A stretch of 64,000 bases of DNA from Alphaproteobacteria bacterium (lineage in GTDB: Bacteria > Pseudomonadota > Alphaproteobacteria > SHVV01), in NCBI GenBank assembly GCA_965261735.1, contig OZ253470.1:4608001-4672000 (forward strand). The letters run 5' to 3'. The position numbers and the translations under genes are program-made. This document shows, piece by piece, positions 1 to 64,000 of the stretch. Numbering within the stretch: position 1 is the stretch's first letter; every line of letters begins with the position of its first letter. The notes beneath the pieces were generated by a model. It had not been told where the DNA came from, ran no database searches, and saw nothing but the letters and a program-made list of their open reading frames with translations.

Positions 1-2
1 GC

Positions 3-419
3 AACCCTCTCGTCGGCGCCAACGACGACGACTTCGGGCCGCGCTTTACGGACATGAGCGGGGCGTACGATCCGGAGTTGCGCGAGCGCCTTGCGCACGC
101 GGCCGACCAACTCTCGATCCCGCTGCACGGAGGCATCTATGTCGGATGCCTGGGGCCCCATTTCGAAACCCCGGCCGAGATTCGCGGCTTCCGCACGCTG
201 GGCGCCGACGCGGTCGGCATGTCGACGGTCCCAGAGGTGCTGATCGCACGCCACTGCGGGTTGCGCGTCGCGGCACTATCGATCCTGACCAACCAGGCCG
301 CCGGAATGGGAACGGCGCCGATCAGCCACGACGAAACATTGCAAGCCGCTGAGCGGGCGGCGAGCGACCTCTCGCGCCTGATCGTTGGCTTTCTCGATGG
401 GCTTTCGCGCTCGCCCTGA
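3..419 (+). CDS. Purine-nucleoside phosphorylase, 5'-truncated by the window edge
   Basis: Frame open from base 3: NPLVGANDDDFGPRFTDMSGAYD...GPHFETPAE...GADAVGMSTVPE...TN, typical of trimeric PNP (PunA/XapA); heads the deo cluster. Confidence 0.9.
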   Translation, partial: NPLVGANDDDFGPRFTDMSGAYDPELRERLAHAADQLSIPLHGGIYVGCLGPHFETPAEIRGFRTLGADAVGMSTVPEVLIARHCGLRVAALSILTNQAAGMGTAPISHDETLQAAERAASDLSRLIVGFLDGLSRSP

Positions 420-495
420 TCGGCAATCTCGAGCACACTGCCCGCATGGAATTGCAAGGCTGTGGCATGTCGCTTCGCCGCCCCGGCGGGCGACA

Positions 496-1515
496 ATGAG
501 CGACACCAACATGTCCGGCAATGTGAGATCCGGTCCCTGGGACGGGACGGAGAAGCACGCCGAAACGGCGCGCCGCAATCCGGGAACCGCGCTGCAGCCG
601 GACTGGCTCGAGGAGGTTCGGGCCAACCGCAGTGCCGTGGAACGCCGAGCCGCCACGCTGACGACCCGCCGTAGCATCAAGAAGGAGTGGCAGGCCGCCT
701 GGCTCCTCAAGGCGATTACGACGATCGATCTCACCACGTTGGCCGGCGACGACACGCCCGCCAAGGTTCAGCGCCTGTGCGCTAAGGCCCGGCAGCCGGT
801 GCGGCGCGATCTACTCGCTGGGCTCGGGATGGAGGAGCGGCCGCTGACCGTCGGGGCGGTCTGCGTCTACCACACGATGCTGGATGCGGCGCTTTCCAGC
901 CTCGATGGTAGCGGCATCCCCGTGGCGGTCGTTTCCGCGGGCTTTCCCGCCGGCCTGTCACCTCTTGCGGAGCGGGTGCGCGAGGTCGAGGCTTCGGTGG
1001 CGGCGGGCGCGGACGAGATCGACATCGTCATCAACCGGGGCCACGTGCTGACCGGCAACTGGCAGGCGCTCTATGACGAGGTGCGCGCGTTCCGCGAGGC
1101 CTGTGCGGTGGCCCACCTGAAAACCATCATTGGCACCGGCGATCTCGCGATCCTGCGCAACGTGGCCCGAGCGAGCCTGGTCTGCATGATGGCCGGCGCC
1201 GACTTCATCAAGACCTCCACCGGCAAGGAGCCCGTCAACGCGACTCTGCCCGTGAGCCTCGTGATGGTGCGAACGATCCGCGACTACGCAGAACGCACCG
1301 GCTTTCGGGTCGGCTTCAAGGCCGCCGGCGGTATCAACACCGCCAAGGGGGCGCTCGGCTACCTTACCCTGATGAAGGAGGAGCTCGGGCGCCCATGGCT
1401 CGAGCCGACCCTGTTCCGCCTCGGCGCCTCCAGCCTGCTGGCGGACATCGAGCGCCAGCTCGAATACCACGTGACCGGGCGCTACTCGGCCTTCAATCGA
1501 CATCCCACGGCTTAG
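496..1515 (+). CDS. deoC: Deoxyribose-phosphate aldolase
   Basis: IDLTTL, EIDIVI, FIKTSTGK, GFKAAGG, RLGASSLL motifs; start ATG 496 chosen (511 possible). Confidence 0.93.
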   Translation: MSDTNMSGNVRSGPWDGTEKHAETARRNPGTALQPDWLEEVRANRSAVERRAATLTTRRSIKKEWQAAWLLKAITTIDLTTLAGDDTPAKVQRLCAKARQPVRRDLLAGLGMEERPLTVGAVCVYHTMLDAALSSLDGSGIPVAVVSAGFPAGLSPLAERVREVEASVAAGADEIDIVINRGHVLTGNWQALYDEVRAFREACAVAHLKTIIGTGDLAILRNVARASLVCMMAGADFIKTSTGKEPVNATLPVSLVMVRTIRDYAERTGFRVGFKAAGGINTAKGALGYLTLMKEELGRPWLEPTLFRLGASSLLADIERQLEYHVTGRYSAFNRHPTA

Positions 1516-1518
1516 CCC

Positions 1519-3915
1519 ATGAGCACGATCGCGGAAATCTTCGACTCGATGGACTACGGGCCGGCGCACGAAAGCGCGGACCTGGCCAAAGCCTGGCTCG
1601 AGGAGCGCGGCGGAAGGGTGTCGCTGTTCATCGGCAACGAGTGGGCGGCGCCCAAGACGGGCGTCTTCTTCGATAGCGTCAACCCGGCGACCGGAAAGCC
1701 GATCGGGCAGGTCCCACAAGCCGGTCCGGAGGACGTGGAGGCGGCGGTCGCCGCGGGCCGCGCGGCGCAGCCCGGCTGGGCCGGCCTCGGCGGCCATGGT
1801 CGCGCCCGCTTCCTCTACGGGCTCGCTCGCCTGGTCCAGAAGCACGCTCGGCTGCTCGCCGTGCTCGAGACCATGGACAACGGCAAGCCGATCCGCGAAA
1901 CCCGCGATATCGACATTCCGCTGGTTGCCCGCCACTTCTACCACCACGCCGGTTGGGCCGAGCTGTTCGAGAGCGAGTTCGCGGACTACGAGCCGGGCGG
2001 GGTCGTTGGCCAGATAATCCCGTGGAACTTCCCGCTTCTGATGCTGGCCTGGAAGATCGCGCCGGCGCTTGCCGCGGGCAACACGGTCGTGCTCAAGCCG
2101 GCGGAATTCACGAGCCTGACCGCGATCCTTTTCGCCGAGCTCTGCCTCGAAGCCGGTCTGCCGGCGGGGGTCGTCAACATCGTCACCGGCGACGGGCGCA
2201 CGGGCGAGGCCATCGTGCGCCATCACGACATCGACAAGATCGCGTTCACCGGATCGACCGACGTCGGGCGTTTGATCCGCGATACGACCGCCGGCACGGG
2301 CAAGGCGCTCACGCTCGAACTCGGCGGCAAGTCACCCTTCGTGGTGTTCGACGACGCCGACATCGACAGCGCGGTGGAGGGCGCGGTGGATGCGATCTGG
2401 TTCAATCAGGGCCAGGTGTGCTGCGCCGGCTCCCGCCTCCTGGTCCAGGAAAGCGTCGCCGATACGGTGTTCGCCAAGTTGAAGGCGCGCATGGAGACGC
2501 TGCGCATCGGCGATCCCCTCGACAAGGCGATCGACATCGGCGCCATCGTTGCGCCAGTGCAGCTCGAGAAGATCGAACGCCTGGTCGCACAGGGCGTGGA
2601 GGAGGGCGCGGCAGTTTGGCAGCCGAGCTGGACCTGCCCCAAGGACGGTTACTTCTATCCGCCGACGTTGCTCACCGATGTGTCACCGGCCGCCACCGTC
2701 GCCCAGGAGGAGATCTTCGGGCCGGTACTGACCGCAATGCCGTTCCGCACGCCCGCCGATGCCGTCACGCTCGCCAACAACACGCGCTACGGGCTTGCGG
2801 CCAGCGTCTGGACCGAGAATATCAATCTCGCCCTAGACATTGCGCCGCAGCTCAAATGCGGCGTGGTCTGGGTCAACTCGACCAACCTCTTCGACGGCGC
2901 CTCGGGTTTCGGCGGCTACCGCGAATCGGGCTTTGGGCGCGAGGGCGGACGTGAGGGGATGTACGCCTACGTGAGGCCGCGCTTCGAGCGCAGCCTGAGC
3001 CCGTACGAAGCGGACAGCTCTCGTCTTCCCGCTCCGGCACCGACAGCCAGATCTGCGGTCGCCGCCGCATCGGCAATCGACCGTACCGCCAAGATGTATA
3101 TCGGCGGCACACAGAAGCGTCCCGATTCAGGCTACAGCCGCCCGGTGAGCGGCCCCGATGGAGCTTTCATCGCGGACGTTGGCGATGGCAACCGCAAGGA
3201 CATCCGCGACGCGGTCGAGGCGGCGCGCGGGGCGGAGGCATGGTCCCGCGCCAGCGCCCACAACCGCGCACAGATCCTCTATTACATCGCCGAGAACCTG
3301 GAGGCCCGGGCGGCCGAGTTCTGCGACCGCATCCGCGTGCAGACTGGGGCGAAACGGGCCGCGGCGATGAAGGAGGTGGGCGCTACCATCCGACGCCTGT
3401 TCCACTATGCCGCGTGGGCCGACAAATACGACGGCGCGGTCCATTCGCCGCCGCAACGCAACGTGACGGTCGCGATGAATGAAGCCGTCGGTATTGTCGG
3501 CATCCTGTGTCCGAGCGAAGCGCCGCTGCTCGGTTTCGTCTCGCTTGTCGCGCCAGCGGTGGCGATGGGCAACCGTGTGATCGCCGTACCCTCGGAGTGG
3601 CATCCGTTATCGGCAGCCGACTTCTATCAGGTACTTGATACTTCGGACGTGCCGGGCGGCGTCCTCAACATCGTCACCGGCGCGCGCGAGCCGCTGGCCG
3701 AGGTGCTAGCGGCGCACGACGAAGTCGACGCGGTATGGTACGTCGGCCCGATCGACGGGTGCGCCGCGGTCGAGCGCCTGTCCGCCGGCAACATGAAGCA
3801 AACCTGGACGATCGCCCGCCGCCGCAACTGGTTCGATGCGGCACACGGCGAGGGGCGTGAGTTCCTGGGCCACGCGACCCAGGTCAAGAACATCTGGGTG
3901 CCCTACGGCGAATAG
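1519..3915 (+). CDS. Two-domain aldehyde dehydrogenase (ALDH16-like)
   Basis: 798 aa; [24 protein letters not shown] in the N-half; second ALDH-like half lacks the catalytic motif; 3 bp after deoC. Confidence 0.88.
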
Positions 3916-3929
3916 CGCGGCGCTACCCC

Positions 3930-5264
3930 ATGGCCGAGTTCTTTGCGCAGGAAATCATCCGCAGGAAGCGCGACGGGCATGAGCTGAGCGGCGCCGAGAT
4001 CGCTTTCATGGCGCGCGGTATCGCCGACGGCTCGGTCGGTGAGGGCCAGGTCGCCGCCTTCGCCATGGCGGTGTACTTCCAAGGCATGTCGATGGCCGAG
4101 CGCGTGGCGCTCACGCTAGCCATGCGCGACACCGGCACCGTCGTCGATTGGCAGGACACCGCTCTGCCGGGTCCTGCGCTCGACAAACACTCGACCGGTG
4201 GCGTCGGCGATAAGGTGAGCCTGATCCTCGCGCCGGTCGTTGCCGCGTGCGGTGGATCGGTGCCGATGATCTCGGGCCGCGGCCTCGGCCACACCGGCGG
4301 CACGCTCGACAAGCTCGACGCGATCCCGGGGTACGATTCACAGCCGACGCTCGTCCGTTTCAAACAGGTCGTGGCCGAGACCGGCTGCGCGATCATTGGC
4401 CAAACCGGCGATCTCGCGCCCGCGGACGGCCGCCTCTACGCGATCCGCGATGTCACCGCGACCGTCGAATCAATCCCGCTGATCACCGCCTCAATTCTCG
4501 CCAAGAAGCTCGCCGCCGGGCTCGAGGCGCTGGTCATGGATGTGAAGACCGGCAGCGGCGCGTTCGCCGCCGAAGAGGAGACCGCCGTGACGCTCGCCGA
4601 GAGCATCTCAGCCGTGGCCGGGGGCGCCGGGTTACCCTGTGTGGCACTGATCACCGATATGGGCCAGGTGCTGGGTCGTAGTGCCGGCAATGCTCTCGAG
4701 GTGTGCGAAGCCATCGACCACCTGACGGGCGCGGCGCGCGATCCGCGCCTGGCTGAGGTCGTCGCGGCGCTCAGCGCCGAGCTCTTGGTGATGGGCGGAT
4801 TGGCGGAGGATGCGCTTGCGGCGCGGGCCCGGGTCGAGGATGCGATCGCGACGGGCATGGCCGCGGAACGCTTCGCTCGCATGGTGAGTACGCTCGGCGG
4901 CCCGAGCGACCTCGTCGATAAGCCCGACCTGCATCTGCCGCGAGCGCCCGTCGAGAGGGTACTTTCGCCCGACCACGACGGTATCGTAGCCGCGATCGAC
5001 ACGCGCGCCCTCGGCCTCGCCGTCATCGCGCTCGGCGGCGGGAGACGGCGCGCAGAGGACACCATCGACCCGGCGGTAGGTCTTTCCGAGGTGGCGGGAA
5101 TAGGCGAGCCGGTCGGTCGCGACGCGCCGATATGCCGGGTCCATGCGCGCCGCGAGTCGGATGCAGAAAACGTCCGTGGCGCTATACTCGCGGCCGTCAC
5201 CATCGGCGATGCCGCGCCCGAGATCCGCCCGGTCGTGCGCCGCCGCATCGAGCCCAACCGATGA
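3930..5264 (+). CDS. deoA: Thymidine phosphorylase
   Basis: [50 protein letters not shown]. Confidence 0.93.
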
Positions 5265-6274
5265 TCCCGAAGGCCGAGCTCCACGTCCACCTCGAAGGCA
5301 CCGCCTCGCCCGACACGGTGCGCCGGTTGGCGGCGCGCAACAGGATCGACCTGCCGGACGGCCTGTTCGATGGCGAGGGTGCGTTCGCGTGGACCGACTT
5401 CATGCAGTTCCTGGACGCCTACGATGCCGCATCGCAGGTCATCGTAACGCCCGAGGACTATCGCGACGTCACGTACGAGTACCTCGCCGCCTGCGCCGCC
5501 GAGGGCGCCATCTATGTTGAGGTGATGTCATCGCCGGACCACGCGATGGCGGCCGGCATGTCCTATCGCGACCATCTCGAGGGGACTGTCGCGGGAATAG
5601 AAGACGCGCGCGCCGATCACGACATCGAGGGCCGCCTTATCGTCACCTGTGTCCGCCATGTCGGCGTCGAGCGGGCGATGGAGGTGGCGCGCCAGGTCGT
5701 CGCCAACCCGCATCCCTTGATGGTCGGGTTCGGCATGGGCGGCGACGAGGCGGCATGGCCGCCGGCGCAGTTCGCCGACGTATTCCACTATGTCACCGCG
5801 GCCGGGCTGCCTTGCACGGTTCATGCCGGCGAATGGGCCGGTCCCGAGGGCATCCGCGAAGCGTTGGCGACGCTGCCGGTGCGACGCCTCGGCCACGGGG
5901 TGCGCGCGTGGGAGGATGCCGAGCTGGTCGCCGAGATCGTCGAGCGTGAGGTCACGCTCGAGCTCTGTCCCGGCAGCAACGTTGCCACCGGCCTCTACCT
6001 CTCACACGCGGACCACCCTCTACCGGCGCTCCATGCGGCCGGGGTCAGGACGACGCTCAACTCCGATGATCCGCCCTATTTCGCGACCTCCCTCGGCCGC
6101 GAGTACGACGCGGCGGCCAGCGAGATGGGATTGGGCGAGGACGACCTCCGCGCCATCACGCGCAATGCCATCGAAGCCGCGTTCGTCGATCCCGACACCA
6201 AGCGCCAGCTTCTCGATCGCCTCGACCGAGACGGGGTCCCGCCAACCGGCGACCAGGGCTCCGGCAACCCATGA
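5261..6274 (+). CDS. add: Adenosine/adenine deaminase
   Basis: ATGA overlap with deoA; [30 protein letters not shown]. Confidence 0.9.
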
Positions 6275-6948
6275 CCCGCATCAAGATCTGCTGCATCAGC
6301 AACGTCGCCGAGGCGCAGCTCGCCATCAGGCACGGCGCCCACGCGCTGGGATTGGTCTCCGCGATGCCGAGCGGGCCCGGCGTTATACCGGAATCGCCGA
6401 TCGCCGATATCGTCGCCCTCGTGCCGCCGCCCGTGGCGACGTTTCTGCTGACGAGCCATCAGGACATCGACCTGATCATCGCCCAACAGCGCCGCTGCAA
6501 GGTCAACACGCTGCAACTCGTCGACGCGCTGCCGCCAGGCAGCCACGCCAAGCTGCGCCGCGCGTTGCCCGGTGTCGGCCTCGTTCAGGTCATTCACGTC
6601 AACGGCGAGAGCACCATCGCCCAGGCCGCCGACGTGGCACCCTCGGTCGACGCCCTACTGCTCGATTCGGGGAACCCTAGTCTCGCCGTCAAGGAGCTGG
6701 GCGGTACCGGCCGCGCCCACAACTGGGACATCAGCCGCCGCCTGGTGGCCGAGGTCCCGGTCCCCGTCTTTCTTGCTGGAGGTCTGCGCGCCGGAAACGT
6801 AGCCGAGGCGTTGAACACGGTCGCCCCGTTCGGCGTCGATGTCTGCACCGGCGTGCGCACGGATGGCGCGCTCGACGACGCCAAGCTATCGGCGTTCGTC
6901 GAGGCCGCCGGTTCGTGGCGCCGCCCCGAGCGCCCGATCACTCCTTGA
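6271..6948 (+). CDS. trpF: Phosphoribosylanthranilate isomerase (TrpF) family protein
   Basis: RIKICCI, LLLDS, GGTG, FLAGGL, GVDVCTGV; ATGA overlap with add. Confidence 0.8.
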   Translation: MTRIKICCISNVAEAQLAIRHGAHALGLVSAMPSGPGVIPESPIADIVALVPPPVATFLLTSHQDIDLIIAQQRRCKVNTLQLVDALPPGSHAKLRRALPGVGLVQVIHVNGESTIAQAADVAPSVDALLLDSGNPSLAVKELGGTGRAHNWDISRRLVAEVPVPVFLAGGLRAGNVAEALNTVAPFGVDVCTGVRTDGALDDAKLSAFVEAAGSWRRPERPITP

Positions 6949-8194
6949 TGTAGGGCCTGCCGTCGGCGGCGGGCGGTCTGGCGCGGCCGATCAGGCCGGC
7001 AACGACGACGATCGTCACGACGTAGGGCGCCATGGCGAGGAATTCGGACGGGATGGGCGTCTGAATGATCGCCATCTTCTGCTGCAGCGTATCGGCGAAT
7101 CCGAAAACCAACGCCGCCGCGAGCACGCCGATCGGATGCCAACGGCCGAAGATCATGGCCGCCAATCCGATAAAGCCTCGGCCCGCGGTCATATTCTCAT
7201 CGAAGCGGCCGACGAAGCCGAGCGTGAACCAAGCGCCACCAAAGCCCGCGACCATGCCGCCCAACGTCACGTTGATGTAGCGCATCGTATAGACGTTGAT
7301 GCCGAGCGTGTCGGCCGCCCTCGGGTGCTCGCCCACGGCGCGCGCCCGCAGGCCGGTGCGCGTGTGGAATAGGTAGTAGGTAGTGATGGCGACGAGGACG
7401 AACGCTCCGTAAACGAAAAGGTTCTGCTGAAAGAAGATCGGCCCGATGACGGGAATGTCGCTGAGGCCGGGGATGCGAATGGCGCGGAAGATGGGTGCGT
7501 CATTGAGGTGCCGGTTCGCGCTTAATATTTGGCTCGTCAAATACGAGGTGAGACCCAGGACGAAGATGTTGATGGCAATACCGGCAACGATCTGATCGAC
7601 CCGGTAGGTCACCACCAGAACGGCCAGGAGTAGACCGAACAAGCCGCCGACGGCGACGGCGCTGGCCAATCCAATCCAGCTCCCGAACAGGGAGCCGGCG
7701 ACGGCGCCGGCAAAGGCGCCCGAGAGCAACATGCCTTCGATGGCGATGTTGATGACGGCAACGCGCTCGGATAGCACGCCCGCAAGTCCCCCGAGCGCGA
7801 TCGGTAGCGCTCGCACCACCGTCGACTGGAGCATGCCCGTGAGCGAGAAAGATTTGCCCGCCGTCGCCCAGGTAAGGAACGCGGTGACAAAGAGAATAAG
7901 CGCGATCCCGAGGACCAGATTGAGCCGCCGGGCATCGCCGCGGACCAGTTGCCGTACACCGAGAAAGGCCAGCGCGGCGGCGACGAAAAAGGCATAGGGG
8001 GAAGCGGCAAGGACGATGCTGCCGATGACGATCGCGTCGCCCGGTCGGCTCAACCGGAAGGTCGCGACGCCCGAGCTTCCGATCCCGAAGATGGCGGCGA
8101 CAAACACCGCCATGAGCAGCAGGATGCCGCCGATGATGAGCGACTGACGGCGTTGGCCGATGTCGAGGATCTCGGTCCTGGCTTCACCGAACAT
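6938..8194 (-). CDS. Nucleoside/sugar ABC transporter permease
   Basis: Hydrophobic; SERVAVINIAIEG, RAVGEHPRAADTLG, GRGFIGLAAMIFGRW. Confidence 0.88.
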   Translation of the reverse strand: MFGEARTEILDIGQRRQSLIIGGILLLMAVFVAAIFGIGSSGVATFRLSRPGDAIVIGSIVLAASPYAFFVAAALAFLGVRQLVRGDARRLNLVLGIALILFVTAFLTWATAGKSFSLTGMLQSTVVRALPIALGGLAGVLSERVAVINIAIEGMLLSGAFAGAVAGSLFGSWIGLASAVAVGGLFGLLLAVLVVTYRVDQIVAGIAINIFVLGLTSYLTSQILSANRHLNDAPIFRAIRIPGLSDIPVIGPIFFQQNLFVYGAFVLVAITTYYLFHTRTGLRARAVGEHPRAADTLGINVYTMRYINVTLGGMVAGFGGAWFTLGFVGRFDENMTAGRGFIGLAAMIFGRWHPIGVLAAALVFGFADTLQQKMAIIQTPIPSEFLAMAPYVVTIVVVAGLIGRARPPAADGRPYIKE

Positions 8195-8209
8195 GCGGCG
8201 TCAGAACCT

Positions 8210-9337
8210 CTACGATTCCCGGCGCCGACCGCGAAGCAGGAACGGATAGAGTTGCCGGACCAGCAGCGGTGCCGCGACGAAGATGACGATCAGCGCCTGA
8301 ATGACTGTGATGAGATCGATGCTTACGCCGGCCTGCACCTGCATCTGGCGCCCGCCGGCCTCCAGCGCTCCGAACAGGAGCCCCGCCAGCAGCACGCCGA
8401 CCGGGTGAGAGCGGCCCAGCAGGGCGACGGCGATCGCCTCGAAGCCGAGGCCGGCGGAGAAGCCCGGCGAGGCACGCCCGAGCACGCCGAGCACCTGCGT
8501 GGCGCCGGCGAGCCCGGCGAGGGCACCGCCTGCAGCCATTGCGGCCACGATCGTGCGGCCTATCCGGACGCCCGCATAGCGGGCCGTATCGGGGCTCGCG
8601 CCCGCGGCCCGGAACTCGAAGCCTATCGTGCTTCGAAACATGAACCAGGCGACGACCACCGTCATGAGCAGGGCCAAGAGGATTCCTGCATTCACCCGGT
8701 AGGTGGCGCCGAGCCAATCCAACAGGCCCGGGAGCGAGGCCGAATCCAGGACCGATTTGGAAATCGGATCGTTGCGCCCGGGCTTCTGAATCGGTGGATT
8801 GCGTAACAGATAATCGACAAGCCGCAGGGCGATGAAATTGAGCATGATCGTCGTGATGACTTCATGCGCGCCGGTGCTGGCCCGCAGCCACCCGGCGATC
8901 GATCCCCACAGGGCCCCGGCCGCGGCGCCGGCGACGAGTGCCAGCGGCAGATGAACGAGGAGGGGCAGGCCGGTAAGCGAGAAGCCGATGACGAGGGATG
9001 CCATGCCGCCCATGAGAAGTTGGCCCTCGGCGCCTATGTTGAACAAGCCGGCACGGAAGCCGATCGCGACGCCCAGGCCGGCTAGGATCAACGGCGCGGC
9101 GGCCGTGAGGGTCTCGGAAACGGCGTTCGCCGACCCGACCGACCCGTCCAGGAGGGCGACAAAGGACCGACCGATGGTCGCGATATCGATACCCGTCGCC
9201 AGCATGATGACTGCGCCCGCCGCGAGGGCGGTGATGACCGCCGCGGCCGGCAGCACAAGCACGGTGCGCACATCTATGCGGGTGGCATCGGCCCGCAACA
9301 GGTCGGCCGCGGTGGTCCCGCCGGACCGGGTACTCAT
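8210..9337 (-). CDS. Nucleoside/sugar ABC transporter permease
   Basis: GLFNIGAEGQ, HEVITTIMLN, GFEAIAVALLG. Confidence 0.88.
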   Translation of the reverse strand: MSTRSGGTTAADLLRADATRIDVRTVLVLPAAAVITALAAGAVIMLATGIDIATIGRSFVALLDGSVGSANAVSETLTAAAPLILAGLGVAIGFRAGLFNIGAEGQLLMGGMASLVIGFSLTGLPLLVHLPLALVAGAAAGALWGSIAGWLRASTGAHEVITTIMLNFIALRLVDYLLRNPPIQKPGRNDPISKSVLDSASLPGLLDWLGATYRVNAGILLALLMTVVVAWFMFRSTIGFEFRAAGASPDTARYAGVRIGRTIVAAMAAGGALAGLAGATQVLGVLGRASPGFSAGLGFEAIAVALLGRSHPVGVLLAGLLFGALEAGGRQMQVQAGVSIDLITVIQALIVIFVAAPLLVRQLYPFLLRGRRRES

Positions 9338-10839
9338 CCGGTGGCCCCGGCCATGGCCAGCCCGATACGCCCGACATCGGCCTCGGCGCCGTCAAATTCG
9401 GCCGAGATGCGACCGCGATACATGACGAGAATGCGGTCGGCGAGCGCCAGAATCTCGTCCAGCTCCGTCGACACGATGAGAACCCCGACTCCCGCATCGC
9501 GCGCGGCCACGATCCGCTGGTGGATGTACTCGATCGACCCGACGTCGATGCCGCGGGTCGGCTGTGCGGCAACGATGAGGCGAATGTCGCGCGAGAACTC
9601 GCGGGCGACTACGAGCTTCTGCTGGTTGCCGCCGGACAGAAACTGCGTCGGTGTAAAGACCGACGGCGTGCGCACGTCGAAGTCTGCCGCCATCTGTGCC
9701 GCCGTCTCGTTGACGTCGTTCCAGCGCAGCCGGACGCCGCTCGAGTAGCGCGGCTCATAATAGGCATCCAGCGCCATGTTCTCGGCGACGATGAACTCGG
9801 CGATAACGCCGGAGCGTTGGCGATCCTCGGGCACGTGCGCCATGCCGATCTGGTGGTGCCGCCGGGGCGAGGTTTGGGTGACATCGATCCCCATCAAATC
9901 GATGCGGCCCGAGGCGACCGGTCGCAATCCGGCAATCGCCTCGACCAGCTCCGTTTGGCCGTTCCCCTGCACGCCAGCGATGCTGACGATCTCGCCCGCG
10001 CGCACCCGCAGATCGATGTCGTCCACCGCAGCGTCACCGTGCTCGCCGAGTACCCGCAGGCTGCGGACGTCGAGCATCACATCTCCCGGCTCGCGCGCCC
10101 GCTTGTCCACGGCCAGCACCACCGGGCGCCCGACCATCATCTCCGCCAGCGCGACTTCGCTCAGCTCGCTTACGTCGCCCTTGTCGACGACGGTGCCGGC
10201 GCGAAGGATCTCGATGCGGTCGGCGACGTCGATCACCTCGCGAAGCTTATGCGTAATGAAGACGATGGCCTTTCCCGCGTCGCGCAGCGCACGAATGACC
10301 TCGAAGAACTCGGTCACATCCTGTGGAGTGAGGACCGCCGTGGGCTCGTCGAAGATAAGCACCTCGGCCGCCCGGAAGAGGACTTTGAGGATCTCGACCC
10401 GCTGCTGGAGTCCCACCGGAAGGTTCTCTACGACCGCGTCGGGATCGACCTCGAGTCCGTAGCGCTGGCTGATGGAGCGAACCTGCTCCCGGGCTTGACG
10501 GATGTTCAGTGAATCGAGCGGCCCGGTGGGTTCGACGCCGAGAACGACGTTCTCCGCGACGGTGAACACCGGCACCAGCATGAAGTGCTGGTGGACCATG
10601 CCGATGCCAGCGGCGATGGCGTCGCCGGGGCTGTCGAAGAAGACCGGCTTACCGTCGACCAGGATGTCTCCCGAGTCCGGCCTGTAGAGACCGTACAGGA
10701 TGTTCATCAGGGTCGTCTTGCCGGCCCCGTTCTCGCCCAGCAGGCCGAGAATCTCGCCGGGCCGGATGGCGAGGCTCACGGAGTCGTTCGCGACCGTCTC
10801 ACCGAATTGCTTGGTGATAGCGCGGAGTTCGACGTCCAT
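9334..10839 (-). CDS. Nucleoside/sugar ABC transporter ATP-binding protein (two ABC domains)
   Basis: GENGAGKT, DEPTAVL, LSGGNQQK, QPTRGIDVG. Confidence 0.92.
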   Translation of the reverse strand: MDVELRAITKQFGETVANDSVSLAIRPGEILGLLGENGAGKTTLMNILYGLYRPDSGDILVDGKPVFFDSPGDAIAAGIGMVHQHFMLVPVFTVAENVVLGVEPTGPLDSLNIRQAREQVRSISQRYGLEVDPDAVVENLPVGLQQRVEILKVLFRAAEVLIFDEPTAVLTPQDVTEFFEVIRALRDAGKAIVFITHKLREVIDVADRIEILRAGTVVDKGDVSELSEVALAEMMVGRPVVLAVDKRAREPGDVMLDVRSLRVLGEHGDAAVDDIDLRVRAGEIVSIAGVQGNGQTELVEAIAGLRPVASGRIDLMGIDVTQTSPRRHHQIGMAHVPEDRQRSGVIAEFIVAENMALDAYYEPRYSSGVRLRWNDVNETAAQMAADFDVRTPSVFTPTQFLSGGNQQKLVVAREFSRDIRLIVAAQPTRGIDVGSIEYIHQRIVAARDAGVGVLIVSTELDEILALADRILVMYRGRISAEFDGAEADVGRIGLAMAGATG

Positions 10840-10925
10840 GATCCGGCCCCCTCCCCGCCGCGCAAGCGAAGCAGGACCCGACCGGGCCCTGCCTCAACGA
10901 CGCGATCACCTCAAAGGCGAGCGGG

Positions 10926-11963
10926 CTAGCCGCCGACCGAGATCGAACCGCTGACGATCCCCTTGCGGACCCCTTCGAGTTCGCTTTTCAACGCCGCCGG
11001 AACGGCGCCATCGAAATCGTGCAACGGCGCCAGGTCGACGCCACCGTTCTGCAGCGTTCCGACCAGCAGGCCGCCCTTGAACGTCCCGTCCTTCGCCTGC
11101 TTGATGGCGGTAAGGACCGTGGCATCCATCCTCTTGAGGACCGATGTGAGATAGACGTGACGCTTTTCCGGGTCGGTCAGGTATTGGTCGGCGTCGACAC
11201 CGATGATCTTAAGACGATCGGTGCCGAGCTCATCGGCCAATGCGGCGGAACCGAGCCCGACGGGTCCGGCGACGGGCATCACGATATCGGCGCCCTCGTC
11301 GTAGAGGTTTTGAGCGAACGTGCGCCCGTCGTCGAGGGAGTCGAAGTTGTTGGTGAAGAGGCCCTCGCGCGTTTCCGGGTTCCAACCGAGAACCTTGACG
11401 CTCCCGCCCTTCACCTTGTTGTGGTGAGCCACCCCCCGCGAGAACCCGTCCATGAAGATGGTCACGGGCGGGATGTTGATGCCGCCGAACGTGCCGAGCA
11501 CGCCCGACTTGGTCATGCCGGCCGCGAGATAGCCCGCGAGGAAGGCGGCCTCGTCGGTGGCGAAGATCTGGCCCAGTACGTTGGGCAGCGTCGGGTCATA
11601 GGCGAAATCGACAATCGAGAATTTGCGATCCGGGTTGGCTTTGGCGGCGACCTCGGTGGCCTCGCCGAGCAGGAAACCGACCGTAATAATGATGTCGCAC
11701 TTTTCGTCGATGAAGGCCCCTATGTTCGGCTGGTAGTCCGTCTCGGCTTGAGACTCGAGGTACTTCACCGTGACGCGGAGCTCACGCTCGGCGTCTTTCG
11801 CCCCCTTCCACGCGGTTTCGTTGAAGCTCTTGTCATCGATTCCCCCGGTGTCGGTGACTTGACAGGCTTTGAATTCCTGGGCGACCGCGGAGTTCAGCGG
11901 CAGCCCCGGCATCAGAGCCAGGGCAAAAGCCGAAAGCCCAATCCAAAGCATCCTGTTCTTCAT
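10926..11963 (-). CDS. BMP-family ABC substrate-binding protein (purine nucleoside type)
   Basis: Signal peptide MKNRMLWIG...AVA; DTGGIDDKSFN, VGF, IIGVDADQ; GGAGGA RBS. Confidence 0.88.
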   Translation of the reverse strand: MKNRMLWIGLSAFALALMPGLPLNSAVAQEFKACQVTDTGGIDDKSFNETAWKGAKDAERELRVTVKYLESQAETDYQPNIGAFIDEKCDIIITVGFLLGEATEVAAKANPDRKFSIVDFAYDPTLPNVLGQIFATDEAAFLAGYLAAGMTKSGVLGTFGGINIPPVTIFMDGFSRGVAHHNKVKGGSVKVLGWNPETREGLFTNNFDSLDDGRTFAQNLYDEGADIVMPVAGPVGLGSAALADELGTDRLKIIGVDADQYLTDPEKRHVYLTSVLKRMDATVLTAIKQAKDGTFKGGLLVGTLQNGGVDLAPLHDFDGAVPAALKSELEGVRKGIVSGSISVGG

Positions 11964-12201
11964 CTTGTCCTCCCTCAGGCTATTGTGCAGGGAACTCTTC
12001 ATGATTGGACCGCCCAACGGGGCCGGTCGCCACGACAGCCTCCAACATACCATGTTTCGTGCGCGAGGGAGACGCACCAAGCCTGCCTTCCAGCCTTTGG
12101 CCGTGGGTGCCCGGATCGGCGCTTGCGACCCGCGTGGCGTCGCGTCAGGATATGTTCCTCTCGTACCGCCGTGCGGACGGAGATGCACAAGGAGACGAGC
12201 C

Positions 12202-13065
12202 ATGAGCGCGGCCGGTGACCTGAAAGCCCTGCTCGAGGGCCCCGACATCATCATCATGCCGTCGTGCTACGACGCGCTGTCGGCTAGGTTGATCGCCGAC
12301 GCCGGCTACAGGACGACCTTCATGAGCGGCTTCGCTGTATCGGCGGCGCGTCTCGGTATGCCCGATACCGGCCTCATCTCGTTCGCCGAAATGCGTGACC
12401 AGCTGCAGAACATCTGCCTGGCCGAGCCGCGCCTCTTGGTCGCCGCCGACGGCGACACCGGCTACGGCAACGCCATGAACGTCCAGCGCACGGTGCGCGA
12501 CTATGCGCGCGCAGGCGCCGCCTGCGTCATGATCGAGGATCAGGTCAGCCCGAAGAAATGCGGACACACGCAGGGCAAGGAAGTGATCGGCCGCGGCGAG
12601 GCGCGGATGAAGATTCGCGCTGCCGTGGATGCCGGGCGCGACGCCGACATCCTGATTCTGGCGCGTACCGACGCCCGCGCGGTGCATGGCTTTGAGGATG
12701 CGCTCGAACGCTGCCACATCTTCGCCGAGGAAGGGGCCGACATCATCTTCCTCGAAGCGCCCGACGACGAGCAGGAGATGGCCCGGTTCTGCGACGTGTT
12801 CGAGCAGCCGACGTTGGCCAACATGGTGGTCGGCGGCAAGACGCCGGTCCTGCCGCCGGCGCGGCTGCAGGAGATGGGCTACAAGATCGTGCTCTACCCT
12901 TTGGCGCTCCTTTCGTCGGCGATGTATGCGGCGCGCGAGGCGCTCGCGGCCCTCGGCAACGGCGACGCCGAGGCCCCGGCCCAGCTCACCTTCGAAGAGA
13001 TGAAGGCGCTAGTCGGCTTTCCCGACTACTACGAGAGCGAACTCCGCTACCAAGCCCGCGACTAA
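12202..13065 (+). CDS. Isocitrate lyase/PEP mutase family protein (methylisocitrate lyase-like)
   Basis: YDALSA, MSGF, DGDTGYG, IEDQVSPKKCGH, ARTDA; AAGGAG RBS. Confidence 0.85.
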   Translation: MSAAGDLKALLEGPDIIIMPSCYDALSARLIADAGYRTTFMSGFAVSAARLGMPDTGLISFAEMRDQLQNICLAEPRLLVAADGDTGYGNAMNVQRTVRDYARAGAACVMIEDQVSPKKCGHTQGKEVIGRGEARMKIRAAVDAGRDADILILARTDARAVHGFEDALERCHIFAEEGADIIFLEAPDDEQEMARFCDVFEQPTLANMVVGGKTPVLPPARLQEMGYKIVLYPLALLSSAMYAAREALAALGNGDAEAPAQLTFEEMKALVGFPDYYESELRYQARD

Positions 13066-13500
13066 GACCTGGTCGCCAAGCGGGAGACCGAGGGCGATGC
13101 CTAGGCGGGCGATGCGGGTATCCACATCAAGACGGCGATGAGGACCGCTGCGAGGATGATGTAAGGCGGCCAGCGCCTGAGCCGGCCGTACCAGATGTTT
13201 CGGTCCTTGTTGGCCATGTTGCCGGTCCCCGGAACGGGCCTCCCGGCCCGAGGGAGGGTGAAGCCGCCGCCACGCCCCAGCGGGCCGCGGGGCAGGGGGC
13301 TCTACCCGCTCGAACCCGCGAGAGCGTCATGCGCTACCTTCTTCGTCCTATGACAAGGCTGGCGCTTTCAGTCGGCCTCGCGCTGTTTGCACTCAGTATG
13401 ACGCCGGCGAATGCCGCCGAGCCGTTGCGCATTCTGAGGTGGCCCCGGAAAATCGGACAGGTTTTTAAGGTGTATTCCGCCGACTGAGGAGGGATACGCG

Positions 13501-13782
13501 ATGAGTAAGAGACGCAGGTTTTCCGGGGAGCTGAAGGCGAAGATCGCGCTTGAGGCGCTTCGTGGCGACCGGACGCTTCAGGAGATCGCCTCGCAGCACC
13601 AGGTTCATCCGAACCAAGTGAGCACATGGAAGCGGCAGGCGATCGATGGTCTTGGCGAAGTGTTTTCGAACGGGGGCGAGCGCCGCCGTCGGGACCATGA
13701 GAGCGAGATCCGTGATCTTCACGCGAAGATCGGCGAGTTGACGGTGGAGCGGGATTTTTTGTCTCGAGGGTCCGGTCGATGA
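13501..13782 (+). CDS. IS3 transposase OrfA (HTH)
   Basis: RRRFSGELKAKIALEAL...HPNQVSTWK; overlaps orfB by ATGA. Confidence 0.88.
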   Translation: MSKRRRFSGELKAKIALEALRGDRTLQEIASQHQVHPNQVSTWKRQAIDGLGEVFSNGGERRRRDHESEIRDLHAKIGELTVERDFLSRGSGR

Positions 13783-14714
13783 GCCGGGCCGAGAGGCGAA
13801 CGATGGTGATACGCGCTCACCCGGCGCTGAGCTTGAGCCGTCAATGCCGTTTGCTGTCGATCGGACGCTCCTCGCTCTATTACACGCCCAAGGGCGAGAG
13901 CCCGGAGACCCTGGCGCTGATGCGGCGCATTGATGAGTTGTTCCTGAAGTATCCGTTCTACGGCGCCCGTCAGATGGTCCGTCATCTACGCCGCGAGGGC
14001 GTGCGCGTCGGTCGTCGCCGGGCCGGTCGTCTGATGCGCCTGATGGGGCTTCAGGCGATCTATCGGGCGCCGCGCACCAGCGATCCGCATCCCGAGCACC
14101 GGGTCTACCCCTATCTGCTCAGAGGCTTGACGATCGAGCGGGCGAACCATGTCTGGTGCGCCGACATCACCTACATCCCGGTGCGGCGCGGCTTTCTTTA
14201 CCTGGTGGCGATCATGGACTGGGCCAACCGGCATGTGCTGGCTTGGCGTCTGTCGAACACCCTGGATGCGGGCTTCTGCACAGACGCGCTCGACGAGGCG
14301 CTGGCCCGCCATGGCACGCCGGAGATCTTCAATACCGACCAGGGCAGCCAGTTCACCGGCTTCGCCTTCACCGGGCGCTTGCGGGAGACCGGCATCCGGA
14401 TCTCGATGGACGGCAGGGGCCGGTGCCTGGACAACATCTTCATTGAGCGGCTGTGGCGCTCGCTCAAATACGAGGCCGTCTATCTGCGCGAGCTCGCCGA
14501 CGGCTTCGAGGCCCGGCGCGTCATCGGCGAGTGGATCGACTTCTACAACACCGAGAGGCCGCACTCGGCGCTCGGGGGGGAAACGCCGGCCGAGGCCTAC
14601 CGCGGCGCCCCGCCTGTGGATATGATGGACAAGCCGCTACGCGCCTTGCCCACATCCCCACAGGCGCAACAACAACGGCAAGGAGATCGATGCAAAGGGA
14701 TTCTGGCGGCATGA
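13779..14714 (+). CDS. IS3 transposase OrfB (DDE)
   Basis: WCADITY, FNTDQGSQF, DNIFIERLWRSLKYE, YNTERPHSAL. Confidence 0.92.
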   Translation: MSRAERRTMVIRAHPALSLSRQCRLLSIGRSSLYYTPKGESPETLALMRRIDELFLKYPFYGARQMVRHLRREGVRVGRRRAGRLMRLMGLQAIYRAPRTSDPHPEHRVYPYLLRGLTIERANHVWCADITYIPVRRGFLYLVAIMDWANRHVLAWRLSNTLDAGFCTDALDEALARHGTPEIFNTDQGSQFTGFAFTGRLRETGIRISMDGRGRCLDNIFIERLWRSLKYEAVYLRELADGFEARRVIGEWIDFYNTERPHSALGGETPAEAYRGAPPVDMMDKPLRALPTSPQAQQQRQGDRCKGILAA

Positions 14715-15324
14715 ACGACAACTGGAATACACCTTAATCAAGCCGCCAAGCTGTCCGACAAACCGAGGCCACCTCATTCCGCTCATGGATAGCTTTAGTG
14801 GTCAGGGCGCCGACTGGGTCGATCGACTTTGGTCGGGCGCTGTCGTTGGCCAGGCGATGGTCAACAAAGCCGGCGGTATCAAGGGACGCACGCTCGCGCT
14901 TCTACAAGGCGGACGCGCCGTTCGATGACATGCCGCAGGCGGTCAGCATGTTCCGCAAGTTGGCCCGCGATCAAAAAAATCCCATGGTCTTCGATGGCGG
15001 AGCGACCTCCGTCGTTGCCGCGGTGCACGATCTCGCGGCGGAATTCAAGGTCCCCATGTTCGCGTTTACCTCAGGCGGGCGTTGGCGACTGCCGGGCTTC
15101 AATCCATGGGTATTCCGGTCGCTGCCGATGCCCGAGTCGGCGATCCCGGTGCTCTGGGAGAAGGGGCGCGCCAAGTCTAAGCGATCGACGACGAAAAATC
15201 GGTGCCGAACGCCAACGTTTTCAAGGAGTTGGCCCAACGCAGCGGAATCGAAATCGTGGAGCTGCGGTTCAGGTCCAAGGAAACCGACTTCTCGGCCCAA
15301 CTGACTCAGACCGAAGCGGCCAAG

Positions 15325-16152
15325 GAGACTACGGCGTCTTCACCGTGATGGCGCTCGGCACCTACATCACCCTGTCGGCCCACCAGATTTCGATTGGCCA
15401 CGGTGCCCTCGCCGGCATCGATGCCTATACGACGGCCGTGCCTCAGCGTGAAGTTCGGCATGCCCGTCGTCATCTCGGTGGCCGCGGCCGGGCTCGCCGG
15501 CCTCGCCGGTGGGTTGCTCGTCGCCTACATGATCTCGCTTCGGCTCAAGGGCATGCACCTCGCCATTGGCACGTTCGCCTTCGGCGAGGCGCTGGCGGTG
15601 TTGTGGCTCAACCTCGAATGTGTCGGCGGCGCGCTCGGGTTCCTGCGTATTCCCGTCATTACCGACCTGTAGCTAGTCTACAGCATTATCGCGATCCTTA
15701 CGTTCCTGCTGTGGCGCTTCGAGAAGTCGAACACGGTGCTGGCGTTTCGCTCGGTGTTCGACGACGAGGTCACGGCCGCCTCCCTTGGCGTCAACGTCGC
15801 CCGCGTCAAGATCTTGGCCTGGGCCTTCGGCGGCATGATCACCGGCATCGGCGGCGCGCTCTTCGCCCATCGGTTGGGGGTTATCCGGCCCGACAATTTC
15901 GCGTTCAGGTTCTCCATACTCATTCTGCTCGCGCCCTGCATCGGCGGTTTCCGAGCGTTCTGGGGCACTTACGTCGGCGCCGCCGTGATCGTCTGGGCGC
16001 CGTGGGTTCTCAACGTCACCAATCCCCTCAACAAGCAAATCTTTTTCGGCCTGATCTACGTCCTGCTCATGGTCTGGCGCCCGGAGGGCGTCATCGGGCG
16101 GCAGGGGTTGTGTTGGCCCTGGCGGGCGCGCGCAGCGGACCGCGGCGGGTGA
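15325..16152 (+). pseudogene. LivM-like branched-chain amino acid ABC permease remnant
   Basis: QISIGHGALAG, LRLKGMHLAIGT, DDEVTAASLGVNV...WRPEG; frameshift near 15440 and in-frame TAG at 15670-15672. Confidence 0.65.
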
Positions 16153-16227
16153 GTCAGGCGGCTCGGCGCAAGCGCCCGCCCGCGAGCGGACGCTGGCCTT
16201 GGGCCGCTAAGCCGATCTTGCTGTCGT

Positions 16228-17865
16228 TTATCGCCGCACGGTCGTTAACAACCCGTCGGCACGATCGCCTACGAGGAGTTCGGGCGCGCGCTCGGCCGGG
16301 TCGCCATATCCGGCGCCACCCGGCGTCTGGATAATGACGCAATCGCCGGGCTCGACGGTGGTGTAGCCCTTCGACAGCATGGGCTTGCCCGATTTGAGGA
16401 AGACGCGGCCTGTCGCTCCCTCGGCCCCACCCGCGAGGGCGCGCGGCGCGTGTTTGAGGCGATCGGTCAGCATCGACACGGTAATCGGGCCCGGCGCCAC
16501 GCTCCTGACCCGCACCTCCTGACCGAAGCCACCGCGCTGACGGCCGGCGTCCGCGGAGCCCGCGCGGTACTCCTTGCACTCGATGATAATCGGCGCCGCT
16601 TGCTCGGCGACCTCGACCGGAACGTTCGTGATGGTTGCGGGAAAGTTGACGGTGCTGATTCCGTCCCTCTCCGCGCGTGCGCCCATCCCACCGGAAAGAA
16701 AGAGGTAGACGACGAAACCCTCACCGGCGGCGTTCCGACCCGAGATAATGGCGATCGCCGACGGCGAGCCGCTTTCGGCAATGACCTCGCCCGGAATCAC
16801 CTCGGCCAGCGCGCCGAAGATCGCCGCCTGCAACAACTGACCATTGATGTGACGGAGCCCCACCGGCGCGGGGAAGCGGCAGTTCAATATGCTGCCCTCG
16901 GGTGCGTTCACGGTGAACGGGCGAAGTGTCCCCGAGTTGTTGGGAACGTTGGGGCCGATGGCGCACTTCAGCGGATAGACGGTGTAGGCCAGGGTGAAGT
17001 TGTGGACGCCGTTCAGCGGATACGGCACTTCTGGCGAGCTGCCGGTGTAATCGACAAGTATTTCGCCGTCGCCGACATGCAACGCGCACTCCAGGCGAAT
17101 CGGCTCCTCGTAGCCGTCGGCAAATACGGTGCCGCGATACACCCCTGGCGGCACTTTGCGAATCGCCTCGCGCATCGCCGCCTCGGAGCGCGCCTTGACG
17201 AACCGGCCGAACTCGCCGAGATCGCGGAGCTCGCCCTCCTCCAGGAGTTCGACGACACTCCGGATTGCCGTGTCGTTTGCCGCCAGCAGGGCGTGAAAGT
17301 CGCCGATCACCTCGGCGGGTACGCGCGTGTTGGCGCGGATGATGTCGTAGAAGGTCTCGTTGGGTCCGCTGGCCGTTTGGATCAAGGTCGGCGGAAAGCG
17401 CAATCCCTCCTCGAACACCTCCCTCGAAGGACCGCCGAACAGCATGCCACCGATATCCGACACGTGCGTGATGCTGCCGGCGAATCCGACGAGCCGGTCG
17501 CTCCAGAACACCGGCTGCACGATGCTCACGTCGGGAAGATGGCCGGCGCCTATCCACGGATCGTTGGTCAGCACGGCGTCGCCCGGCCGCCATGTCTCGA
17601 TGGGGCGCTTGGCAATTATCGCCTTGGTGGTAAGGGGCAGCGTCGCAAGGAACGAGGGGATGCTTTGGCTCGACTGCGCGATCGAGTCACCGTCCACATC
17701 CATCAGCGCAGTCGCGCAATCGTTCGATTCGCGCGTCTGAAACGAGAATGCGGTGCGCCGAAGCGTCGCGCCGGCCTCGTTCATGAGCGCCCGAAGGCGC
17801 GCCCACAGCACTTGAAAAACGAGCGCATCCTCTTCCTCGAACGCCGGCTTCGCGAGCTCGCTCAT
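16228..17865 (-). CDS. Hydantoinase B/oxoprolinase family protein
   Basis: LRRTAFS..RESND, NDPWIGAGHLPD, HVSDIGG, EEGL, GRQRGGFG, TPGGAGYG. Confidence 0.88.
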   Translation of the reverse strand: MSELAKPAFEEEDALVFQVLWARLRALMNEAGATLRRTAFSFQTRESNDCATALMDVDGDSIAQSSQSIPSFLATLPLTTKAIIAKRPIETWRPGDAVLTNDPWIGAGHLPDVSIVQPVFWSDRLVGFAGSITHVSDIGGMLFGGPSREVFEEGLRFPPTLIQTASGPNETFYDIIRANTRVPAEVIGDFHALLAANDTAIRSVVELLEEGELRDLGEFGRFVKARSEAAMREAIRKVPPGVYRGTVFADGYEEPIRLECALHVGDGEILVDYTGSSPEVPYPLNGVHNFTLAYTVYPLKCAIGPNVPNNSGTLRPFTVNAPEGSILNCRFPAPVGLRHINGQLLQAAIFGALAEVIPGEVIAESGSPSAIAIISGRNAAGEGFVVYLFLSGGMGARAERDGISTVNFPATITNVPVEVAEQAAPIIIECKEYRAGSADAGRQRGGFGQEVRVRSVAPGPITVSMLTDRLKHAPRALAGGAEGATGRVFLKSGKPMLSKGYTTVEPGDCVIIQTPGGAGYGDPAERAPELLVGDRADGLLTTVRR

Positions 17866-19292
17866 GAATCCTCCGTCTGTGGGCGCGCCGGCATCTCGAC
17901 GAGTAGGCTGCCCCATTCGTCCATCGTCACGCGGGCGCCCGGCCCGACCACGAGCGTCGATTCGCGCTCCTCGACGATCGCCGGGCCGGCAAACTTATCG
18001 CCAGGTTTGAGCGCATAGCGATCGTAAACCGGCGACGCCACAAATCGAAGTGCTTCTGGGAAGTAGACGGCTCGTTCGGCCTCGCGTGAGTGACCCGAAC
18101 CGGGCTGCGCGTGCCAGCGCAAATCGACCTTGGGCGCCGGCGCGCTCACCGTCACCCGCCAGGTCAAGGCGTCGACCGGGATGCGCGTAACAACGCGCTG
18201 GAAGAGCTCCTGATAGCGACGGTCGAACGCCTCGCGAAACCGCACTTCGTCGCCCGGCCCGAACCGACCTGGCGGCACCGGTACGGCAATGTCGTGCATC
18301 TGCCCGACATACTGCATGTCGGCGTTGCGCGTGACGGTGGCGGCGCCCTGGGCTACGCCTGCGTCGCGCAGGAACGCGTGGCCCGACGCCTCGAGCGAGT
18401 CGAGCAACTCGTTGAGCGGCTCCCATTCGAGGCGATCGAGACGGGCGACGTACGTCTACGCCGCCTCCGCTGCCACCGGCGCAACCAGGAAGCCCACGGC
18501 CGAGGCGACGCCGGCGTCGGCCGGCGAGATGATCGCGGGCGAGCGTAGGATGCGGGCAATGCCGTAAGCATGCACCGGCCCGGCGCCGCCGAAGCACAGC
18601 AGCGAGTGGCGCGCCGGATCGCGTCCGTGCTCCATCGCATGGATGCGGAAGGCGCTCGCCATCTCCTCGTTGGCGACGCGGTGGATGCCCCACGCCGCCT
18701 GCACGAGGCTGAGGCCCAAAGGGCGCGCGACCTTCTCGTCGATCGCACGCGCGGCCGCGTCACCGTCGAGCTTCATCTCGCCGCCCAGGAAGTAGTCGGG
18801 ATTGAGGTAGCCGAGCACGAGATCGGCGTCCGTTACGGTCGGGTCGAGGCCGCCGCGCCCGTAACAGGCCGGTCCTGGATCCGAGCCGGCACTCCGCGGC
18901 CCGACCTGAAGCTGGCCCAGCCGGTCGATCGAGGCGATCGAGCCACCGCCGGTGCCGATCTCCTCGATCTCGACGCACGGCACTCGCACCGGAAAGCCGC
19001 TGCCGCGCTTGAAGCGCTCGACGCGCGCGACCTCGAACTCGCGGGCAACCGGCACCTGCCCGCCCTGAATGAGCGAGGCCTTTGCCGTGGTACCGCCCAT
19101 GTCGAAAGTGATCAGATCCTCGCGCCCCGTGAGGCCGGCGTAGTGGGCACCGAGCATCACGCCCCCGGCCGGTCCCGACTCGATGAGCCGCGTCGGAAAG
19201 CGCCGCGCCCCCTCGGCGTTGGTCAGCAGCCCGCTCGACAGCATAAGGTGGAACGCGCCGCCCAGGCCGAGGTCGCGCAGGCGGCGTTCTAG

Positions 19293-20939
19293 GAGCGTGC
19301 GCCGCAGAAAGGTCCGCGCGGCAAAGTTGATAGCGGACGGGTTGTGGGTGGATTTGCGCAGGGGGAAGTATGATCCGATACGCCAGTTGCGTGTGGGAAC
19401 TCCCGATGCCGACCACGTTTCGTGCCTACCAGCCGGACCAACCCTTGCTTTTGCCGCCGGACTTGCAGGAGTGGGTTTCCCCAGGGCACCTGGCTCATCA
19501 CGTCAGCGATGTGGTCGATGCACTGGACTTGACGGCGTTCTATGCGCCCTACGAGGGGGACGGTCGACGCAACGCCCCCTACGAGCCGTCGATGATGGTC
19601 AAGGTGCTGATCTATGCCTACGCGACGGGCACATTCTCCTCGCGCGCGGTGGCGAGGAAGCTGGAGGAGGATGTAGCGTTTAGGATGCTCGCGGCGGGCA
19701 ACTTCCCGCAACATCGCACGGTATGTGAGTTCCGACGCCGACATCTGGCGGAGTTCAGCGAGCTGTTTGTGGGGGTGGTGCAGGTGGCGCGCGAGATGGG
19801 ACTGGCGCGGTTCGGCAAGCTCTCGGTCGACGGGACGAAGGTGCGAGCGAACGCGAGCAAGCGCAAGGCGATGAGCTATGAGCGGATGGGCAAAGAGGCG
19901 GCTCGCTTGCAGGCGGAGATCGAGGCGCTGCTGACGACGGCGGGGATGGTGGACGCCGAAGAAGACGAGCGTTGGGGCGAGGATTTCCGGGGCGACGAGT
20001 TGCCCGAGGAGTTGCAACGCAGGGAGAAGCGCCTGGCGGCGATCCAGGCAGCCAAAGCGCGTTTGGAGGCGGCGCAACGCGGGCGCGACGATGAGCGCGG
20101 GCGCGAGCCGGGGCAGGACCGCAATCCCCGGGGCGGGCGGCCTTACAAGCGGGCCTACGGCGAGCCCGAGCCGAAGGCGCAGAGCAATTTCACCGATCCC
20201 GAGAGCCAGATCATGAAGACCAGCAGCGAGGGGTTCCAGCAGTGCTACAACGCGCAGATGGCGGTCGATGGGGAGCACCAGATCATCGTCGCGACTCAGG
20301 TGGGGCCACAGGCCAGCGACCAGGGTCAGCTGGTGGGGATGCTCGACGAGATCAACGAGACGTTTGGGGTCGAGCCTGCGGTGGTACTGGCCGATGCGGG
20401 CTACTGCAACGAGCCGGATCTGTTGGAGCTGGAAGATCGCGGCATCGACGCGCACGTAGCGCTGGGGCGTGAAGGCAAGTCCCAGGTGGCGGTCGACCCG
20501 GCCCGGCTCCCTGCCACGCACCGCATGGGTGAGAAACTGGCGAGCCCCGCGGGCAAAGCCCGGTACGCGCAACGCAAGTGGCTCTCGGAGGCGCCGAACG
20601 GGTGGATCAAGGAGGTGCTCGGATTCCGACGATTCAGCCTGCGAGGCTTGGCGAAGGTGCGCGGCGAGTGGGACCTCGTGTGCTTGGCGTTGAACATCAA
20701 GCGGATGGGGACGGTGGCCACGTGCTGAGGCAGGTGCTGGCCTGCCAACGCACTTGATCCGGGGCGCGCAGTGCCCATCGACCGCGTATGAAACGCGAAT
20801 CTCTTCCCTTCCGGCCTTCCGGTCTGGGATTTCCATCCCAGAGTCGGGCGGGCCAGATATCCACACTCGGGCCAAAATCCCACCTCTCCGGCGGCCGCGC
20901 GCCAATCGCCCAACATCAAAACTTCTACGGCGCACGCTC
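19293..20939 (+). mobile_element. IS1182-family insertion sequence
   Basis: IRs GAGCGTGCGCCGCAGAA / TTCTACGGCGCACGCTC; CTAG duplicated at 19289-19292 and 20940-20943. Confidence 0.9.
19406..20728 (+). CDS. IS1182-family transposase
   Basis: LLPPDLQEWV..HLA, YAYATGTFSSR, VDGTKVRANAS, NFTDPES, LADAGY, FRRFSLRG. Confidence 0.88.
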   Translation: MPTTFRAYQPDQPLLLPPDLQEWVSPGHLAHHVSDVVDALDLTAFYAPYEGDGRRNAPYEPSMMVKVLIYAYATGTFSSRAVARKLEEDVAFRMLAAGNFPQHRTVCEFRRRHLAEFSELFVGVVQVAREMGLARFGKLSVDGTKVRANASKRKAMSYERMGKEAARLQAEIEALLTTAGMVDAEEDERWGEDFRGDELPEELQRREKRLAAIQAAKARLEAAQRGRDDERGREPGQDRNPRGGRPYKRAYGEPEPKAQSNFTDPESQIMKTSSEGFQQCYNAQMAVDGEHQIIVATQVGPQASDQGQLVGMLDEINETFGVEPAVVLADAGYCNEPDLLELEDRGIDAHVALGREGKSQVAVDPARLPATHRMGEKLASPAGKARYAQRKWLSEAPNGWIKEVLGFRRFSLRGLAKVRGEWDLVCLALNIKRMGTVATC

Positions 20940-21667
20940 CTAGGCGCTCGAGATAGCGCTCGACGACCGGCTGCAGGTAAGCGTTGATCACCGTCGTCGA
21001 GGTGCGCTCGTACTCGCGGATCTCGGGCGCGACCTCCGACGATAGGCTGACCGCGACCTCAGGCGCGGCCGCGGCGATGTAGTCGGCGGTTGCGCGCTCG
21101 TGGGCTGGGCTCTTGTAGGCGTGGAGGTAAGCGACCGCGATGCTCTCGACGCCGGCGGCGCGGAGGCTCGTGACCTCATCGGCAAGCTGGCCGAGGTCGA
21201 GCGGCGTCACGACATGGCCATCTCGATCGGTACGCTCATTGACGCCGCGCCGGAGCGGCCGCGCCACCAGCGGCTCGGGCAGCTCGAGCTGCAGATTGTA
21301 GTGGTCGTAGCGAGACTCGCGCCCGATCGCGAGAACGTCGATGAACCCCGCCGTCGTGAGGAGCCCGGTACGCGCCCCCTTGCGCTCGATCACCGCATTG
21401 GTGGCGAGCGTCGTGCCATGGAAGACGACACCGACGTCCTCGGCCCGGATTCCAGCCTCGCCGAGCAAGCGGCGGATGCCCTCGACCACCGCGTCGCCGG
21501 GATCGCCCGGCGTCGTCAGGAACCTTGCCCACGCGGAGCGTGCCGGTCGCCGTGTCCTCGAGGACGAAGTCCGTGAAGGTGCCGCCGATGTCGACGCCCA
21601 AGCGATACTGCACGCCTGCCTCACATCCCAACATAAGACTCGAGTGACCCAAACGTTTCGGGCCGCG

Positions 21668-22759
21668 CTAGGCCTCTAGCTCAATCCCGTAGAGCGTCGC
21701 AACGTTGTCGGCCACCAGGCGCCGCCGTTCGCCTTCCGGCACGCCGGCGAGGATTTCCGTGTCGAGTCGATCGCGGATGTTAGGAAACGCGCACGGCGGA
21801 TGAGGAAAGTCCGAACCCCACAGCATGCGCCCGACGCCAATGTCATCGCGCAGCTTGGCGGCCATCGGGTCGTTGATGAAACCGACATGGACGTTGTCGT
21901 CGAGGTACCGCGCGGCGGGCTTTGCCAGCCGATGAAGCCCGGGAAACTTCTCGATCCGGTCGAGGCGGTAGCGCAGCATCGGTACCCATGATGCGTCGAA
22001 TTCAGACAGATAGACCTGCAGCTCTGGGAAGCGGTCGAAAATGCCGCCAAAGATGAACTCGTTGGCCACTACGGGGGCCGCCTCCGCGAAATAGCTGATG
22101 AAGGTCTTGGGCACGTTCTGGATATCCTCGGCAAAGCACGTGCTCGGATCGGGCACGCTGCCCGTGCCGGAATGAAGCGTGACCGGAAGGCTCTTCTCGG
22201 CGGCCGACCGCCAGATGGCGTCGTAGCGCGCGTCACGATAGGGCGCGGCGCCGTCGACCGGATTGACCGGCACCATCACGCCGCGCGCACCCTTGGCGGC
22301 TGTCCGCTCGAGCTCCGCCAGGGCCCAGCCGACATCGTCGACCGGCAGGAGCACGACGGCTATGAGGCGCCGCGTGTCGTGCGATGCATATTCGAGCATG
22401 TAGTCGTTGAACACGGAGGCGCAGGCTTGGCGCAGGTCGTCGTCGAGGATCCGTGGTGTCGTCATCGCGAAGGACGCGTTGAGTATCTCGGAGGCGATCC
22501 GCTCCGCCTCCATGATCCCGAGGCGTACCGCGGGATCGCGTCCGGCCGCCTGTAGGCGGGCGTAGCGTTCCTCCTGGTCGATATCGCGCGAGGTGCCGAG
22601 ACGCAGCACGTCGCGGCCGGTAAAGAAGTAGCTGCCGGGTTCGCCGGCGTAGCTATTGGCGAAATGCGGAACCCGATCGCCCCACTTCGGCCCGAGCGCG
22701 GCCGACCACAGGTCCACCGGCTCGAGGACATGGGAGTCCGCGGAGATGACGATGTCCAT
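21668..22759 (-). CDS. Amidohydrolase_2 family protein
   Basis: ISADSHVLEP, PVTLH, GGIFDRFPEL, WGSDFPH. Confidence 0.85.
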   Translation of the reverse strand: MDIVISADSHVLEPVDLWSAALGPKWGDRVPHFANSYAGEPGSYFFTGRDVLRLGTSRDIDQEERYARLQAAGRDPAVRLGIMEAERIASEILNASFAMTTPRILDDDLRQACASVFNDYMLEYASHDTRRLIAVVLLPVDDVGWALAELERTAAKGARGVMVPVNPVDGAAPYRDARYDAIWRSAAEKSLPVTLHSGTGSVPDPSTCFAEDIQNVPKTFISYFAEAAPVVANEFIFGGIFDRFPELQVYLSEFDASWVPMLRYRLDRIEKFPGLHRLAKPAARYLDDNVHVGFINDPMAAKLRDDIGVGRMLWGSDFPHPPCAFPNIRDRLDTEILAGVPEGERRRLVADNVATLYGIELEA

Positions 22760-22787
22760 GGCGCTGCGGCGCCGGCTCGGGCGGCAG

Positions 22788-23801
22788 CTAGCTCGCCTCT
22801 TCGGCGAGCAGCGAAGCGACGATGCGGCGCGCCGAGAGGGGGCCCGCGTCGACCGGGATATTGACCATATCCGGGTCTCCACCAAGCCCGTCGATCATCG
22901 CTTGCTGCCCTTCGAGGATCGCGATGTCCTGACTGAGCAGATGAGTATTGGCCTCCTGCAATTGCTCGCTGACTTCTTCGTCGTGCCCGAAGTTTCGCGG
23001 ACTCGACCAGAAGTGGTAGGTGAAGCGCTCAGTCGCCGGCGTGATGCCGTTCAAGAAGTGATACATCAGCGCGTTTGTCTCTTCACCCTCGGCCGATCCG
23101 GTCGGCGCCGACCACGACAGGATGTTGATGTGCGAGGGTGGCATCCATTCAACCAGCTGCTTGCGGTCCATGTTGCCGTCCCAACCCATCCAGCGCTGGT
23201 GGTACAGCGGCGGCGGCACGTTCTTGAAGCGGCGCACGATACTGACGGTCTCGCCCTGGACGTCCGTCTTCAGCGGGACTTCGGCGGTATTCACAGACGG
23301 GCCGATCGTCTGCTGGTGGACGTAGTTGATATGTGACAAGTCGAGCAAGTTGTCGACCAGAAGCTGGTAGTGGCATCGGATATCGAGCCGTCCCTCCGAA
23401 GCGCTCCAGCCGGGGTCGTCGTTCCAATGAAAATTCGGAATCTTGGCTTCGTCGGCGCGCTCGCGATCGCCCATCCAAATCCACAGCCAACGCCACTTCT
23501 CGACCAGCGGATAGGTCGTCAGGTGGCACTGCGCTGGAATGTTTACCTGTCCCGGTAAAACCGTGCACGTCCCGGTGGCATCGAAACGAAGTCCGTGGTA
23601 GCCGCACTGCACCTCGTCCCCGATCAGCCTCCCCTGTGCGAGCGGCAAGCTACGATGGGGGCAGTTGCCCTGAAGCGCCACCGCTTGACCGGCCTCGGTC
23701 CGGTACAGAAGGACCGGTTTGTCCAAGATCCACCGGCCGAGCAATTCGCGCCCGACCTCGCTCGATAGCGCCGCGACGTACCAGTGATTTTTCAAGAACA
23801 T
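22788..23801 (-). CDS. Rieske non-heme iron oxygenase alpha subunit, VanA/TsaM-like
   Basis: FLKNHWYVAA, CPHR...CGYHG, DNLLDLSHINYVH, QDIAILEGQQ. Confidence 0.88.
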   Translation of the reverse strand: MFLKNHWYVAALSSEVGRELLGRWILDKPVLLYRTEAGQAVALQGNCPHRSLPLAQGRLIGDEVQCGYHGLRFDATGTCTVLPGQVNIPAQCHLTTYPLVEKWRWLWIWMGDRERADEAKIPNFHWNDDPGWSASEGRLDIRCHYQLLVDNLLDLSHINYVHQQTIGPSVNTAEVPLKTDVQGETVSIVRRFKNVPPPLYHQRWMGWDGNMDRKQLVEWMPPSHINILSWSAPTGSAEGEETNALMYHFLNGITPATERFTYHFWSSPRNFGHDEEVSEQLQEANTHLLSQDIAILEGQQAMIDGLGGDPDMVNIPVDAGPLSARRIVASLLAEEAS

Positions 23802-23973
23802 CTCTTCGATCCGCTCGGTTGTTGTCGACTCGGGACTCCGCCGGGTGGCGCCTCCGTTGGCGTGGAAACGCTATCACGAGCGGCCATCACGGTCGCGTAC
23901 GATCAGAGTTCCATGCGATGGTACCCGCGTTTCCGGCAGGCGGCAGCGAGAACGGGTTCGCGGAGCGCAATCC

Positions 23974-25470
23974 ATGTGGCGGCCACCCGAGCGAATCAGA
24001 TGGACGCCCGAGGCCGGCCCCTGGCCGAGCGCGGAGGAGGCGGCCGCATCGCACCTGTTCAGTCCCGTTAGCATCGGTCCCACTAGGCTCGAAGCGCGAA
24101 CGTGGGTGCCGGCCATGGTGCCGTGGCGGGCGACGGAAGACGGCTTCGTTACGCCCGCCATCGTCGACTGGTACGAGCGCTTCGCGCGCGGCCGCCCGGG
24201 TGCCATCGTCGTCGAGGCGACCGGCATTCGCGACATCCCGAGCGGGCCGCTGCTTCGAATCGGTGACGACCGCTTCATACCCGGCCTCAAGAGCCTCGTT
24301 GAGGCGGTGCGGCGCGCGAGCGGAGGCCACACGCGCCTCCTCATTCAGGTCATCGACTTCCTCACCGTGCGACGCCGTCCCGAGCCGGCCAAGTATTTTG
24401 GCCGTTTTCTCGAGGTCACCGATCGCCACCGCCGAGCCCTGGGTGCCGAGGGATGGCCCGACGAGGCGGTTCGCGGGCGCCTGGTGCAGCTTAGTGCGGA
24501 CGAGCTCGACGACATCCTAGACACGCGCGAGCTCGAGTCGCTCCGCCTCGGCTACCGCGAGCGCGTCACCGATACCCACCTGCCCCATATCCGCGACTTG
24601 CCGAGGGTCCTGCCGGATCTGTTCGCCGGCGCGGCGCGGCGCGCCCGCGAGGCCGGGTTCGACGGCGTCGAGCTACACTACGCGCACGCCTACACGATGG
24701 CGTCGTTTCTGTCGGCGCTCAACGACCGCGACGACGGCTACGGCGGGCCGCGCGAGAACCGGGTTCGCCTGGCGCTGGAAGTGCTCACTCGGGTGCGCCC
24801 CGAGGTCGGCGATGATTTTGCGCTCGGTTGCCGGTTCCTGACCGAGGACTGCATCCCCAGCGGGGGCACGACCGAGGACGCCGTGTTCTTTGGTACAGCT
24901 TTCGCGCGCGCCGGCATGAACTTCCTGTCCCTCTCGCGCGGCGGCAAGTTCGAGGATGCCAAGCAGCCGGCGGTCGGTCACGCCGTGTACCCCTACACCG
25001 GCCCGAGCGGCTACGAGTGCATGCCGCAGTTCATCTCCGACCGGCGCGGCCCGTTCGGCCGCAACGTCGAGGCGGTCGCGCGGGTGCGCGCCGCGGTGCG
25101 CGGGGCCGGCTTGGCGACGCCGGTCATCGTCACCGGCGGTATCCACGGATTCCGCCAGGCCGAGCAGATCCTCGCGCGCGGGCAGGCCGACATCATCGGG
25201 CTCGCCCGACAAAGCCTGGCCGACCCCGACTGGTTCCGTAAGGTGCGGCTCGGGCGCGGCGACGAGGTGCGGGTGTGCGAGTACACGAACTACTGCGAGG
25301 CCCTCGACCAGAAGCACGTGCCGGTGACCTGTAAGCTGTGGGACCGGGTCGGTAGGGAGGAGCCCGGCATTCGCACGACGCCGGACGGCAGGCGGCGTCT
25401 CGTGGCGCCGCGCTGGGATCCCGGCCAATCAAGCCAGTCGTATCCATCAACACGAAACGGGAGATCATGA
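23974..25470 (+). CDS. NADH:flavin oxidoreductase (old yellow enzyme family)
   Basis: LFSPVSIG, PAMV, AGFDGVELHYAHAY, NDRDDGYGG..ENR, LARQSLADPDW. Confidence 0.82.
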   Translation: MWRPPERIRWTPEAGPWPSAEEAAASHLFSPVSIGPTRLEARTWVPAMVPWRATEDGFVTPAIVDWYERFARGRPGAIVVEATGIRDIPSGPLLRIGDDRFIPGLKSLVEAVRRASGGHTRLLIQVIDFLTVRRRPEPAKYFGRFLEVTDRHRRALGAEGWPDEAVRGRLVQLSADELDDILDTRELESLRLGYRERVTDTHLPHIRDLPRVLPDLFAGAARRAREAGFDGVELHYAHAYTMASFLSALNDRDDGYGGPRENRVRLALEVLTRVRPEVGDDFALGCRFLTEDCIPSGGTTEDAVFFGTAFARAGMNFLSLSRGGKFEDAKQPAVGHAVYPYTGPSGYECMPQFISDRRGPFGRNVEAVARVRAAVRGAGLATPVIVTGGIHGFRQAEQILARGQADIIGLARQSLADPDWFRKVRLGRGDEVRVCEYTNYCEALDQKHVPVTCKLWDRVGREEPGIRTTPDGRRRLVAPRWDPGQSSQSYPSTRNGRS

Positions 25471-25862
25471 TGTTGAAGCGACATAATCCGGAGACCATCG
25501 CCGAGGCCTATGGCAGGGGCTACAGCCAAGCCCTCGAAATCGCGCCAGGTGCGCGCTGGCTGTTCACGGCCGGGCAAGTCGGCGCACGTCCCGATGGCAC
25601 CACCGCAGACGGTTTCGCCGCACAGGCGGACCAGGTGTGGGCCAATATCATGGCGCTCCTCGATGAGGCCGACATGGGGCCTGCGGACATCGTCAAGATC
25701 ACCGGCTTTATCGTCGGCAAGGAGAACTTCCCGGCTTACGCGGCCGCCCGAAAGAAGGTGCTCGGGGATTTGCGCCCGGCATCCACCGCCATCATCGTGC
25801 CGGCGCTGGCGTTGCCCGAGTGGCTCGTCGAAATCGAGGCCGTCGCCGCCAAAGCACCTTGA
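25467..25862 (+). CDS. RidA/YjgF family protein
   Basis: YSQA, LFTAGQVG, PAST, LVEIEAVA. Confidence 0.88.
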   Translation: MMLKRHNPETIAEAYGRGYSQALEIAPGARWLFTAGQVGARPDGTTADGFAAQADQVWANIMALLDEADMGPADIVKITGFIVGKENFPAYAAARKKVLGDLRPASTAIIVPALALPEWLVEIEAVAAKAP

Positions 25863-25929
25863 GGGGCGCCATAAGCGTGTAAAATACCGGTGGAGCCGGT
25901 GCGCTCCTCGGCCAGAAACGGAGGTGGGC

Positions 25930-26970
25930 ATGGAGTACGCGGTTTTCTTCAACATCCAGTGCCGCGAGGAGCAGGACTACAACGCGCTCTATCGGAATCG
26001 GCTCGAGGAGTGCGTGTGGGCGGAGAAGCTCGGTTTCGGCGCTTTGTTCGTTGCCGAGCATGCGTTTTGCGAGCACGGCCGGCCCTCACCCGCCGTGACG
26101 CTGGCTCACGTTGCCGCGCGGACCAGCCGTATTCGGCTGGGAACCGCGGTGTGCGTACTGCCCTGGCACAATCCGCTGGAGGTCGCACAGGATTACGCGA
26201 CGCTCGATATCATGTCGGAGGGTCGGCTCGACTTCGGCGTCGGCAGGGGGGCCTTCAAGGTCGAGTTCGACGGCTACGGCTTGGACTGGGAGGACTCACG
26301 GCCGCGCTACGAGGAGGCCCTGGAAATCATCCTCAAGGCGTGGACGGGAGAGCCGTTCTCCTACGACGGCCAGTTCTTCAAAATACCCGAGGTGGCGGTC
26401 AATCCGGTGCCGGTTCAACGCCCACACCCGCCGCTATGGTCGCCGACGCTTACCGCCGAGACGATGGCCCTCGCCGTCGCCCAGGGCATCACGCCCATGG
26501 TCGGCGCCTCGTTCAGTCCGCTCGAACTCGTCAAGAAGAATTTCGGCCACCTGAAGGACGCCATGACGGCCTCGAGCCGCAACGACATGCGTCGCGTCGG
26601 GCACCCGCTTATCTTCCTCAGTGACACCGTTGACAAGGCCCGGGAGGAGGCGAGAGAGAGCGTCGAGTGGCTCGTCCAGGACTTCGCCAACATGTTCACG
26701 CTTCCCGAGGGAGAGGCATATCCGGCAAAGTTCGCGTTCCAGGAGAAGATGGCCGCGCGCATCCGCTCGCTCACGTTCGAGAAGATCGTGAGCGAGGATC
26801 TCATGTGGATCGGAGATGTGGCCTACATCACGGACCGTCTGCGCTGGCTGCGCGACGACTGCGGGGCGAACTACTTCCTCTCGAACATGAGCCCAGGCGG
26901 CCTCGAGCACGAGAAGGTCATGAAGTCGATGGAGCTGTTGTCGACGAAAGTGATGCCGCAGCTGTCCTAG
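25930..26970 (+). CDS. Luciferase-like (LLM) flavin-dependent monooxygenase
   Basis: AEKLGF..AEH, TSRIRLGTAV, GRLDFGVGRG, PVQRPHPP; its stop TAG lies in the IS630 target CTAG. Confidence 0.88.
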   Translation: MEYAVFFNIQCREEQDYNALYRNRLEECVWAEKLGFGALFVAEHAFCEHGRPSPAVTLAHVAARTSRIRLGTAVCVLPWHNPLEVAQDYATLDIMSEGRLDFGVGRGAFKVEFDGYGLDWEDSRPRYEEALEIILKAWTGEPFSYDGQFFKIPEVAVNPVPVQRPHPPLWSPTLTAETMALAVAQGITPMVGASFSPLELVKKNFGHLKDAMTASSRNDMRRVGHPLIFLSDTVDKAREEARESVEWLVQDFANMFTLPEGEAYPAKFAFQEKMAARIRSLTFEKIVSEDLMWIGDVAYITDRLRWLRDDCGANYFLSNMSPGGLEHEKVMKSMELLSTKVMPQLS

Positions 26971-28117
26971 TGGATTGATCGGAACGAAAGAGTCCGATTT
27001 GAGATTCCGTATTGTGCGGTGTCATGCGAGTCTGTGCTATGCGCACCGGCATCCATTTTACTGTCACGTCTGGCGACCGTCAGCGATTGCAAGCTATCGT
27101 CGCGGACCCGAAGAGCTCGCAGAAACATGTCTGGCGGGCGCGGATCATCCTGAAGAGCGACGAGGGGCTCGGGAACTCGTCGATCATGGCCGAGACCGGC
27201 AAGTCCAAGACCTGTGTCTGGCGCTGGCAGGAGCGGTTCATGCACGAGGGTGTCAACGGCTTGCTTCGCGACAGGTCCCGTCCGCCTGGCAAAGCGCCGA
27301 TCCCGCCGGAGCGCGTCGCCGAGATCGTCCGCCTGACCCAGCAAGCGCCGCCGCACGAGGCGACCCACTGGACGCTGCGCGCGATGGCGAAGGTTGCTGG
27401 CGTCGCGGCGTCGACGGTCCAAGCGATCTGGAAGGCCCATGGCCTCAGCCCGCACCGCTGGCGGCACTTCAAGCTCTCCAATGATCCCGCCTTCGCCGAG
27501 AAGCTCACAGATATCGTCGGCTTGTATGTCGATCCGCCGGCCCATGCCGTGGTGCTGTCGGTTGATGAGAAATCACAGATCCAGGCGCTCGACCGCACCC
27601 AACCCGGCTTGCCGATGAAGAAGGGCCGCGCCGGTACGATGACCTATGATTACAAACGGCATGGCACGACGACGCTGTTCGCCGCGCTCAACGTGCTGGA
27701 CGGTACGGTCATCGCACAGAACATGCAGCGCCACCGCCATCAGGAGTTCATCCGCTTCCTCAACCGCATCGAGCGCGAGGTGCCGACGGACAAGGCCGTC
27801 CACGTCATCCTCGACAACTACGCCGCGCACAAGAAGGACAAGGTCCGCGCCTGGCTCGCCCGCCATCCACGCTGGACCTTCCACTTCACGCCAACCTCGT
27901 GCTCGTGGCTCAATGCCGTCGAGGGCTTCTTCGCCAAACTAACGCGGCGCAGGCTCAAATACGGCGTCTTCCAATCCGTCGTCGACCTTCAGGACGCCAT
28001 CAACCGATTTGTCCGCGAATACAATGACGCAAACCCAAAACCCTTCATCTGGAAAGCCGACCCCGATCATATCATCGCCGCACGAAACAGAGGGTTCCAA
28101 ACGTTGGAATCAATCCA
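26971..28117 (+). mobile_element. IS630-family element, copy 1 (transposase 27039-28121)
   Basis: Ends TGGATTGAT.../...ATCAATCCA flanked by CTAG on both sides; SVDEK, YKRHGTT, ILDNY, SWLNAVE; 1147 bp. Confidence 0.93.
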
Positions 28118-28145
28118 CTAGCGGCTCGCTAGGGCCGGTCGGCCT

Positions 28146-30407
28146 TCAGTAGTTGGAGCCGTTCAGCGCCTCCCACACGAGCCGGTCGAAGTGGTGGGTG
28201 CCGTGCTCGCTCACCGATGAGCGGACCGCATCGACCATGAGCCGTCCCTGGCTATAGCCGCGTGCCTTGAGCCCGGCCGCCTGTCCCTCCATCGCCGCCA
28301 CGTCCTGCGGCCACACCACGTCCCGATACTGGTTCATATGCGCCAGGTCGTGCTCGGTCGGCGGATCGTTGAGGCAATAGTTGTAGATCAGCCGATAGGC
28401 GTGCTCGGGCCCATCGGGGACGGCGCGCAGGACCTTGAAGTTGCTTGGTCCCTGGTGGGTGACGAACACCAGGTTCGGCCAAAGGTAATAGACGTTGATG
28501 TCCATGACCGTCGCCGGGCCCACGTCGTAGGGCAGCTTGTGGCGCATGGTCTCGATGACCTTGCGATTGCCGTAGGATGTGTGCTTCTGCCAGTAGTCAT
28601 ACTCCTGCCCCACGAAGCGGCGCTCGATGAACTCGTCGGCGCCGACCTTGTTTTGCGGGTGGATGACGGGGCAGTGGTAGCACTCCAGGCCATCGAGGAT
28701 CGATTTCCAGTTGGCGCGTACCGCCATCGTGTCGAGCCGCGCGAGCTTGAGCGACTCGTAGTCCGGCACTGAGGCGAGAATGTCGTCTTCGAGCCCGGGG
28801 ACGAGGTCGGCGAGCGGCGTTGCCTCCGGATCGAGGTTGACGAACACCATCCTGGCCAAGATTTCGACCTGGATTTCCGCGAGGCTGAAATCCTCCAAGC
28901 TGAAGCCGGCCACGTTCTCGGCGTTGCCGGCCGCCCTGAGCGCTCCCGTAGCGTCGTACGACCAGGCGTGGAAGGGGCAGGTGAAGATGGTCTTGTTGCC
29001 CTTACCCTCGGTGAGGATGTGCCCGCGGTGCATGCAAACGTTGTAGAAGGCTTGCCTGTCCGGTTTACACCCACACCCACTAGGGCTAGAATGGGCGCAA
29101 CCCGGATATAGGGGAGCGCGCCATGGATGTTCTCGACCGCGCCGATCTCCCATTCCCGCATTCGCTACCCGAGTTCCAGCGACTTTTCCCCGATGATGCG
29201 GCCTGCGCCGCCTACCTGGAGAAAGCCCGCTGGGGAGACGGCTTTGCCTGCCCGCACTGCGGCACGGCGGGAGAGCCGTTCCACTTTGAAAACCGCCCTG
29301 GCGTCCTGCGCTGCCGCAAGTGCCGCCAGAACACCGGGCTGACGGTGGGAACAGTGATGGAGCGTAGCCACACTCCGCTGAACGTCTGGTTCTGGGCCGC
29401 TTATCTGGTCGCCAGTCAGACGCCCGGCATGTCCGCCGTGCAGTTTCAGCGGCAACTTGGTCTTTCGCGCTACGAGACGGCCTTTCAAATTCTCCACAAG
29501 CTCCGCTCGGGCATGGTGCGGCCCAACCAAGACAGGATCGGTGGACAGCCCAAGAACCATGTTGAGGTGGACGAAACCTGGGTTGGCGGGCGAACGCGTG
29601 GGGAAGGCCGTGGTGTTCACCACAAGGTTCCCGTCTCCTGTGCCATCGAAGTGCGTCATCGAAAGCCGGGCACCAAGCTCGACAACCGGAAAGACGGACG
29701 CTATGCCGGACGCGTTCGGCTCGCCGTCGTGCTCGACCGTAGCGCCGAGTCGCTCTGTGGGTTCGTCGAGAGCACCGTCGCGCCGCGATCGCTGATCGTT
29801 ACTGACGATTGGAGCGGCTATGCTGGCCTCGGTAAGCGCGGCTATGAGCACTTCGCTGTTGCCGAGTGTGGTGATCCAGAGGTTGCCGAGCAATACCTGC
29901 CGATCATCCATCTGGTTTTCGCCAACCTGAAGACGTGGCTGATCGGTATCCACCACGGCGTTAGCCACCAGCACCTACAAGCCTACCTCAACGAGTTCAC
30001 CTTCCGCTTCAACAGGCGGTTCTACCCGTTCAACGCCTTCCGCTCATTGCTCGGCATCGCGGGCGACACCTCTGCTCCAACCTATGCCGAGCTTTACTCG
30101 GGAGAGTGGCGGCACCCTACATGTAGCGGTCATGGGTGTTAACCGGATAGGAAAGGTAGAAGGCTCGAACCCGCCCGTCCTTGCCGTGCACCACGAAGAC
30201 CTTCTGGTCGAGGATTTCGGCGGTGAAGTAATCGCCCGGTGAGGCCAGGTCGCTGACGTGGCCGACGAACTGCCAGGTCCTGAACCAGATCGCCTCTTTC
30301 TCGCACTCGTAGATCTCCGGGTCCCAATAGAGGTAGCTCGGCAACGTGCCCGAGAGCTCAGCTTCGGGCCGGAACGCGGTCTTCGAAAGCGTCTCCGTCG
30401 GGGTCAT
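28146..30407 (-). pseudogene. CntA/YeaW-like Rieske oxygenase alpha subunit (paralogue 1), interrupted by IS1595
   Basis: Removing the IS and one GTAGAAGG copy restores ...GRVRAFYNVCMHRGH...CPFHAW...DGLECYHCPVIHP...WPQD...SEHGTHHF. Confidence 0.9.
29051..30155 (+). mobile_element. IS1595-family element A, copy 1 (transposase 29123-30142)
   Basis: IRs CTTGCCTGTCCGGTTTACACCCA / TGGGTGTTAACCGGATAGGAAAG; 8-bp duplication GTAGAAGG at 29043-29050 and 30156-30163; CPHC..CRKC, EVDET, TDDW, YLNEFTFRFNRR. Confidence 0.92.
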
Positions 30408-30420
30408 GTTCGGCTTTCCC

Positions 30421-31575
30421 TTACGCGGCCTCGTACTCGGGGCCGTTCAACGCCAGCCAAACCAGATTGTCGAAATGGTGCGTGCCATGCTCGCTGCGCC
30501 ACGAGCGCTCAGCATCGACCATCAAGCGGCCGCCGCCATAGCCGCGCGAGCGTACGCCGGCAGCCTGCAACTCCATAGCGCGTTTGTCCTGCGGAAAGAC
30601 GATGTCGCAATAGTTGTCGATGTTGGCACGGTCGTAAGCGCTCGGCGGGTTCTGCAGGCAGAAGCTGCGAATGTGCCTAACGGACGTCTCAGGTCCCACG
30701 GTCGTGGCGTGCAAGATCTTGAGATTGGTGGGTCCCTGGTGCGCCACGAAGATGAGATTAGGCCACAGGAACCAGATGTTGACGTCCTTGAGCGTCGCCG
30801 GACCGAAATCGTAGGGCAGCTTGTCCCGGTTCTTTTCGATTACCTCGTAATTGCCGACCACGACGTCGAGCATCCAGTACTCGTGCTCAGTGGTTTCGAA
30901 GGAGTTCGTGAGGTAGGAATCCTCCTTCCCCATCGCCTGCGGATGGATGACGGGGCAGTGGTAGCACTCGAGGCCGTCGAGGATGAACTTCCAGTTGGCG
31001 GCGACGTCGAAGGTCGTCGTTTCGACGTACACAAGGTCGTCGAAGCCCGGGATTCTCTCGCGCATGTTGTCGAGCATTCCGTCCGCCATATCCGCGAGCG
31101 GCCGCGCCTGCGCATCAAGGTTGACGAACACCATCCAACCCAGCGTCTCGACCCGGATTTCCGCGAGATGGAAATCCTCGTGCTGAAAGCCGGCGACGTT
31201 TTCGGCGTTGCCCGCTGCCTTCAAGGCGCCGGTCGTGTCGTAGGACCAGGCGTGGAAGGGGCAAGTGAAGATCCTCTTGTTGCCGCAGGCCTCGGCCAGG
31301 ATGTGCCCGCGGTGCATGCACACGTTGTAGAAGGCGCGCAAGCTCCCATCCTTGGCGCGGACGACCAGGATCGGCTGATCGATGAGCGTCGTCGTAATGA
31401 AGTCGCCGGGATTTTGCAGGTCGCCAAGATGGCCCGCATACTGCCAGGTCTTGAACCAGATTTGTTCATTCTCGCGCCGCCATATCTCGGGGTCGAAGTA
31501 GTAATGCGCGGGCAGCGTCCCCGAAACGTCGGCGTTGGCGGTAAAGTGGGCAATGGGATTGGCGCGCGCTGGCAT
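30421..31575 (-). CDS. CntA/YeaW-like Rieske oxygenase alpha subunit (paralogue 2)
   Basis: CMHRG...CPFHAW, NWKFILDGLECYHCPVIHP, WPN, FPQD, GRLMVD..SEHGTHHF. Confidence 0.88.
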   Translation of the reverse strand: MPARANPIAHFTANADVSGTLPAHYYFDPEIWRRENEQIWFKTWQYAGHLGDLQNPGDFITTTLIDQPILVVRAKDGSLRAFYNVCMHRGHILAEACGNKRIFTCPFHAWSYDTTGALKAAGNAENVAGFQHEDFHLAEIRVETLGWMVFVNLDAQARPLADMADGMLDNMRERIPGFDDLVYVETTTFDVAANWKFILDGLECYHCPVIHPQAMGKEDSYLTNSFETTEHEYWMLDVVVGNYEVIEKNRDKLPYDFGPATLKDVNIWFLWPNLIFVAHQGPTNLKILHATTVGPETSVRHIRSFCLQNPPSAYDRANIDNYCDIVFPQDKRAMELQAAGVRSRGYGGGRLMVDAERSWRSEHGTHHFDNLVWLALNGPEYEAA

Positions 31576-31723
31576 GGGCGTCCCTCCGGCGTGATGGAAG
31601 CATTGTGGGCTGCCCGGCCCGAGCGGTCAACGAATCGCGCTCGCTGGACCATGCCCGTGTGGCCGGTGTCAAGGGGCGCGACTACTATGGGGCAACGCTG
31701 CGGTCCAATCAGGCGGGACGGAG

Positions 31724-31990
31724 ATGCACGACATCGCCATTCGTCAGGAGATTGTCGACCGGGTGATCGCCAAGCGCAGCCGGTTGCACCTTCGAAAGTC
31801 TCGATCCCAAGAAGACCGCGTTCGTCGTGGTCGACATGCAGAACGCGTTCCGCGCGCCGGGCGCACCGGTCGAGGTGCCGGCCTCGCGCGGCGTCGTACC
31901 GGCGATCAACAGGCTTGCAGCCGAGGTCCGCCAGACGAATGGCACCGTCATCTGGATGGTGGGCGTGGTCAGGGACAGCGCCGGCATGGA
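31724..31990 (+). pseudogene. Isochorismatase/cysteine hydrolase 5' remnant
   Basis: MHDIAIRQEIVDRV... shifts frame into LDPKKTAFVVVDMQNAF...VPAINRLAAEVR..GTVIW, then breaks off. Confidence 0.6.
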
Positions 31991-31994
31991 CAAC

Positions 31995-32411
31995 CGGGGA
32001 GCTACCTCCGGGTCGTGCTCGGCGACCCGGAGAAGGTTACGTCGGCTCGCCGCCGCACGCCTATCTGGTGCACGTGCCTGAGGGTAAGAACGACCCCCGG
32101 ACCTCCACCGGATGCACCCTCGACGAGCTCCCCGGCGACAAGGAAGCCGTCCCCTGGGGTGAATACCCCTTGATGGGCGAGGATATTCTTATGTTGGCCT
32201 GAGCGGGGGCGGCGGCTACGGCGACCCGCTCGACCGCGATCCCGAGGCCGTGCCGCGCGACGTGAGCGGGAATCTCACGTCCGTGCACGATGCGAGGGAG
32301 CTCTACGGCTTCGTGTTTACCGAAGCCAACGGCGCCGTCGATGCCGCGGCGACGCAGGCGCGCCGCTCATCGATCCGTGCGGCGCGCACGGACGCATTGG
32401 CGGCGGCGTAG
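31995..32411 (+). pseudogene. Hydantoinase B 3' remnant
   Basis: SGGGGYGDPLDRDPEAVPRDV..ARELYG ending TAG 32409-32411; frameshifted, no start. Confidence 0.6.
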
Positions 32412-32468
32412 GCAGTCTTTCGGGGCCGGCCGAAGGTATTCGCGAGGGCCGAACGGCATCCAACCCGG

Positions 32469-33167
32469 CTAGCCGGCGGCGGCGGTTTTCTCCTCGAAGA
32501 GCGTGCCGGCATAGAACTCGCGCCGCTTCAAGCTGGCAACGAATTCATCCTTGAAGTTCCCCGGCACCGATCCGACGATACACTCGTTCACGAGCAACGC
32601 ATCCGACCAGGCCTGGACAAGCGGGAGCGACTCCATCAGGCCGCTCGAGAGCCGCTCTTCAACGAATGCGAACCGCTGTAAGAACGGAGCGTATGCGGCA
32701 TCCACCAGGCACAGGTTGGGACCATTGAAGTAGGGTCCGTCGTTGCCGCGCTCCTGGGCGATGGCCTGCTCGAGCTTGCTCAACCGCTGCGAGGCGAGCT
32801 CGAGCTTTTCGCTCACCGCCTCCCTCGACTTCGTGTAGTAGACCCCGCTGAGTCCGCTCGCGAAATCCGGCACGTAGTCGGTCCACGCCCGATTGCGGGC
32901 GCGCCTGATGGGATCGTCCGGATGGAGCCTCGGCTCGACCATCTCGTCGAGGTACTCGGCGATCGCGCTCGACTCGAACAGGGGCTGCTCGTCGACCACG
33001 AGGACGGGCACCTTCCCGTGCGGCGAGATTTCGAGGAACCAACCGGGTTTGTCGGTGAGGTCGACGTAGGTGACCTCGAATTCAACCTGCTTGGCGCGCA
33101 TTACAATCACGGCGCGCTGAACCCAGGGTCACAAAAGGTGGCTGATCAAGTGGTACTTCTTCACCAT
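32469..33167 (-). CDS. Glutathione S-transferase, probable selenoprotein (UGA at codon 13)
   Basis: ATG 33167: MVKKYHLISHLL-TGA-PWVQRAVIVM, in frame with ORF 32469..33110 (ISPHGKVPVL, LFESSAIAEYLDE); hairpin follows the UGA. GST identity is firm; Sec is inferred. Confidence 0.8.
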
Positions 33168-33254
33168 GGAGCGTCTTCCCCGCGGATTTGTCGGTAACCA
33201 TAGGGCTAGATCCCACTGCCGTCAAAGGCACCCGGGCCAGGCGGCAAGCTCGAC

Positions 33255-33390
33255 CGTAAGGGCGGCGTAGTGACGACCGGGCGCCGACGAGCACCTTCGC
33301 GTGCCAGATCGTGTTGTGGAGGGGCCGGCGCCCAACCGCGTACGCGACCGCGCCCATCGTATAGGTAATCCCGCCGACCAGGAGACGGTG
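33255..33390 (-). pseudogene. Hemolysin III/PAQR-like membrane protein 3' remnant
   Basis: LLVGGITYTMGAVAY...HNTIWH, with HYAAL in a shifted frame. Confidence 0.4.
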
Positions 33391-33444
33391 AGCGCCGGAG
33401 CCCCTACTGCCGCCACCACTGCCGGAAAAATAGGGGAGGAAAGC

Positions 33445-33816
33445 ATGAATGCGACACTGGAGAGCCCGACGGAGGTCGTCGAGGCCTACGTCACGGCGGT
33501 GCGGACGTCCGATCTCGATCTGCTGCGCTCGCTCTGCGCCGACGACATGGAGTTGGTCAGCCTGCGCATGGCGGGTATCGAGAGCGGGCGGATGAAAGGC
33601 GCCGACGCGATTGTCGCCTTCTACGGCCAGTTTCTCGGAGAGTGGGGCGGCGCCGATCCGCATCCTGGACCGCTCCTGGTTTCCGGCAATACCGTCGCGG
33701 TCGAAATAGAGGCTCATCACGCCGACAGGATCGACGAGGTCGCGGACTTCTTCACCATCGAGAACGGCAAGATCACCCGGCTTGCCGTGTACTCCGGCCC
33801 GAGTCGACCGAAGTGA
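33445..33816 (+). CDS. SnoaL/NTF2-like protein
   Basis: 123 aa; VVEAYV..DLDLLRSLCADD, GADAIVAFY, FTIENGKITRL; GGAGG RBS. Confidence 0.8.
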   Translation: MNATLESPTEVVEAYVTAVRTSDLDLLRSLCADDMELVSLRMAGIESGRMKGADAIVAFYGQFLGEWGGADPHPGPLLVSGNTVAVEIEAHHADRIDEVADFFTIENGKITRLAVYSGPSRPK

Positions 33817-33839
33817 TAGGCCGCCCGACGACGCGCTAG

Positions 33840-34986
33840 TGGATTGATCGGAACGAAAGAGTCCGATTTGAGATTCCGTATTGTGCGGTGTCATGCGAGT
33901 CTGTGCTATGCGCACCGGCATCCATTTTACTGTCACGTCTGGCGACCGTCAGCGATTGCAAGCTATCGTCGCGGACCCGAAGAGCTCGCAGAAACATGTC
34001 TGGCGGGCGCGGATCATCCTGAAGAGCGACGAGGGGCTCGGGAACTCGTCGATCATGGCCGAGACCGGCAAGTCCAAGACCTGTGTCTGGCGCTGGCAGG
34101 AGCGGTTCATGCACGAGGGTGTCAACGGCTTGCTTCGCGACAGGTCCCGTCCGCCTGGCAAAGCGCCGATCCCGCCGGAGCGCGTCGCCGAGATCGTCCG
34201 CCTGACCCAGCAAGCGCCGCCGCACGAGGCGACCCACTGGACGCTGCGCGCGATGGCGAAGGTTGCTGGCGTCGCGGCGTCGACGGTCCAAGCGATCTGG
34301 AAGGCCCATGGCCTCAGCCCGCACCGCTGGCGGCACTTCAAGCTCTCCAATGATCCCGCCTTCGCCGAGAAGCTCACAGATATCGTCGGCTTGTATGTCG
34401 ATCCGCCGGCCCATGCCGTGGTGCTGTCGGTTGATGAGAAATCACAGATCCAGGCGCTCGACCGCACCCAACCCGGCTTGCCGATGAAGAAGGGCCGCGC
34501 CGGTACGATGACCTATGATTACAAACGGCATGGCACGACGACGCTGTTCGCCGCGCTCAACGTGCTGGACGGTACGGTCATCGCACAGAACATGCAGCGC
34601 CACCGCCATCAGGAGTTCATCCGCTTCCTCAACCGCATCGAGCGCGAGGTGCCGACGGACAAGGCCGTCCACGTCATCCTCGACAACTACGCCGCGCACA
34701 AGAAGGACAAGGTCCGCGCCTGGCTCGCCCGCCATCCACGCTGGACCTTCCACTTCACGCCAACCTCGTGCTCGTGGCTCAATGCCGTCGAGGGCTTCTT
34801 CGCCAAACTAACGCGGCGCAGGCTCAAATACGGCGTCTTCCAATCCGTCGTCGACCTTCAGGACGCCATCAACCGATTTGTCCGCGAATACAATGACGCA
34901 AACCCAAAACCCTTCATCTGGAAAGCCGACCCCGATCATATCATCGCCGCACGAAACAGAGGGTTCCAAACGTTGGAATCAATCCA
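33840..34986 (+). mobile_element. IS630-family element, copy 2 (transposase 33908-34990)
   Basis: Same length and protein sequence as copy 1; CTAG at 33836-33839 and 34987-34990. Confidence 0.93.
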
Positions 34987-35005
34987 CTAGGTCGCGCCCA
35001 GGCTC

Positions 35006-36163
35006 CTATTCGGCGCCCCCATCCTCGGCCGGTTGGCTCGCGATTTCCTTGAAGTCCGGCTGGAACCATTTCTGGGCGATCAGTGTCGGCACCACGGCGC
35101 TGCCGATCACCGCCGTGACGAGAATGGTGTATTGATCCTGGTTGATGATGTTGTTGGTGAGGCCGAACAGGGCCGAGATGGTGCCGAAGGTAAGGCCCGT
35201 CGACATCATGAGGGTCGTGTAGATGCCCTCGCGAGGTTCGAACCTGAAGACCTTCGTCAACGGCCAGATACCGGCGAATTTGGTCAGCATTTTCAGCCCC
35301 AGCAGCACCGCGATAAGGCCCGCGGACGCGGCCACGGTCTCGAACTTCACGAGCGAGCCAGCCGTCAGGAAGTAGAACGGCGTCAGAATCGAGAAAGCGA
35401 TCATGCGCATCCGCTGAGCGATCTTCGCCTGCCGCAGGAAGAATGGCGCCAGCGCCATGCCGACCAGGTAGGCGGGCAGGACCGCCTCGCTCTTGGCGAT
35501 GGCGCCGAGGCCGCCGAGCAGGAATAGGACGAGAAGGATGAGCTTGATCTCGGGCTCGCTCACGCGCTCTCCGACCCTGGCGAAGAACCACGGCACGAGC
35601 CGCGGCAGCAGCCATAGGGCGAAACCGGTCGCTGCCGCGAACAGGGCGAGCCACAAATTGTAGTTGGCGAAAACGATGCCGAGCGCGAGCACGGTGCCGA
35701 CGTCGTTCACGAAGCATCCGGCGAGAATGATCTTGCCGATCTCGGTGCGGTTGAAGCCGGTTTCGACCATGACCGCGTACACAACCGCGACCGACGTTGT
35801 CGACAGCGCGATCCCCGCGATCTGCGCCTGCGGCCAAGGCCATTCGAGGACGAAGTGCGCATAGGCGAGCACGCCGAGATAGGGCGCGAGAAAGCCGACC
35901 ACGCCAATGCCGAGCGTCGACCAGGCATGACGCCTGATCACCGCCGGGTCGATTTCGGTGCCCGCCAGGAAGGTGAGCAACACGGCGCCCACGCCGGCGA
36001 GGTAGCCGATCCACTCGTTCGGCGTCATGCCGAGGAGGTTGCCGCCGAGCGTTCCGACGATGATTTCGACGAGGGCGACGGAGATGCCGATGCGGATCGA
36101 GATCAGCGACGCGAGGAGTGCGAGGCCGATCCACAGCGCCGAGACCAGCCAGACGTTCTCCAT
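35006..36163 (-). CDS. Cation:proton antiporter (CPA2/KefB-like)
   Basis: Multi-TM; LTFLAGTEID, ALSTTSVAVV, FVND, PFYF, STGLTFG. Confidence 0.85.
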   Translation of the reverse strand: MENVWLVSALWIGLALLASLISIRIGISVALVEIIVGTLGGNLLGMTPNEWIGYLAGVGAVLLTFLAGTEIDPAVIRRHAWSTLGIGVVGFLAPYLGVLAYAHFVLEWPWPQAQIAGIALSTTSVAVVYAVMVETGFNRTEIGKIILAGCFVNDVGTVLALGIVFANYNLWLALFAAATGFALWLLPRLVPWFFARVGERVSEPEIKLILLVLFLLGGLGAIAKSEAVLPAYLVGMALAPFFLRQAKIAQRMRMIAFSILTPFYFLTAGSLVKFETVAASAGLIAVLLGLKMLTKFAGIWPLTKVFRFEPREGIYTTLMMSTGLTFGTISALFGLTNNIINQDQYTILVTAVIGSAVVPTLIAQKWFQPDFKEIASQPAEDGGAE

Positions 36164-36224
36164 TTTTCGTCAGCCCTCAGCTTCGCCGACGCCGGAAGCA
36201 CCGCACTCGCGCCGTTCACGCACG

Positions 36225-36247
36225 AAAAAACCCGCCGTCGGGCAGGC
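36225..36247 (-). terminator. Intrinsic terminator in the antiporter 5' leader
   Basis: Minus strand GCCTGCC-CGAC-GGCGGG-TTTTTT, ~60 nt upstream of the ATG. Confidence 0.65.
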
Positions 36248-36287
36248 GAATCAATCAACCGCGTCGCGCGCGCTACCCGCGCGATTC
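36248..36287 (-). ncRNA. Candidate riboswitch aptamer (Na+/DUF1646-like)
   Basis: Minus strand GAATCG-CGC-GGGTA-GCG-loop-CGC-GGTTGA-T-TGATTC abutting a terminator upstream of a KefB-like gene; class assignment is from recollection of the consensus. Confidence 0.45.
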
Positions 36288-36428
36288 ATGGGCGCGAAAC
36301 CTAGGGGATTGGCGCCTGGGCGTCAATCGGCGCCAGCGCGACCGGCATGAGCGATGCCCCATGGCGGACGCGATCCGCCACGACGTATATACTTCAAGCT
36401 CACGCACCCCTGACGACGGAGGCAGGCC

Positions 36429-37571
36429 ATGGCCGGCAACGTGACGCGGCTGCAACACAAGAACAGCTTCCACCCCGAGGCCGAACGCTCCGCCACGCTG
36501 CCGGCGCACTACTACTACGACCCGGACATCGCCCGGCGCGAAAAGGAAGAGGTGTTCTACAAGACGTGGCAGTTCGTCGGCTATCGACACGACCTCGCCG
36601 AGGCCGGGAGTTATCTCACGGCCACCATCGTCGACCAGCCGATCTTCGTCGTGCGCGCCAAGGACGGGAAGTTGCGCGCCTTCTACAACGTGTGCATGCA
36701 CCGCGGCCATATCCTGCTCGAGGGCAAGGGCAACGTGCGCATGATCACGTGCCCGTTCCACGCCTGGACCTATGACCTCGAGGGCAACCTCAAGGCCGCC
36801 GGCAACTCGGAGAACGTGGCGGGCTTCGATCACGGCGATTTCTGCCTGCCCGAGATCCAGGTCGAGGAGTTCATCCACATGGTGTTCGTGAACCTCGATG
36901 CGGACGCCCCGGCGCTCGCCAGCCAAGTGGAAGGCATGGAGGCCGAGGTACGCGAGACGGTGCACAATCTCGATGACCTGACGTTTGCCCGGCGCGACCG
37001 TTACGACATCAAGTGCAACTGGAAATTCATTTTCGACGGTCTCGAATGCTACCACTGCCCGCACATCCATCCCGAGGCGACGAACTCGCTCGACTGGGAG
37101 CTTCGCAAGTCGTGGGAGTACGGGATCTGGCAGCGCCACAGCAATCCGATCCGCGGCGACACGGGCGACAATCCCGACCGTCCTTACCGGGTCGAATCGA
37201 GCGATCCGCAGCGCGGCTCCAACATCTGGTATCTGTGGCCCAACCTGATTCTCATTTCGCACTGGGGCCTCTCCAACTTCAAGACGATGCACATTCTTCC
37301 GGCGGGCCCGGAGACGGCCGTCCAGAACGTCGACAGCTTCTGTCTCGCCAACCCGCCGACGGAGAGCGACATCGCCGGCATGAACCGTTTCCGCGACGTG
37401 GCCCAAGCCCAGGACATCCACGCGATGGAGCGGCAGCAGCTCGGCGTCCACGCCCGTGGCTACCAGCAGGGTCGCTTGATGGTCGACGCGGAGCACTCGT
37501 GGCGCAGCGAGCACGCGGTGCACCACTACAACAAGCTGCTGTGGGAGGCGCTCAACGGCCCGACCTATTAG
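36429..37571 (+). CDS. CntA/YeaW-like Rieske oxygenase alpha subunit (paralogue 3)
   Basis: CMHRG...CPFHAW, NWKFIFDGLECYHCPHIHP, AQD, QGRLMVD..SEHAVHHY. Confidence 0.88.
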   Translation: MAGNVTRLQHKNSFHPEAERSATLPAHYYYDPDIARREKEEVFYKTWQFVGYRHDLAEAGSYLTATIVDQPIFVVRAKDGKLRAFYNVCMHRGHILLEGKGNVRMITCPFHAWTYDLEGNLKAAGNSENVAGFDHGDFCLPEIQVEEFIHMVFVNLDADAPALASQVEGMEAEVRETVHNLDDLTFARRDRYDIKCNWKFIFDGLECYHCPHIHPEATNSLDWELRKSWEYGIWQRHSNPIRGDTGDNPDRPYRVESSDPQRGSNIWYLWPNLILISHWGLSNFKTMHILPAGPETAVQNVDSFCLANPPTESDIAGMNRFRDVAQAQDIHAMERQQLGVHARGYQQGRLMVDAEHSWRSEHAVHHYNKLLWEALNGPTY

Positions 37572-37589
37572 GGTGTGTACTCAAAACTG

Positions 37590-37665
37590 AGGGTCTGCTT
37601 ACGGTCACATTGCAGACCTTTGAAGACCCCGCCGCGGAGTGCCGCCATGACCCAGTGCGGACATT
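37590..37665. repeat. Pair of short imperfect palindromes (GTCYGC-N11-13-GCRGAC type)
   Basis: GGTCTGC-N13-GCAGACC (37592-37618) and CCGC-N11-GCGGACAT; more degenerate pairs at ~38348-38416 and ~42492-42569. Confidence 0.45.
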
Positions 37666-37923
37666 TCACAAAAGAAAATGGCGGCCTCGTGATACCGCCT
37701 TTTACCGTGCATGCACCGCGATGCTAGGTTCATCTGCAACTAGGATGAAGGACGGGGTATGGCGGAACGCGCGGCCGAAGTTCAGGACCAGTGGATACGG
37801 AAGGGCGTACTTGCTCGGATTGACGCAACTGCGCAATTTGCGTGTTGGCTTCTGTTGCCGCTGGTGACGGCTTGTCATCCGCAAGCAGATTGGCGGAATT
37901 TGGATCGATAAGGAGTTAGTGAG

Positions 37924-38334
37924 ATGGCGAGGGTAAGATATATTGTAGATGATGTTGAAGAGGCTGTTGCCTTCTACGTCTCGAAACTGGGATTTGAGAT
38001 CGAATTAAATTTCGCTCCGGCGATAGCAATCCTGGTTCTTGGCAACTTAACCTTATTGGTTTCAGGGCCCAAAGCATCAGCGTCCTTGCCAATGCTAGAT
38101 GGCATTACACCCAGTCCGGGAGGAGGCTGGAACAGAATCCTCTTGGATTTCGATGATTTGGAATCCGTCGTCTCAAGGCTCAAGGCTGATGGTGTAAAAT
38201 TCAGAAATGATATTCTGGACGGGGTAGGGGGCAAGCAGATTATCTGTGAAGATCCTTTTGGCAACGTAGTTGAGCTCACTCAGCCGCCCGCACAGGCTTC
38301 TTCCCTCCAACACGGCCTTTTCGTGGGCCTTTGA
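37924..38334 (+). CDS. VOC/glyoxalase family protein
   Basis: VRYIVDDVEEAVAFY..LGF, PGGGWNRI, GGKQIICEDPFGNVVEL; AAGGAG RBS; visibly lower GC. Confidence 0.85.
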   Translation: MARVRYIVDDVEEAVAFYVSKLGFEIELNFAPAIAILVLGNLTLLVSGPKASASLPMLDGITPSPGGGWNRILLDFDDLESVVSRLKADGVKFRNDILDGVGGKQIICEDPFGNVVELTQPPAQASSLQHGLFVGL

Positions 38335-38920
38335 CGGATCATCCGTTGGTCCGGTTGGCTAGAAGGCGAAGTTCGGACCAGGTCGCCGGTGCGACCGCTC
38401 TACCCCTGAAAACCGGCTCAGGGCGACGTTGCGCTGACAATCCAAGTCGCGCTGTCCATCATCACGCCGCTGTCTGTCTGAAAATCGGCAAGCGCTTGAC
38501 AGAGCTCGTCCTCAACTCGCGTCTTGATATCTTCCGGTGCATCGACGAGTAGCCTCGCCGTTGGGCCTAATTGAGCGAGCTGCTTGGACGACGCAGCCGG
38601 TTCATTCTGCAAGGGAACCGCAGCTTCAAGTGAATCTAATTCAATGTCGCTGAAGCCTGCTCCCGATAGGATTCGTTGAACTCGATCGGGATCAGCGAAG
38701 GCCATTGGACCAGGTTCTTCGGGCCCGTTGCGGAGCGGCGCCGGAAGGTACTTCAGCGCAATCTCGAACGGGATCTCCAGCCAAGGGTTCGAATTCAACG
38801 CCTGCCAACACACGAACGCGAGGCGTCCGCCAGATTTTATACCACCGCGAATATTTGAAAACGCTGAAATTGGGTCGAGGAAAAACATCACGCCGAAGCG
38901 AGAAAATACACGATCGAAAG

Positions 38921-41900
38921 GGGTGCGAGTCTCGCATGGCAGTGATGTCTGCGATCGTGTCCCGCGGAGTGGTGTAAGAGCGTTGCGCTCTACGCGGCTC
39001 CCGGCGGATAGGGCCGGGACGTTCAGGCTGCCACGGTGGGCAGCGTGATGGGGACACCATCGCTCAGCGGAGCGATGGATTCCAGCGTCATGTATCTCCT
39101 TGAGACGGCCCACTCGTCGTTCTGCTCGAGAAGGATGGCGCCGACGAGCCGTGTGATGGCGGCTTCGTTGGGAAAGATACCGACGACGTTGGTGCGACGC
39201 TTGACCTCGGCATGGAGCCGTTCGATCGGGTTTGTGGAGTGCAATTTCTGGCGGTGCTCCCTGGAGAAGCTCATGTAGGCGAGGACGTCGTGCTCGGCTT
39301 CGTCCATGAGAACTGCCAGCTTGGGCACCTTGGGCCTGAGCTGGTCGGCGACCTGGCGCCACTGGACCTTCGCGCTGTCGGCGTCCTCCTGGGCGAAGGC
39401 GGTGGCGACGAAGGCGGAGACGACGCGCCGGCCCTGGCGGCCGGCATGGGCCAGCAGGTTGCGGGCGAAGTGCACGCGGCAGCGCTGCCATGTGGCGCCG
39501 AGGATCCGGGTCGCGGCGGCCTTCAGGCCCTTGTGGTCGTCGGAGATCACCAGCTTCACGCCGCGCAGCCCGCGCCGGGCCAGCGAGCGCAGGAACTCGG
39601 TCCAGAAGGTCTCGGCCTCCGACGCGCCGATCGCCACGCCCAGGACCTCGCGGCGGCCTTGGTCGTTGACGGCCACAGCCACGGTCACCGCGACCGAGAC
39701 GATGCGTCCGGTCTGGCGCACCTTCACGTAGGTGGCGTCGAGCCACAGATAGGGCCAGTCGCCCTCCAGCGGTCGATCGAGGAAGCCGGTGACCTTATCG
39801 TCGATCTCGCCGCACAGCCTGGAGACCTGGCTCTTGGAGGCGCCCGACATCCCCATCGCCTGAACCAGATCGTCGACCGAGCGGGTCGACACCCCCTGGA
39901 TGTAGGCCTCCTGGATCACCGCAGCCAGCGCCTTCTCGGGATCTTCAGCTCGACCGTGCCGGCCCGCGTCTCCCAGGACCGGTCGCGGTAGCCGTTGCGA
40001 TGGGTGATACGATCCGCCGAGCGCTCGCCGTGCCCGGCGCCGGTCAGGCCCTCAACCTCCAGTGCCATCAGCCGCTCGGCCGTGAAGCCGATCATCTCGC
40101 AAAGCAGATCGGCATCGGAGCTCTTCTCCAAAAGCGCGCGCAGGGTCATCATGTCCTGGGTCATCGTGGTTCTCCTTCGGGTCAGGTTGGTTTGCACTAG
40201 CCCAACCCTAAACCGGAACCGCGATGGCCTCCGCTGTGGATAGCCGGCTTGCCTACGCCAGACTCTCGGCGGTCGCTACGGCAAGCCGCCTACCCACAGC
40301 TACCAGAGGCTCCAACAACTCCTACACCACGTCCTGGGACACGACCATGTCTGCGGCTTGGTTCGTTGAGTTCAGGCAGCTGATTGCCATGGCTGCTGCA
40401 CGTGGACTGATGTTGTCGTTGGCCGGTGTGTCGGTTGCGCTGATCAGGGCCTTCCATGCGCGCTCGAAGCGGCCGGATTTGATCAGGGCGCGGAAGGTCA
40501 GAACAGCCTGTCCGCCGACGATCCGCCAGCGCATGCCGGAGCGCTTCATGCGCTGTGTCACCAGGGATCTTGTTGGCAGCCTCGACCACGCCTGAGCCGA
40601 TGGCGATGCCCTCTTCCTTCAGGGCGTGGTAGCGCATGCGATGGCGATGCTTGCGGAAGAAGGCGAGTTCCCGCTCGGTCTCGGCCCGGTCCGGCGCAGC
40701 GGCGGCATCGCGAAGGTGGCGCAGCGCCCGGATCACCTTGGCGACGCCACGGGGATCGTGACGGATGGATCTCGCGGCACTTCTCGAACCAGCCGGGCGC
40801 CACGGCATGGTCGGACGCGGTTTGCAGATGTTCGCAAGCATGCCAGAAGTCGATCACCTCGGTTTCGGGCGACAGGGTCTCCAGGAAGGTCCAGTTGTCG
40901 GCGGCGCCATCGGCGATAGCGACGATCCCGATCTCGGGGCGTGCTCGCCTGATGTGTGCGACTTCGCTTGCAAGCTGCGCCTTCAGCGTGAGCTTGCCGC
41001 TCTCCGGCATGGGGCCGAGATAGAGGGTCTTCAGGCGCTTGCCCTCGGCGTCGTGGAAGGAGACCGTGCCGCAGGCGGCCTCGCGCCAGGAGGCCTTGGC
41101 GCGACCGTCCTCGCCGGGTCTCAGCGGCACCATGACGCCGTCGAGGGAGACCGAGGCGGTGGTCGCGTCCTGCGGTATGCCCTCGGCCTCACGGATGCTG
41201 CCCAGCGTCTCCGGGCCGAGGCTCTCCCAGCATTCGTGCATGCTCAGGGTCAGGCGCTCACCGACGGCGTCATGGCGCCGGTCTTCGCAAAGAACGCCGC
41301 CGCTTCCCGGGCCGTGCAGCGACCCATCATCAGCAGACCGAGCTCGGCCGCCGGCCGCGTCAGGTAATCGTCGACGAGGCCCAGGCTCTCGTCGACCGGC
41401 ACCGGCGATGCCCCGCTCGCGCCGCTGCGGTAACGCGCTCGCCGGTAGGTCACCGGACCGAGCGAGGTCATGATCGTCTTCGGCGTCACCGCGACCCGGA
41501 ACCAGCTCTGCCCGTCCCGCTCGATCCGGGAAGCGCCATCGTCCCGGTTCTCGATGACGGCGCCCATGACATCGCGAGCGAACTCGTTCGTGGCCTCACG
41601 CACCCGCAACTCGACCTCCTCGGGCGCCTCGGGGCGCGGCTCGGAACGAAGCTCCTCGCGACACAGTGCGAGCACCCGGGCGACCGCCTCGACGACCCGA
41701 GGAGGCAGGCCGGAAAGATCGATGGACGAAGGCGCCGGAGGCGGGGATACTGCCATGGGAATGCTCCCGATGTTGGGTTTCGAGACACGGCATCGTACCG
41801 CTTCTGGCGGTGCGGAGCGTTCCCACCTTCCCCTGCTCGACCCTGCCGTCGTGACAAAATCCTGCCTTGGAGCGGCCCATTGTCACGAATAGCCGTTTTC

Positions 41901-41968
41901 GGCCGTTCGTCTCGACACAAAAACGCACTAAATCAATCACTTGGATTTTCCATACCAGACCCACACCC
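38921..41968 (-). mobile_element. ISKra4-family element with frameshifted transposase (~41756-40350), carrying an IS256
   Basis: Ends GGGTGCGAGTCT / AGACCCACACCC; 8-bp duplication ATCGAAAG at 38913-38920 and 41969-41976; SLDGVMV, ADGAADNW, DFWHACEHL, IGSGVVEAA, RMKRSGMRW over several frames. Confidence 0.82.
38953..40346 (-). mobile_element. IS256-family element, transposase (40164-39023) broken by an internal deletion
   Basis: IRs GATCGTGTCCC..GTGGTGTA / TACACCAC..GGGACACGACC; 8-bp duplication ATGTCTGC at 38945-38952 and 40347-40354; RNGYR, GVSTR, LDATY, WQRCRVHF, STNPIER; KIP joins EKALAAV out of frame at ~39938. Confidence 0.9.
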
Positions 41969-42634
41969 ATCGAAAGTCTCCTCTTCGAAGGCATAGGTCG
42001 CAACGTCCTTGTTATCGAAGGTGACCCCGTCGATTTCGAGGGCTTCGAGGCGGGCGCGACCTACATCGAGCATGGGAGCAGAAACGTCGACGCCTAGCAC
42101 GCGACCCTTGGCGCCAACCCGGCGGGCAATCTCGATCGTGGTCGCCCCACTGCCGCAGCCGGTATCCAGCACCGTGTGCCCAGGTTGGATGTCACAGGCG
42201 TCCATTGCGGCTGCCCCCAGAGCATCAAGCATAACGTCCTGGCTGTCCGCGAGCGAAGCCCACCGGTCTCCCGCGGGGCCGTTCCAATATTCGATCTGCG
42301 GGGCGTTAACCCCGACTGCTTCCAACCGGCCCATAGGCTTCCTCCTTCGACACCAAGGATCCTTCCTGAGGTCCTTGCGGTTGGTCGAGCGTGTTCCGAT
42401 ACTGCCCGAAAATCAAGGCAAGCGGGCTGGAAGGGCTGACGCGCTGTGGCAAACGACATCGCGCTATGGTTGGCGACACCAACGGCCAGCGAATGTCTGT
42501 TCCCTGGGCTATACCCCGAAGTGACCGAAGCTCCGCCGGAGTTCTGCTTTCAGCGCACCTAGCGGACATCGGTGGGGCATTCTATTACGCGATTATCAAC
42601 TTGACACGTCACGGCGGGCGAGTACGCTTCGGGC

Positions 42635-43075
42635 ATGGACCAGAGCAAGATTCTCCTGGGCAAGGCCCTGTACGTGGTGCGGCTTCTGGGCTGGTTGTTG
42701 TTCTTCGGAGGTCTCGTATGGAGCGTCGTCTCATGGATTTGGGGCGGAGGCTTGAAGGAGTTGAGCACACCGGAATATGCCGCCTTCACTGCCATGTTCA
42801 GTGTGGCGTTCATTCATATGAGCTGGCATCTGCACCAGCCTTTCCGCCCATCCAATCGCTTGGGAGGTATGACCGATGAATTCACCAGCGTGCGGGTCAG
42901 TCTTGAATGGTATGTGAACCCCGGCCGAATTGGGCAGGTAGAAATAGAAGGGCGTGATGAGGAAAACGCTCGCAAACTAGCGAGAGCTTTAGACGGATTA
43001 CGTATTCCCCATCCACCTGTGACAGAAGGGGATCACTGCGGGCTGGCACAGATTTCTCGTCCGCCTTGGTGCTGA
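42635..43075 (+). CDS. Hypothetical membrane protein (IS passenger)
   Basis: 146 aa, two hydrophobic segments, inside the IRs and convergent with the transposase. Confidence 0.5.
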   Translation: MDQSKILLGKALYVVRLLGWLLFFGGLVWSVVSWIWGGGLKELSTPEYAAFTAMFSVAFIHMSWHLHQPFRPSNRLGGMTDEFTSVRVSLEWYVNPGRIGQVEIEGRDEENARKLARALDGLRIPHPPVTEGDHCGLAQISRPPWC

Positions 43076-43210
43076 AGCGAGAGTTCGGAACATACGCGGC
43101 GCTCGGCGCCTATGGGGAAAGATGCAATCGGAGGCGGGCGGTGAATAAAGACAATGCCTATCCGCCCGAGATCGCATGGCAACGCTTCGATGCGCTCTTG
43201 GACCGGATGC

Positions 43211-44065
43211 TTAGAAGCGGGCCACCAGATCGCCAAACATCGGTCCAGGCCGCTTCCGGCGGTTATAGCGATACTCAAACTCCTTCACATACTTCTGAAG
43301 GTGCTTCCCGGACACATGAACGTGCGTCCCGCGAATCGACAGCTTCAACCGCGCCCAAAAGCCCTCAATCGAGTTCACATGGCTAGAGCCGCGCGCGTAC
43401 TGGCCCGCGCTGTGGTTGACGGTCTGGTGCGTATACCCAATCGTCGCCAATCCGCTGTAAGACTTGAGTTCGTCAGTATGAACGGTGCTACCCGGCTCGA
43501 CGTTCTCGGAGATAAACGCCTGCAAAGTCCGCTTTCGAACGTTCGGGACAACGTTCGCCATCACGTCGCCGTCGCGCTCCAGCATCCCGAACACCACGGT
43601 CTTGTTCGGAGCGCCGCGACCGCGCTTGCCACCGGTCGTACGGCCACCAACATAGGTCTCGTCGGCTTCAATATCGCCGTCCAGCGGCCACTCTCCGTCA
43701 GTATTAGCCATGTGTTTGCGGATCAAATGGCCCATGCGCCAAGCCGTGGGATAGGACACGTCAAGTTGGCGCTCCAGTTCCTTCGCGGGGACGCCGTGGC
43801 GCGATGTGGTGAACAGGAATATGGCGTAGAACCACTTGTGAAGCGGCAGATGCGTGCGGTGCATGAATGTGCCTGCGCACGGATAAATGTGGTGTTTGCA
43901 GTGCTGGCAGAGATACGCGCGATCACGTGCCAGGCGGTAGAACTTCCCATGCGCCCCGCACTTCGGGCAGTCAATCTCGGTGCCGCCGTAACGCTTCACC
44001 ATTATGTGGTGAAGGCACGCCTCGTCATCGGGAAACTGCTGCTGAAAATCGTAGAAAGTCGTCAT
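43211..44065 (-). CDS. IS1595-family transposase
   Basis: FPDDEAC, CPKC..CQHC, EADETYVGG, HTDE, HVNSIEGFW, EFEYRYNRR. Confidence 0.92.
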   Translation of the reverse strand: MTTFYDFQQQFPDDEACLHHIMVKRYGGTEIDCPKCGAHGKFYRLARDRAYLCQHCKHHIYPCAGTFMHRTHLPLHKWFYAIFLFTTSRHGVPAKELERQLDVSYPTAWRMGHLIRKHMANTDGEWPLDGDIEADETYVGGRTTGGKRGRGAPNKTVVFGMLERDGDVMANVVPNVRKRTLQAFISENVEPGSTVHTDELKSYSGLATIGYTHQTVNHSAGQYARGSSHVNSIEGFWARLKLSIRGTHVHVSGKHLQKYVKEFEYRYNRRKRPGPMFGDLVARF

Positions 44066-44179
44066 TATTTCCTCCTGTCCCCTGCATATGGGGATTGAGA
44101 TGTGACGTGTCAAGTTGATAATCGCGTTCTATTATCTAATGATGACGTCGTTCATGAGTACATGACCCAATGCCGTCCG

Positions 44180-45544
44180 ATGAGCGATAGCCTCACCGAG
44201 AGCTTCGTCACCTTCGCCACCGGAATCGGCGAGCACAATATCCCTGATGCCGCCGTGAGGGCCGTTCGCACGGGCTTCACCGACGGCGTCGCGGCGATGG
44301 TCGCCGGCCTCGCCGAGCCCGTGGCCGACGTGCTCCTGCGCACCGTTCGCGCGGCTGGCGGCGCACCCCAAAGCCGCATCGCGCTTCGCGAGGAGCGCGC
44401 GCCGGCGCCCGAGGCGGCGCTCGTCGGCGCGGCGTCCGCGCATGCGCTCGACTTCGACGATTACGCCTTCAGCTGCCATCCGAGCGCGGTGATGGTGCCG
44501 GCGATCCTGGCCGAGGCCGAGGTCGCGGGCGCGAGCGGCGCGGATATGGTGAGCGCCTATGTCGCCGGCTACGAGATATGGGCCAAGCTCATGAGCCGCG
44601 AGCCCGGCCACCTCCATACCAAGGGCTGGCACCCGACCGGCGTGTTCGGTCCCGTCGCCGTGGCCGCCGCGATCGCCGTGCTCGGGCGCTTCGATGCCGA
44701 TACGACGCGCCATGCCGTGGGCATCGCAGCCTCGCATAGCAGTGGTGTGATGGCCAATTTCGGCACGATGACCAAGCCTTATCACGCCGGGCGCGCCGCG
44801 CAGGGCGGCATCGTTGCGGCGCGCCTCGCCGCCAACGGGCTGAGCGCGGGCGATCGTGCCGTCGATGCCCCAAACGGGCTTCTCGCCGCTCTGTCGCCGG
44901 CTGGCGCCGTCGATCTCGAGACACCCATCACCACGCTCGGCCGCGACTGGTATATCGAGCGCCACGGCGTCAACGTGAAGAAATATCCGATGGTCGGTGC
45001 ATCGCAGCGCTGCATCGACGCGGCGCTGCAGCTAAAGACCGATCACGGTATCGAGGCGGCCAGAATCGCGCGGATTGTCGCCCGGGTCAGTCCCCGGCAT
45101 GCCGAAGTCATGCCCTTTCACGCGCCGGCCACGGGCCTGCAGGCGAAGTTCAGCCTAGAGTTCGCCCTCGCCAGCGCTTTCCTCACGGGCCGCGTCGGCC
45201 TCGGCGAAGTGACCGATTCCTTCGTCCAGCGCGACGACGTTCAACGCCTGATGCGCCGCGTCGAGATCGAGCGCAGCGCCGACGACGATCCGCTCTATGC
45301 GAACGGCGCCCGCGCCGATCTGGTCACGGCGTGCATGGACGACGGCGCGGTTCTCGTCAGCGATGAGGTAACCCGCGCCCGCGGCCATGGCCTGGTGCCG
45401 CTGTCGGCGGACGAGCTGTGGGCCAAGTTCGCCGACTGCACCCGTGAGCGCCTGTCGGATCGGGAGTCGCGCGCATTGTTCGAGGTGCTGCAGCGGATCG
45501 AAACCCTCGACTCGGCGGCGGAGATACCGAGCGTCCCCGCTTGA
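44180..45544 (+). CDS. MmgE/PrpD family protein
   Basis: AHALDFDD, HPS, GWHPT, FGTMTKPYHAG, KKYP, AKFS. Confidence 0.88.
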   Translation: MSDSLTESFVTFATGIGEHNIPDAAVRAVRTGFTDGVAAMVAGLAEPVADVLLRTVRAAGGAPQSRIALREERAPAPEAALVGAASAHALDFDDYAFSCHPSAVMVPAILAEAEVAGASGADMVSAYVAGYEIWAKLMSREPGHLHTKGWHPTGVFGPVAVAAAIAVLGRFDADTTRHAVGIAASHSSGVMANFGTMTKPYHAGRAAQGGIVAARLAANGLSAGDRAVDAPNGLLAALSPAGAVDLETPITTLGRDWYIERHGVNVKKYPMVGASQRCIDAALQLKTDHGIEAARIARIVARVSPRHAEVMPFHAPATGLQAKFSLEFALASAFLTGRVGLGEVTDSFVQRDDVQRLMRRVEIERSADDDPLYANGARADLVTACMDDGAVLVSDEVTRARGHGLVPLSADELWAKFADCTRERLSDRESRALFEVLQRIETLDSAAEIPSVPA

Positions 45545-45553
45545 TGCTTGCGC

Positions 45554-46387
45554 CTACCGCTTCAGGAACTCCTTCGCCAGGCTGACGACCCTCTCCGAGT
45601 GCTCGATGTGGGGCAGGTGGCCGCACTTATCGATGACGTGGAGCTCGGCCCTGGGCATGCTCTCGACCGCCACCTCGATCCTCTCCCAGTTGGCGCGCGG
45701 GTCCTGCTTGCCGGCGATGACCAGCGCTGGCACCTCGACCTGGTCGAGCTTGCCCACGATACGGTGGCCGATCGGTCCCTCCGCGTTGACGCGGTTCTTG
45801 TTGGCCTTGGTGTAGAACTCGACGCGGTCGGGCTGGGCGTACTGCGTGACCTGCATCATGAGGACGCCTTCCGGGATGCTTTCCGGGTCGTAAACGATGT
45901 TGGACAGGCGCCGGCGGCAGTCGGCGAGGTCGGGGTTGGCCATGGTCTTGGCCGAGTTCTCGAACGCGGCGCGCATCGACTTGCGGTAGTTCTCGTCGGT
46001 CGCGAAAGCCGAGCTGCTGCTGAGCATGATCAGCTTTTCGACCCGGTCCGGGACCTCGAAGTAGAGCAGGCCGACGATCAGCGCGCCGTAGGAGCTGCCG
46101 CAGGCATAGAATTTGTCTATCCCGAGCGCGTCCATGAAGTCGATCAGGTGGCGCACGGTGTAGGGCTGCGGAAGGTCCGTCCCGATGTCGACCGAGTCGG
46201 TAAAGCCGTGGCCGACGTTGTCGGGGGCGAAGACGGCGAAGTCCTCGGCCAGCGTGTCGATGCAGCGAATCCAGGCGTCCGCGGCCGTGCCGCCGCCGTG
46301 CACGAGGAGGAGCGCCTTGTCGTTGCCTTCGCCCTCGTAGAGGTAGCGCGTCCGCAGACCGCCTACGTCGATGAATTTCGCCTTCAT
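45554..46387 (-). CDS. Alpha/beta-fold hydrolase
   Basis: LLLVHGGG, APDNVGHG, GSSYGA nucleophile elbow, GKQD, CGHLPHIE. Confidence 0.85.
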   Translation of the reverse strand: MKAKFIDVGGLRTRYLYEGEGNDKALLLVHGGGTAADAWIRCIDTLAEDFAVFAPDNVGHGFTDSVDIGTDLPQPYTVRHLIDFMDALGIDKFYACGSSYGALIVGLLYFEVPDRVEKLIMLSSSSAFATDENYRKSMRAAFENSAKTMANPDLADCRRRLSNIVYDPESIPEGVLMMQVTQYAQPDRVEFYTKANKNRVNAEGPIGHRIVGKLDQVEVPALVIAGKQDPRANWERIEVAVESMPRAELHVIDKCGHLPHIEHSERVVSLAKEFLKR

Positions 46388-47435
46388 GCCGCCTCCTTTG
46401 CCCGCCGTGCAGGTCCAGTGCCGATCCACATGTTAGCCGCGCCGATGCCCGCGTGTCTTTCTTGCGCGGTATGGGCGCGGTCGGCTGGGAGCGAGAGGCG
46501 CGCTGTAACCCCACGAGGAACAACCGATGTCCCAAGCGGTGGCCAGATCCAAGCATCCCTTCCGCCCTGAGCCTGAATATTCGGGCACGCTACCGAGCTA
46601 CTACTACTGGGACCCGGAAATCTACGAGCGCGAAAAGGAGGAGATCTGGTTCAAGACCTGGCAGCTCGTCGGCCACACCATCGATCTCACGGAGCCGGGC
46701 GACTACTTCACCGCCGACATCCTCGATCAGAAGATTCTCGTGTGCCTCGGCAAGGACCGGAAGATACGCGCCTTCTACAATGTGTGCATGCACCGCGGCC
46801 ACGTGCTGGCCGAAGGGAAGGGATGCAAGAACATCTTCACGTGTCCCTTCCACGCCTGGTCCTATGACCTGACTGGCGCGCTCAAGGCCGCCGGCAACGC
46901 CGAGAACGTGGCCGGCTTCCGTTACGAGGAGTTCGGGCTGGCGGCGGTGCAGGTCGAGGTCCTGGCCAACATGGTGTTCGTCAACCTCGACCCGAATGCC
47001 GGCTCCCTCGCGGACCTGGTCCCGGGGCTCGAGGACGACATCCGCGCCTCGGTGCCCGACTACGATGACCTCAAGCTCGCCCGCATCGACGTGCTCGAGG
47101 TCCGCGCCAATTGGAAGTCAATCCTCGACGGGCTCGAGTGCTACCACTGCCCGATTATCCATCCCCACGTGTCGACCGGCAAGGAGGGCTATATCGAGCG
47201 CCGTTTCGTGGGCGACGAGTACGGCTACTGGCAGAAGCACACGTCCTACGGCAACCGCGAGGTCATCGAGAAGCACAAGGAGCGACTACCGCACGATCTC
47301 GGGACGGCCCAGGTCATCGACGTCCCGATCTACTACCTGTGGCCCAACCTCATCCTGATCGCGCACCAGGGGCCGAGCAACTTCAAGATCCTGCGCGCGG
47401 TGCCCGACGGGCCCGAGCACACCTATCGCATCAAC

Positions 47436-49616
47436 CTTGCCTATCCGGTTGACACCCACACCCACTAGGGCTAGTGGATTGATCGGAACGAAAGAGTCCG
47501 ATTTGAGATTCCGTATTGTGCGGTGTCATGCGAGTCTGTGCTATGCGCACCGGCATCCATTTTACTGTCACGTCTGGCGACCGTCAGCGATTGCAAGCTA
47601 TCGTCGCGGACCCGAAGAGCTCGCAGAAACATGTCTGGCGGGCGCGGATCATCCTGAAGAGCGACGAGGGGCTCGGGAACTCGTCGATCATGGCCGAGAC
47701 CGGCAAGTCCAAGACCTGTGTCTGGCGCTGGCAGGAGCGGTTCATGCACGAGGGTGTCAACGGCTTGCTTCGCGACAGGTCCCGTCCGCCTGGCAAAGCG
47801 CCGATCCCGCCGGAGCGCGTCGCCGAGATCGTCCGCCTGACCCAGCAAGCGCCGCCGCACGAGGCGACCCACTGGACGCTGCGCGCGATGGCGAAGGTTG
47901 CTGGCGTCGCGGCGTCGACGGTCCAAGCGATCTGGAAGGCCCATGGCCTCAGCCCGCACCGCTGGCGGCACTTCAAGCTCTCCAATGATCCCGCCTTCGC
48001 CGAGAAGCTCACAGATATCGTCGGCTTGTATGTCGATCCGCCGGCCCATGCCGTGGTGCTGTCGGTTGATGAGAAATCACAGATCCAGGCGCTCGACCGC
48101 ACCCAACCCGGCTTGCCGATGAAGAAGGGCCGCGCCGGTACGATGACCTATGATTACAAACGGCATGGCACGACGACGCTGTTCGCCGCGCTCAACGTGC
48201 TGGACGGTACGGTCATCGCACAGAACATGCAGCGCCACCGCCATCAGGAGTTCATCCGCTTCCTCAACCGCATCGAGCGCGAGGTGCCGACGGACAAGGC
48301 CGTCCACGTCATCCTCGACAACTACGCCGCGCACAAGAAGGACAAGGTCCGCGCCTGGCTCGCCCGCCATCCACGCTGGACCTTCCACTTCACGCCAACC
48401 TCGTGCTCGTGGCTCAATGCCGTCGAGGGCTTCTTCGCCAAACTAACGCGGCGCAGGCTCAAATACGGCGTCTTCCAATCCGTCGTCGACCTTCAGGCCG
48501 CCATCAACCGATTTGTCCGCGAATACAATGACGCAAACCCAAAACCCTTCATCTGGAAAGCCGACCCCGATCATATCATCGCCGCACGAAACAGAGGGTT
48601 CCAAACGTTGGAATCAATCCACTAGAATGGGCGCAACCCGGATATAGGGGAGCGCGCCATGGATGTTCTCGACCGCGCCGATCTCCCATTCCCGCATTCG
48701 CTACCCGAGTTCCAGCGACTTTTCCCCGATGATGCGGCCTGCGCCGCCTACCTGGAGAAAGCCCGCTGGGGAGACGGCTTTGCCTGCCCGCACTGCGGCA
48801 CGGCGGGAGAGCCGTTCCACTTTGAAAACCGCCCTGGCGTCCTGCGCTGCCGCAAGTGCCGCCAGAACACCGGGCTGACGGTGGGAACAGTGATGGAGCG
48901 TAGCCACACTCCGCTGAACGTCTGGTTCTGGGCCGCTTATCTGGTCGCCAGTCAGACGCCCGGCATGTCCGCCGTGCAGTTTCAGCGGCAACTTGGTCTT
49001 TCGCGCTACGAGACGGCCTTTCAAATTCTCCACAAGCTCCGCTCGGGCATGGTGCGGCCCAACCAAGACAGGATCGGTGGACAGCCCAAGAACCATGTTG
49101 AGGTGGACGAAACCTGGGTTGGCGGGCGAACGCGTGGGGAAGGCCGTGGTGTTCACCACAAGGTTCCCGTCTCCTGTGCCATCGACGTCGTGCTCGACCG
49201 TAGCGCCGAGTCGCTCTGTGGGTTCGTCGAGAGCACCGTCGCGCCGCGATCGCTGATCGTTACTGACGATTGGAGCGGCTATGCTGGCCTCGGTAAGCGC
49301 GGCTATGAGCACTTCGCTGTTGCCGAGTGTGGTGATCCAGAGGTTGCCGAGCAATACCTGCCGATCATCCATCTGGTTTTCGCCAACCTGAAGACGTGGC
49401 TGATCGGTATCCACCACGGCGTTAGCCACCAGCACCTACAAGCCTACCTCAACGAGTTCACCTTCCGCTTCAACAGGCGGTTCTACCCGTTCAACGCCTT
49501 CCGCTCATTGCTCGGCATCGCGGGCGACACCTCTGCTCCAACCTATGCCGAGCTTTACTCGGGAGAGTGGCGGCACCCTACATGTAGCGGTCATGGGCGT
49601 TAACCGGATAGGCAAG
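47436..49616 (+). mobile_element. IS1595-family element A, copy 2 (transposase 48659-49603, 75-bp in-frame deletion)
   Basis: IRs CTTGCCTATCCGGTTGACACCCA / TGGGCGTTAACCGGATAGGCAAG; 8-bp duplication GCATCAAC at 47428-47435 and 49617-49624; 314 aa versus 339 aa in copy 1. Confidence 0.92.
47475..48621 (+). mobile_element. IS630-family element, copy 3 (transposase 47543-48625), nested in IS1595
   Basis: CTAG at 47471-47474 and 48622-48625; the empty site is visible in IS1595 copy 1 (GGGCTAGAATGG); one D>A change versus copies 1 and 2. Confidence 0.93.
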
Positions 49617-49881
49617 GCATCAACTACAACTACTGTCTCAACGACCCGCCGAGCGAGCACGACCTATTGCAGATGAACCAATACCGCGAGGTCGTGTGGC
49701 CGCAGGACGTGGCGGCGATGGAGGGGCAGGCGGCCGGGCTCAAGGCGCGCGGCTACACGCAGGGCCGGCTCATGGCAGACGCCGAGCACACGTGGCAGCA
49801 GCGAACACGGCACCCACCACTTCGACAAGCTCGTGTGGGAGGCGCTGAACGGCCCCAACTACGACACGGCCTAAGGCCCTC

Positions 49882-50892
49882 TCAGACCAAATAGAGCCTC
49901 TCATCCGCCGATGCGGCAAGCGCCGCGGCCGGGTCGGGTGAACGGGCCGCGTGAAACTCGAGCAGCTGACCGTCGGGGTCGCGGATGAAGAAACTACGCT
50001 TGCAGGGCCCGTCGATGCTTTTCTCGATGGTGACACCGGCGCCCTTCAGCGCGCCCTCCGCGTCCTCGACCGCGCGTTCATCGGCGAGCGCATAGCCGTA
50101 ATGGTGCACCGCCGCGGCATCGCCGCGGAACAGGGCGACATCGAACGCGTAGCCGGCATGCGCGCCGGCGAAGCACACGGCGTCGCCGTCGGCCGATTCG
50201 GCAACGCGTTCGAGGCCAGCGACGGAGCTGTAGAAGTCGACCATGCGCTCGTGGAGGCGCGTGATCAGCACCGCGTGCGTGATGCGCGTGGGGTGCAGGG
50301 TAGCGCCCTCGACTTGCGTGATCTCGGGGCTGGGGTGGTAGCGGATGTCGGTCCACGAGGGCTCGCCGTCGGGGTCCCACTCGCCCGTCATTTCGCGCGG
50401 CGGAATGTGGCCGTCGAAGCAGGTCCACCAGTCCTTGACCGCATCGGCGTACATCTCGTGGAGGTGCCCGTCGGGATCGAACAGGTAGATGCTGCGTGAC
50501 ACCGTGTGGTCGGCCACGCGGTGCAGCTCGAGCCCTGTCTCCTGCGCGCGGTGGTAGGCATCGACCAGTGCTTTCTGGTGTTCGAGCTCCCAGCCGAAGT
50601 GATTGAGCCCCGGCTGGATGCCCCGGCCCTTGGGAATCTGGACGTGGCCGCCGCGGCCGATGACGGGTTCCGAATCCTCGCGCACCTGGCTGATGGCGAT
50701 GTCGTGGTGGGTGTTGCCGTTGGACATGAGGGCCGACTTGCGGCCGCCCTGCTCGCCGAAGGCGACCTCGAACCCGCATAGCCGGTGGTAGAAGTCGAAC
50801 GAACGCTCGAAATCGCCGACGAACATGTTGGCGTGGCCCAGCCGGCGCGGCGAGAACCGCACCTCGGTGCGTTCTTTGGTCTGCAAAGTCAT
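49882..50892 (-). CDS. Two-domain VOC protein (extradiol dioxygenase-like)
   Basis: RRLGHANMFV, NTHHDIA, GLNHFGW, DH..SRSIYLFDPDGHLHE; second module THAVL...DPDGQLLEF. Confidence 0.75.
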   Translation of the reverse strand: MTLQTKERTEVRFSPRRLGHANMFVGDFERSFDFYHRLCGFEVAFGEQGGRKSALMSNGNTHHDIAISQVREDSEPVIGRGGHVQIPKGRGIQPGLNHFGWELEHQKALVDAYHRAQETGLELHRVADHTVSRSIYLFDPDGHLHEMYADAVKDWWTCFDGHIPPREMTGEWDPDGEPSWTDIRYHPSPEITQVEGATLHPTRITHAVLITRLHERMVDFYSSVAGLERVAESADGDAVCFAGAHAGYAFDVALFRGDAAAVHHYGYALADERAVEDAEGALKGAGVTIEKSIDGPCKRSFFIRDPDGQLLEFHAARSPDPAAALAASADERLYLV

Positions 50893-50917
50893 GGCTTCCT
50901 CCCGATGTCGGCCGCGC

Positions 50918-52072
50918 TCACGCCGTGCCGTAGTTCTGCCCGTTGAGCGAGGTCCAGACGAGATTGTCGAACAAATGGACGATGTGTTCGCTTTGCCAAG
51001 TGCGCTCCTTGTCGACCATCAGCCGGCCTTCGCGATAGCCGCGCGCGTGCACCCCAACCTGCTGCAGCTCCATGGCGCGGATGTCCTGGGGGAAACCCAC
51101 GTCCCGGAAGTTGTTCATCGCCGCGAGCTCTACCTTGCTCGGCGGGTCGTTGAGCGTGAAATGGTCCATGGTGAGGAACGAGCTCTCCACCGATAGCGGC
51201 ACGGCGCGAATGATGGACACGTTGGGGCGCCCCTGACTGGACTGAAAGTACATGTTCGGCCACAGCCACCACACGTGCGTGTCCTGAAGCTCGTCGTTTG
51301 CGCTGAACACGTAGGGCATCGATTCGGGCCGATTGACCACCGTATCGTGATCGCCCGGGTTCACGTGCGAGGAGAAATACTCGTGCGGGACCGAGGTGCG
51401 GCGCTGGATGTGCTTGCCGATAAGCGCCTGCGGGTGAATGGTCGGGCAGTGGTAGCACTCGACCTGGTCGAACACGAACTTCCAGTTGGCATCGATCGTG
51501 TAGGTGTCGCGGCGCACGTGGTGGAGCTCGTCAAAGCGCGGGATCGCGGCGCGGTACTCCTGCTCGAGCTCGCCAACCATGTCGTGAAAGGGCCGCGCGT
51601 CCGGGTCGAGGTTGACGAACACCATGTGGGCGAGCGTCTCGACGCGAACCTCGGGCAGGCAGAAGTCGCCGTGATCGAAGCCGGCCACGTTCTCCGAATT
51701 GCCCGCCGCCTTGAGGTTGCCGTCGAGATCGTAGGTCCAAGCGTGGAACGGGCAGGTGATCATGCGTAACTGGCCCTTGCCCTCGAGCAAGGTGTGGCCG
51801 CGGTGCATGCACACATTGTAGAAGCCGCGAAGGCCCCCATCCTTGGCGCGCACGATGAAGATTTTCTGGTCGAGGATTTCGGCGGTGATGTAACTGCCCG
51901 GATCCTTCAGGTCGGCGAGGTAGCCGGCGCACTGCCAGGACTTGAACCAGATGGCCTCGCGCTCGCGCTCAAAGATCTCGGGATCGAAGTAGTAATGGGC
52001 CGGGAGCGTATACGAGAGCTCGGGGTCGGGGTGAAACCGGCTCTTGACCTCGGCGGCGGCGCTGGTAACCAT
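50918..52072 (-). CDS. CntA/YeaW-like Rieske oxygenase alpha subunit (paralogue 5)
   Basis: CMHRG...CPFHAW, NWKFVFDQVECYHCPTIHP, WPN, FPQD, GRLMVD..SEHIVHLF; GAGGAG RBS. Confidence 0.88.
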   Translation of the reverse strand: MVTSAAAEVKSRFHPDPELSYTLPAHYYFDPEIFEREREAIWFKSWQCAGYLADLKDPGSYITAEILDQKIFIVRAKDGGLRGFYNVCMHRGHTLLEGKGQLRMITCPFHAWTYDLDGNLKAAGNSENVAGFDHGDFCLPEVRVETLAHMVFVNLDPDARPFHDMVGELEQEYRAAIPRFDELHHVRRDTYTIDANWKFVFDQVECYHCPTIHPQALIGKHIQRRTSVPHEYFSSHVNPGDHDTVVNRPESMPYVFSANDELQDTHVWWLWPNMYFQSSQGRPNVSIIRAVPLSVESSFLTMDHFTLNDPPSKVELAAMNNFRDVGFPQDIRAMELQQVGVHARGYREGRLMVDKERTWQSEHIVHLFDNLVWTSLNGQNYGTA

Positions 52073-52273
52073 AGCGCTCTCCTCTCGACAGTCTGTGGAG
52101 CGATTCACCGGCCTGGCCTCAAGGTGAGGTGCCCGCGGGCGAGGCGGGGTACAAACCGCTAGTATCCACCCTTATCGCTACCCGGCCCTAGTTGGCAACG
52201 GCTATTTCCGCGCGCTATAGATCAGTTGTGACCTGTCGCCCGCGCGCGGGCGAGCTGCCCTTGGACAAAGCAA

Positions 52274-53284
52274 ATGAAACTGTTCGTGATCGAGAAGCCC
52301 GGGAGCATCGATGCGCTGACGCTGAGTGAGCGCGCGGACCCCGTACCGGGTCCGCACGACGTCGTCGTGCGGGTGCGCGCGACCTCGCTCAACTATCGCG
52401 ACCTGATGGTCCTCACCGGAAGCTACGGGCGCGGATCGAAGCCGAACCTCGTCCCGCTGTCGGATGGCGCCGGCGAGGTGATCGAGGTCGGAGAGGGCGT
52501 CACCCGCGTCAAGGTCGGCGACCGGGTGTGTGCGATCTTCATGCAGCGCTGGCTCGGCGGGGCGATGACGCGCGAGGCCCAGGCCTCATCCCTCGGCGGC
52601 GCCATCGACGGCGTGCTGGCGGAACAGGTGATGCTCCACGAGGACGGTCTCGTCCCCGTGCCCGATCACCTGTCCTACGAGGAGGCGGCGACGCTGCCCT
52701 GCGCCGCCGTGACCGCCTGGAACGCCCTCGTTGCGCGTGGCCGGCTCGCGGCTGGCGAAACGGTGCTAGTACAGGGATCGGGCGGCGTCTCGGTGTTCGC
52801 GCTTCAATTCGCGCGGCTCACAGGTGCGCGCGTGATCGCGACCTCATCGAGCGATGACAAGCTCGAGCGCTTGCGCGCCCTCGGGGCCTCGGAGCTCATC
52901 AACTACCGGCGCACCCCTGAATGGGACGCCGCGGTCAAGGACGCAACGGGCGGGCGCGGGGCCGATCACATCGTCGAGGTCGGCGGCGCCGGCACGTTGG
53001 CCCGGTCGCTGGCCTGCGTCAGTCTGGGCGGGCGCATCAGCGTCATCGGGCTCCTGTCCGGCGCCGCCGAGATCGACCCCATGCCGATCCTGCGGCACTC
53101 GGCCACGGTCCAGGGTATCTATGTCGGCAGCCGGCAGATGTTCGAGGCGATGAACCGGGCGATCGCCGAGCACGAAATGCGCCCCGTGGTCGACCGGGTT
53201 TTTCCTTTCGCGGACACGGTGGCGGCGTTCCGCTACTTCGAGAGCCAGGCGCACTTCGGCAAGGTCGTCATCGCGCTGCCCTGA
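52274..53284 (+). CDS. MDR-family NAD(P)-dependent oxidoreductase (alcohol dehydrogenase-like)
   Basis: SLNYRD, PLSDGAGEV, AATLPCAAVTAW, GSGGVS, HFGKVVI. Confidence 0.88.
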   Translation: MKLFVIEKPGSIDALTLSERADPVPGPHDVVVRVRATSLNYRDLMVLTGSYGRGSKPNLVPLSDGAGEVIEVGEGVTRVKVGDRVCAIFMQRWLGGAMTREAQASSLGGAIDGVLAEQVMLHEDGLVPVPDHLSYEEAATLPCAAVTAWNALVARGRLAAGETVLVQGSGGVSVFALQFARLTGARVIATSSSDDKLERLRALGASELINYRRTPEWDAAVKDATGGRGADHIVEVGGAGTLARSLACVSLGGRISVIGLLSGAAEIDPMPILRHSATVQGIYVGSRQMFEAMNRAIAEHEMRPVVDRVFPFADTVAAFRYFESQAHFGKVVIALP

Positions 53285-53306
53285 GCGTCACCGAGTAGGC
53301 CATAAC

Positions 53307-54116
53307 CTAAGGCGCGGGTTCGCCCGCCGCGCTGATACGGTTCAGCGTGACGTTGCCGCCGCCCGAATAGTCGCTGATGTGGTAGTGCGTGTTGCAGCGG
53401 TCGTCCCACAGAATGAGGTCGTTGAGCCGGAAGTGATGGCGGTAGATGAACTCCGGTCGCGAGCAGTGCTCGCCGAGGAAGCGCAGCAGGGCGTCGCTCT
53501 CGCTCGGCATGAGACCGAGGATTTCGGTGGTGAAGGCGGGATTGACGAGCAGCGCCTTCCGCCCCGACTCGGGATGGGTGTAGACGATGGGGTGTTCAGC
53601 CGCCCCCTCTGATTCGCCGGCTTCCGCTGCAAGCCTCGGGTTGCGGTGCAGGGCAACAAGCTCGCCCAGCATGCGCTGCATTGGCTCCGACAGCGCCTCG
53701 TAGCTCGCGTACATGTTGGCGAAGAACATGTCGCCGCCGCGCGGCGGAAGCTCGACCACATGGACGATCGAGGCGCCCGACAGTCTCGACTCGCAGGTGT
53801 GGGCCGCGTGCCAGACGCTGCCGTTGCGAACAGTATCGCGCGGCATAGCCTTCTCTTCGACCAGCACCTGATAGTGGTAGATCTCGGGGTAGCCCGGCAT
53901 CTGCGTCAGGTTGGGCAGTAGCAGCTCGCCGAAACGGCGGCCAAAGTCGAGGTACGCCTCGGGCGTAAGGTGTTGATCGCGAATCACCATCACCCCGTCA
54001 TGGTCGAGCCATACCTGGCGCAGTTCGCCAAACAGGTTGTCGCCGATCTCCGATACGTCGACGCCAACGACCTCGGCGCCCAGCGCCGACGAAAGAGTGC
54101 TGACCGTGTGGGGCAT
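53307..54116 (-). CDS. TauD/TfdA-family Fe(II)/2-oxoglutarate enzyme with H-x-A metal motif
   Basis: LGAEVVGVD, RDQHLT, FGRRFG, WHAAH, GGD.FANMYASYEALS, HPIVYTHPESGRKAL, WDDRCNTH, R; AGGAGG RBS. Confidence 0.85.
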   Translation of the reverse strand: MPHTVSTLSSALGAEVVGVDVSEIGDNLFGELRQVWLDHDGVMVIRDQHLTPEAYLDFGRRFGELLLPNLTQMPGYPEIYHYQVLVEEKAMPRDTVRNGSVWHAAHTCESRLSGASIVHVVELPPRGGDMFFANMYASYEALSEPMQRMLGELVALHRNPRLAAEAGESEGAAEHPIVYTHPESGRKALLVNPAFTTEILGLMPSESDALLRFLGEHCSRPEFIYRHHFRLNDLILWDDRCNTHYHISDYSGGGNVTLNRISAAGEPAP

Positions 54117-54336
54117 TTGCGGCACCTCCTGTGAAAGGAGCTTCCCGGCGGCGGGCCCCAGGCTCGCCGCAATGGGCCTTAGCGCTACTATACGCCCAAC
54201 CCGATCGTTCATCTTCCCATCGTCGCACCCGCAAGAGGGGCGAGGCCGCTCACCCCGCGGCCGGTCGTGCCGGGCGCTGTCTTCGGCTATAACCGGCGTG
54301 CCGGGAAGGAACGGCGGCCTGACGCGCATACACCCG

Positions 54337-55533
54337 ATGCCCAAATCCACTCCAACGCCGGAACGTAATTTCCCGTTGCGGCGCACCATCGCCGATCTTC
54401 CGTCCTCCAAGATTCGCGAGGTGGCGGCGCTCGGCATGGGCAAGCCGGGCGTCATACCGCTGTGGTTCGGTGAGCCCGATCTGCCGACGCCGGACTTCAT
54501 CAACCGCGCGGCGAGCCAGGCGCTCGAGGCGGGGCACACCTTCTACACCATGAACCGCGGCGTGCCGGCCCTGCGCGAGGCGCTGGCCGCCTATCTCGGC
54601 CGCCTCTACGAGCGCCCCATCGGTGTCGAGCGAATCACGGTGACGGCCTCGGCGATGAACGCGCTCGCGATCCTCATGCAGACCCTGATCGATCCCGGCG
54701 AGAACGCGGTGCTGACGGCGCCGCTATGGCCCAACATCGCGGCCACGGTGCGGATCATGGGCGGCGAAGCGCGCGCCGTGGCGCTCGCCGAGGGCAACGC
54801 GGGCTGGCGGCTCGACCTCGACCGCCTGTTCGATTCCGTTGACGTGCGGACGCGAGCCCTGTTCATCAACTCGCCCAACAATCCGACCGGATGGATGATG
54901 GAGCGCGAGGACCAGGAGGCGGTGCTCGAGTTCTGCCGCGTCCGCGGCATTTGGATCCTGGCTGACGAGGTCTACGACCGAATCGTCTACGACCGGCCGC
55001 GCGCGCCCTCCTTTCTCGACATCGCCGAAGACGACGACCTCGTCATCGGCGTCAACAGCTTCTCCAAGTCCTGGGCCATGACGGGTTGGCGCATGGGGTG
55101 GCTCGTCGCTCCCGATGCGTTCGGCCACGTGCTGGAAAAGATGAACGAGTACAACATCGCCGGTGCGCCGAGCATGGCGCAGCACGCGGGGATCGCCGCG
55201 CTCGGCCAGGGCGAGGCCTTCATCGCCGAATCGGTGGCCCGCTACCGGCGTGCGCGCGATCTCGTGTCCGAGCGCCTCGCGGCCATGCCGCGGGTCGGCT
55301 ATGTGCGCCCCAACGCCGCGTTCTACGCATTCTTCTCCGTCGAGGGCGTGAGCGACAGCCTGGCCTTCGCCAAAGACCTGCTGCTGCGATCGGGCGTGGG
55401 CCTCGCGCCCGGAATCGCCTTCGGTCCCGCCGGGGAGGGCCACTTGCGCCTGTGCTTCGCCAGTACGCCGGAAACGCTGAGCCGCGCCATGGACCGCCTG
55501 GAGGAGGCCCTCGCCGATGGGGTTGCCGCCTGA
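54337..55533 (+). CDS. PLP-dependent aminotransferase class I/II
   Basis: FGEPDLPTP, NSPNNPTG, DEVY, SFSKSWAMTGWRMG, LRLCFA. Confidence 0.9.
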   Translation: MPKSTPTPERNFPLRRTIADLPSSKIREVAALGMGKPGVIPLWFGEPDLPTPDFINRAASQALEAGHTFYTMNRGVPALREALAAYLGRLYERPIGVERITVTASAMNALAILMQTLIDPGENAVLTAPLWPNIAATVRIMGGEARAVALAEGNAGWRLDLDRLFDSVDVRTRALFINSPNNPTGWMMEREDQEAVLEFCRVRGIWILADEVYDRIVYDRPRAPSFLDIAEDDDLVIGVNSFSKSWAMTGWRMGWLVAPDAFGHVLEKMNEYNIAGAPSMAQHAGIAALGQGEAFIAESVARYRRARDLVSERLAAMPRVGYVRPNAAFYAFFSVEGVSDSLAFAKDLLLRSGVGLAPGIAFGPAGEGHLRLCFASTPETLSRAMDRLEEALADGVAA

Positions 55534-55553
55534 AGGGGTGCAGGCGGCACGCG

Positions 55554-56318
55554 TCAGGCTATGCCCTTGCCGCCATCGAGCAGGATGACCTCGCCGGTCA
55601 TCCAGCTCGCACGCTCGGAGACAAGATAGGCGACGAGCTCGGAAACGTCGCGCGGCTCGCCCGCGCGGCCGAGCGGAAATGACTGCCCCTCGGAAAGGAG
55701 GAGCTCGCCGTAGGCCTGCTCGTCCATGCCCGCCGAGGTGTAGATTTCGCTCCTCACCAGCGCCGGGCTGATGACGTTGACGCGGACCCCAAGGGGTGCC
55801 AGCTCCAGGGCGAGCGCTTTCGAGAACGAATCGACTCCGCCTTTGCTCGCGGCGTAGGCGGCCGAGCCGGGAAACGGGCGGTCGGCGACGTTAGAACTGA
55901 GGTTGACGATCGCCCCCTTGGTCTTCTTGAGCGCAGGGAGGCACGCGAGACAGGAATTGATGGTGCCGAGGAGGTTGATGTCGAGGGTGTAGCGCAGGTT
56001 CTCCTGGGTGATCGCGTCGACCGGCTCGAGGCGGATGACCCCGGCCGAGTTGATGAGAGCGTCGATGCGGCCGAGATCGCGGAGGATCGCGCGCACCGTT
56101 TCGCCGGTCTCGCTTGCGTCGGCGACGTCGCACACGTAGGGGTGGAGAGTTTCACCGCGGCGTGGCGCGAGCCGCTTGGCCCGGCGGCCGATGACGGCAA
56201 CGCTGAAGCCGTCGCGCGCGAGCCGGTTGGCGCAATCGCGACCGAGCTCCGAGCCGCCGCCCGTCACCACCGCCACCTTGCGCCTCGGCTTGCGCGAGGT
56301 CTTGGCCGTACGCGCCAT
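55554..56318 (-). CDS. Short-chain dehydrogenase/reductase
   Basis: VTGGGSELG, INSAG, NLSS, YAASK, RVNVISP. Confidence 0.88.
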   Translation of the reverse strand: MARTAKTSRKPRRKVAVVTGGGSELGRDCANRLARDGFSVAVIGRRAKRLAPRRGETLHPYVCDVADASETGETVRAILRDLGRIDALINSAGVIRLEPVDAITQENLRYTLDINLLGTINSCLACLPALKKTKGAIVNLSSNVADRPFPGSAAYAASKGGVDSFSKALALELAPLGVRVNVISPALVRSEIYTSAGMDEQAYGELLLSEGQSFPLGRAGEPRDVSELVAYLVSERASWMTGEVILLDGGKGIA

Positions 56319-56509
56319 CGCCGCTTCCCTCCACCCGCCCCGAGTTCCACTCGACTCTACCATTAGGGGTTGGTCCCGGGCGACCCGTGGGCTGCGCTCG
56401 GCCTCGATGTTGATGCCGGTGGGCGAGGCGCGTAACCTATCCGAAACGAGACGAGACTAGCGCGCAACGCATCGACGGAGCCGCTCGCGACTCCGCCAGG
56501 GAGGGACCC

Positions 56510-57622
56510 ATGAAAAGCCTCAAGGTGGACTACAGCAAGCAGTGTGAGGGCGAGCCCCATCTGGCGCACAATCGGTGGCATCCCGATATTCCGCCGGCGG
56601 TCGAGGTCGAGCTCGGCGAAGAGCTGGAGATGGATACCCGCGACGCTTTCGACGGCCAGTTCAAGGCCGACACGGTGGCCGAGGACCTGCGCTCGGTCGA
56701 TCTCAACCTCGTCCATCCGCTCACCGGCCCGGCCTACGTCAAGGGGGTCGAGCCGGGCGACCTGCTCGAGATACAGATACTTGAAATGAAGGCGGCCTCG
56801 ACCGGCTACACGGTCCAAGTGCCGGGCTTCGGCTTTCTGCGCGATGAGTTCCCCGATCCCTACATCGCCAAATGGGCGATCAAGGACGGATGGGCCGAAT
56901 CGCCCGATCTGCCGAAGGTGCGCATCCCCGACGGCTCGTTCGTCGGCACCATAGGCATCGCGCCCTCGGAGGCCCTGCGCCAGAAGATGCAGGACCGCGA
57001 GCAGGAGCTGCTCGAGCGCGGCGGGTTCGTGCTGCCGCCCGAGCCCAAGGGGGCGGTGTGCGGACGCCACGGCGGCATCGCCGGCACGGCGCTACGTACC
57101 ATTCCGCCGCGCGAGAACGGCGGCAACCTCGATATCAAGCAGCTCAGCGCCGGCGCGCGCCTCTTGCTGCCGGTATTTGTCGACGGGGCGCTATTCTCGG
57201 TCGGCGACGCGCACTTCGCCCAGGGCGACTGCGAGGCGTGTGGCACGGCCATCGAGATGGAGTCCTCCATCCTCGTCAAGTTCGCCGTGCACAAGGGTGA
57301 GGCGGAGCGCCGCAAGATCCGCTTCCCGCGCTTCGAGCGCGACGACTACTTCTATCCGCCCGAACTGGCCGTGCCCAAGAACTTCGTCGCCACGACCGGA
57401 ATGTCGATTCGCGACGACGGCACCAACGAATCGGAGGACGCCACGCTATCGGCCCGCAACGCGCTCATGGCCATGATCGATCTGTTGATGGAGCGCGGTT
57501 GGGACCGCCAGCAGGCCTACGCCATCTGCAGCGTCGCCGTCGACCTGCACATCAGCGAAATGGTGGACGTCCCGAACTTCGTGGTCTCGGCCTTCCTACC
57601 GCTCGGCATCTTCGGCGACTAG
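56510..57622 (+). CDS. Acetamidase/formamidase family protein
   Basis: HNRWHPDIPP, HPLTGP, PPRENGGNLDIK, GDAHFAQGDCE, VDVPN. Confidence 0.9.
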   Translation: MKSLKVDYSKQCEGEPHLAHNRWHPDIPPAVEVELGEELEMDTRDAFDGQFKADTVAEDLRSVDLNLVHPLTGPAYVKGVEPGDLLEIQILEMKAASTGYTVQVPGFGFLRDEFPDPYIAKWAIKDGWAESPDLPKVRIPDGSFVGTIGIAPSEALRQKMQDREQELLERGGFVLPPEPKGAVCGRHGGIAGTALRTIPPRENGGNLDIKQLSAGARLLLPVFVDGALFSVGDAHFAQGDCEACGTAIEMESSILVKFAVHKGEAERRKIRFPRFERDDYFYPPELAVPKNFVATTGMSIRDDGTNESEDATLSARNALMAMIDLLMERGWDRQQAYAICSVAVDLHISEMVDVPNFVVSAFLPLGIFGD

Positions 57623-57647
57623 CGGGGGATCGGCGATTGAGGGGGAG

Positions 57648-57795
57648 ATGCCGTTCTTCATTCGGAAATCGGTCCGCTTCGGGCCACTGCGACTGAATCT
57701 TTCGAAATCTGGGGTAGGCGTTTCCGGCGGTGTGAGGGGCTTGCGCGTGGGCGCCGGCCCGCGCGGCAGGTACATACATGCCGGCCGCGGAGGGG
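57648..57795 (+). pseudogene. DUF4236-like protein 5' fragment cut by an IS end
   Basis: MPFFIRKSVRFGPLRLNLSKSGVGVSGGVRGLRVG..PRGRYIHAG, then an IS1595-type end. Confidence 0.6.
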
Positions 57796-57827
57796 TAGTG
57801 GGTATGGGCGTTAACCGGATAGGTAAG
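57796..57827. mobile_element. Solo terminal repeat related to IS1595 element A
   Basis: TAGTGGGTATGGGCGTTAACCGGATAGGTAAG closely matches the reverse complement of 29051-29082. Confidence 0.75.
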
Positions 57828-57963
57828 TCCTATACAATAGGATTAGTTGTCAGGTGTCGTCGGATGGCGCCCGCCGCGTTGTGCGGCGCTAGGTCGAGGA
57901 CGGGATCTCGGGGCGCGGTGAGGGCCGCCGCCGGACAGGGGTCGCCGAACCTTTCGTGAGCAC

Positions 57964-58657
57964 ATGCAGGTCGAGAGCAAAATACGCATCTGCATTGCCG
58001 ACGACGAGGTTCTGCTCCGCGCCGGACTGGCGCGGCTCCTCCATGAACTCGGCGCCGAGGTAGAGATACTCGAGGCTGGCGATTTCGCCACGGCGCACCG
58101 TCTCGTCGCCAATGAGCACGCCCTTGACGCGCTCCTTCTCGACCTCGATCTCCTCGGCGTGCAGCCCGACCGGAGCCTACGCCTACTTCGCCAGGCGGCG
58201 CCCGACTTGGCGATCGTGATCTGCTCGGCCTCCGAGGATCCGAACACCGTATTCTCGATGATCGACGGCGGGGCCGTCCGGCTACCTGCCCAAGACGTCG
58301 TCGACCGAGGTCACTCTGAGCGCGGTAAGGCTGGTGCTCTCGGGCGGCTCCTACGTGCCCCCGAGCGTGTTCATCGCCAGCGTTCGCGAGTCGGGGGCGC
58401 GCGTCCGCTTCGGCATGGGCGAGCCGCCGCCCGATTCGGTCGATCCGCAGAACAGGGTGGCGGCACTCACGCCGCGCCAGCTCGAGGTGCTCAAGCAGAT
58501 CGGTAAGAGCAAGACGAACAAGCAGATCGCAGCCGAACTCGGCCTCGCCGAAGGTACTGTCAAGGCCCACGCCAACGCCATTCTCGCCAAGCTCGGGGTC
58601 CGGAACCGCACGGCCGCCGGGATCCTCGCCCATCGCTCCTTCGCCGAGGAACCCTAG
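57964..58657 (+). pseudogene. NarL/LuxR-family response regulator with +1 frameshift
   Basis: IADD..LLLDL receiver; extra C at ~58279 separates it from GYLPK...LTPRQLEVL..NKQIA..GTVKAH. Confidence 0.8.
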
Positions 58658-58669
58658 GCCGTAGGCGCG

Positions 58670-59167
58670 TCAGCGCCGATGCGCGCGCCGCCACAGCGGT
58701 TCGCGGTCGTCGATCGCCGGCTGATAGGTGACCGACACCTCCGCGAATGCCCCCAGGGCATCCTCCAAATCGTGGCGCTGGTGAATCTCGAAGGCATCGA
58801 AGCCGCACCGGTACATGTAGTAGAGCTGATCGCGCAAGACCTCTCCGACGGCCCGGATCTCCCCCTGATAGCCGAAGCGCTCGCGCAGCAGGCGCGCGGT
58901 CGAGAAGCCGCGGCCGTCGGTGAGCTTGGGAAACTCGATCGCGACGACGCCGAAACTGTCGAGGTCGTCGGCAACGTCCTCGGCGCGGTCGGCGCTCGTC
59001 AGGCGGACGCCGAGCCTTGGACTGCGGTGTCGGAGCGCGTTGCGCTCGCGCTGCCAGCGCTCGAGGCTGACAATGATGTCGCCCTCGGGTAACGCGGTGG
59101 CCGCAACGTCATCGTCAACATGCATCCACGTATCGTCGGCAATGGCGCGATTCTTAATGATGCGCAT
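58670..59167 (-). CDS. DUF934 family protein (sulfite reductase-associated)
   Basis: FPKLTDGRGFSTARLLRER..GEIRAVGEVLRDQ..RCGFDAF. Confidence 0.88.
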   Translation of the reverse strand: MRIIKNRAIADDTWMHVDDDVAATALPEGDIIVSLERWQRERNALRHRSPRLGVRLTSADRAEDVADDLDSFGVVAIEFPKLTDGRGFSTARLLRERFGYQGEIRAVGEVLRDQLYYMYRCGFDAFEIHQRHDLEDALGAFAEVSVTYQPAIDDREPLWRRAHRR

Positions 59168-60809
59168 AGAGGCGCTTCTTGAACGGCTCCTCGCCTATTC
59201 TCCGGTAGGTCGCCAGGAAGGGCTCGTCCTCGAGCCGGTTGTCGATGAAGACACTCAGCATGGTCTCGACCGCGTCGACGATCTCATCCTTTGAGAAGGC
59301 CGGCCCGACGATCTTGCCGATCGAGGCGTCGTCCTTCGGCGACCCCCCGAGCGTGACCTGGTAGTACTCCTCGCCGTTCTTGTCGAGCCCGAGAATGCCG
59401 ACATTCCCGGTATGGTGGTGGGCACACGAGTTGATGCAGCCCGACATGTTGACGGTGAACTCACCGAGATCGTGCAGGTAGTCGACATCGTCGAAGCGGC
59501 TGCCGATGCGCTTGGCGATAGGGATCGAGCGCGCCGTGGCGAGGCCGCAATAGTCGAGGCCGGGGCAGCAGATGATATCGGTCAGCGTACCGATATTGGC
59601 GGTCGCGCAGCCGATGCGGTCGAGCGCGCGCCACAATTCGTGGAGCTCGGCGTTGGGCACGTCGGCTAGCACCAGGTTTTGGTCGTAGGCGACGCGGACC
59701 TGGCCGAAGCTATAGCGGTCGGCGATATCGGCAATGGCGTCCAACTGCGAGTCGGTGGCATCGCCCGGCGGCGCGCCCGGCGCTTTCAGAGACACGTAGA
59801 CGGCGCTGTAGCCGGGCACCTTGTGCGCCACGATGTTGCTGCGGAACCAGCGCGCGAAGGCCGCGTCCGTCGCGCGCGCCTCGTCGAGGGCCGGCTCGTT
59901 GGCCGGCAGCACCACATAACGAGGCGGCGCGAAGTGCGCCCGCAGGCGCGCGATCTCGGAATCGTCGAGCTGCAGGTTGCCTTCCCTGATCGCCTCCCAC
60001 TCGGCCTCGACGCGCTCGCGAAAGGCTTCGATGCCGAGGCTGTGCACCAGGATTTTGATACGAGCCTTGAACAGATTGTCGCGCCGGCCCTCGAGGTTGT
60101 AGATGCGCAGGATCGCCTCGAGGTAGGACAGCAGGTCGCGCTTGGGCAGGAAGTCGTGGATCACCTTGCCGATCATGGGTGTCCGGCCCATCCCGCCGCC
60201 CACAAGAACCTCGAATCCGACCTCGCCGGCGTCGTCGCGCACGAGGCGGAGCCCGATGTCGTGCAGCCTTACCGCGGCACGGTCATGCGCGGCACCCGTA
60301 ACCGCGATCTTGAACTTGCGCGGCAGGAACAGGAATTCGGGGTGGAAGGTCGACCACTGGCGAATGATCTCGCAGTAGGGCCTCGGATCCTCGATCTCGT
60401 CGGCGGCGACGCCGGCGAGCACGTCGGCCGTCACGTTGCGAATGCAGTTGCCGCTCGTCTGAATGGCGTGCATCTCGACATCCGCGAGGAGCTGAAGAAT
60501 GTCCGGCACGTCGTCCAGAGCCGGCCAGTTGAACTGGATGTTCTGGCGCGTGGTGAAGTGGCCGTAGCCCTTGTCATAGGTGCGGGCGATGTGGGCGAGT
60601 TGGCGCACCTGGCGCGACGACAGCAATCCGTAGGGGATCGCGACGCGCAGCATGTAGGCGTGGAGCTGGAGGTAGAGGCCGTTGCGCAGCCGGAGAGGCT
60701 TGAACTCGTCCTCGCTCAGCTCCCCGGCGAGGCGCCGGCGGACCTGATCGCGGAATTGCTCAACGCGATCGTTGACGACCGCGCGGTCGAGCTCGTCATA
60801 CTTGTACAT
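59154..60809 (-). CDS. cysI: Siroheme sulfite/nitrite reductase hemoprotein
   Basis: NGLYLQLHAYMLR, TTRQNIQ, TSGNCIRN, LPRKFK, CPGLDYC, SGCINSC. Confidence 0.88.
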   Translation of the reverse strand: MYKYDELDRAVVNDRVEQFRDQVRRRLAGELSEDEFKPLRLRNGLYLQLHAYMLRVAIPYGLLSSRQVRQLAHIARTYDKGYGHFTTRQNIQFNWPALDDVPDILQLLADVEMHAIQTSGNCIRNVTADVLAGVAADEIEDPRPYCEIIRQWSTFHPEFLFLPRKFKIAVTGAAHDRAAVRLHDIGLRLVRDDAGEVGFEVLVGGGMGRTPMIGKVIHDFLPKRDLLSYLEAILRIYNLEGRRDNLFKARIKILVHSLGIEAFRERVEAEWEAIREGNLQLDDSEIARLRAHFAPPRYVVLPANEPALDEARATDAAFARWFRSNIVAHKVPGYSAVYVSLKAPGAPPGDATDSQLDAIADIADRYSFGQVRVAYDQNLVLADVPNAELHELWRALDRIGCATANIGTLTDIICCPGLDYCGLATARSIPIAKRIGSRFDDVDYLHDLGEFTVNMSGCINSCAHHHTGNVGILGLDKNGEEYYQVTLGGSPKDDASIGKIVGPAFSKDEIVDAVETMLSVFIDNRLEDEPFLATYRRIGEEPFKKRLYAHH

Positions 60810-61107
60810 GCCAGGTTCCGCGCCCCAAATCGCCGACTGTGGGCCCGATGGCCCGGATCTTCTCCCGTAGCGCCACCGCTTCGGTACCGGCCTGGCCGAC
60901 AACGACGTCGATCGCGTAGGGCTCGATGACGATCGCGCGGCCGGCGTCCGCCGCGGCAAGCGTCGTAAGCGCCGCGAGGGCTCCTGCGTCAGCCGTGGCG
61001 CTTGCCTCGGCGATCGATTCGGTCCACGAACGCTCATCGGCGTTGCGGCGCAAGTAAACAGGTACGCCGTCGCGGATGCGGTTGGCGGTAATGACTCTCT
61101 CGCTCAT
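60796..61107 (-). CDS. DUF2849 family protein
   Basis: VITANRIRDGVPVYL...EPY...LREKIRAIGPT, between cysG and the reductase. Confidence 0.85.
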   Translation of the reverse strand: MSERVITANRIRDGVPVYLRRNADERSWTESIAEASATADAGALAALTTLAAADAGRAIVIEPYAIDVVVGQAGTEAVALREKIRAIGPTVGDLGRGTWHVQV

Positions 61108-61126
61108 TCTTGCTCTCCCTGCCGCA

Positions 61127-62551
61127 TCAACCGGCCGCGCCCGCGGCCGGTATTGGCTCTGCGGTGCTGAAGTGCCGTGCTGACGCGGCGTCGTGCAGGG
61201 CGACGACCTCGCCGATGATGAGAATTGCCGGCCCGCCCAATTCGGCCTCGCGTGCCGAGGCGCCGAGGTCTTCCAGTGTCGTGACCACGACCTGCTGCTG
61301 CGGCAGCGTGCCGTTGTCGATGATGGCGGCGGGGGTTCGCGGGTCGCGGCCGTGGCCGATCAGTTGGCGGGCGAGGGGCCCGATCGACGACAGCCCCATA
61401 TAGACGACCACCGTCTGGCCGGCCCTTGCCAGCGTCGGCCAGTCGAGGTCGAGGGCGCCGCCCTTGCCGTGGCCGCAGACGAAGACGCAGCTGTGCGCAT
61501 GGTCGCGGTGGGTGAGTGGAATGCCTGCGTAAGCGGCGCACCCGAGAGCGGCCGTGATGCCGGGAACGACCTCGGCCTCGATCCCGGCTGACGCCAGCGC
61601 CGCGATCTCTTCGCCGCCGCGCCCGAAAATAAACGGATCTCCGCCCTTGAGCCGGACGACCCTTTTGCCGGCGCGCGCCAGCGATACCAGGAGCGCATCG
61701 ATGTCGGCTTGGGCTGTCGCTGCGTCGCCCTTCGTCTTGCCCACGTCAATGCGCTCGGCGTCGCGGCGCGCATAGTCGAGGACGCGATCGCCGACGAGCC
61801 GGTCGAAAACCAGGACGTCCGCCGCCTGCACCAGCCGAAGCGCGCGCAACGTCAAGAGTTCGGGATCGCCGGGGCCGGCGCCGACAATGGCCACTCGGCC
61901 GGCGATGTCGTGGGGTGGCAGGGGCGCATTGAGCAGCGCAATCATCCGCTCGCGCGCCTTGGCGCCATCGCCACTGAGCGCCGCATCCGCGACCGTACCC
62001 TCGAGCGCGCGCCGCCAAAAGCGGCGCCGTGCTGCCGCCTCCGGGATGAGTGCCTTGACCGCGCCACGGAACGATGCGGCCAACGAAGCGAGGCCGCCAT
62101 AGGCCGCGGGCACGAGCCCTTCGATGCGGGTTTTGAGCAGCCGGGTCAGGGCCGGCGCGGCGCCACCGCTCGAAACCGCGATGACCACGGGCGAGCGGTC
62201 GATGATCGCCGGCATGATGAAACTGCTGGCTTGGGCGTCGTCGACCACGTTGACGGCGATGTCGCGCGCGGCCGCGGCCCGGGCAACGGCGCGGTCGCGG
62301 CGGGCATTGCCGGTCGCGGCGATCACGAGGCTCGCCCCGTCCAGGTCCTCGGCGCGGAATTGCCGCGCGAGGTGTAGGACCTCACCCTTGTCGAGTGTGC
62401 GCGCAAGCTCCGGGCATAGCGTCTCGGCGAGCACCGTGACGCGGGCGCCCGCGCTTCGCAGGAGGGCGACCTTCGCGGCCGCCTGCACGCCGCCGCCAAC
62501 GACGAGGCAGCCGCGGCCCTTGAGGTCGATGAATATGGGCAGATAGTCCAC
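61127..62551 (-). CDS. cysG: Siroheme synthase
   Basis: YLPIFIDL..VVGGG, NVVD, SSGGAAP, VGAGPGDPELLT, RLKGGDPFIFGRGGEE, VPGITAA. Confidence 0.93.
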   Translation of the reverse strand: MDYLPIFIDLKGRGCLVVGGGVQAAAKVALLRSAGARVTVLAETLCPELARTLDKGEVLHLARQFRAEDLDGASLVIAATGNARRDRAVARAAAARDIAVNVVDDAQASSFIMPAIIDRSPVVIAVSSGGAAPALTRLLKTRIEGLVPAAYGGLASLAASFRGAVKALIPEAAARRRFWRRALEGTVADAALSGDGAKARERMIALLNAPLPPHDIAGRVAIVGAGPGDPELLTLRALRLVQAADVLVFDRLVGDRVLDYARRDAERIDVGKTKGDAATAQADIDALLVSLARAGKRVVRLKGGDPFIFGRGGEEIAALASAGIEAEVVPGITAALGCAAYAGIPLTHRDHAHSCVFVCGHGKGGALDLDWPTLARAGQTVVVYMGLSSIGPLARQLIGHGRDPRTPAAIIDNGTLPQQQVVVTTLEDLGASAREAELGGPAILIIGEVVALHDAASARHFSTAEPIPAAGAAG

Positions 62552-62670
62552 GGCACTAACCGATTTTCCCTCGCCCGCCGAACTATAGGACAGGCATACG
62601 ATGTACTTTTCTGACCGACATCGATTGTACGCCCTGATGCGGCCATGTCAAACATGCTCTGCACGAAGAT

Positions 62671-62712
62671 TTGTAGAAATACTAAAAATTACTAGAATAG
62701 TATGTAATTTAT
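62671..62712. promoter_or_regulatory. AT-rich promoter/operator upstream of cysG
   Basis: AT-rich patch with ATACTA-N13-TAGTAT (62679-62703). Confidence 0.4.
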
Positions 62713-62758
62713 GCGTGGCGACGCTTCACACCGGAGCGCGCAGGGGCGGGGCCGCGCT

Positions 62759-63500
62759 TTAGCGCAGATTGCGTTGGGTGATGGTCCGGGCCGTAATTCC
62801 TGGTTTCAGCCGGTTGTCCGGCCCGTAATCGTCGCGGCTGTGAAAGAACAGCGGCTCGGTCGACTCCAGCGTCGTCAACCGCTCACGATAGGCGGCGAGG
62901 TGGCGACGCTGCGTCGCCTCCTCGCCGAACGTGCCGGCCCAGGCGACGAAGGGGCGCCGCACCTCCATGCCGATGTAATACAGGCAACCATTGTGAATGG
63001 GCCACAGGTTGACGAGCACGTCGCCATGGAACCCGTCGCCCCTCATGTCGGTCTCGGCCGCACCCATGGTCACCGCCAGCATCGCCCGTTTGCCGACCAG
63101 GTAGCCGCGGTCGTAGAAGTGCTCATGGTCATAGATGGCGCCGACGGCGTAAGTGCGGTCGATCCAGCCCTTGAGGATGGCGGGCACGGAGAACCACCAC
63201 AGCGGGAACTGCATGATGAGCATGTCGCACGCACGGAGCTTGTCGATCTCGCCTTTGACGTTGCGGGCGAAGCCCGCATTCTTTGCCGCAAAGCTCTGCT
63301 CCCTGCCGTAGCGGAAGGCATCCGCGTCGCGCTCGGTCGTGAAGTCCTGCCGGCTGTGAACGGCCTCGAAGTTCATCGCGTGGAGGTCGGACAGGACCAC
63401 CTCGTGGCCCTGCTCGGCCAGGACCTCGAGCGCGAGATCGCGCAGTTTTGCGTTGAAGCTCTTGGGCTCGGGGGTGGGCATAGACGTAGAGCACGTTCAT
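62759..63500 (-). pseudogene. NAD(P)H:quinone oxidoreductase (flavodoxin_2) with +1 frameshift in a C5 run
   Basis: MNVLYVYAHP / EPKSFN..SDL..QFPLWWFSVPAILKGWIDR; extra base at 63470-63474 (possibly a sequencing error). Confidence 0.8.
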
Positions 63501-63585
63501 CCGGCGCTCCTTGTTGGACCGCGTGGCGCGCGGTCGGGGCCATCGCCTGCGAATAGGAAGGCCGCACCGGAGCGCGGCGGGTCGC

Positions 63586-63864
63586 TCAATGAAGTGTCAG
63601 ATGGTGGGACGCTACCCTCAGACGGTCCGTCTTGGCCAGCGCGCTCGTTCCGACCTGGACCGAATGAATTCGGCCGTCGAGATTCTCTTCCCAGAACGTC
63701 AGGAACCGTTTCAGGCCGGGATAGTCGGGCGCGAGATCGATCTGCTGCCAAGTATAGCTTTGCAGTAGGGCCGGGTAGTCGGGCATGAAGTAGAGGATCT
63801 CGGCCGTCGTCAATCGGTACCGGAAGTACTGGCCGACGGGGCGAGTCGCCGCAACACGCTGCAT
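63586..63864 (-). CDS. Usg family protein
   Basis: LTTAEILYFMPDYPALLQSYTWQQIDLAPDYPGLKRFLTFWEENLDGRIHSV. Confidence 0.85.
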   Translation of the reverse strand: MQRVAATRPVGQYFRYRLTTAEILYFMPDYPALLQSYTWQQIDLAPDYPGLKRFLTFWEENLDGRIHSVQVGTSALAKTDRLRVASHHLTLH

Positions 63865-64000
63865 GAGCCACCACTCTACACGCGCCGAGACTCACCTTCG
63901 ACGCCACGGGAATATGACACTGCGACGCCAAAAAGTCAAGAGAATCAAATGATTAGCAGCAAACCCTCGGATTGGCTAGTAAAATGAAAATGACCTCTTG

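Follow-up and report, generated by a model that had tools for sequence, protein, structure and literature searches.

Background

GST-like proteins entered the catalogue of selenoproteins with the Sargasso Sea study (Zhang, Fomenko & Gladyshev 2005; PMC1088965), which presents them as a new selenoprotein family with 4 sequences in COG0625. The GOS study that followed (2008; PMC2398784) gives 12 GST selenoprotein sequences and 1,036 Cys homologues. Two reviews keep the family under the name 'GST-like' in their lists: that of 2022 (PMC9312934) with PPR62222.1 as the example, and that of 2026 (PMC13188914) with MEK9676863.1 and the domain PF13409. According to the latter review, nearly all families of this type were found by bioinformatics, and their functions are largely uncharacterised. 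Until now, the listing of GST-like selenoproteins has drawn on a small number of metagenomic reads.

Here, we describe a gene in a 64-kb stretch of DNA (hereafter, the window, which means the whole stretch that was analysed) that is a new member of this selenoprotein family, catalogued since 2005 and known from marine metagenomes. As in the published GST-like selenoproteins, the predicted product has a single selenocysteine (Sec), belongs to the GST superfamily and falls under COG0625/PF13409, the latter domain being the best match here. Also shared with the published family are the pairing of Sec and Cys forms, a bSECIS downstream of the Sec codon, an origin from marine or environmental Proteobacteria and recognition by bioinformatics only. 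Membership is assigned by the domain and the one Sec, the published text stating no Sec position. The published counts (4 and 12) are small; in the present comparison, which covers the 80 species-level genomes with the closest loci, the Sec form occurs in 76. From the comparisons presented below, we consider it very probable that the gene is intact and built to be decoded through Sec, i.e., that it encodes a homologue of the Cys-type GSTs and carries a bSECIS inside its ORF.

The reading frame and the predicted protein

The full selenoprotein ORF (32469..33167, minus strand) extends from an ATG at 33167-33165 to a TAG at 32471-32469 and encodes a 232-aa GST-like protein whose residue 13 is a putative Sec; the assignment is based on translation, Pfam, Cys homologues and an AlphaFold2 (AF2) model. 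In the minus-strand translation, the codons preceding the UGA read MVKKYHLISHLL, and PWVQR follows directly. The UGA itself, codon 13 of the frame (33129..33131, minus strand), is predicted to be read as Sec from its alignment with the catalytic Cys of related proteins. Apart from this one internal TGA, the 232-residue frame contains zero further stops and zero frameshifts, in agreement with an earlier note on this DNA, which had described a UGA at codon 13 followed by PWVQR in a gene with no other lesion. The coding pattern of the ORF is normal (GC3 of 0.85). A sigma-70-like promoter match, TTGACG-17-TATGGT (33197..33225, minus strand; a consensus match only), lies ~ 30 nt 5' of the ATG; shuffles lead one to expect 0.2 such sites, and one was observed.

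The table-11 ORF list contains only a shorter form of the GST gene, a truncated ORF of 213 aa (32469..33110, minus strand) with a GTG start that falls inside the hairpin considered below. This form is devoid of strand beta1 and of the catalytic residue. Among the Pfam-supported ORFs of the window, TGA is also the most frequent regular stop codon (26 of 52), which means that no global code reassignment has taken place. A compositional scan of the window for TGA read-through genes returned four candidates, the Sec-GST among them; the other three were not retained, two of them having no Pfam match and one having an Oxidored_FMN match that was situated well downstream of the TGA.

The Pfam search with the 232-aa protein gave GST_N_2 as the best match (PF13409, 8.6e-19), together with GST_N_3, GST_N and GST_C_2, while the NCBIfam search of the protein gave no equivalog at its cut-off. 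The AF2 model was computed from an alignment of 31 sequences; its mean pLDDT is 90.9, and it shows the order beta-alpha-beta-alpha-beta-beta-alpha, then helices. In Foldseek, the model groups with GSTs of the tau and omega classes, at TM values of 0.76-0.79 and identities of 23-29%. The Pfam, AF2 and Foldseek results agree on the architecture of the GST superfamily, a thioredoxin-like N-domain combined with an all-helical C-domain. The fold is the same as in the Cys-type GSTs (TM of ~ 0.76-0.78 to GSTO1).

By sequence, the closest solved relative is the thiol-dependent reductase 1 of Leishmania (TDR1, 4ags; 4.5e-25), and further PDB matches comprise omega-class GSTs (GSTO1), tau GSTs, DHARs and lambda GSTs, with E-values from 4.5e-25 to 1e-15 over all of these matches. 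U13-P-W aligns with the C-P-F of both TDR1 domains, in line with the placement of the UGA at the catalytic Cys position in the earlier note. In the AF2 model, strand beta1 comprises residues 5-9 and helix alpha1 residues 14-25. Because beta1 ends at residue 9 and alpha1 starts at residue 14, residue 13 is located at the alpha1 N-cap, and the model places it at the catalytic position of thioredoxin-fold enzymes. Thus, as in Cys-type GSTs, the predicted nucleophile is found in a C/U-P-F/W-x-x-R motif at the N-terminus of alpha1; unlike in Cys-type GSTs (GSTO1, TDR1, DHAR, lambda), it would be Sec instead of cysteine. Unlike the omega GSTs, the protein of the window has a short N-terminus with no omega-type extension. 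V53 P54 and E65 S66 are invariant; we take these V-P and E-S motifs to be the glutathione-site motifs.

The UGA codon in homologous genes

A protein search revealed 6184 relatives, of which the best 120, with identities of 61-100%, were analysed. Among these best matches, 86 of 120 are annotated as proteins of 205-241 aa that start just after the Cys position. A further 33 are full length and read C-P-W-V-Q-R, and in the remaining one this site is occupied by W. The full-length Cys homologues (231-232 aa) cover 99-100% of the 232-aa protein. The expectation that standard callers would truncate the gene is therefore borne out by the 86 of 120 best database homologues that begin just past the Sec codon, and the same error thus affects the annotation of all of them: from our reading, the true product of the present gene would be 232 aa with Sec13 and not the 213-aa fragment.

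For the DNA level, one genome per species was scanned, and 423 relatives were confirmed, the best 80 of which were kept. These loci belong mostly to Alphaproteobacteria MAGs, with some from Gammaproteobacteria, and the nearest relative with DNA is 73% identical to the protein of the window. At codon 13, the best 80 of the 423 loci have TGA in 76 cases, TGT in 2 and TGC in 2. The presence of TGA at this codon in homologues had been proposed earlier as a check, and the genome scan clearly shows it. The 76 loci and the copy of the window together make up the 77 TGA (Sec) forms referred to below.

Could the real gene nevertheless be the truncated ORF of 210-213 aa, starting at GTG 33110 or ATG 33101, with an upstream frame that is open by chance? 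This is what the table-11 ORF list returns and how 86 of the 120 homologues are annotated. However, across the 77 TGA forms the 12 codons 5' of the TGA are conserved as protein while their synonymous sites vary, with a codon entropy of 0.98-1.56 at, e.g., Y5, H6, L7, S10 and T12. Such a combination of protein conservation and synonymous variation indicates that the upstream codons are translated in this frame. The full-length Cys forms include the upstream codons as well, and a truncated product would be left without beta1 and the catalytic residue of its thioredoxin-like domain. Moreover, the annotated starts of the 86 truncated homologues vary (V16, V20, M23), as is expected of caller artefacts. 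We therefore give the truncated-gene explanation hardly any credence.

The orthologues thus retain the UGA, with coding conservation on both sides of it, and Sec and Cys alternate at the same position, Cys codons being present in 4 of the 80 loci and C in 33 of the 120 proteins. In a quick ML tree of the 121 proteins, the protein of the window falls in a clade of 19 (SH-aLRT 95) that contains only truncated, presumed-Sec forms. The Cys forms occupy at least 3-4 separate places in this quick tree, and the family may accordingly have undergone at least 3-4 Sec/Cys switches. The database also holds a truncated protein (P0002; a cluster of 8 sequences from 2 contigs) that is 100% identical to the copy of the window.

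The single homologue with W is P0086, which represents a cluster of 50 and reads T-W-P-W-V-Q-R; its branch, with a length of 0.5, falls within a clade of presumed Sec forms. Its W would be explained by a TGA-to-TGG change or by translation with a table in which TGA is Trp. This protein bears on another explanation, according to which a tRNA other than tRNA-Sec, e.g., a near-cognate one for Trp or Cys, reads the UGA and the hairpin serves only to stimulate read-through. The W of P0086 speaks for such an explanation, and Sec insertion is itself deduced from sequence. Against this, the alternates verified in DNA are Cys codons only (4/80), which is the signature of a Sec/Cys pair; the position is that of the nucleophile of Cys-type GSTs, where Trp would be inactive; and the spacing and the loop G of the hairpin fit the bSECIS model. 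The long branch (0.5) of P0086 also allows that it is an artefact of table-4 translation. Read-through by an ordinary tRNA is thus very improbable, and decoding as Sec is the explanation we prefer.

The hairpin downstream of the UGA

A bSECIS-like hairpin was identified by folding at 33094..33117 (minus strand). As in the fdhF-type SECIS of E. coli, the hairpin lies directly 3' of the UGA and inside the coding sequence; unlike in general plan, in sequence the two are unrelated. It consists of a 6-bp GCGCGC/GCGCGC stem, a bulged C, two upper pairs (G-U and U-A, giving 8 bp in total) and the 7-nt loop GAUUGUA, with a return arm of AU-GCGCGC, and its MFE is -10.5 kcal/mol. From the UGA, it is 11 nt to the base of the hairpin and 20 nt to the first G of the loop, so that folding agrees with the distances that had been read from the letters in the earlier note. 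In fdhF, an 11-nt spacing from UGA to stem is required, as Liu et al. reportedly found in 1998. The ribosome occludes ~ 11 nt of mRNA in its tunnel, as stated in PMC4513850, a value that is matched by the 11 nt separating the stem from the UGA here.

The Fig. 2 legend of PMC13188914 defines a bSECIS by four criteria: a loop of 3-9 nt on a stem of 4-16 bp, a G at loop position 1 or 2, a spacing of 16-37 nt and an MFE <= -7.5 kcal/mol. The hairpin of the window agrees with 4/4 of these (8 bp, GAUUGUA, 20 nt, -10.5 kcal/mol). It resembles the bSECIS consensus in its 20-nt spacing, its MFE and a small apical loop that opens with G; unlike the consensus, which prefers G/U, it has A after the loop G. 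When the MFE structures of the family are compared, 62 of 77 hairpins agree with all four criteria, while 12 depart from the loop-G rule only, 2 from the loop/stem size only and 1 from two rules. Many members of the family differ from the consensus by an 8-nt loop in the MFE structure or by a G outside the first two positions.

An important question is how much such a hairpin proves. The single-sequence fold of the 69-nt stretch is not stronger than chance in comparison with shuffles (z = 0.52). In the window, which has 65% GC, 201 of 1533 TGA trinucleotides (13%) are followed at the same geometry by a structure that passes the four bSECIS criteria, and 81 of 1533 (5.3%) pass at <= -10.5 kcal/mol. 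Because 13% of the TGAs in the window pass the same criteria, the hairpin alone is weak evidence for Sec, and the comparison with homologues decides.

In this comparison (74 distinct sequences), the 6-bp stem is the RNAalifold consensus and is paired in 99.5% of cells, the sole variation being a change from G-C to G-U at one pair. A second register (4 bp, a 3' bulge and 3 bp) was paired in 91.1% of cells versus 99.5% for the simple 6-bp stem and was rejected, the two registers not being rigorously separable because neither has covariation. Compensatory double changes were found at 0 pairs of the hairpin among the 74 distinct sequences, and for this reason the RNA-level support comes from frozen synonymous sites and not from covariation.

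The frozen segment is a 14-mer, CAGCGCGCCGTGAT (33106..33119, minus strand), which was delimited by codon entropy and identity counts and comprises the 5' arm and the 5' half of the loop. It spans codons Q17 R18 A19 V20 plus the AT of I21. The 14-mer is identical in 76 of the 77 Sec forms, and the remaining one has a single change; its mean pairwise identity is 99.8%, versus 72-73% in the flanking stretches. Codon entropy is zero at Q17 (CAG), R18 (CGC), A19 (GCC) and V20 (GTG) in 77/77 Sec forms, while 0/79 of the other degenerate columns that are conserved further along the gene have a codon entropy below 0.24. These frozen synonymous sites demonstrate selection on the hairpin at the RNA level. 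The copy of the window matches the family at 14/14 positions, and the 14-mer occurs once in the window. All four Cys forms with DNA have 2-4 mismatches each to the 14-mer, and their hairpins are weak in three cases (-2.5 to -6.5 kcal/mol) and of -10.4 kcal/mol in one (n = 4 DNA sequences).

The proposal of a 232-aa selenoprotein is consequently supported by TGA in 76/80 loci, the 14-mer in 76/77 Sec forms and a stem paired in 99.5% of cells. The opposite situation, named at the outset as one that would speak against it, namely Cys in all close homologues and no conserved hairpin, does not apply, given the TGA in 76/80 and the 14-mer in 76/77.

The element also limits the protein. Residue 19 (33113-33111, GCC, in the stem) is Ala in 77/77 Sec forms and Ser in 13 of the 33 Cys proteins. 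The sequence comparison thus offers a clear case of a SECIS element that constrains protein sequence by dictating the peptide Q-R-A-V. In our opinion, the most interesting aspect of the locus is this invariance of the SECIS core sequence across distant hosts, which fixes Q-R-A-V. The segment CAGCGCGCCGUGAU, covering the 5' arm and the early loop, is frozen at all synonymous sites in 76 of 77 genes from Alpha- and Gammaproteobacteria, and the proteins of these genes are 62-73% identical to the protein of the window. There may thus be more to the hairpin than a generic bSECIS: a distinct, sequence-specific SECIS class tied to a particular SelB lineage, or a self-contained Sec cassette that has spread horizontally, is conceivable, and we would put it forward only as a speculative and rather unlikely extension. 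In a bolder variant of this idea, the copy of the window may have been carried into its genome on an IS-rich catabolic island.

One locus of the family differs in its 3' arm. L034:4450-4506 has kept the TGA and the frozen 14-mer, the 3' arm is divergent (CTTCGTAC), and 2/6 stem pairs are broken; its hairpin may use a different pairing, or the copy may be decaying.

Proposed mechanism and significance

According to the model we favour, the catalytic Cys of a cytosolic Cys-type GST (omega/DHAR/lambda/TDR1-like) has been replaced by U13 in U-P-W-V-Q-R. The UGA at 33131-33129 would be recoded in translation, with the downstream hairpin acting as a bacterial SECIS. This element would recruit SelB-GTP-Sec-tRNA(Sec) to the ribosome, and Sec would be inserted in place of termination by release factor 2. 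Binding of SelB to the hairpin and a working Sec system in the genome are presumed in this model. The product would probably carry out glutathione-dependent thiol transfer or reduction, of the deglutathionylation, dehydroascorbate or disulfide type, and catalysis could proceed via a selenenyl-sulfide intermediate with glutathione.

A conserved operon partner was sought across the 80 loci and none was found, the largest real neighbour cluster comprising 17 of 80, so that the neighbouring genes do not hint at a substrate. Two larger neighbour clusters proved to be overlapping-frame artefacts of the GST gene itself. For 14 neighbour clusters a representative was inspected; it either lacked a Pfam match or was an unrelated gene of housekeeping or metabolism, and in no case did it belong to the Sec machinery.

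The finding opens no new kind of biology. The GST family is nevertheless a clean natural system in which Sec and Cys catalysis can be compared in one scaffold, and it is also suited to the study of the limits that a SECIS inside an ORF sets on protein sequence.

Integrity of the copy and its genomic surroundings

These results raise a further question: is the copy of the window still decoded, or is it stranded, i.e., a decaying Sec-GST whose genome has lost the Sec machinery or whose host never had it, so that it is effectively a pseudogene? No selA, selB, selC or selD was found within the 64-kb window, and neither Rfam, used with its gathering thresholds, nor ARAGORN gave any match there, tRNA-Sec included. 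In Alphaproteobacteria, selC has been reported to be nested in selB (cited in PMC13188914). ARAGORN on the flanks of the 80 loci detected 10 tRNAs, none of them tRNA-Sec. The surroundings of the gene are decayed: isochorismatase and Rieske genes are present as fragments, a hydantoinase A gene is split, and IS copies are numerous. Furthermore, two substitutions, S10H and T12L, stand beside the Sec codon. All of this is compatible with a stranded gene.

The gene itself points in the other direction. It has no lesion besides the TGA that is typical of the family, its SECIS core is identical at 14/14 positions, and its GC3 of 0.85 reflects a normal coding pattern. In the 84 columns with a conservation of >= 95%, the copy shows 3 deviations, a number inside the family range of 0-4. 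The 100%-identical truncated protein P0002 is present independently in the database. The nearest IS630 starts at ~ 33835, ~ 670 nt upstream of the GST gene and beyond a divergent SnoaL-like gene (33301-33816), so another gene lies between the two. We therefore regard a stranded gene as improbable, though less so than read-through by an ordinary tRNA, and return to the interpretation of an intact gene decoded through Sec. Two of the three deviations, S10H and T12L, directly precede the Sec codon (33138-33132) and replace residues that are S in 97% and T in 99% of the Sec forms; H10 and L12 could represent lineage-specific variation of the active site or an early relaxation of constraint.

The same evidence bears on a caveat of the earlier note, that one TGY>TGA substitution in a decaying region would suffice to produce the UGA. 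The decaying region is real. The lesion is very unlikely for the family and unlikely for this copy, the gene being otherwise intact, with 3/84 deviations (range 0-4) and the exact 14-mer kept.

Some further features of the window were recorded. IS630 copies are situated at 26966-28121, 33835-34990 and 47470-48625; comparison of 300-nt stretches from them gave 100% identity, and the Pfam scores of their 369-aa transposase ORFs are nearly the same. The three identical copies point to recent transposition. When the 9.6 kb surrounding the GST gene were searched against plasmids, only IS630 copies were matched. The other transposases of the window are of the IS1595, IS3, IS256 and IS5 types. Two IS1595 copies (29086-30020 and 48622-49481) share 100%-identical 300-nt segments, and a third, more divergent one is located at 43211-44113. 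The IS256/Mutator transposase is split into ORFs 39023-39919 and 39916-40197.

The hydantoinase/oxoprolinase A gene lies in pieces at 17862-21624 (Hydant_A_N at 20401-21624, Hydantoinase_A at 18456-19244 and Hydant_A_C at 17862-18407), with an IS5-type DDE transposase ORF (19370-20728, plus strand) inserted between them. Directly downstream of the GST gene is an isochorismatase fragment (31827-32078, plus strand) that covers profile positions 5-64 of 175, and a Rieske fragment is found nearby (30120-30407, minus strand), a 96-aa piece with a partial domain.

As judged from its gene content, the window looks like an IS-rich aromatic-catabolism island. Six Rieske-type oxygenase genes, comprising five ring-hydroxylating alpha-subunit paralogues and one VanA-like gene, are located at 22788-23801, 28146-29153, 30421-31575, 36429-37571, 46527-47468 and 50918-52108, and the stretches 36458-36757 and 46550-46849 of two of them are 71% identical. 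Amidohydrolase, glyoxalase-fold dioxygenase and alpha/beta-hydrolase genes are also present in the window.

Follow-up and report, generated by a model that had tools for sequence, protein, structure and literature searches.

Within the window, the whole 64-kb stretch of DNA analysed, a TauD/TfdA-family gene lies between a divergent aminotransferase gene and a convergent alcohol dehydrogenase (ADH)-type gene, and encodes a protein with alanine where the family carries its aspartate iron ligand. The locus comprises the following features, with residues numbered in the encoded protein and E. coli TauD equivalents in brackets.

52274..53284, plus strand: zinc-type ADH/quinone oxidoreductase family gene (PF00107, PF08240), convergent, ending 22 bp from the TauD-like stop
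53307..54116, minus strand: TauD/TfdA-family gene of the HxA clade (label P0001), 269 amino acids, coordinates including the stop
53337..53339, minus strand: Arg260 (R270, the substrate anion anchor), kept in the alignment
53349..53351, minus strand: Val256, aligned with the arginine that binds the C5 carboxylate of 2-oxoglutarate (2OG) (R266)
53385..53387, minus strand: His244, distal iron ligand (H255), kept, ending WDDRCNTH
53400..53402, minus strand: Asp239 in the WDNR turn (N250), five residues before the distal His
53727..53729, minus strand: Met130, in place of the Thr in GGDT (T126); GGDM is residues 127–130
53799..53813, minus strand: codons W102-H103-A104-A105-H106, with H103 as proximal iron ligand and A105 in place of the Asp ligand
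54125..54130, minus strand: Shine–Dalgarno sequence AGGAGG, read from the sequence, 8 nt 5′ of the ATG at 54116
54337..55533, plus strand: class I/II PLP aminotransferase gene (PF00155, E 2.5e-55), divergent, with about 220 bp between it and the TauD-like start

The minus-strand reading frame runs from the ATG at 54116–54114 to the stop at 53309–53307 and, as originally predicted, both the frame and the ribosome-binding site are intact. A longer open reading frame reaching 54539 was ruled out as the gene, the homologues sharing the Met at 54116. Third-position GC content is 0.83, compared with 0.85–0.88 in six adjoining genes, and by this measure the TauD-like gene resembles an ordinary gene resident in the genome. 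Scans of positions 53100–54450 returned no promoter-like site and one terminator-like site, which lies inside the gene and is no more than shuffled sequences give. No second TauD paralogue was found within the 64-kb window, where tblastn matched only the gene itself. The aminotransferase scores 523.6 bits against NF004770 (cut-off 422), and the PIG3-family match of the ADH-type gene falls below its cut-off. No gene for a non-ribosomal peptide synthetase, polyketide synthase or carrier protein occurs in the neighbourhood, which is catabolic in type, in agreement with the original prediction.

Membership of the TauD/TfdA family is clear at the level of the fold. The protein matches PF02668 over profile positions 4–265 of 267 (E 3.2e-48; 165.4 bits against a cut-off of 27), and its AF2 model (pLDDT 92.7, pTM 0.91) has its best Foldseek matches in PlaO1, AAD-1/RdpA and TauD (TM 0.84–0.90, E 2e-27). 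Against the model for taurine dioxygenase proper (NCBIfam NF007104) it scores 167.6 bits, below the cut-off of 313, and it is therefore no TauD equivalog. Of the TauD residues that contact taurine, H70, Y73 and N95 correspond to Leu, Leu and Gly, while S158 lies in a deleted stretch.

Alignment to E. coli TauD pairs H99 with H103, D101 with A105, V102 with H106, T126 with M130, N250 with D239, H255 with H244, R266 with V256 and R270 with R260. At the proximal motif the window protein reads W-H103-A-A105-H106 (W102 TGG; H103 CAC, 53808–53810; A104 GCG; A105 GCC, 53802–53804; H106 CAC) against W-H99-T-D101-V in TauD. A105 falls exactly on the D101 column in alignments to PlaO1, P. putida TauD and E. 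coli TauD, confirming the HxA motif on which the original prediction rested. The predicted distal ligand is likewise kept, His244 being invariant in 118 of 118 sequences of the homologue alignment. The iron site thus retains H103 and H244 but has Ala105 at the Asp position of the canonical HxD…H 2-His-1-carboxylate arrangement. Met130 replaces T126, which we take, following the TauD crystal-structure papers, to be a ligand of the 2OG C5 carboxylate. R266 of TauD binds the same carboxylate (PMC7949033); its counterpart, 12 residues after His244 at gapless spacing, is Arg in most relatives and Val in the window protein, which has no Arg or Lys in residues 250–259. The canonical Arg/Thr clamp for the C5 carboxylate is therefore absent (Val256, Met130). 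R270 of TauD, as described in PMC7949033 and PMC9304159, binds the substrate sulfonate, and this substrate-anion-anchoring C-terminal Arg of the TauD group is present as R260, invariant in the same 118-sequence alignment. The prediction that the C-terminal Arg is kept accordingly holds for the substrate anchor but not for the cofactor anchor. His81, His106 and, in three of four members, His246 are new histidines in the HxA clade.

These substitutions are shared. The HxA clade comprises four full-length 90%-identity clusters (P0001=P0002, P0003, P0004 and P0271), 56–85% identical among themselves, and three fragments; site columns were compared with 339 other, more distant relatives. The new residues are present in all four full-length clusters and in the three fragments wherever these cover the site. 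WHAAH, with Ala105, occurs in all five clade sequences covering the motif (the closest relatives, at 56–80% identity), and Ala in none of the 339 others, which makes HxA more than chance and means that the close homologues do not all carry Asp or Glu. Position 130 is Thr in 339 of 339 others, Met in six of six clade sequences covering it (four of them full-length) and Ile in all three members of a sister clade; position 239 is Asn in 98% of the 339 (Asp in one), Asp in six of six clade sequences covering it and Asn in three of three sister sequences; and position 256 is Arg in 335 of the 336 others with a residue there, and Val in four of four clade members and three of three sister members. 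Both departures listed as caveats in the original prediction, GGDT to GGDM and WDNR to WDDR, are thus present, but as fixed clade characters and not as noise. The canonical H-D-T-N-H-R-R pattern, which includes the 2-His-1-carboxylate triad and Arg/Thr clamp by whose invariance this enzyme group is defined, occurs in 324 of the 339 relatives. His occupies the 106 column in 12 of the 339, of which 11 keep Asp at the ligand position and one has Glu, so that His106 alone is no sign of ligand replacement. The clade alignment contains no clade-specific Arg or Lys gained in place of R266; at position 255, Arg is found in P0004, P0271 and the sister clade, Asn in the window protein and Ala in P0003.

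Conservation within the clade is concentrated at the altered site. All seven cofactor-site positions, set by their roles in TauD, are invariant, compared with 115 of 269 columns overall (hypergeometric p ~0.002), and no unbroken invariant stretches are longer than WHAAHT and GGDMFFAN. This invariance suggests that the remodelled site is under selection and is not decaying. Equivalents of the TauD substrate shell are invariant at two of seven positions, and of 39 positions conserved in the family, nine are changed in one or more members of the HxA clade, whereas none varies in the sister clade; W237S (P0003) and W229F (window protein) are examples of such sporadic changes. At 36 of these 39 positions the sister clade has the family residue, differing only at 112, 130 and 256, and from its sequence looks like an active iron enzyme with an altered co-substrate site. 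A tree of 41 rows recovers the HxA clade (SH-aLRT 99) and the sister HxD/Ile/Val clade (99) and joins them at 93, and neither the stem nor the tips of the HxA clade are unusually long. As read from this tree, the losses at T126 and R266 precede the loss of the Asp ligand.

Judged by the sequences compared, the HxA branch is rare and conserved within the TauD family. A protein identical to that of the window represents a database cluster on seven contigs, and a scan of genome contigs yielded just two loci, one of the sister type (L001, 50% identity) and one more remote (L002, 36%). Members of the clade were not found in the plasmid collection, where P0001 has 470 matching records, none of which reaches 60% identity, with a maximum of 38.9% among the 25 listed; megablast of the 9-kb neighbourhood against the same collection matched only an insertion sequence fragment. 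The protein is free-standing in the window, as predicted, and a search of longer proteins, seven of which match at E ≤ 1e-30 (best 180 bits, 37% identity), gave no fusion belonging to the clade, although this search is weak evidence.

We give about an even chance to the interpretation that the gene is a functional member of a small, undescribed TauD/TfdA subclade whose cofactor site was rebuilt in two steps with the loss of canonical 2OG use. The first step, common to the HxD sister clade, would have turned the T126 and R266 positions hydrophobic (Ile/Met and Val). The second, confined to the HxA clade, would have changed the iron-ligand Asp to Ala, along with Asn to Asp in the WDNR turn, the residue after the ligand position to His and Arg179 to Tyr, while both His ligands and the substrate-anchoring Arg were retained through both steps. 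We infer that a metal would still be held by His103 and His244, with the third position possibly taken by His106, by the ligand's own carboxylate or, in the manner of AspH, by a water that Asp239 holds. An anionic small molecule is proposed to bind at Arg260, and the co-substrate may be a different, more hydrophobic 2-oxo acid, or there may be none. The best reading of the window protein would accordingly be a neofunctionalised TauD-fold metalloprotein with another co-substrate or none, and its residues make an enzyme with non-standard cofactor chemistry more likely than a chlorinating enzyme; the original prediction's fallback, some other non-canonical enzyme, agrees with these data. On this model the protein would not be a halogenase of the SyrB2/WelO5/BesD type. 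Several points temper the two-step model. D105A and N239D are coupled in one evolutionary event only, PMC4019311 regards a 2-His iron site as labile unless a 2-oxo acid is bound, and the use of 2OG by ScoE despite lacking an R266 equivalent means that loss of the canonical ligands is no strict exclusion of 2OG. The Arg at position 255 in P0004, P0271 and the sister clade, one residue before the Val, also counts against the model, as does the sporadic variation at family-conserved positions.

A bolder form of the model, which we advance tentatively, holds that the HxA clade and its sister could be the first TauD-fold oxygenases to abandon 2-oxoglutarate, acting as metal enzymes that either have a hydrophobic co-substrate pocket, suited for instance to a 2-oxo acid with a branched chain or a thioether, or need no co-substrate. 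The 2-oxo acid for such enzymes would possibly be supplied by the divergently encoded aminotransferase. If so, the HxA 2-His site would leave a coordination position free, which water, an exogenous anion or a carboxylate of the substrate could occupy, and anion transfer of a halogenation-like kind without 2OG would be possible in principle.

The main rival to a functional metal enzyme is a pseudoenzyme, a non-catalytic TauD-fold protein left with a ligand-binding, regulatory or scaffolding role once first 2OG binding and later the Asp ligand had gone. Three of five canonical cofactor-contact residues are gone (the D101, T126 and R266 equivalents), the D101A variant of TauD is inactive (PMC2767507), the substrate shell is poorly kept, and the sporadic changes at family-conserved positions, which the sister clade lacks, fit relaxed constraint and favour this alternative. 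Nevertheless, no part of the protein is better conserved than the remodelled site, every member has both His ligands and Arg260, the branches of the clade are not elongated, and Ala105 is fixed across lineages only 56–59% identical, although a dead site would tolerate any residue there. On balance we consider a non-catalytic role rather unlikely.

An AspH-like 2OG hydroxylase, in which iron is bound by two His, water is held by Asp239 and 2OG sits in a non-canonical or inducible pose, appears improbable. PMC10915816 describes in AspH an iron site of two His and an iron-bound water, with Asp721 four residues before His725, and in the HxA clade the change of Asn to Asp five residues before His244 appears together with that of Asp to Ala; ScoE, moreover, is a precedent for 2OG binding at an inducible site. 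In the same account, however, Arg735 of AspH forms a salt bridge with the 2OG C5 carboxylate, for which the window protein has no counterpart among its hydrophobic pocket residues, and the Asp/Asn coupling remains one event.

The original prediction favoured a free-standing Fe(II)/2OG radical halogenase in which halide replaces the missing carboxylate, a reading we now find very doubtful, a canonical halogenase being unlikely. In its favour are a ligand position occupied by a small residue, as in SyrB2 and as the rule given in PMC12346261 and bioRxiv 10.1101/2023.05.25.542349 would have it, the fixation of Ala in the clade, the two retained His ligands and the precedent of ScoE as a TauD-family enzyme that binds 2OG without the R266 equivalent. 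That reading assumed an intact 2OG site, however, and loses its support because T126 has become Met130 and R266 has become Val256, leaving both C5-carboxylate ligands hydrophobic with no cationic substitute gained. The Asp was, moreover, lost after these two residues, which suggests that Ala arose in a lineage already off canonical 2OG binding, and Asp239, gained in the same step, would disfavour an anion if it lies near the vacant site. Replacement of Asp by Ala in TauD (D101A; PMC2767507) or P4H gives no halogenase, and single swaps have generally failed (bioRxiv 10.1101/2023.05.25.542349). Known halogenases account for 0 of 32 PDB sequence matches and 0 of 24 among the Foldseek matches listed, and the genomic context is not biosynthetic. 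An artefact or decaying pseudogene, by which the motif would stem from a sequencing error (GAC>GCC) or from a mutation that recently inactivated the gene, is suggested by the single nucleotide separating GCC from GAC and is refuted by conservation in the clade and by gene integrity: the identical protein represents a cluster on seven contigs, relatives at 56–80% identity share Ala and five other fixed changes, and frame, strong ribosome-binding site and GC3 are in order.

In this natural lineage the clamp was altered first and the carboxylate ligand second, after which the new residues stayed fixed. Canonical enzymes, the sister clade and the HxA clade thus form a series in which to study the evolution of cofactor use on a non-haem iron scaffold. 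If active, the HxA proteins would point to a reaction or a co-substrate that is new for the TauD scaffold; if inactive, they would be a clean case of an oxygenase becoming a binding protein. For genome mining, the locus cautions that HxA or HxG is insufficient for a halogenase call and that the 2OG contacts need checking too.

The window protein has the same fold as E. coli TauD (PDB 1OS7, 1GQW; Foldseek TM 0.88 to 1os7) and has in common with the TauD/TfdA/AtsK group both His, the GGD and WD.R motifs and R270/R260. It differs from TauD in having the Asp ligand as Ala, T126 as Met, R266 as Val and N250 as Asp, and in a shortened form of the loop that carries TauD S158/F159. PlaO1 of the phenalinolactone pathway (7QTD) and the RdpA/AAD-1 aryloxyalkanoate dioxygenases are its best solved-structure matches (E 4.9e-42, TM 0.86–0.90); these are deposited as Fe(II)/2OG dioxygenases, in entries with 2OG or succinate, whereas the window protein is without the canonical 2OG contacts and reads W-H-A-A where PlaO1 reads W-H-T-D. 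Among the titles and abstracts listed, a search of the non-subscription literature found no TauD-family halogenase clade of this kind and no 2OG-independent TauD-like protein.

Isonitrile synthases of the ScoE/Rv0097 type are among the sequence matches of the window protein. ScoE, a TauD-family member without the R266-equivalent Arg, uses 2OG via an inducible Arg157/His299 site (PMC7949033); it keeps the 2-His-1-Asp triad, and the HxA clade has no comparable clade-specific Arg. The Fe(II)/2OG halogenases carry Ala or Gly at the triad carboxylate, which Ala105 matches in five of five clade sequences, but SyrB2, CytC3, WelO5, BesD and DAH belong to other subfamilies not detectably related beyond the general fold. 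2OG is a bidentate iron ligand in all five (bioRxiv 10.1101/2023.05.25.542349). Every known Fe/2OG halogenase needs intact 2OG binding, since 2OG belongs to the iron coordination sphere and gives rise to the haloferryl, whereas the canonical clamp is lost in the window protein, a difference seen at the sequence level and to be read with the ScoE precedent in mind. AspH offers the parallel to A105 and D239: it is no halogenase, has a two-His iron site without a carboxylate ligand, and holds the water replacing the carboxylate through a second-sphere Asp located a few residues ahead of its distal His (PMC10915816). It belongs to an unrelated subfamily and keeps an Arg salt bridge to 2OG (PMC10915816), and the likeness of Asp239 to its second-sphere Asp is one of sequence.

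The TauD-family protein under study, P0001, has 269 residues and is encoded by an open reading frame running from the ATG at 54116 to the stop at 53307, on the minus strand. An AGGAGG box lies 8 nt 5′ of the ATG, and GC3 is 0.83, against 0.85–0.88 in six neighbouring genes. A longer open reading frame up to 54539 was rejected as the P0001 gene because all homologues begin at the same Met. The codons behind the original prediction of a radical halogenase were confirmed (H103, CAC, 53808–53810; A105, GCC, 53802–53804; H244, CAC, 53385–53387), and the possibility that Ala105 is an artefact can in practice be dismissed. P0001 matches nearly the entire Pfam TauD profile (PF02668, E 3.2e-48) and does not reach the NCBIfam taurine dioxygenase cut-off (167.6 versus 313 bits). 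An AlphaFold2 model from 118 aligned sequences has a mean pLDDT of 92.7 and a pTM of 0.91; among the matches listed, the closest solved structures are PlaO1, the aryloxyalkanoate dioxygenases AAD-1/RdpA and TauD, at TM 0.84–0.90.

To place P0001 within its family, we aligned it with the matches listed from three database searches (349 sequences). P0001 belongs to an HxA clade of four full-length clusters (P0001, identical to P0002; P0003; P0004; and P0271) and three metagenome fragments (P0005, P0123 and P0152). Full-length clusters are 56–59% identical pairwise, except P0004 and P0271 (85%). Ala105 is kept in the closest homologues, with WHAAHT[C/Y]E in all five HxA sequences covering the site; GGDM, Asp239 and Val256 each occur in six of six. 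P0005 has 80% identity over the first 186 residues, its similarity fading after about residue 153, and the N-terminal 50–60 residues of P0152 are unrelated; both oddities look like frameshifts or assembly chimeras, not real variants. A sister clade of three (P0006, P0122 and P0272) keeps HxD and Asn239, but has Ile130 and Val256. Among the matches listed, 324 of the 339 remaining relatives carry the canonical H-D-T-N-H-R-R pattern, none has Ala105 or a residue other than Thr at position 130, and one lacks Arg at position 256. Profile-search scores fall from 493 to 309 bits past the HxA clade, which is therefore rare in the 5.8 billion-cluster collection.

Alignment of E. coli K-12 TauD with P0001 and its relatives gave the following correspondence:

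TauD H99, P0001 H103: iron ligand in TauD
TauD D101, P0001 A105: iron ligand in TauD
TauD V102, P0001 H106: residue after the Asp ligand in TauD
TauD T126, P0001 M130: contact to the 2OG C5 carboxylate in TauD, presumably a hydrogen bond
TauD N250, P0001 D239: WDNR turn in TauD
TauD H255, P0001 H244: iron ligand in TauD
TauD R266, P0001 V256: contact to the 2OG C5 carboxylate in TauD
TauD R270, P0001 R260: contact to the substrate sulfonate in TauD

The TauD literature gives H99, D101 and H255 as iron ligands and H70 and R270 as binding taurine (PMC9304159), with R266 directed to the 2OG 5-carboxylate and R270 to the anionic group of the substrate (PMC7949033). From the distal His to both Arg positions, P0001 and most relatives align without gaps: His+12 is Val in P0001 and Arg in most relatives, His+16 is Arg in both, and residues 250–259 of P0001 contain no Arg or Lys. 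The earlier statement about a kept C-terminal Arg thus holds only for the Arg that anchors the substrate (R260); the one that binds 2OG is lost (V256). No position in the 349-sequence alignment shows the clade gaining an Arg or Lys seldom seen in other relatives; Arg at 255, directly before Val256, occurs in P0004, P0271 and the sister clade, and is Asn in P0001 and Ala in P0003.

A maximum-likelihood tree of 41 rows, built by quick search with E. coli TauD as root, places the HxA clade (SH-aLRT 99) and the HxD/Ile/Val clade (99) as sisters (93), with stem and tip branches of ordinary length. The simplest reading of this tree is a two-step history of the cofactor site, in which hydrophobic residues would first have replaced the 2OG clamp and the Asp ligand would then have become Ala, on the HxA branch only, alongside N239D, Y/H106, R179Y and I130M. 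At 39 positions conserved at 90% or more across the family, the sister clade keeps 36 and all four HxA members keep 25; five changes are fixed in the HxA clade (105, 112, 130, 239 and 256), and nine positions vary in single members. Seven cofactor-site positions, chosen by their TauD roles, are all invariant in the HxA clade, versus 115 of 269 columns overall (p ~0.002, simple hypergeometric count); the TauD substrate-shell equivalents are invariant at two of seven. The 'new' residues are invariant at six of six, yet were picked for invariance, so this count carries no weight.

Scanning genome contigs with P0001 revealed a Rhizobium sp. MAG locus (10001–13376) in which an SsuA-family ABC binding-protein gene follows two tandem genes:

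10001–10807: sister-type gene
10830–11639: sister-type gene, identical to P0122

Both keep HxD, with Ile in place of TauD T126 and Val in place of R266, and the system may be sulfonate-linked with a non-2OG co-substrate. The P0001 gene itself stands alone between two genes, with a Rieske ORF and two transposase genes farther away:

52274–53284, convergent: zinc-ADH/quinone-oxidoreductase-family gene
54337–55533, divergent: class I/II aminotransferase
46527–47468: Rieske/ring-hydroxylating alpha-subunit ORF (313 aa)
47516–48625, directly after the Rieske ORF: transposase gene, DDE_3 with HTH domains
48659–49603, after the first transposase gene: transposase gene, IS1595 type

Farther neighbours also include an SDR, a formamidase-family gene, a GbcA-like Rieske oxygenase and a two-domain VOC protein; the neighbourhood contains no NRPS, PKS or carrier-protein genes, and the 64-kb window no second TauD paralogue. 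The catalytic-domain match of the 313-aa ORF ends at profile position 131 of 208; an IS insertion has probably interrupted an oxygenase gene here. Some 420 bp near 49196–49615 share 79% identity with three sphingomonad plasmids. Within 49882–52108, the VOC/glyoxalase-fold protein, weakly similar to extradiol dioxygenases, adjoins a Rieske alpha subunit whose closest match, far below cut-off, is GbcA (glycine-betaine monooxygenase subunit). Elsewhere, a nitrite/sulfite reductase haemoprotein gene (59154–61037, minus strand) adjoins a CysG-type sirohaem synthase gene (61127–62551, minus strand), with a short response-regulator ORF upstream of the pair (57964–58506, plus strand). An MmgE/PrpD-family gene (44102–45544, within 43154–46570) is flanked by ORFs of 314 and 340 aa that match no Pfam or NCBIfam family at the thresholds applied.

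A working site for ligand and metal is supported by the fold, both His, the Arg that anchors anions and a pocket that is intact and well conserved. Canonical 2OG binding is disfavoured because both C5-carboxylate contacts have become Met and Val and no cationic residue has taken their place. Beyond these sequence states we infer, and favour because the site is conserved and the 2OG contacts are lost, a neofunctionalised TauD-fold metalloprotein that would work with a 2-oxo acid more hydrophobic than 2OG, or without any co-substrate, a reading to which we give an even chance. Its main rival, a non-catalytic binding protein, would account for the additional sporadic changes at family-conserved positions but fits poorly with an invariant remodelled site, and we consider it unlikely. 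An AspH-like 2OG hydroxylase is improbable. Slightly less probable still is the Fe/2OG halogenase first proposed, as the lineage appears to have lost its 2OG clamp before the Asp, and known halogenases are absent from the 32 PDB sequence matches and the 24 listed fold matches of P0001. A caveat is ScoE, which also has no R266 equivalent yet still uses 2OG, bound by Arg157 and His299 at an inducible site (PMC7949033). HxA is necessary, but not sufficient, for known Fe/2OG halogenases: TauD D101A and P4H D414A/G lost hydroxylase activity and did not gain halogenase activity (PMC2767507), single-residue swaps mostly failed and 2OG sits in the iron coordination sphere of halogenases (bioRxiv 10.1101/2023.05.25.542349), and a 2-His iron site is thought labile without 2OG (PMC4019311).

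No account of a TauD-family clade that has HxA, or that lacks the 2OG clamp, turned up in openly available papers, supplements excluded. The HxA clade constitutes a well-defined, testable lead and a warning for halogenase mining by motif alone. In the favoured metalloprotein, the place of the missing carboxylate ligand could be taken by a water held by Asp239, by His106 or by the bound ligand's own carboxylate. AspH is a precedent for the Asp239-held water: its iron site has two His and a bound water, and a second-sphere Asp lies four residues ahead of the distal His (PMC10915816). The rescue of TauD D101A by formate (PMC2767507) is a precedent for the ligand carboxylate.
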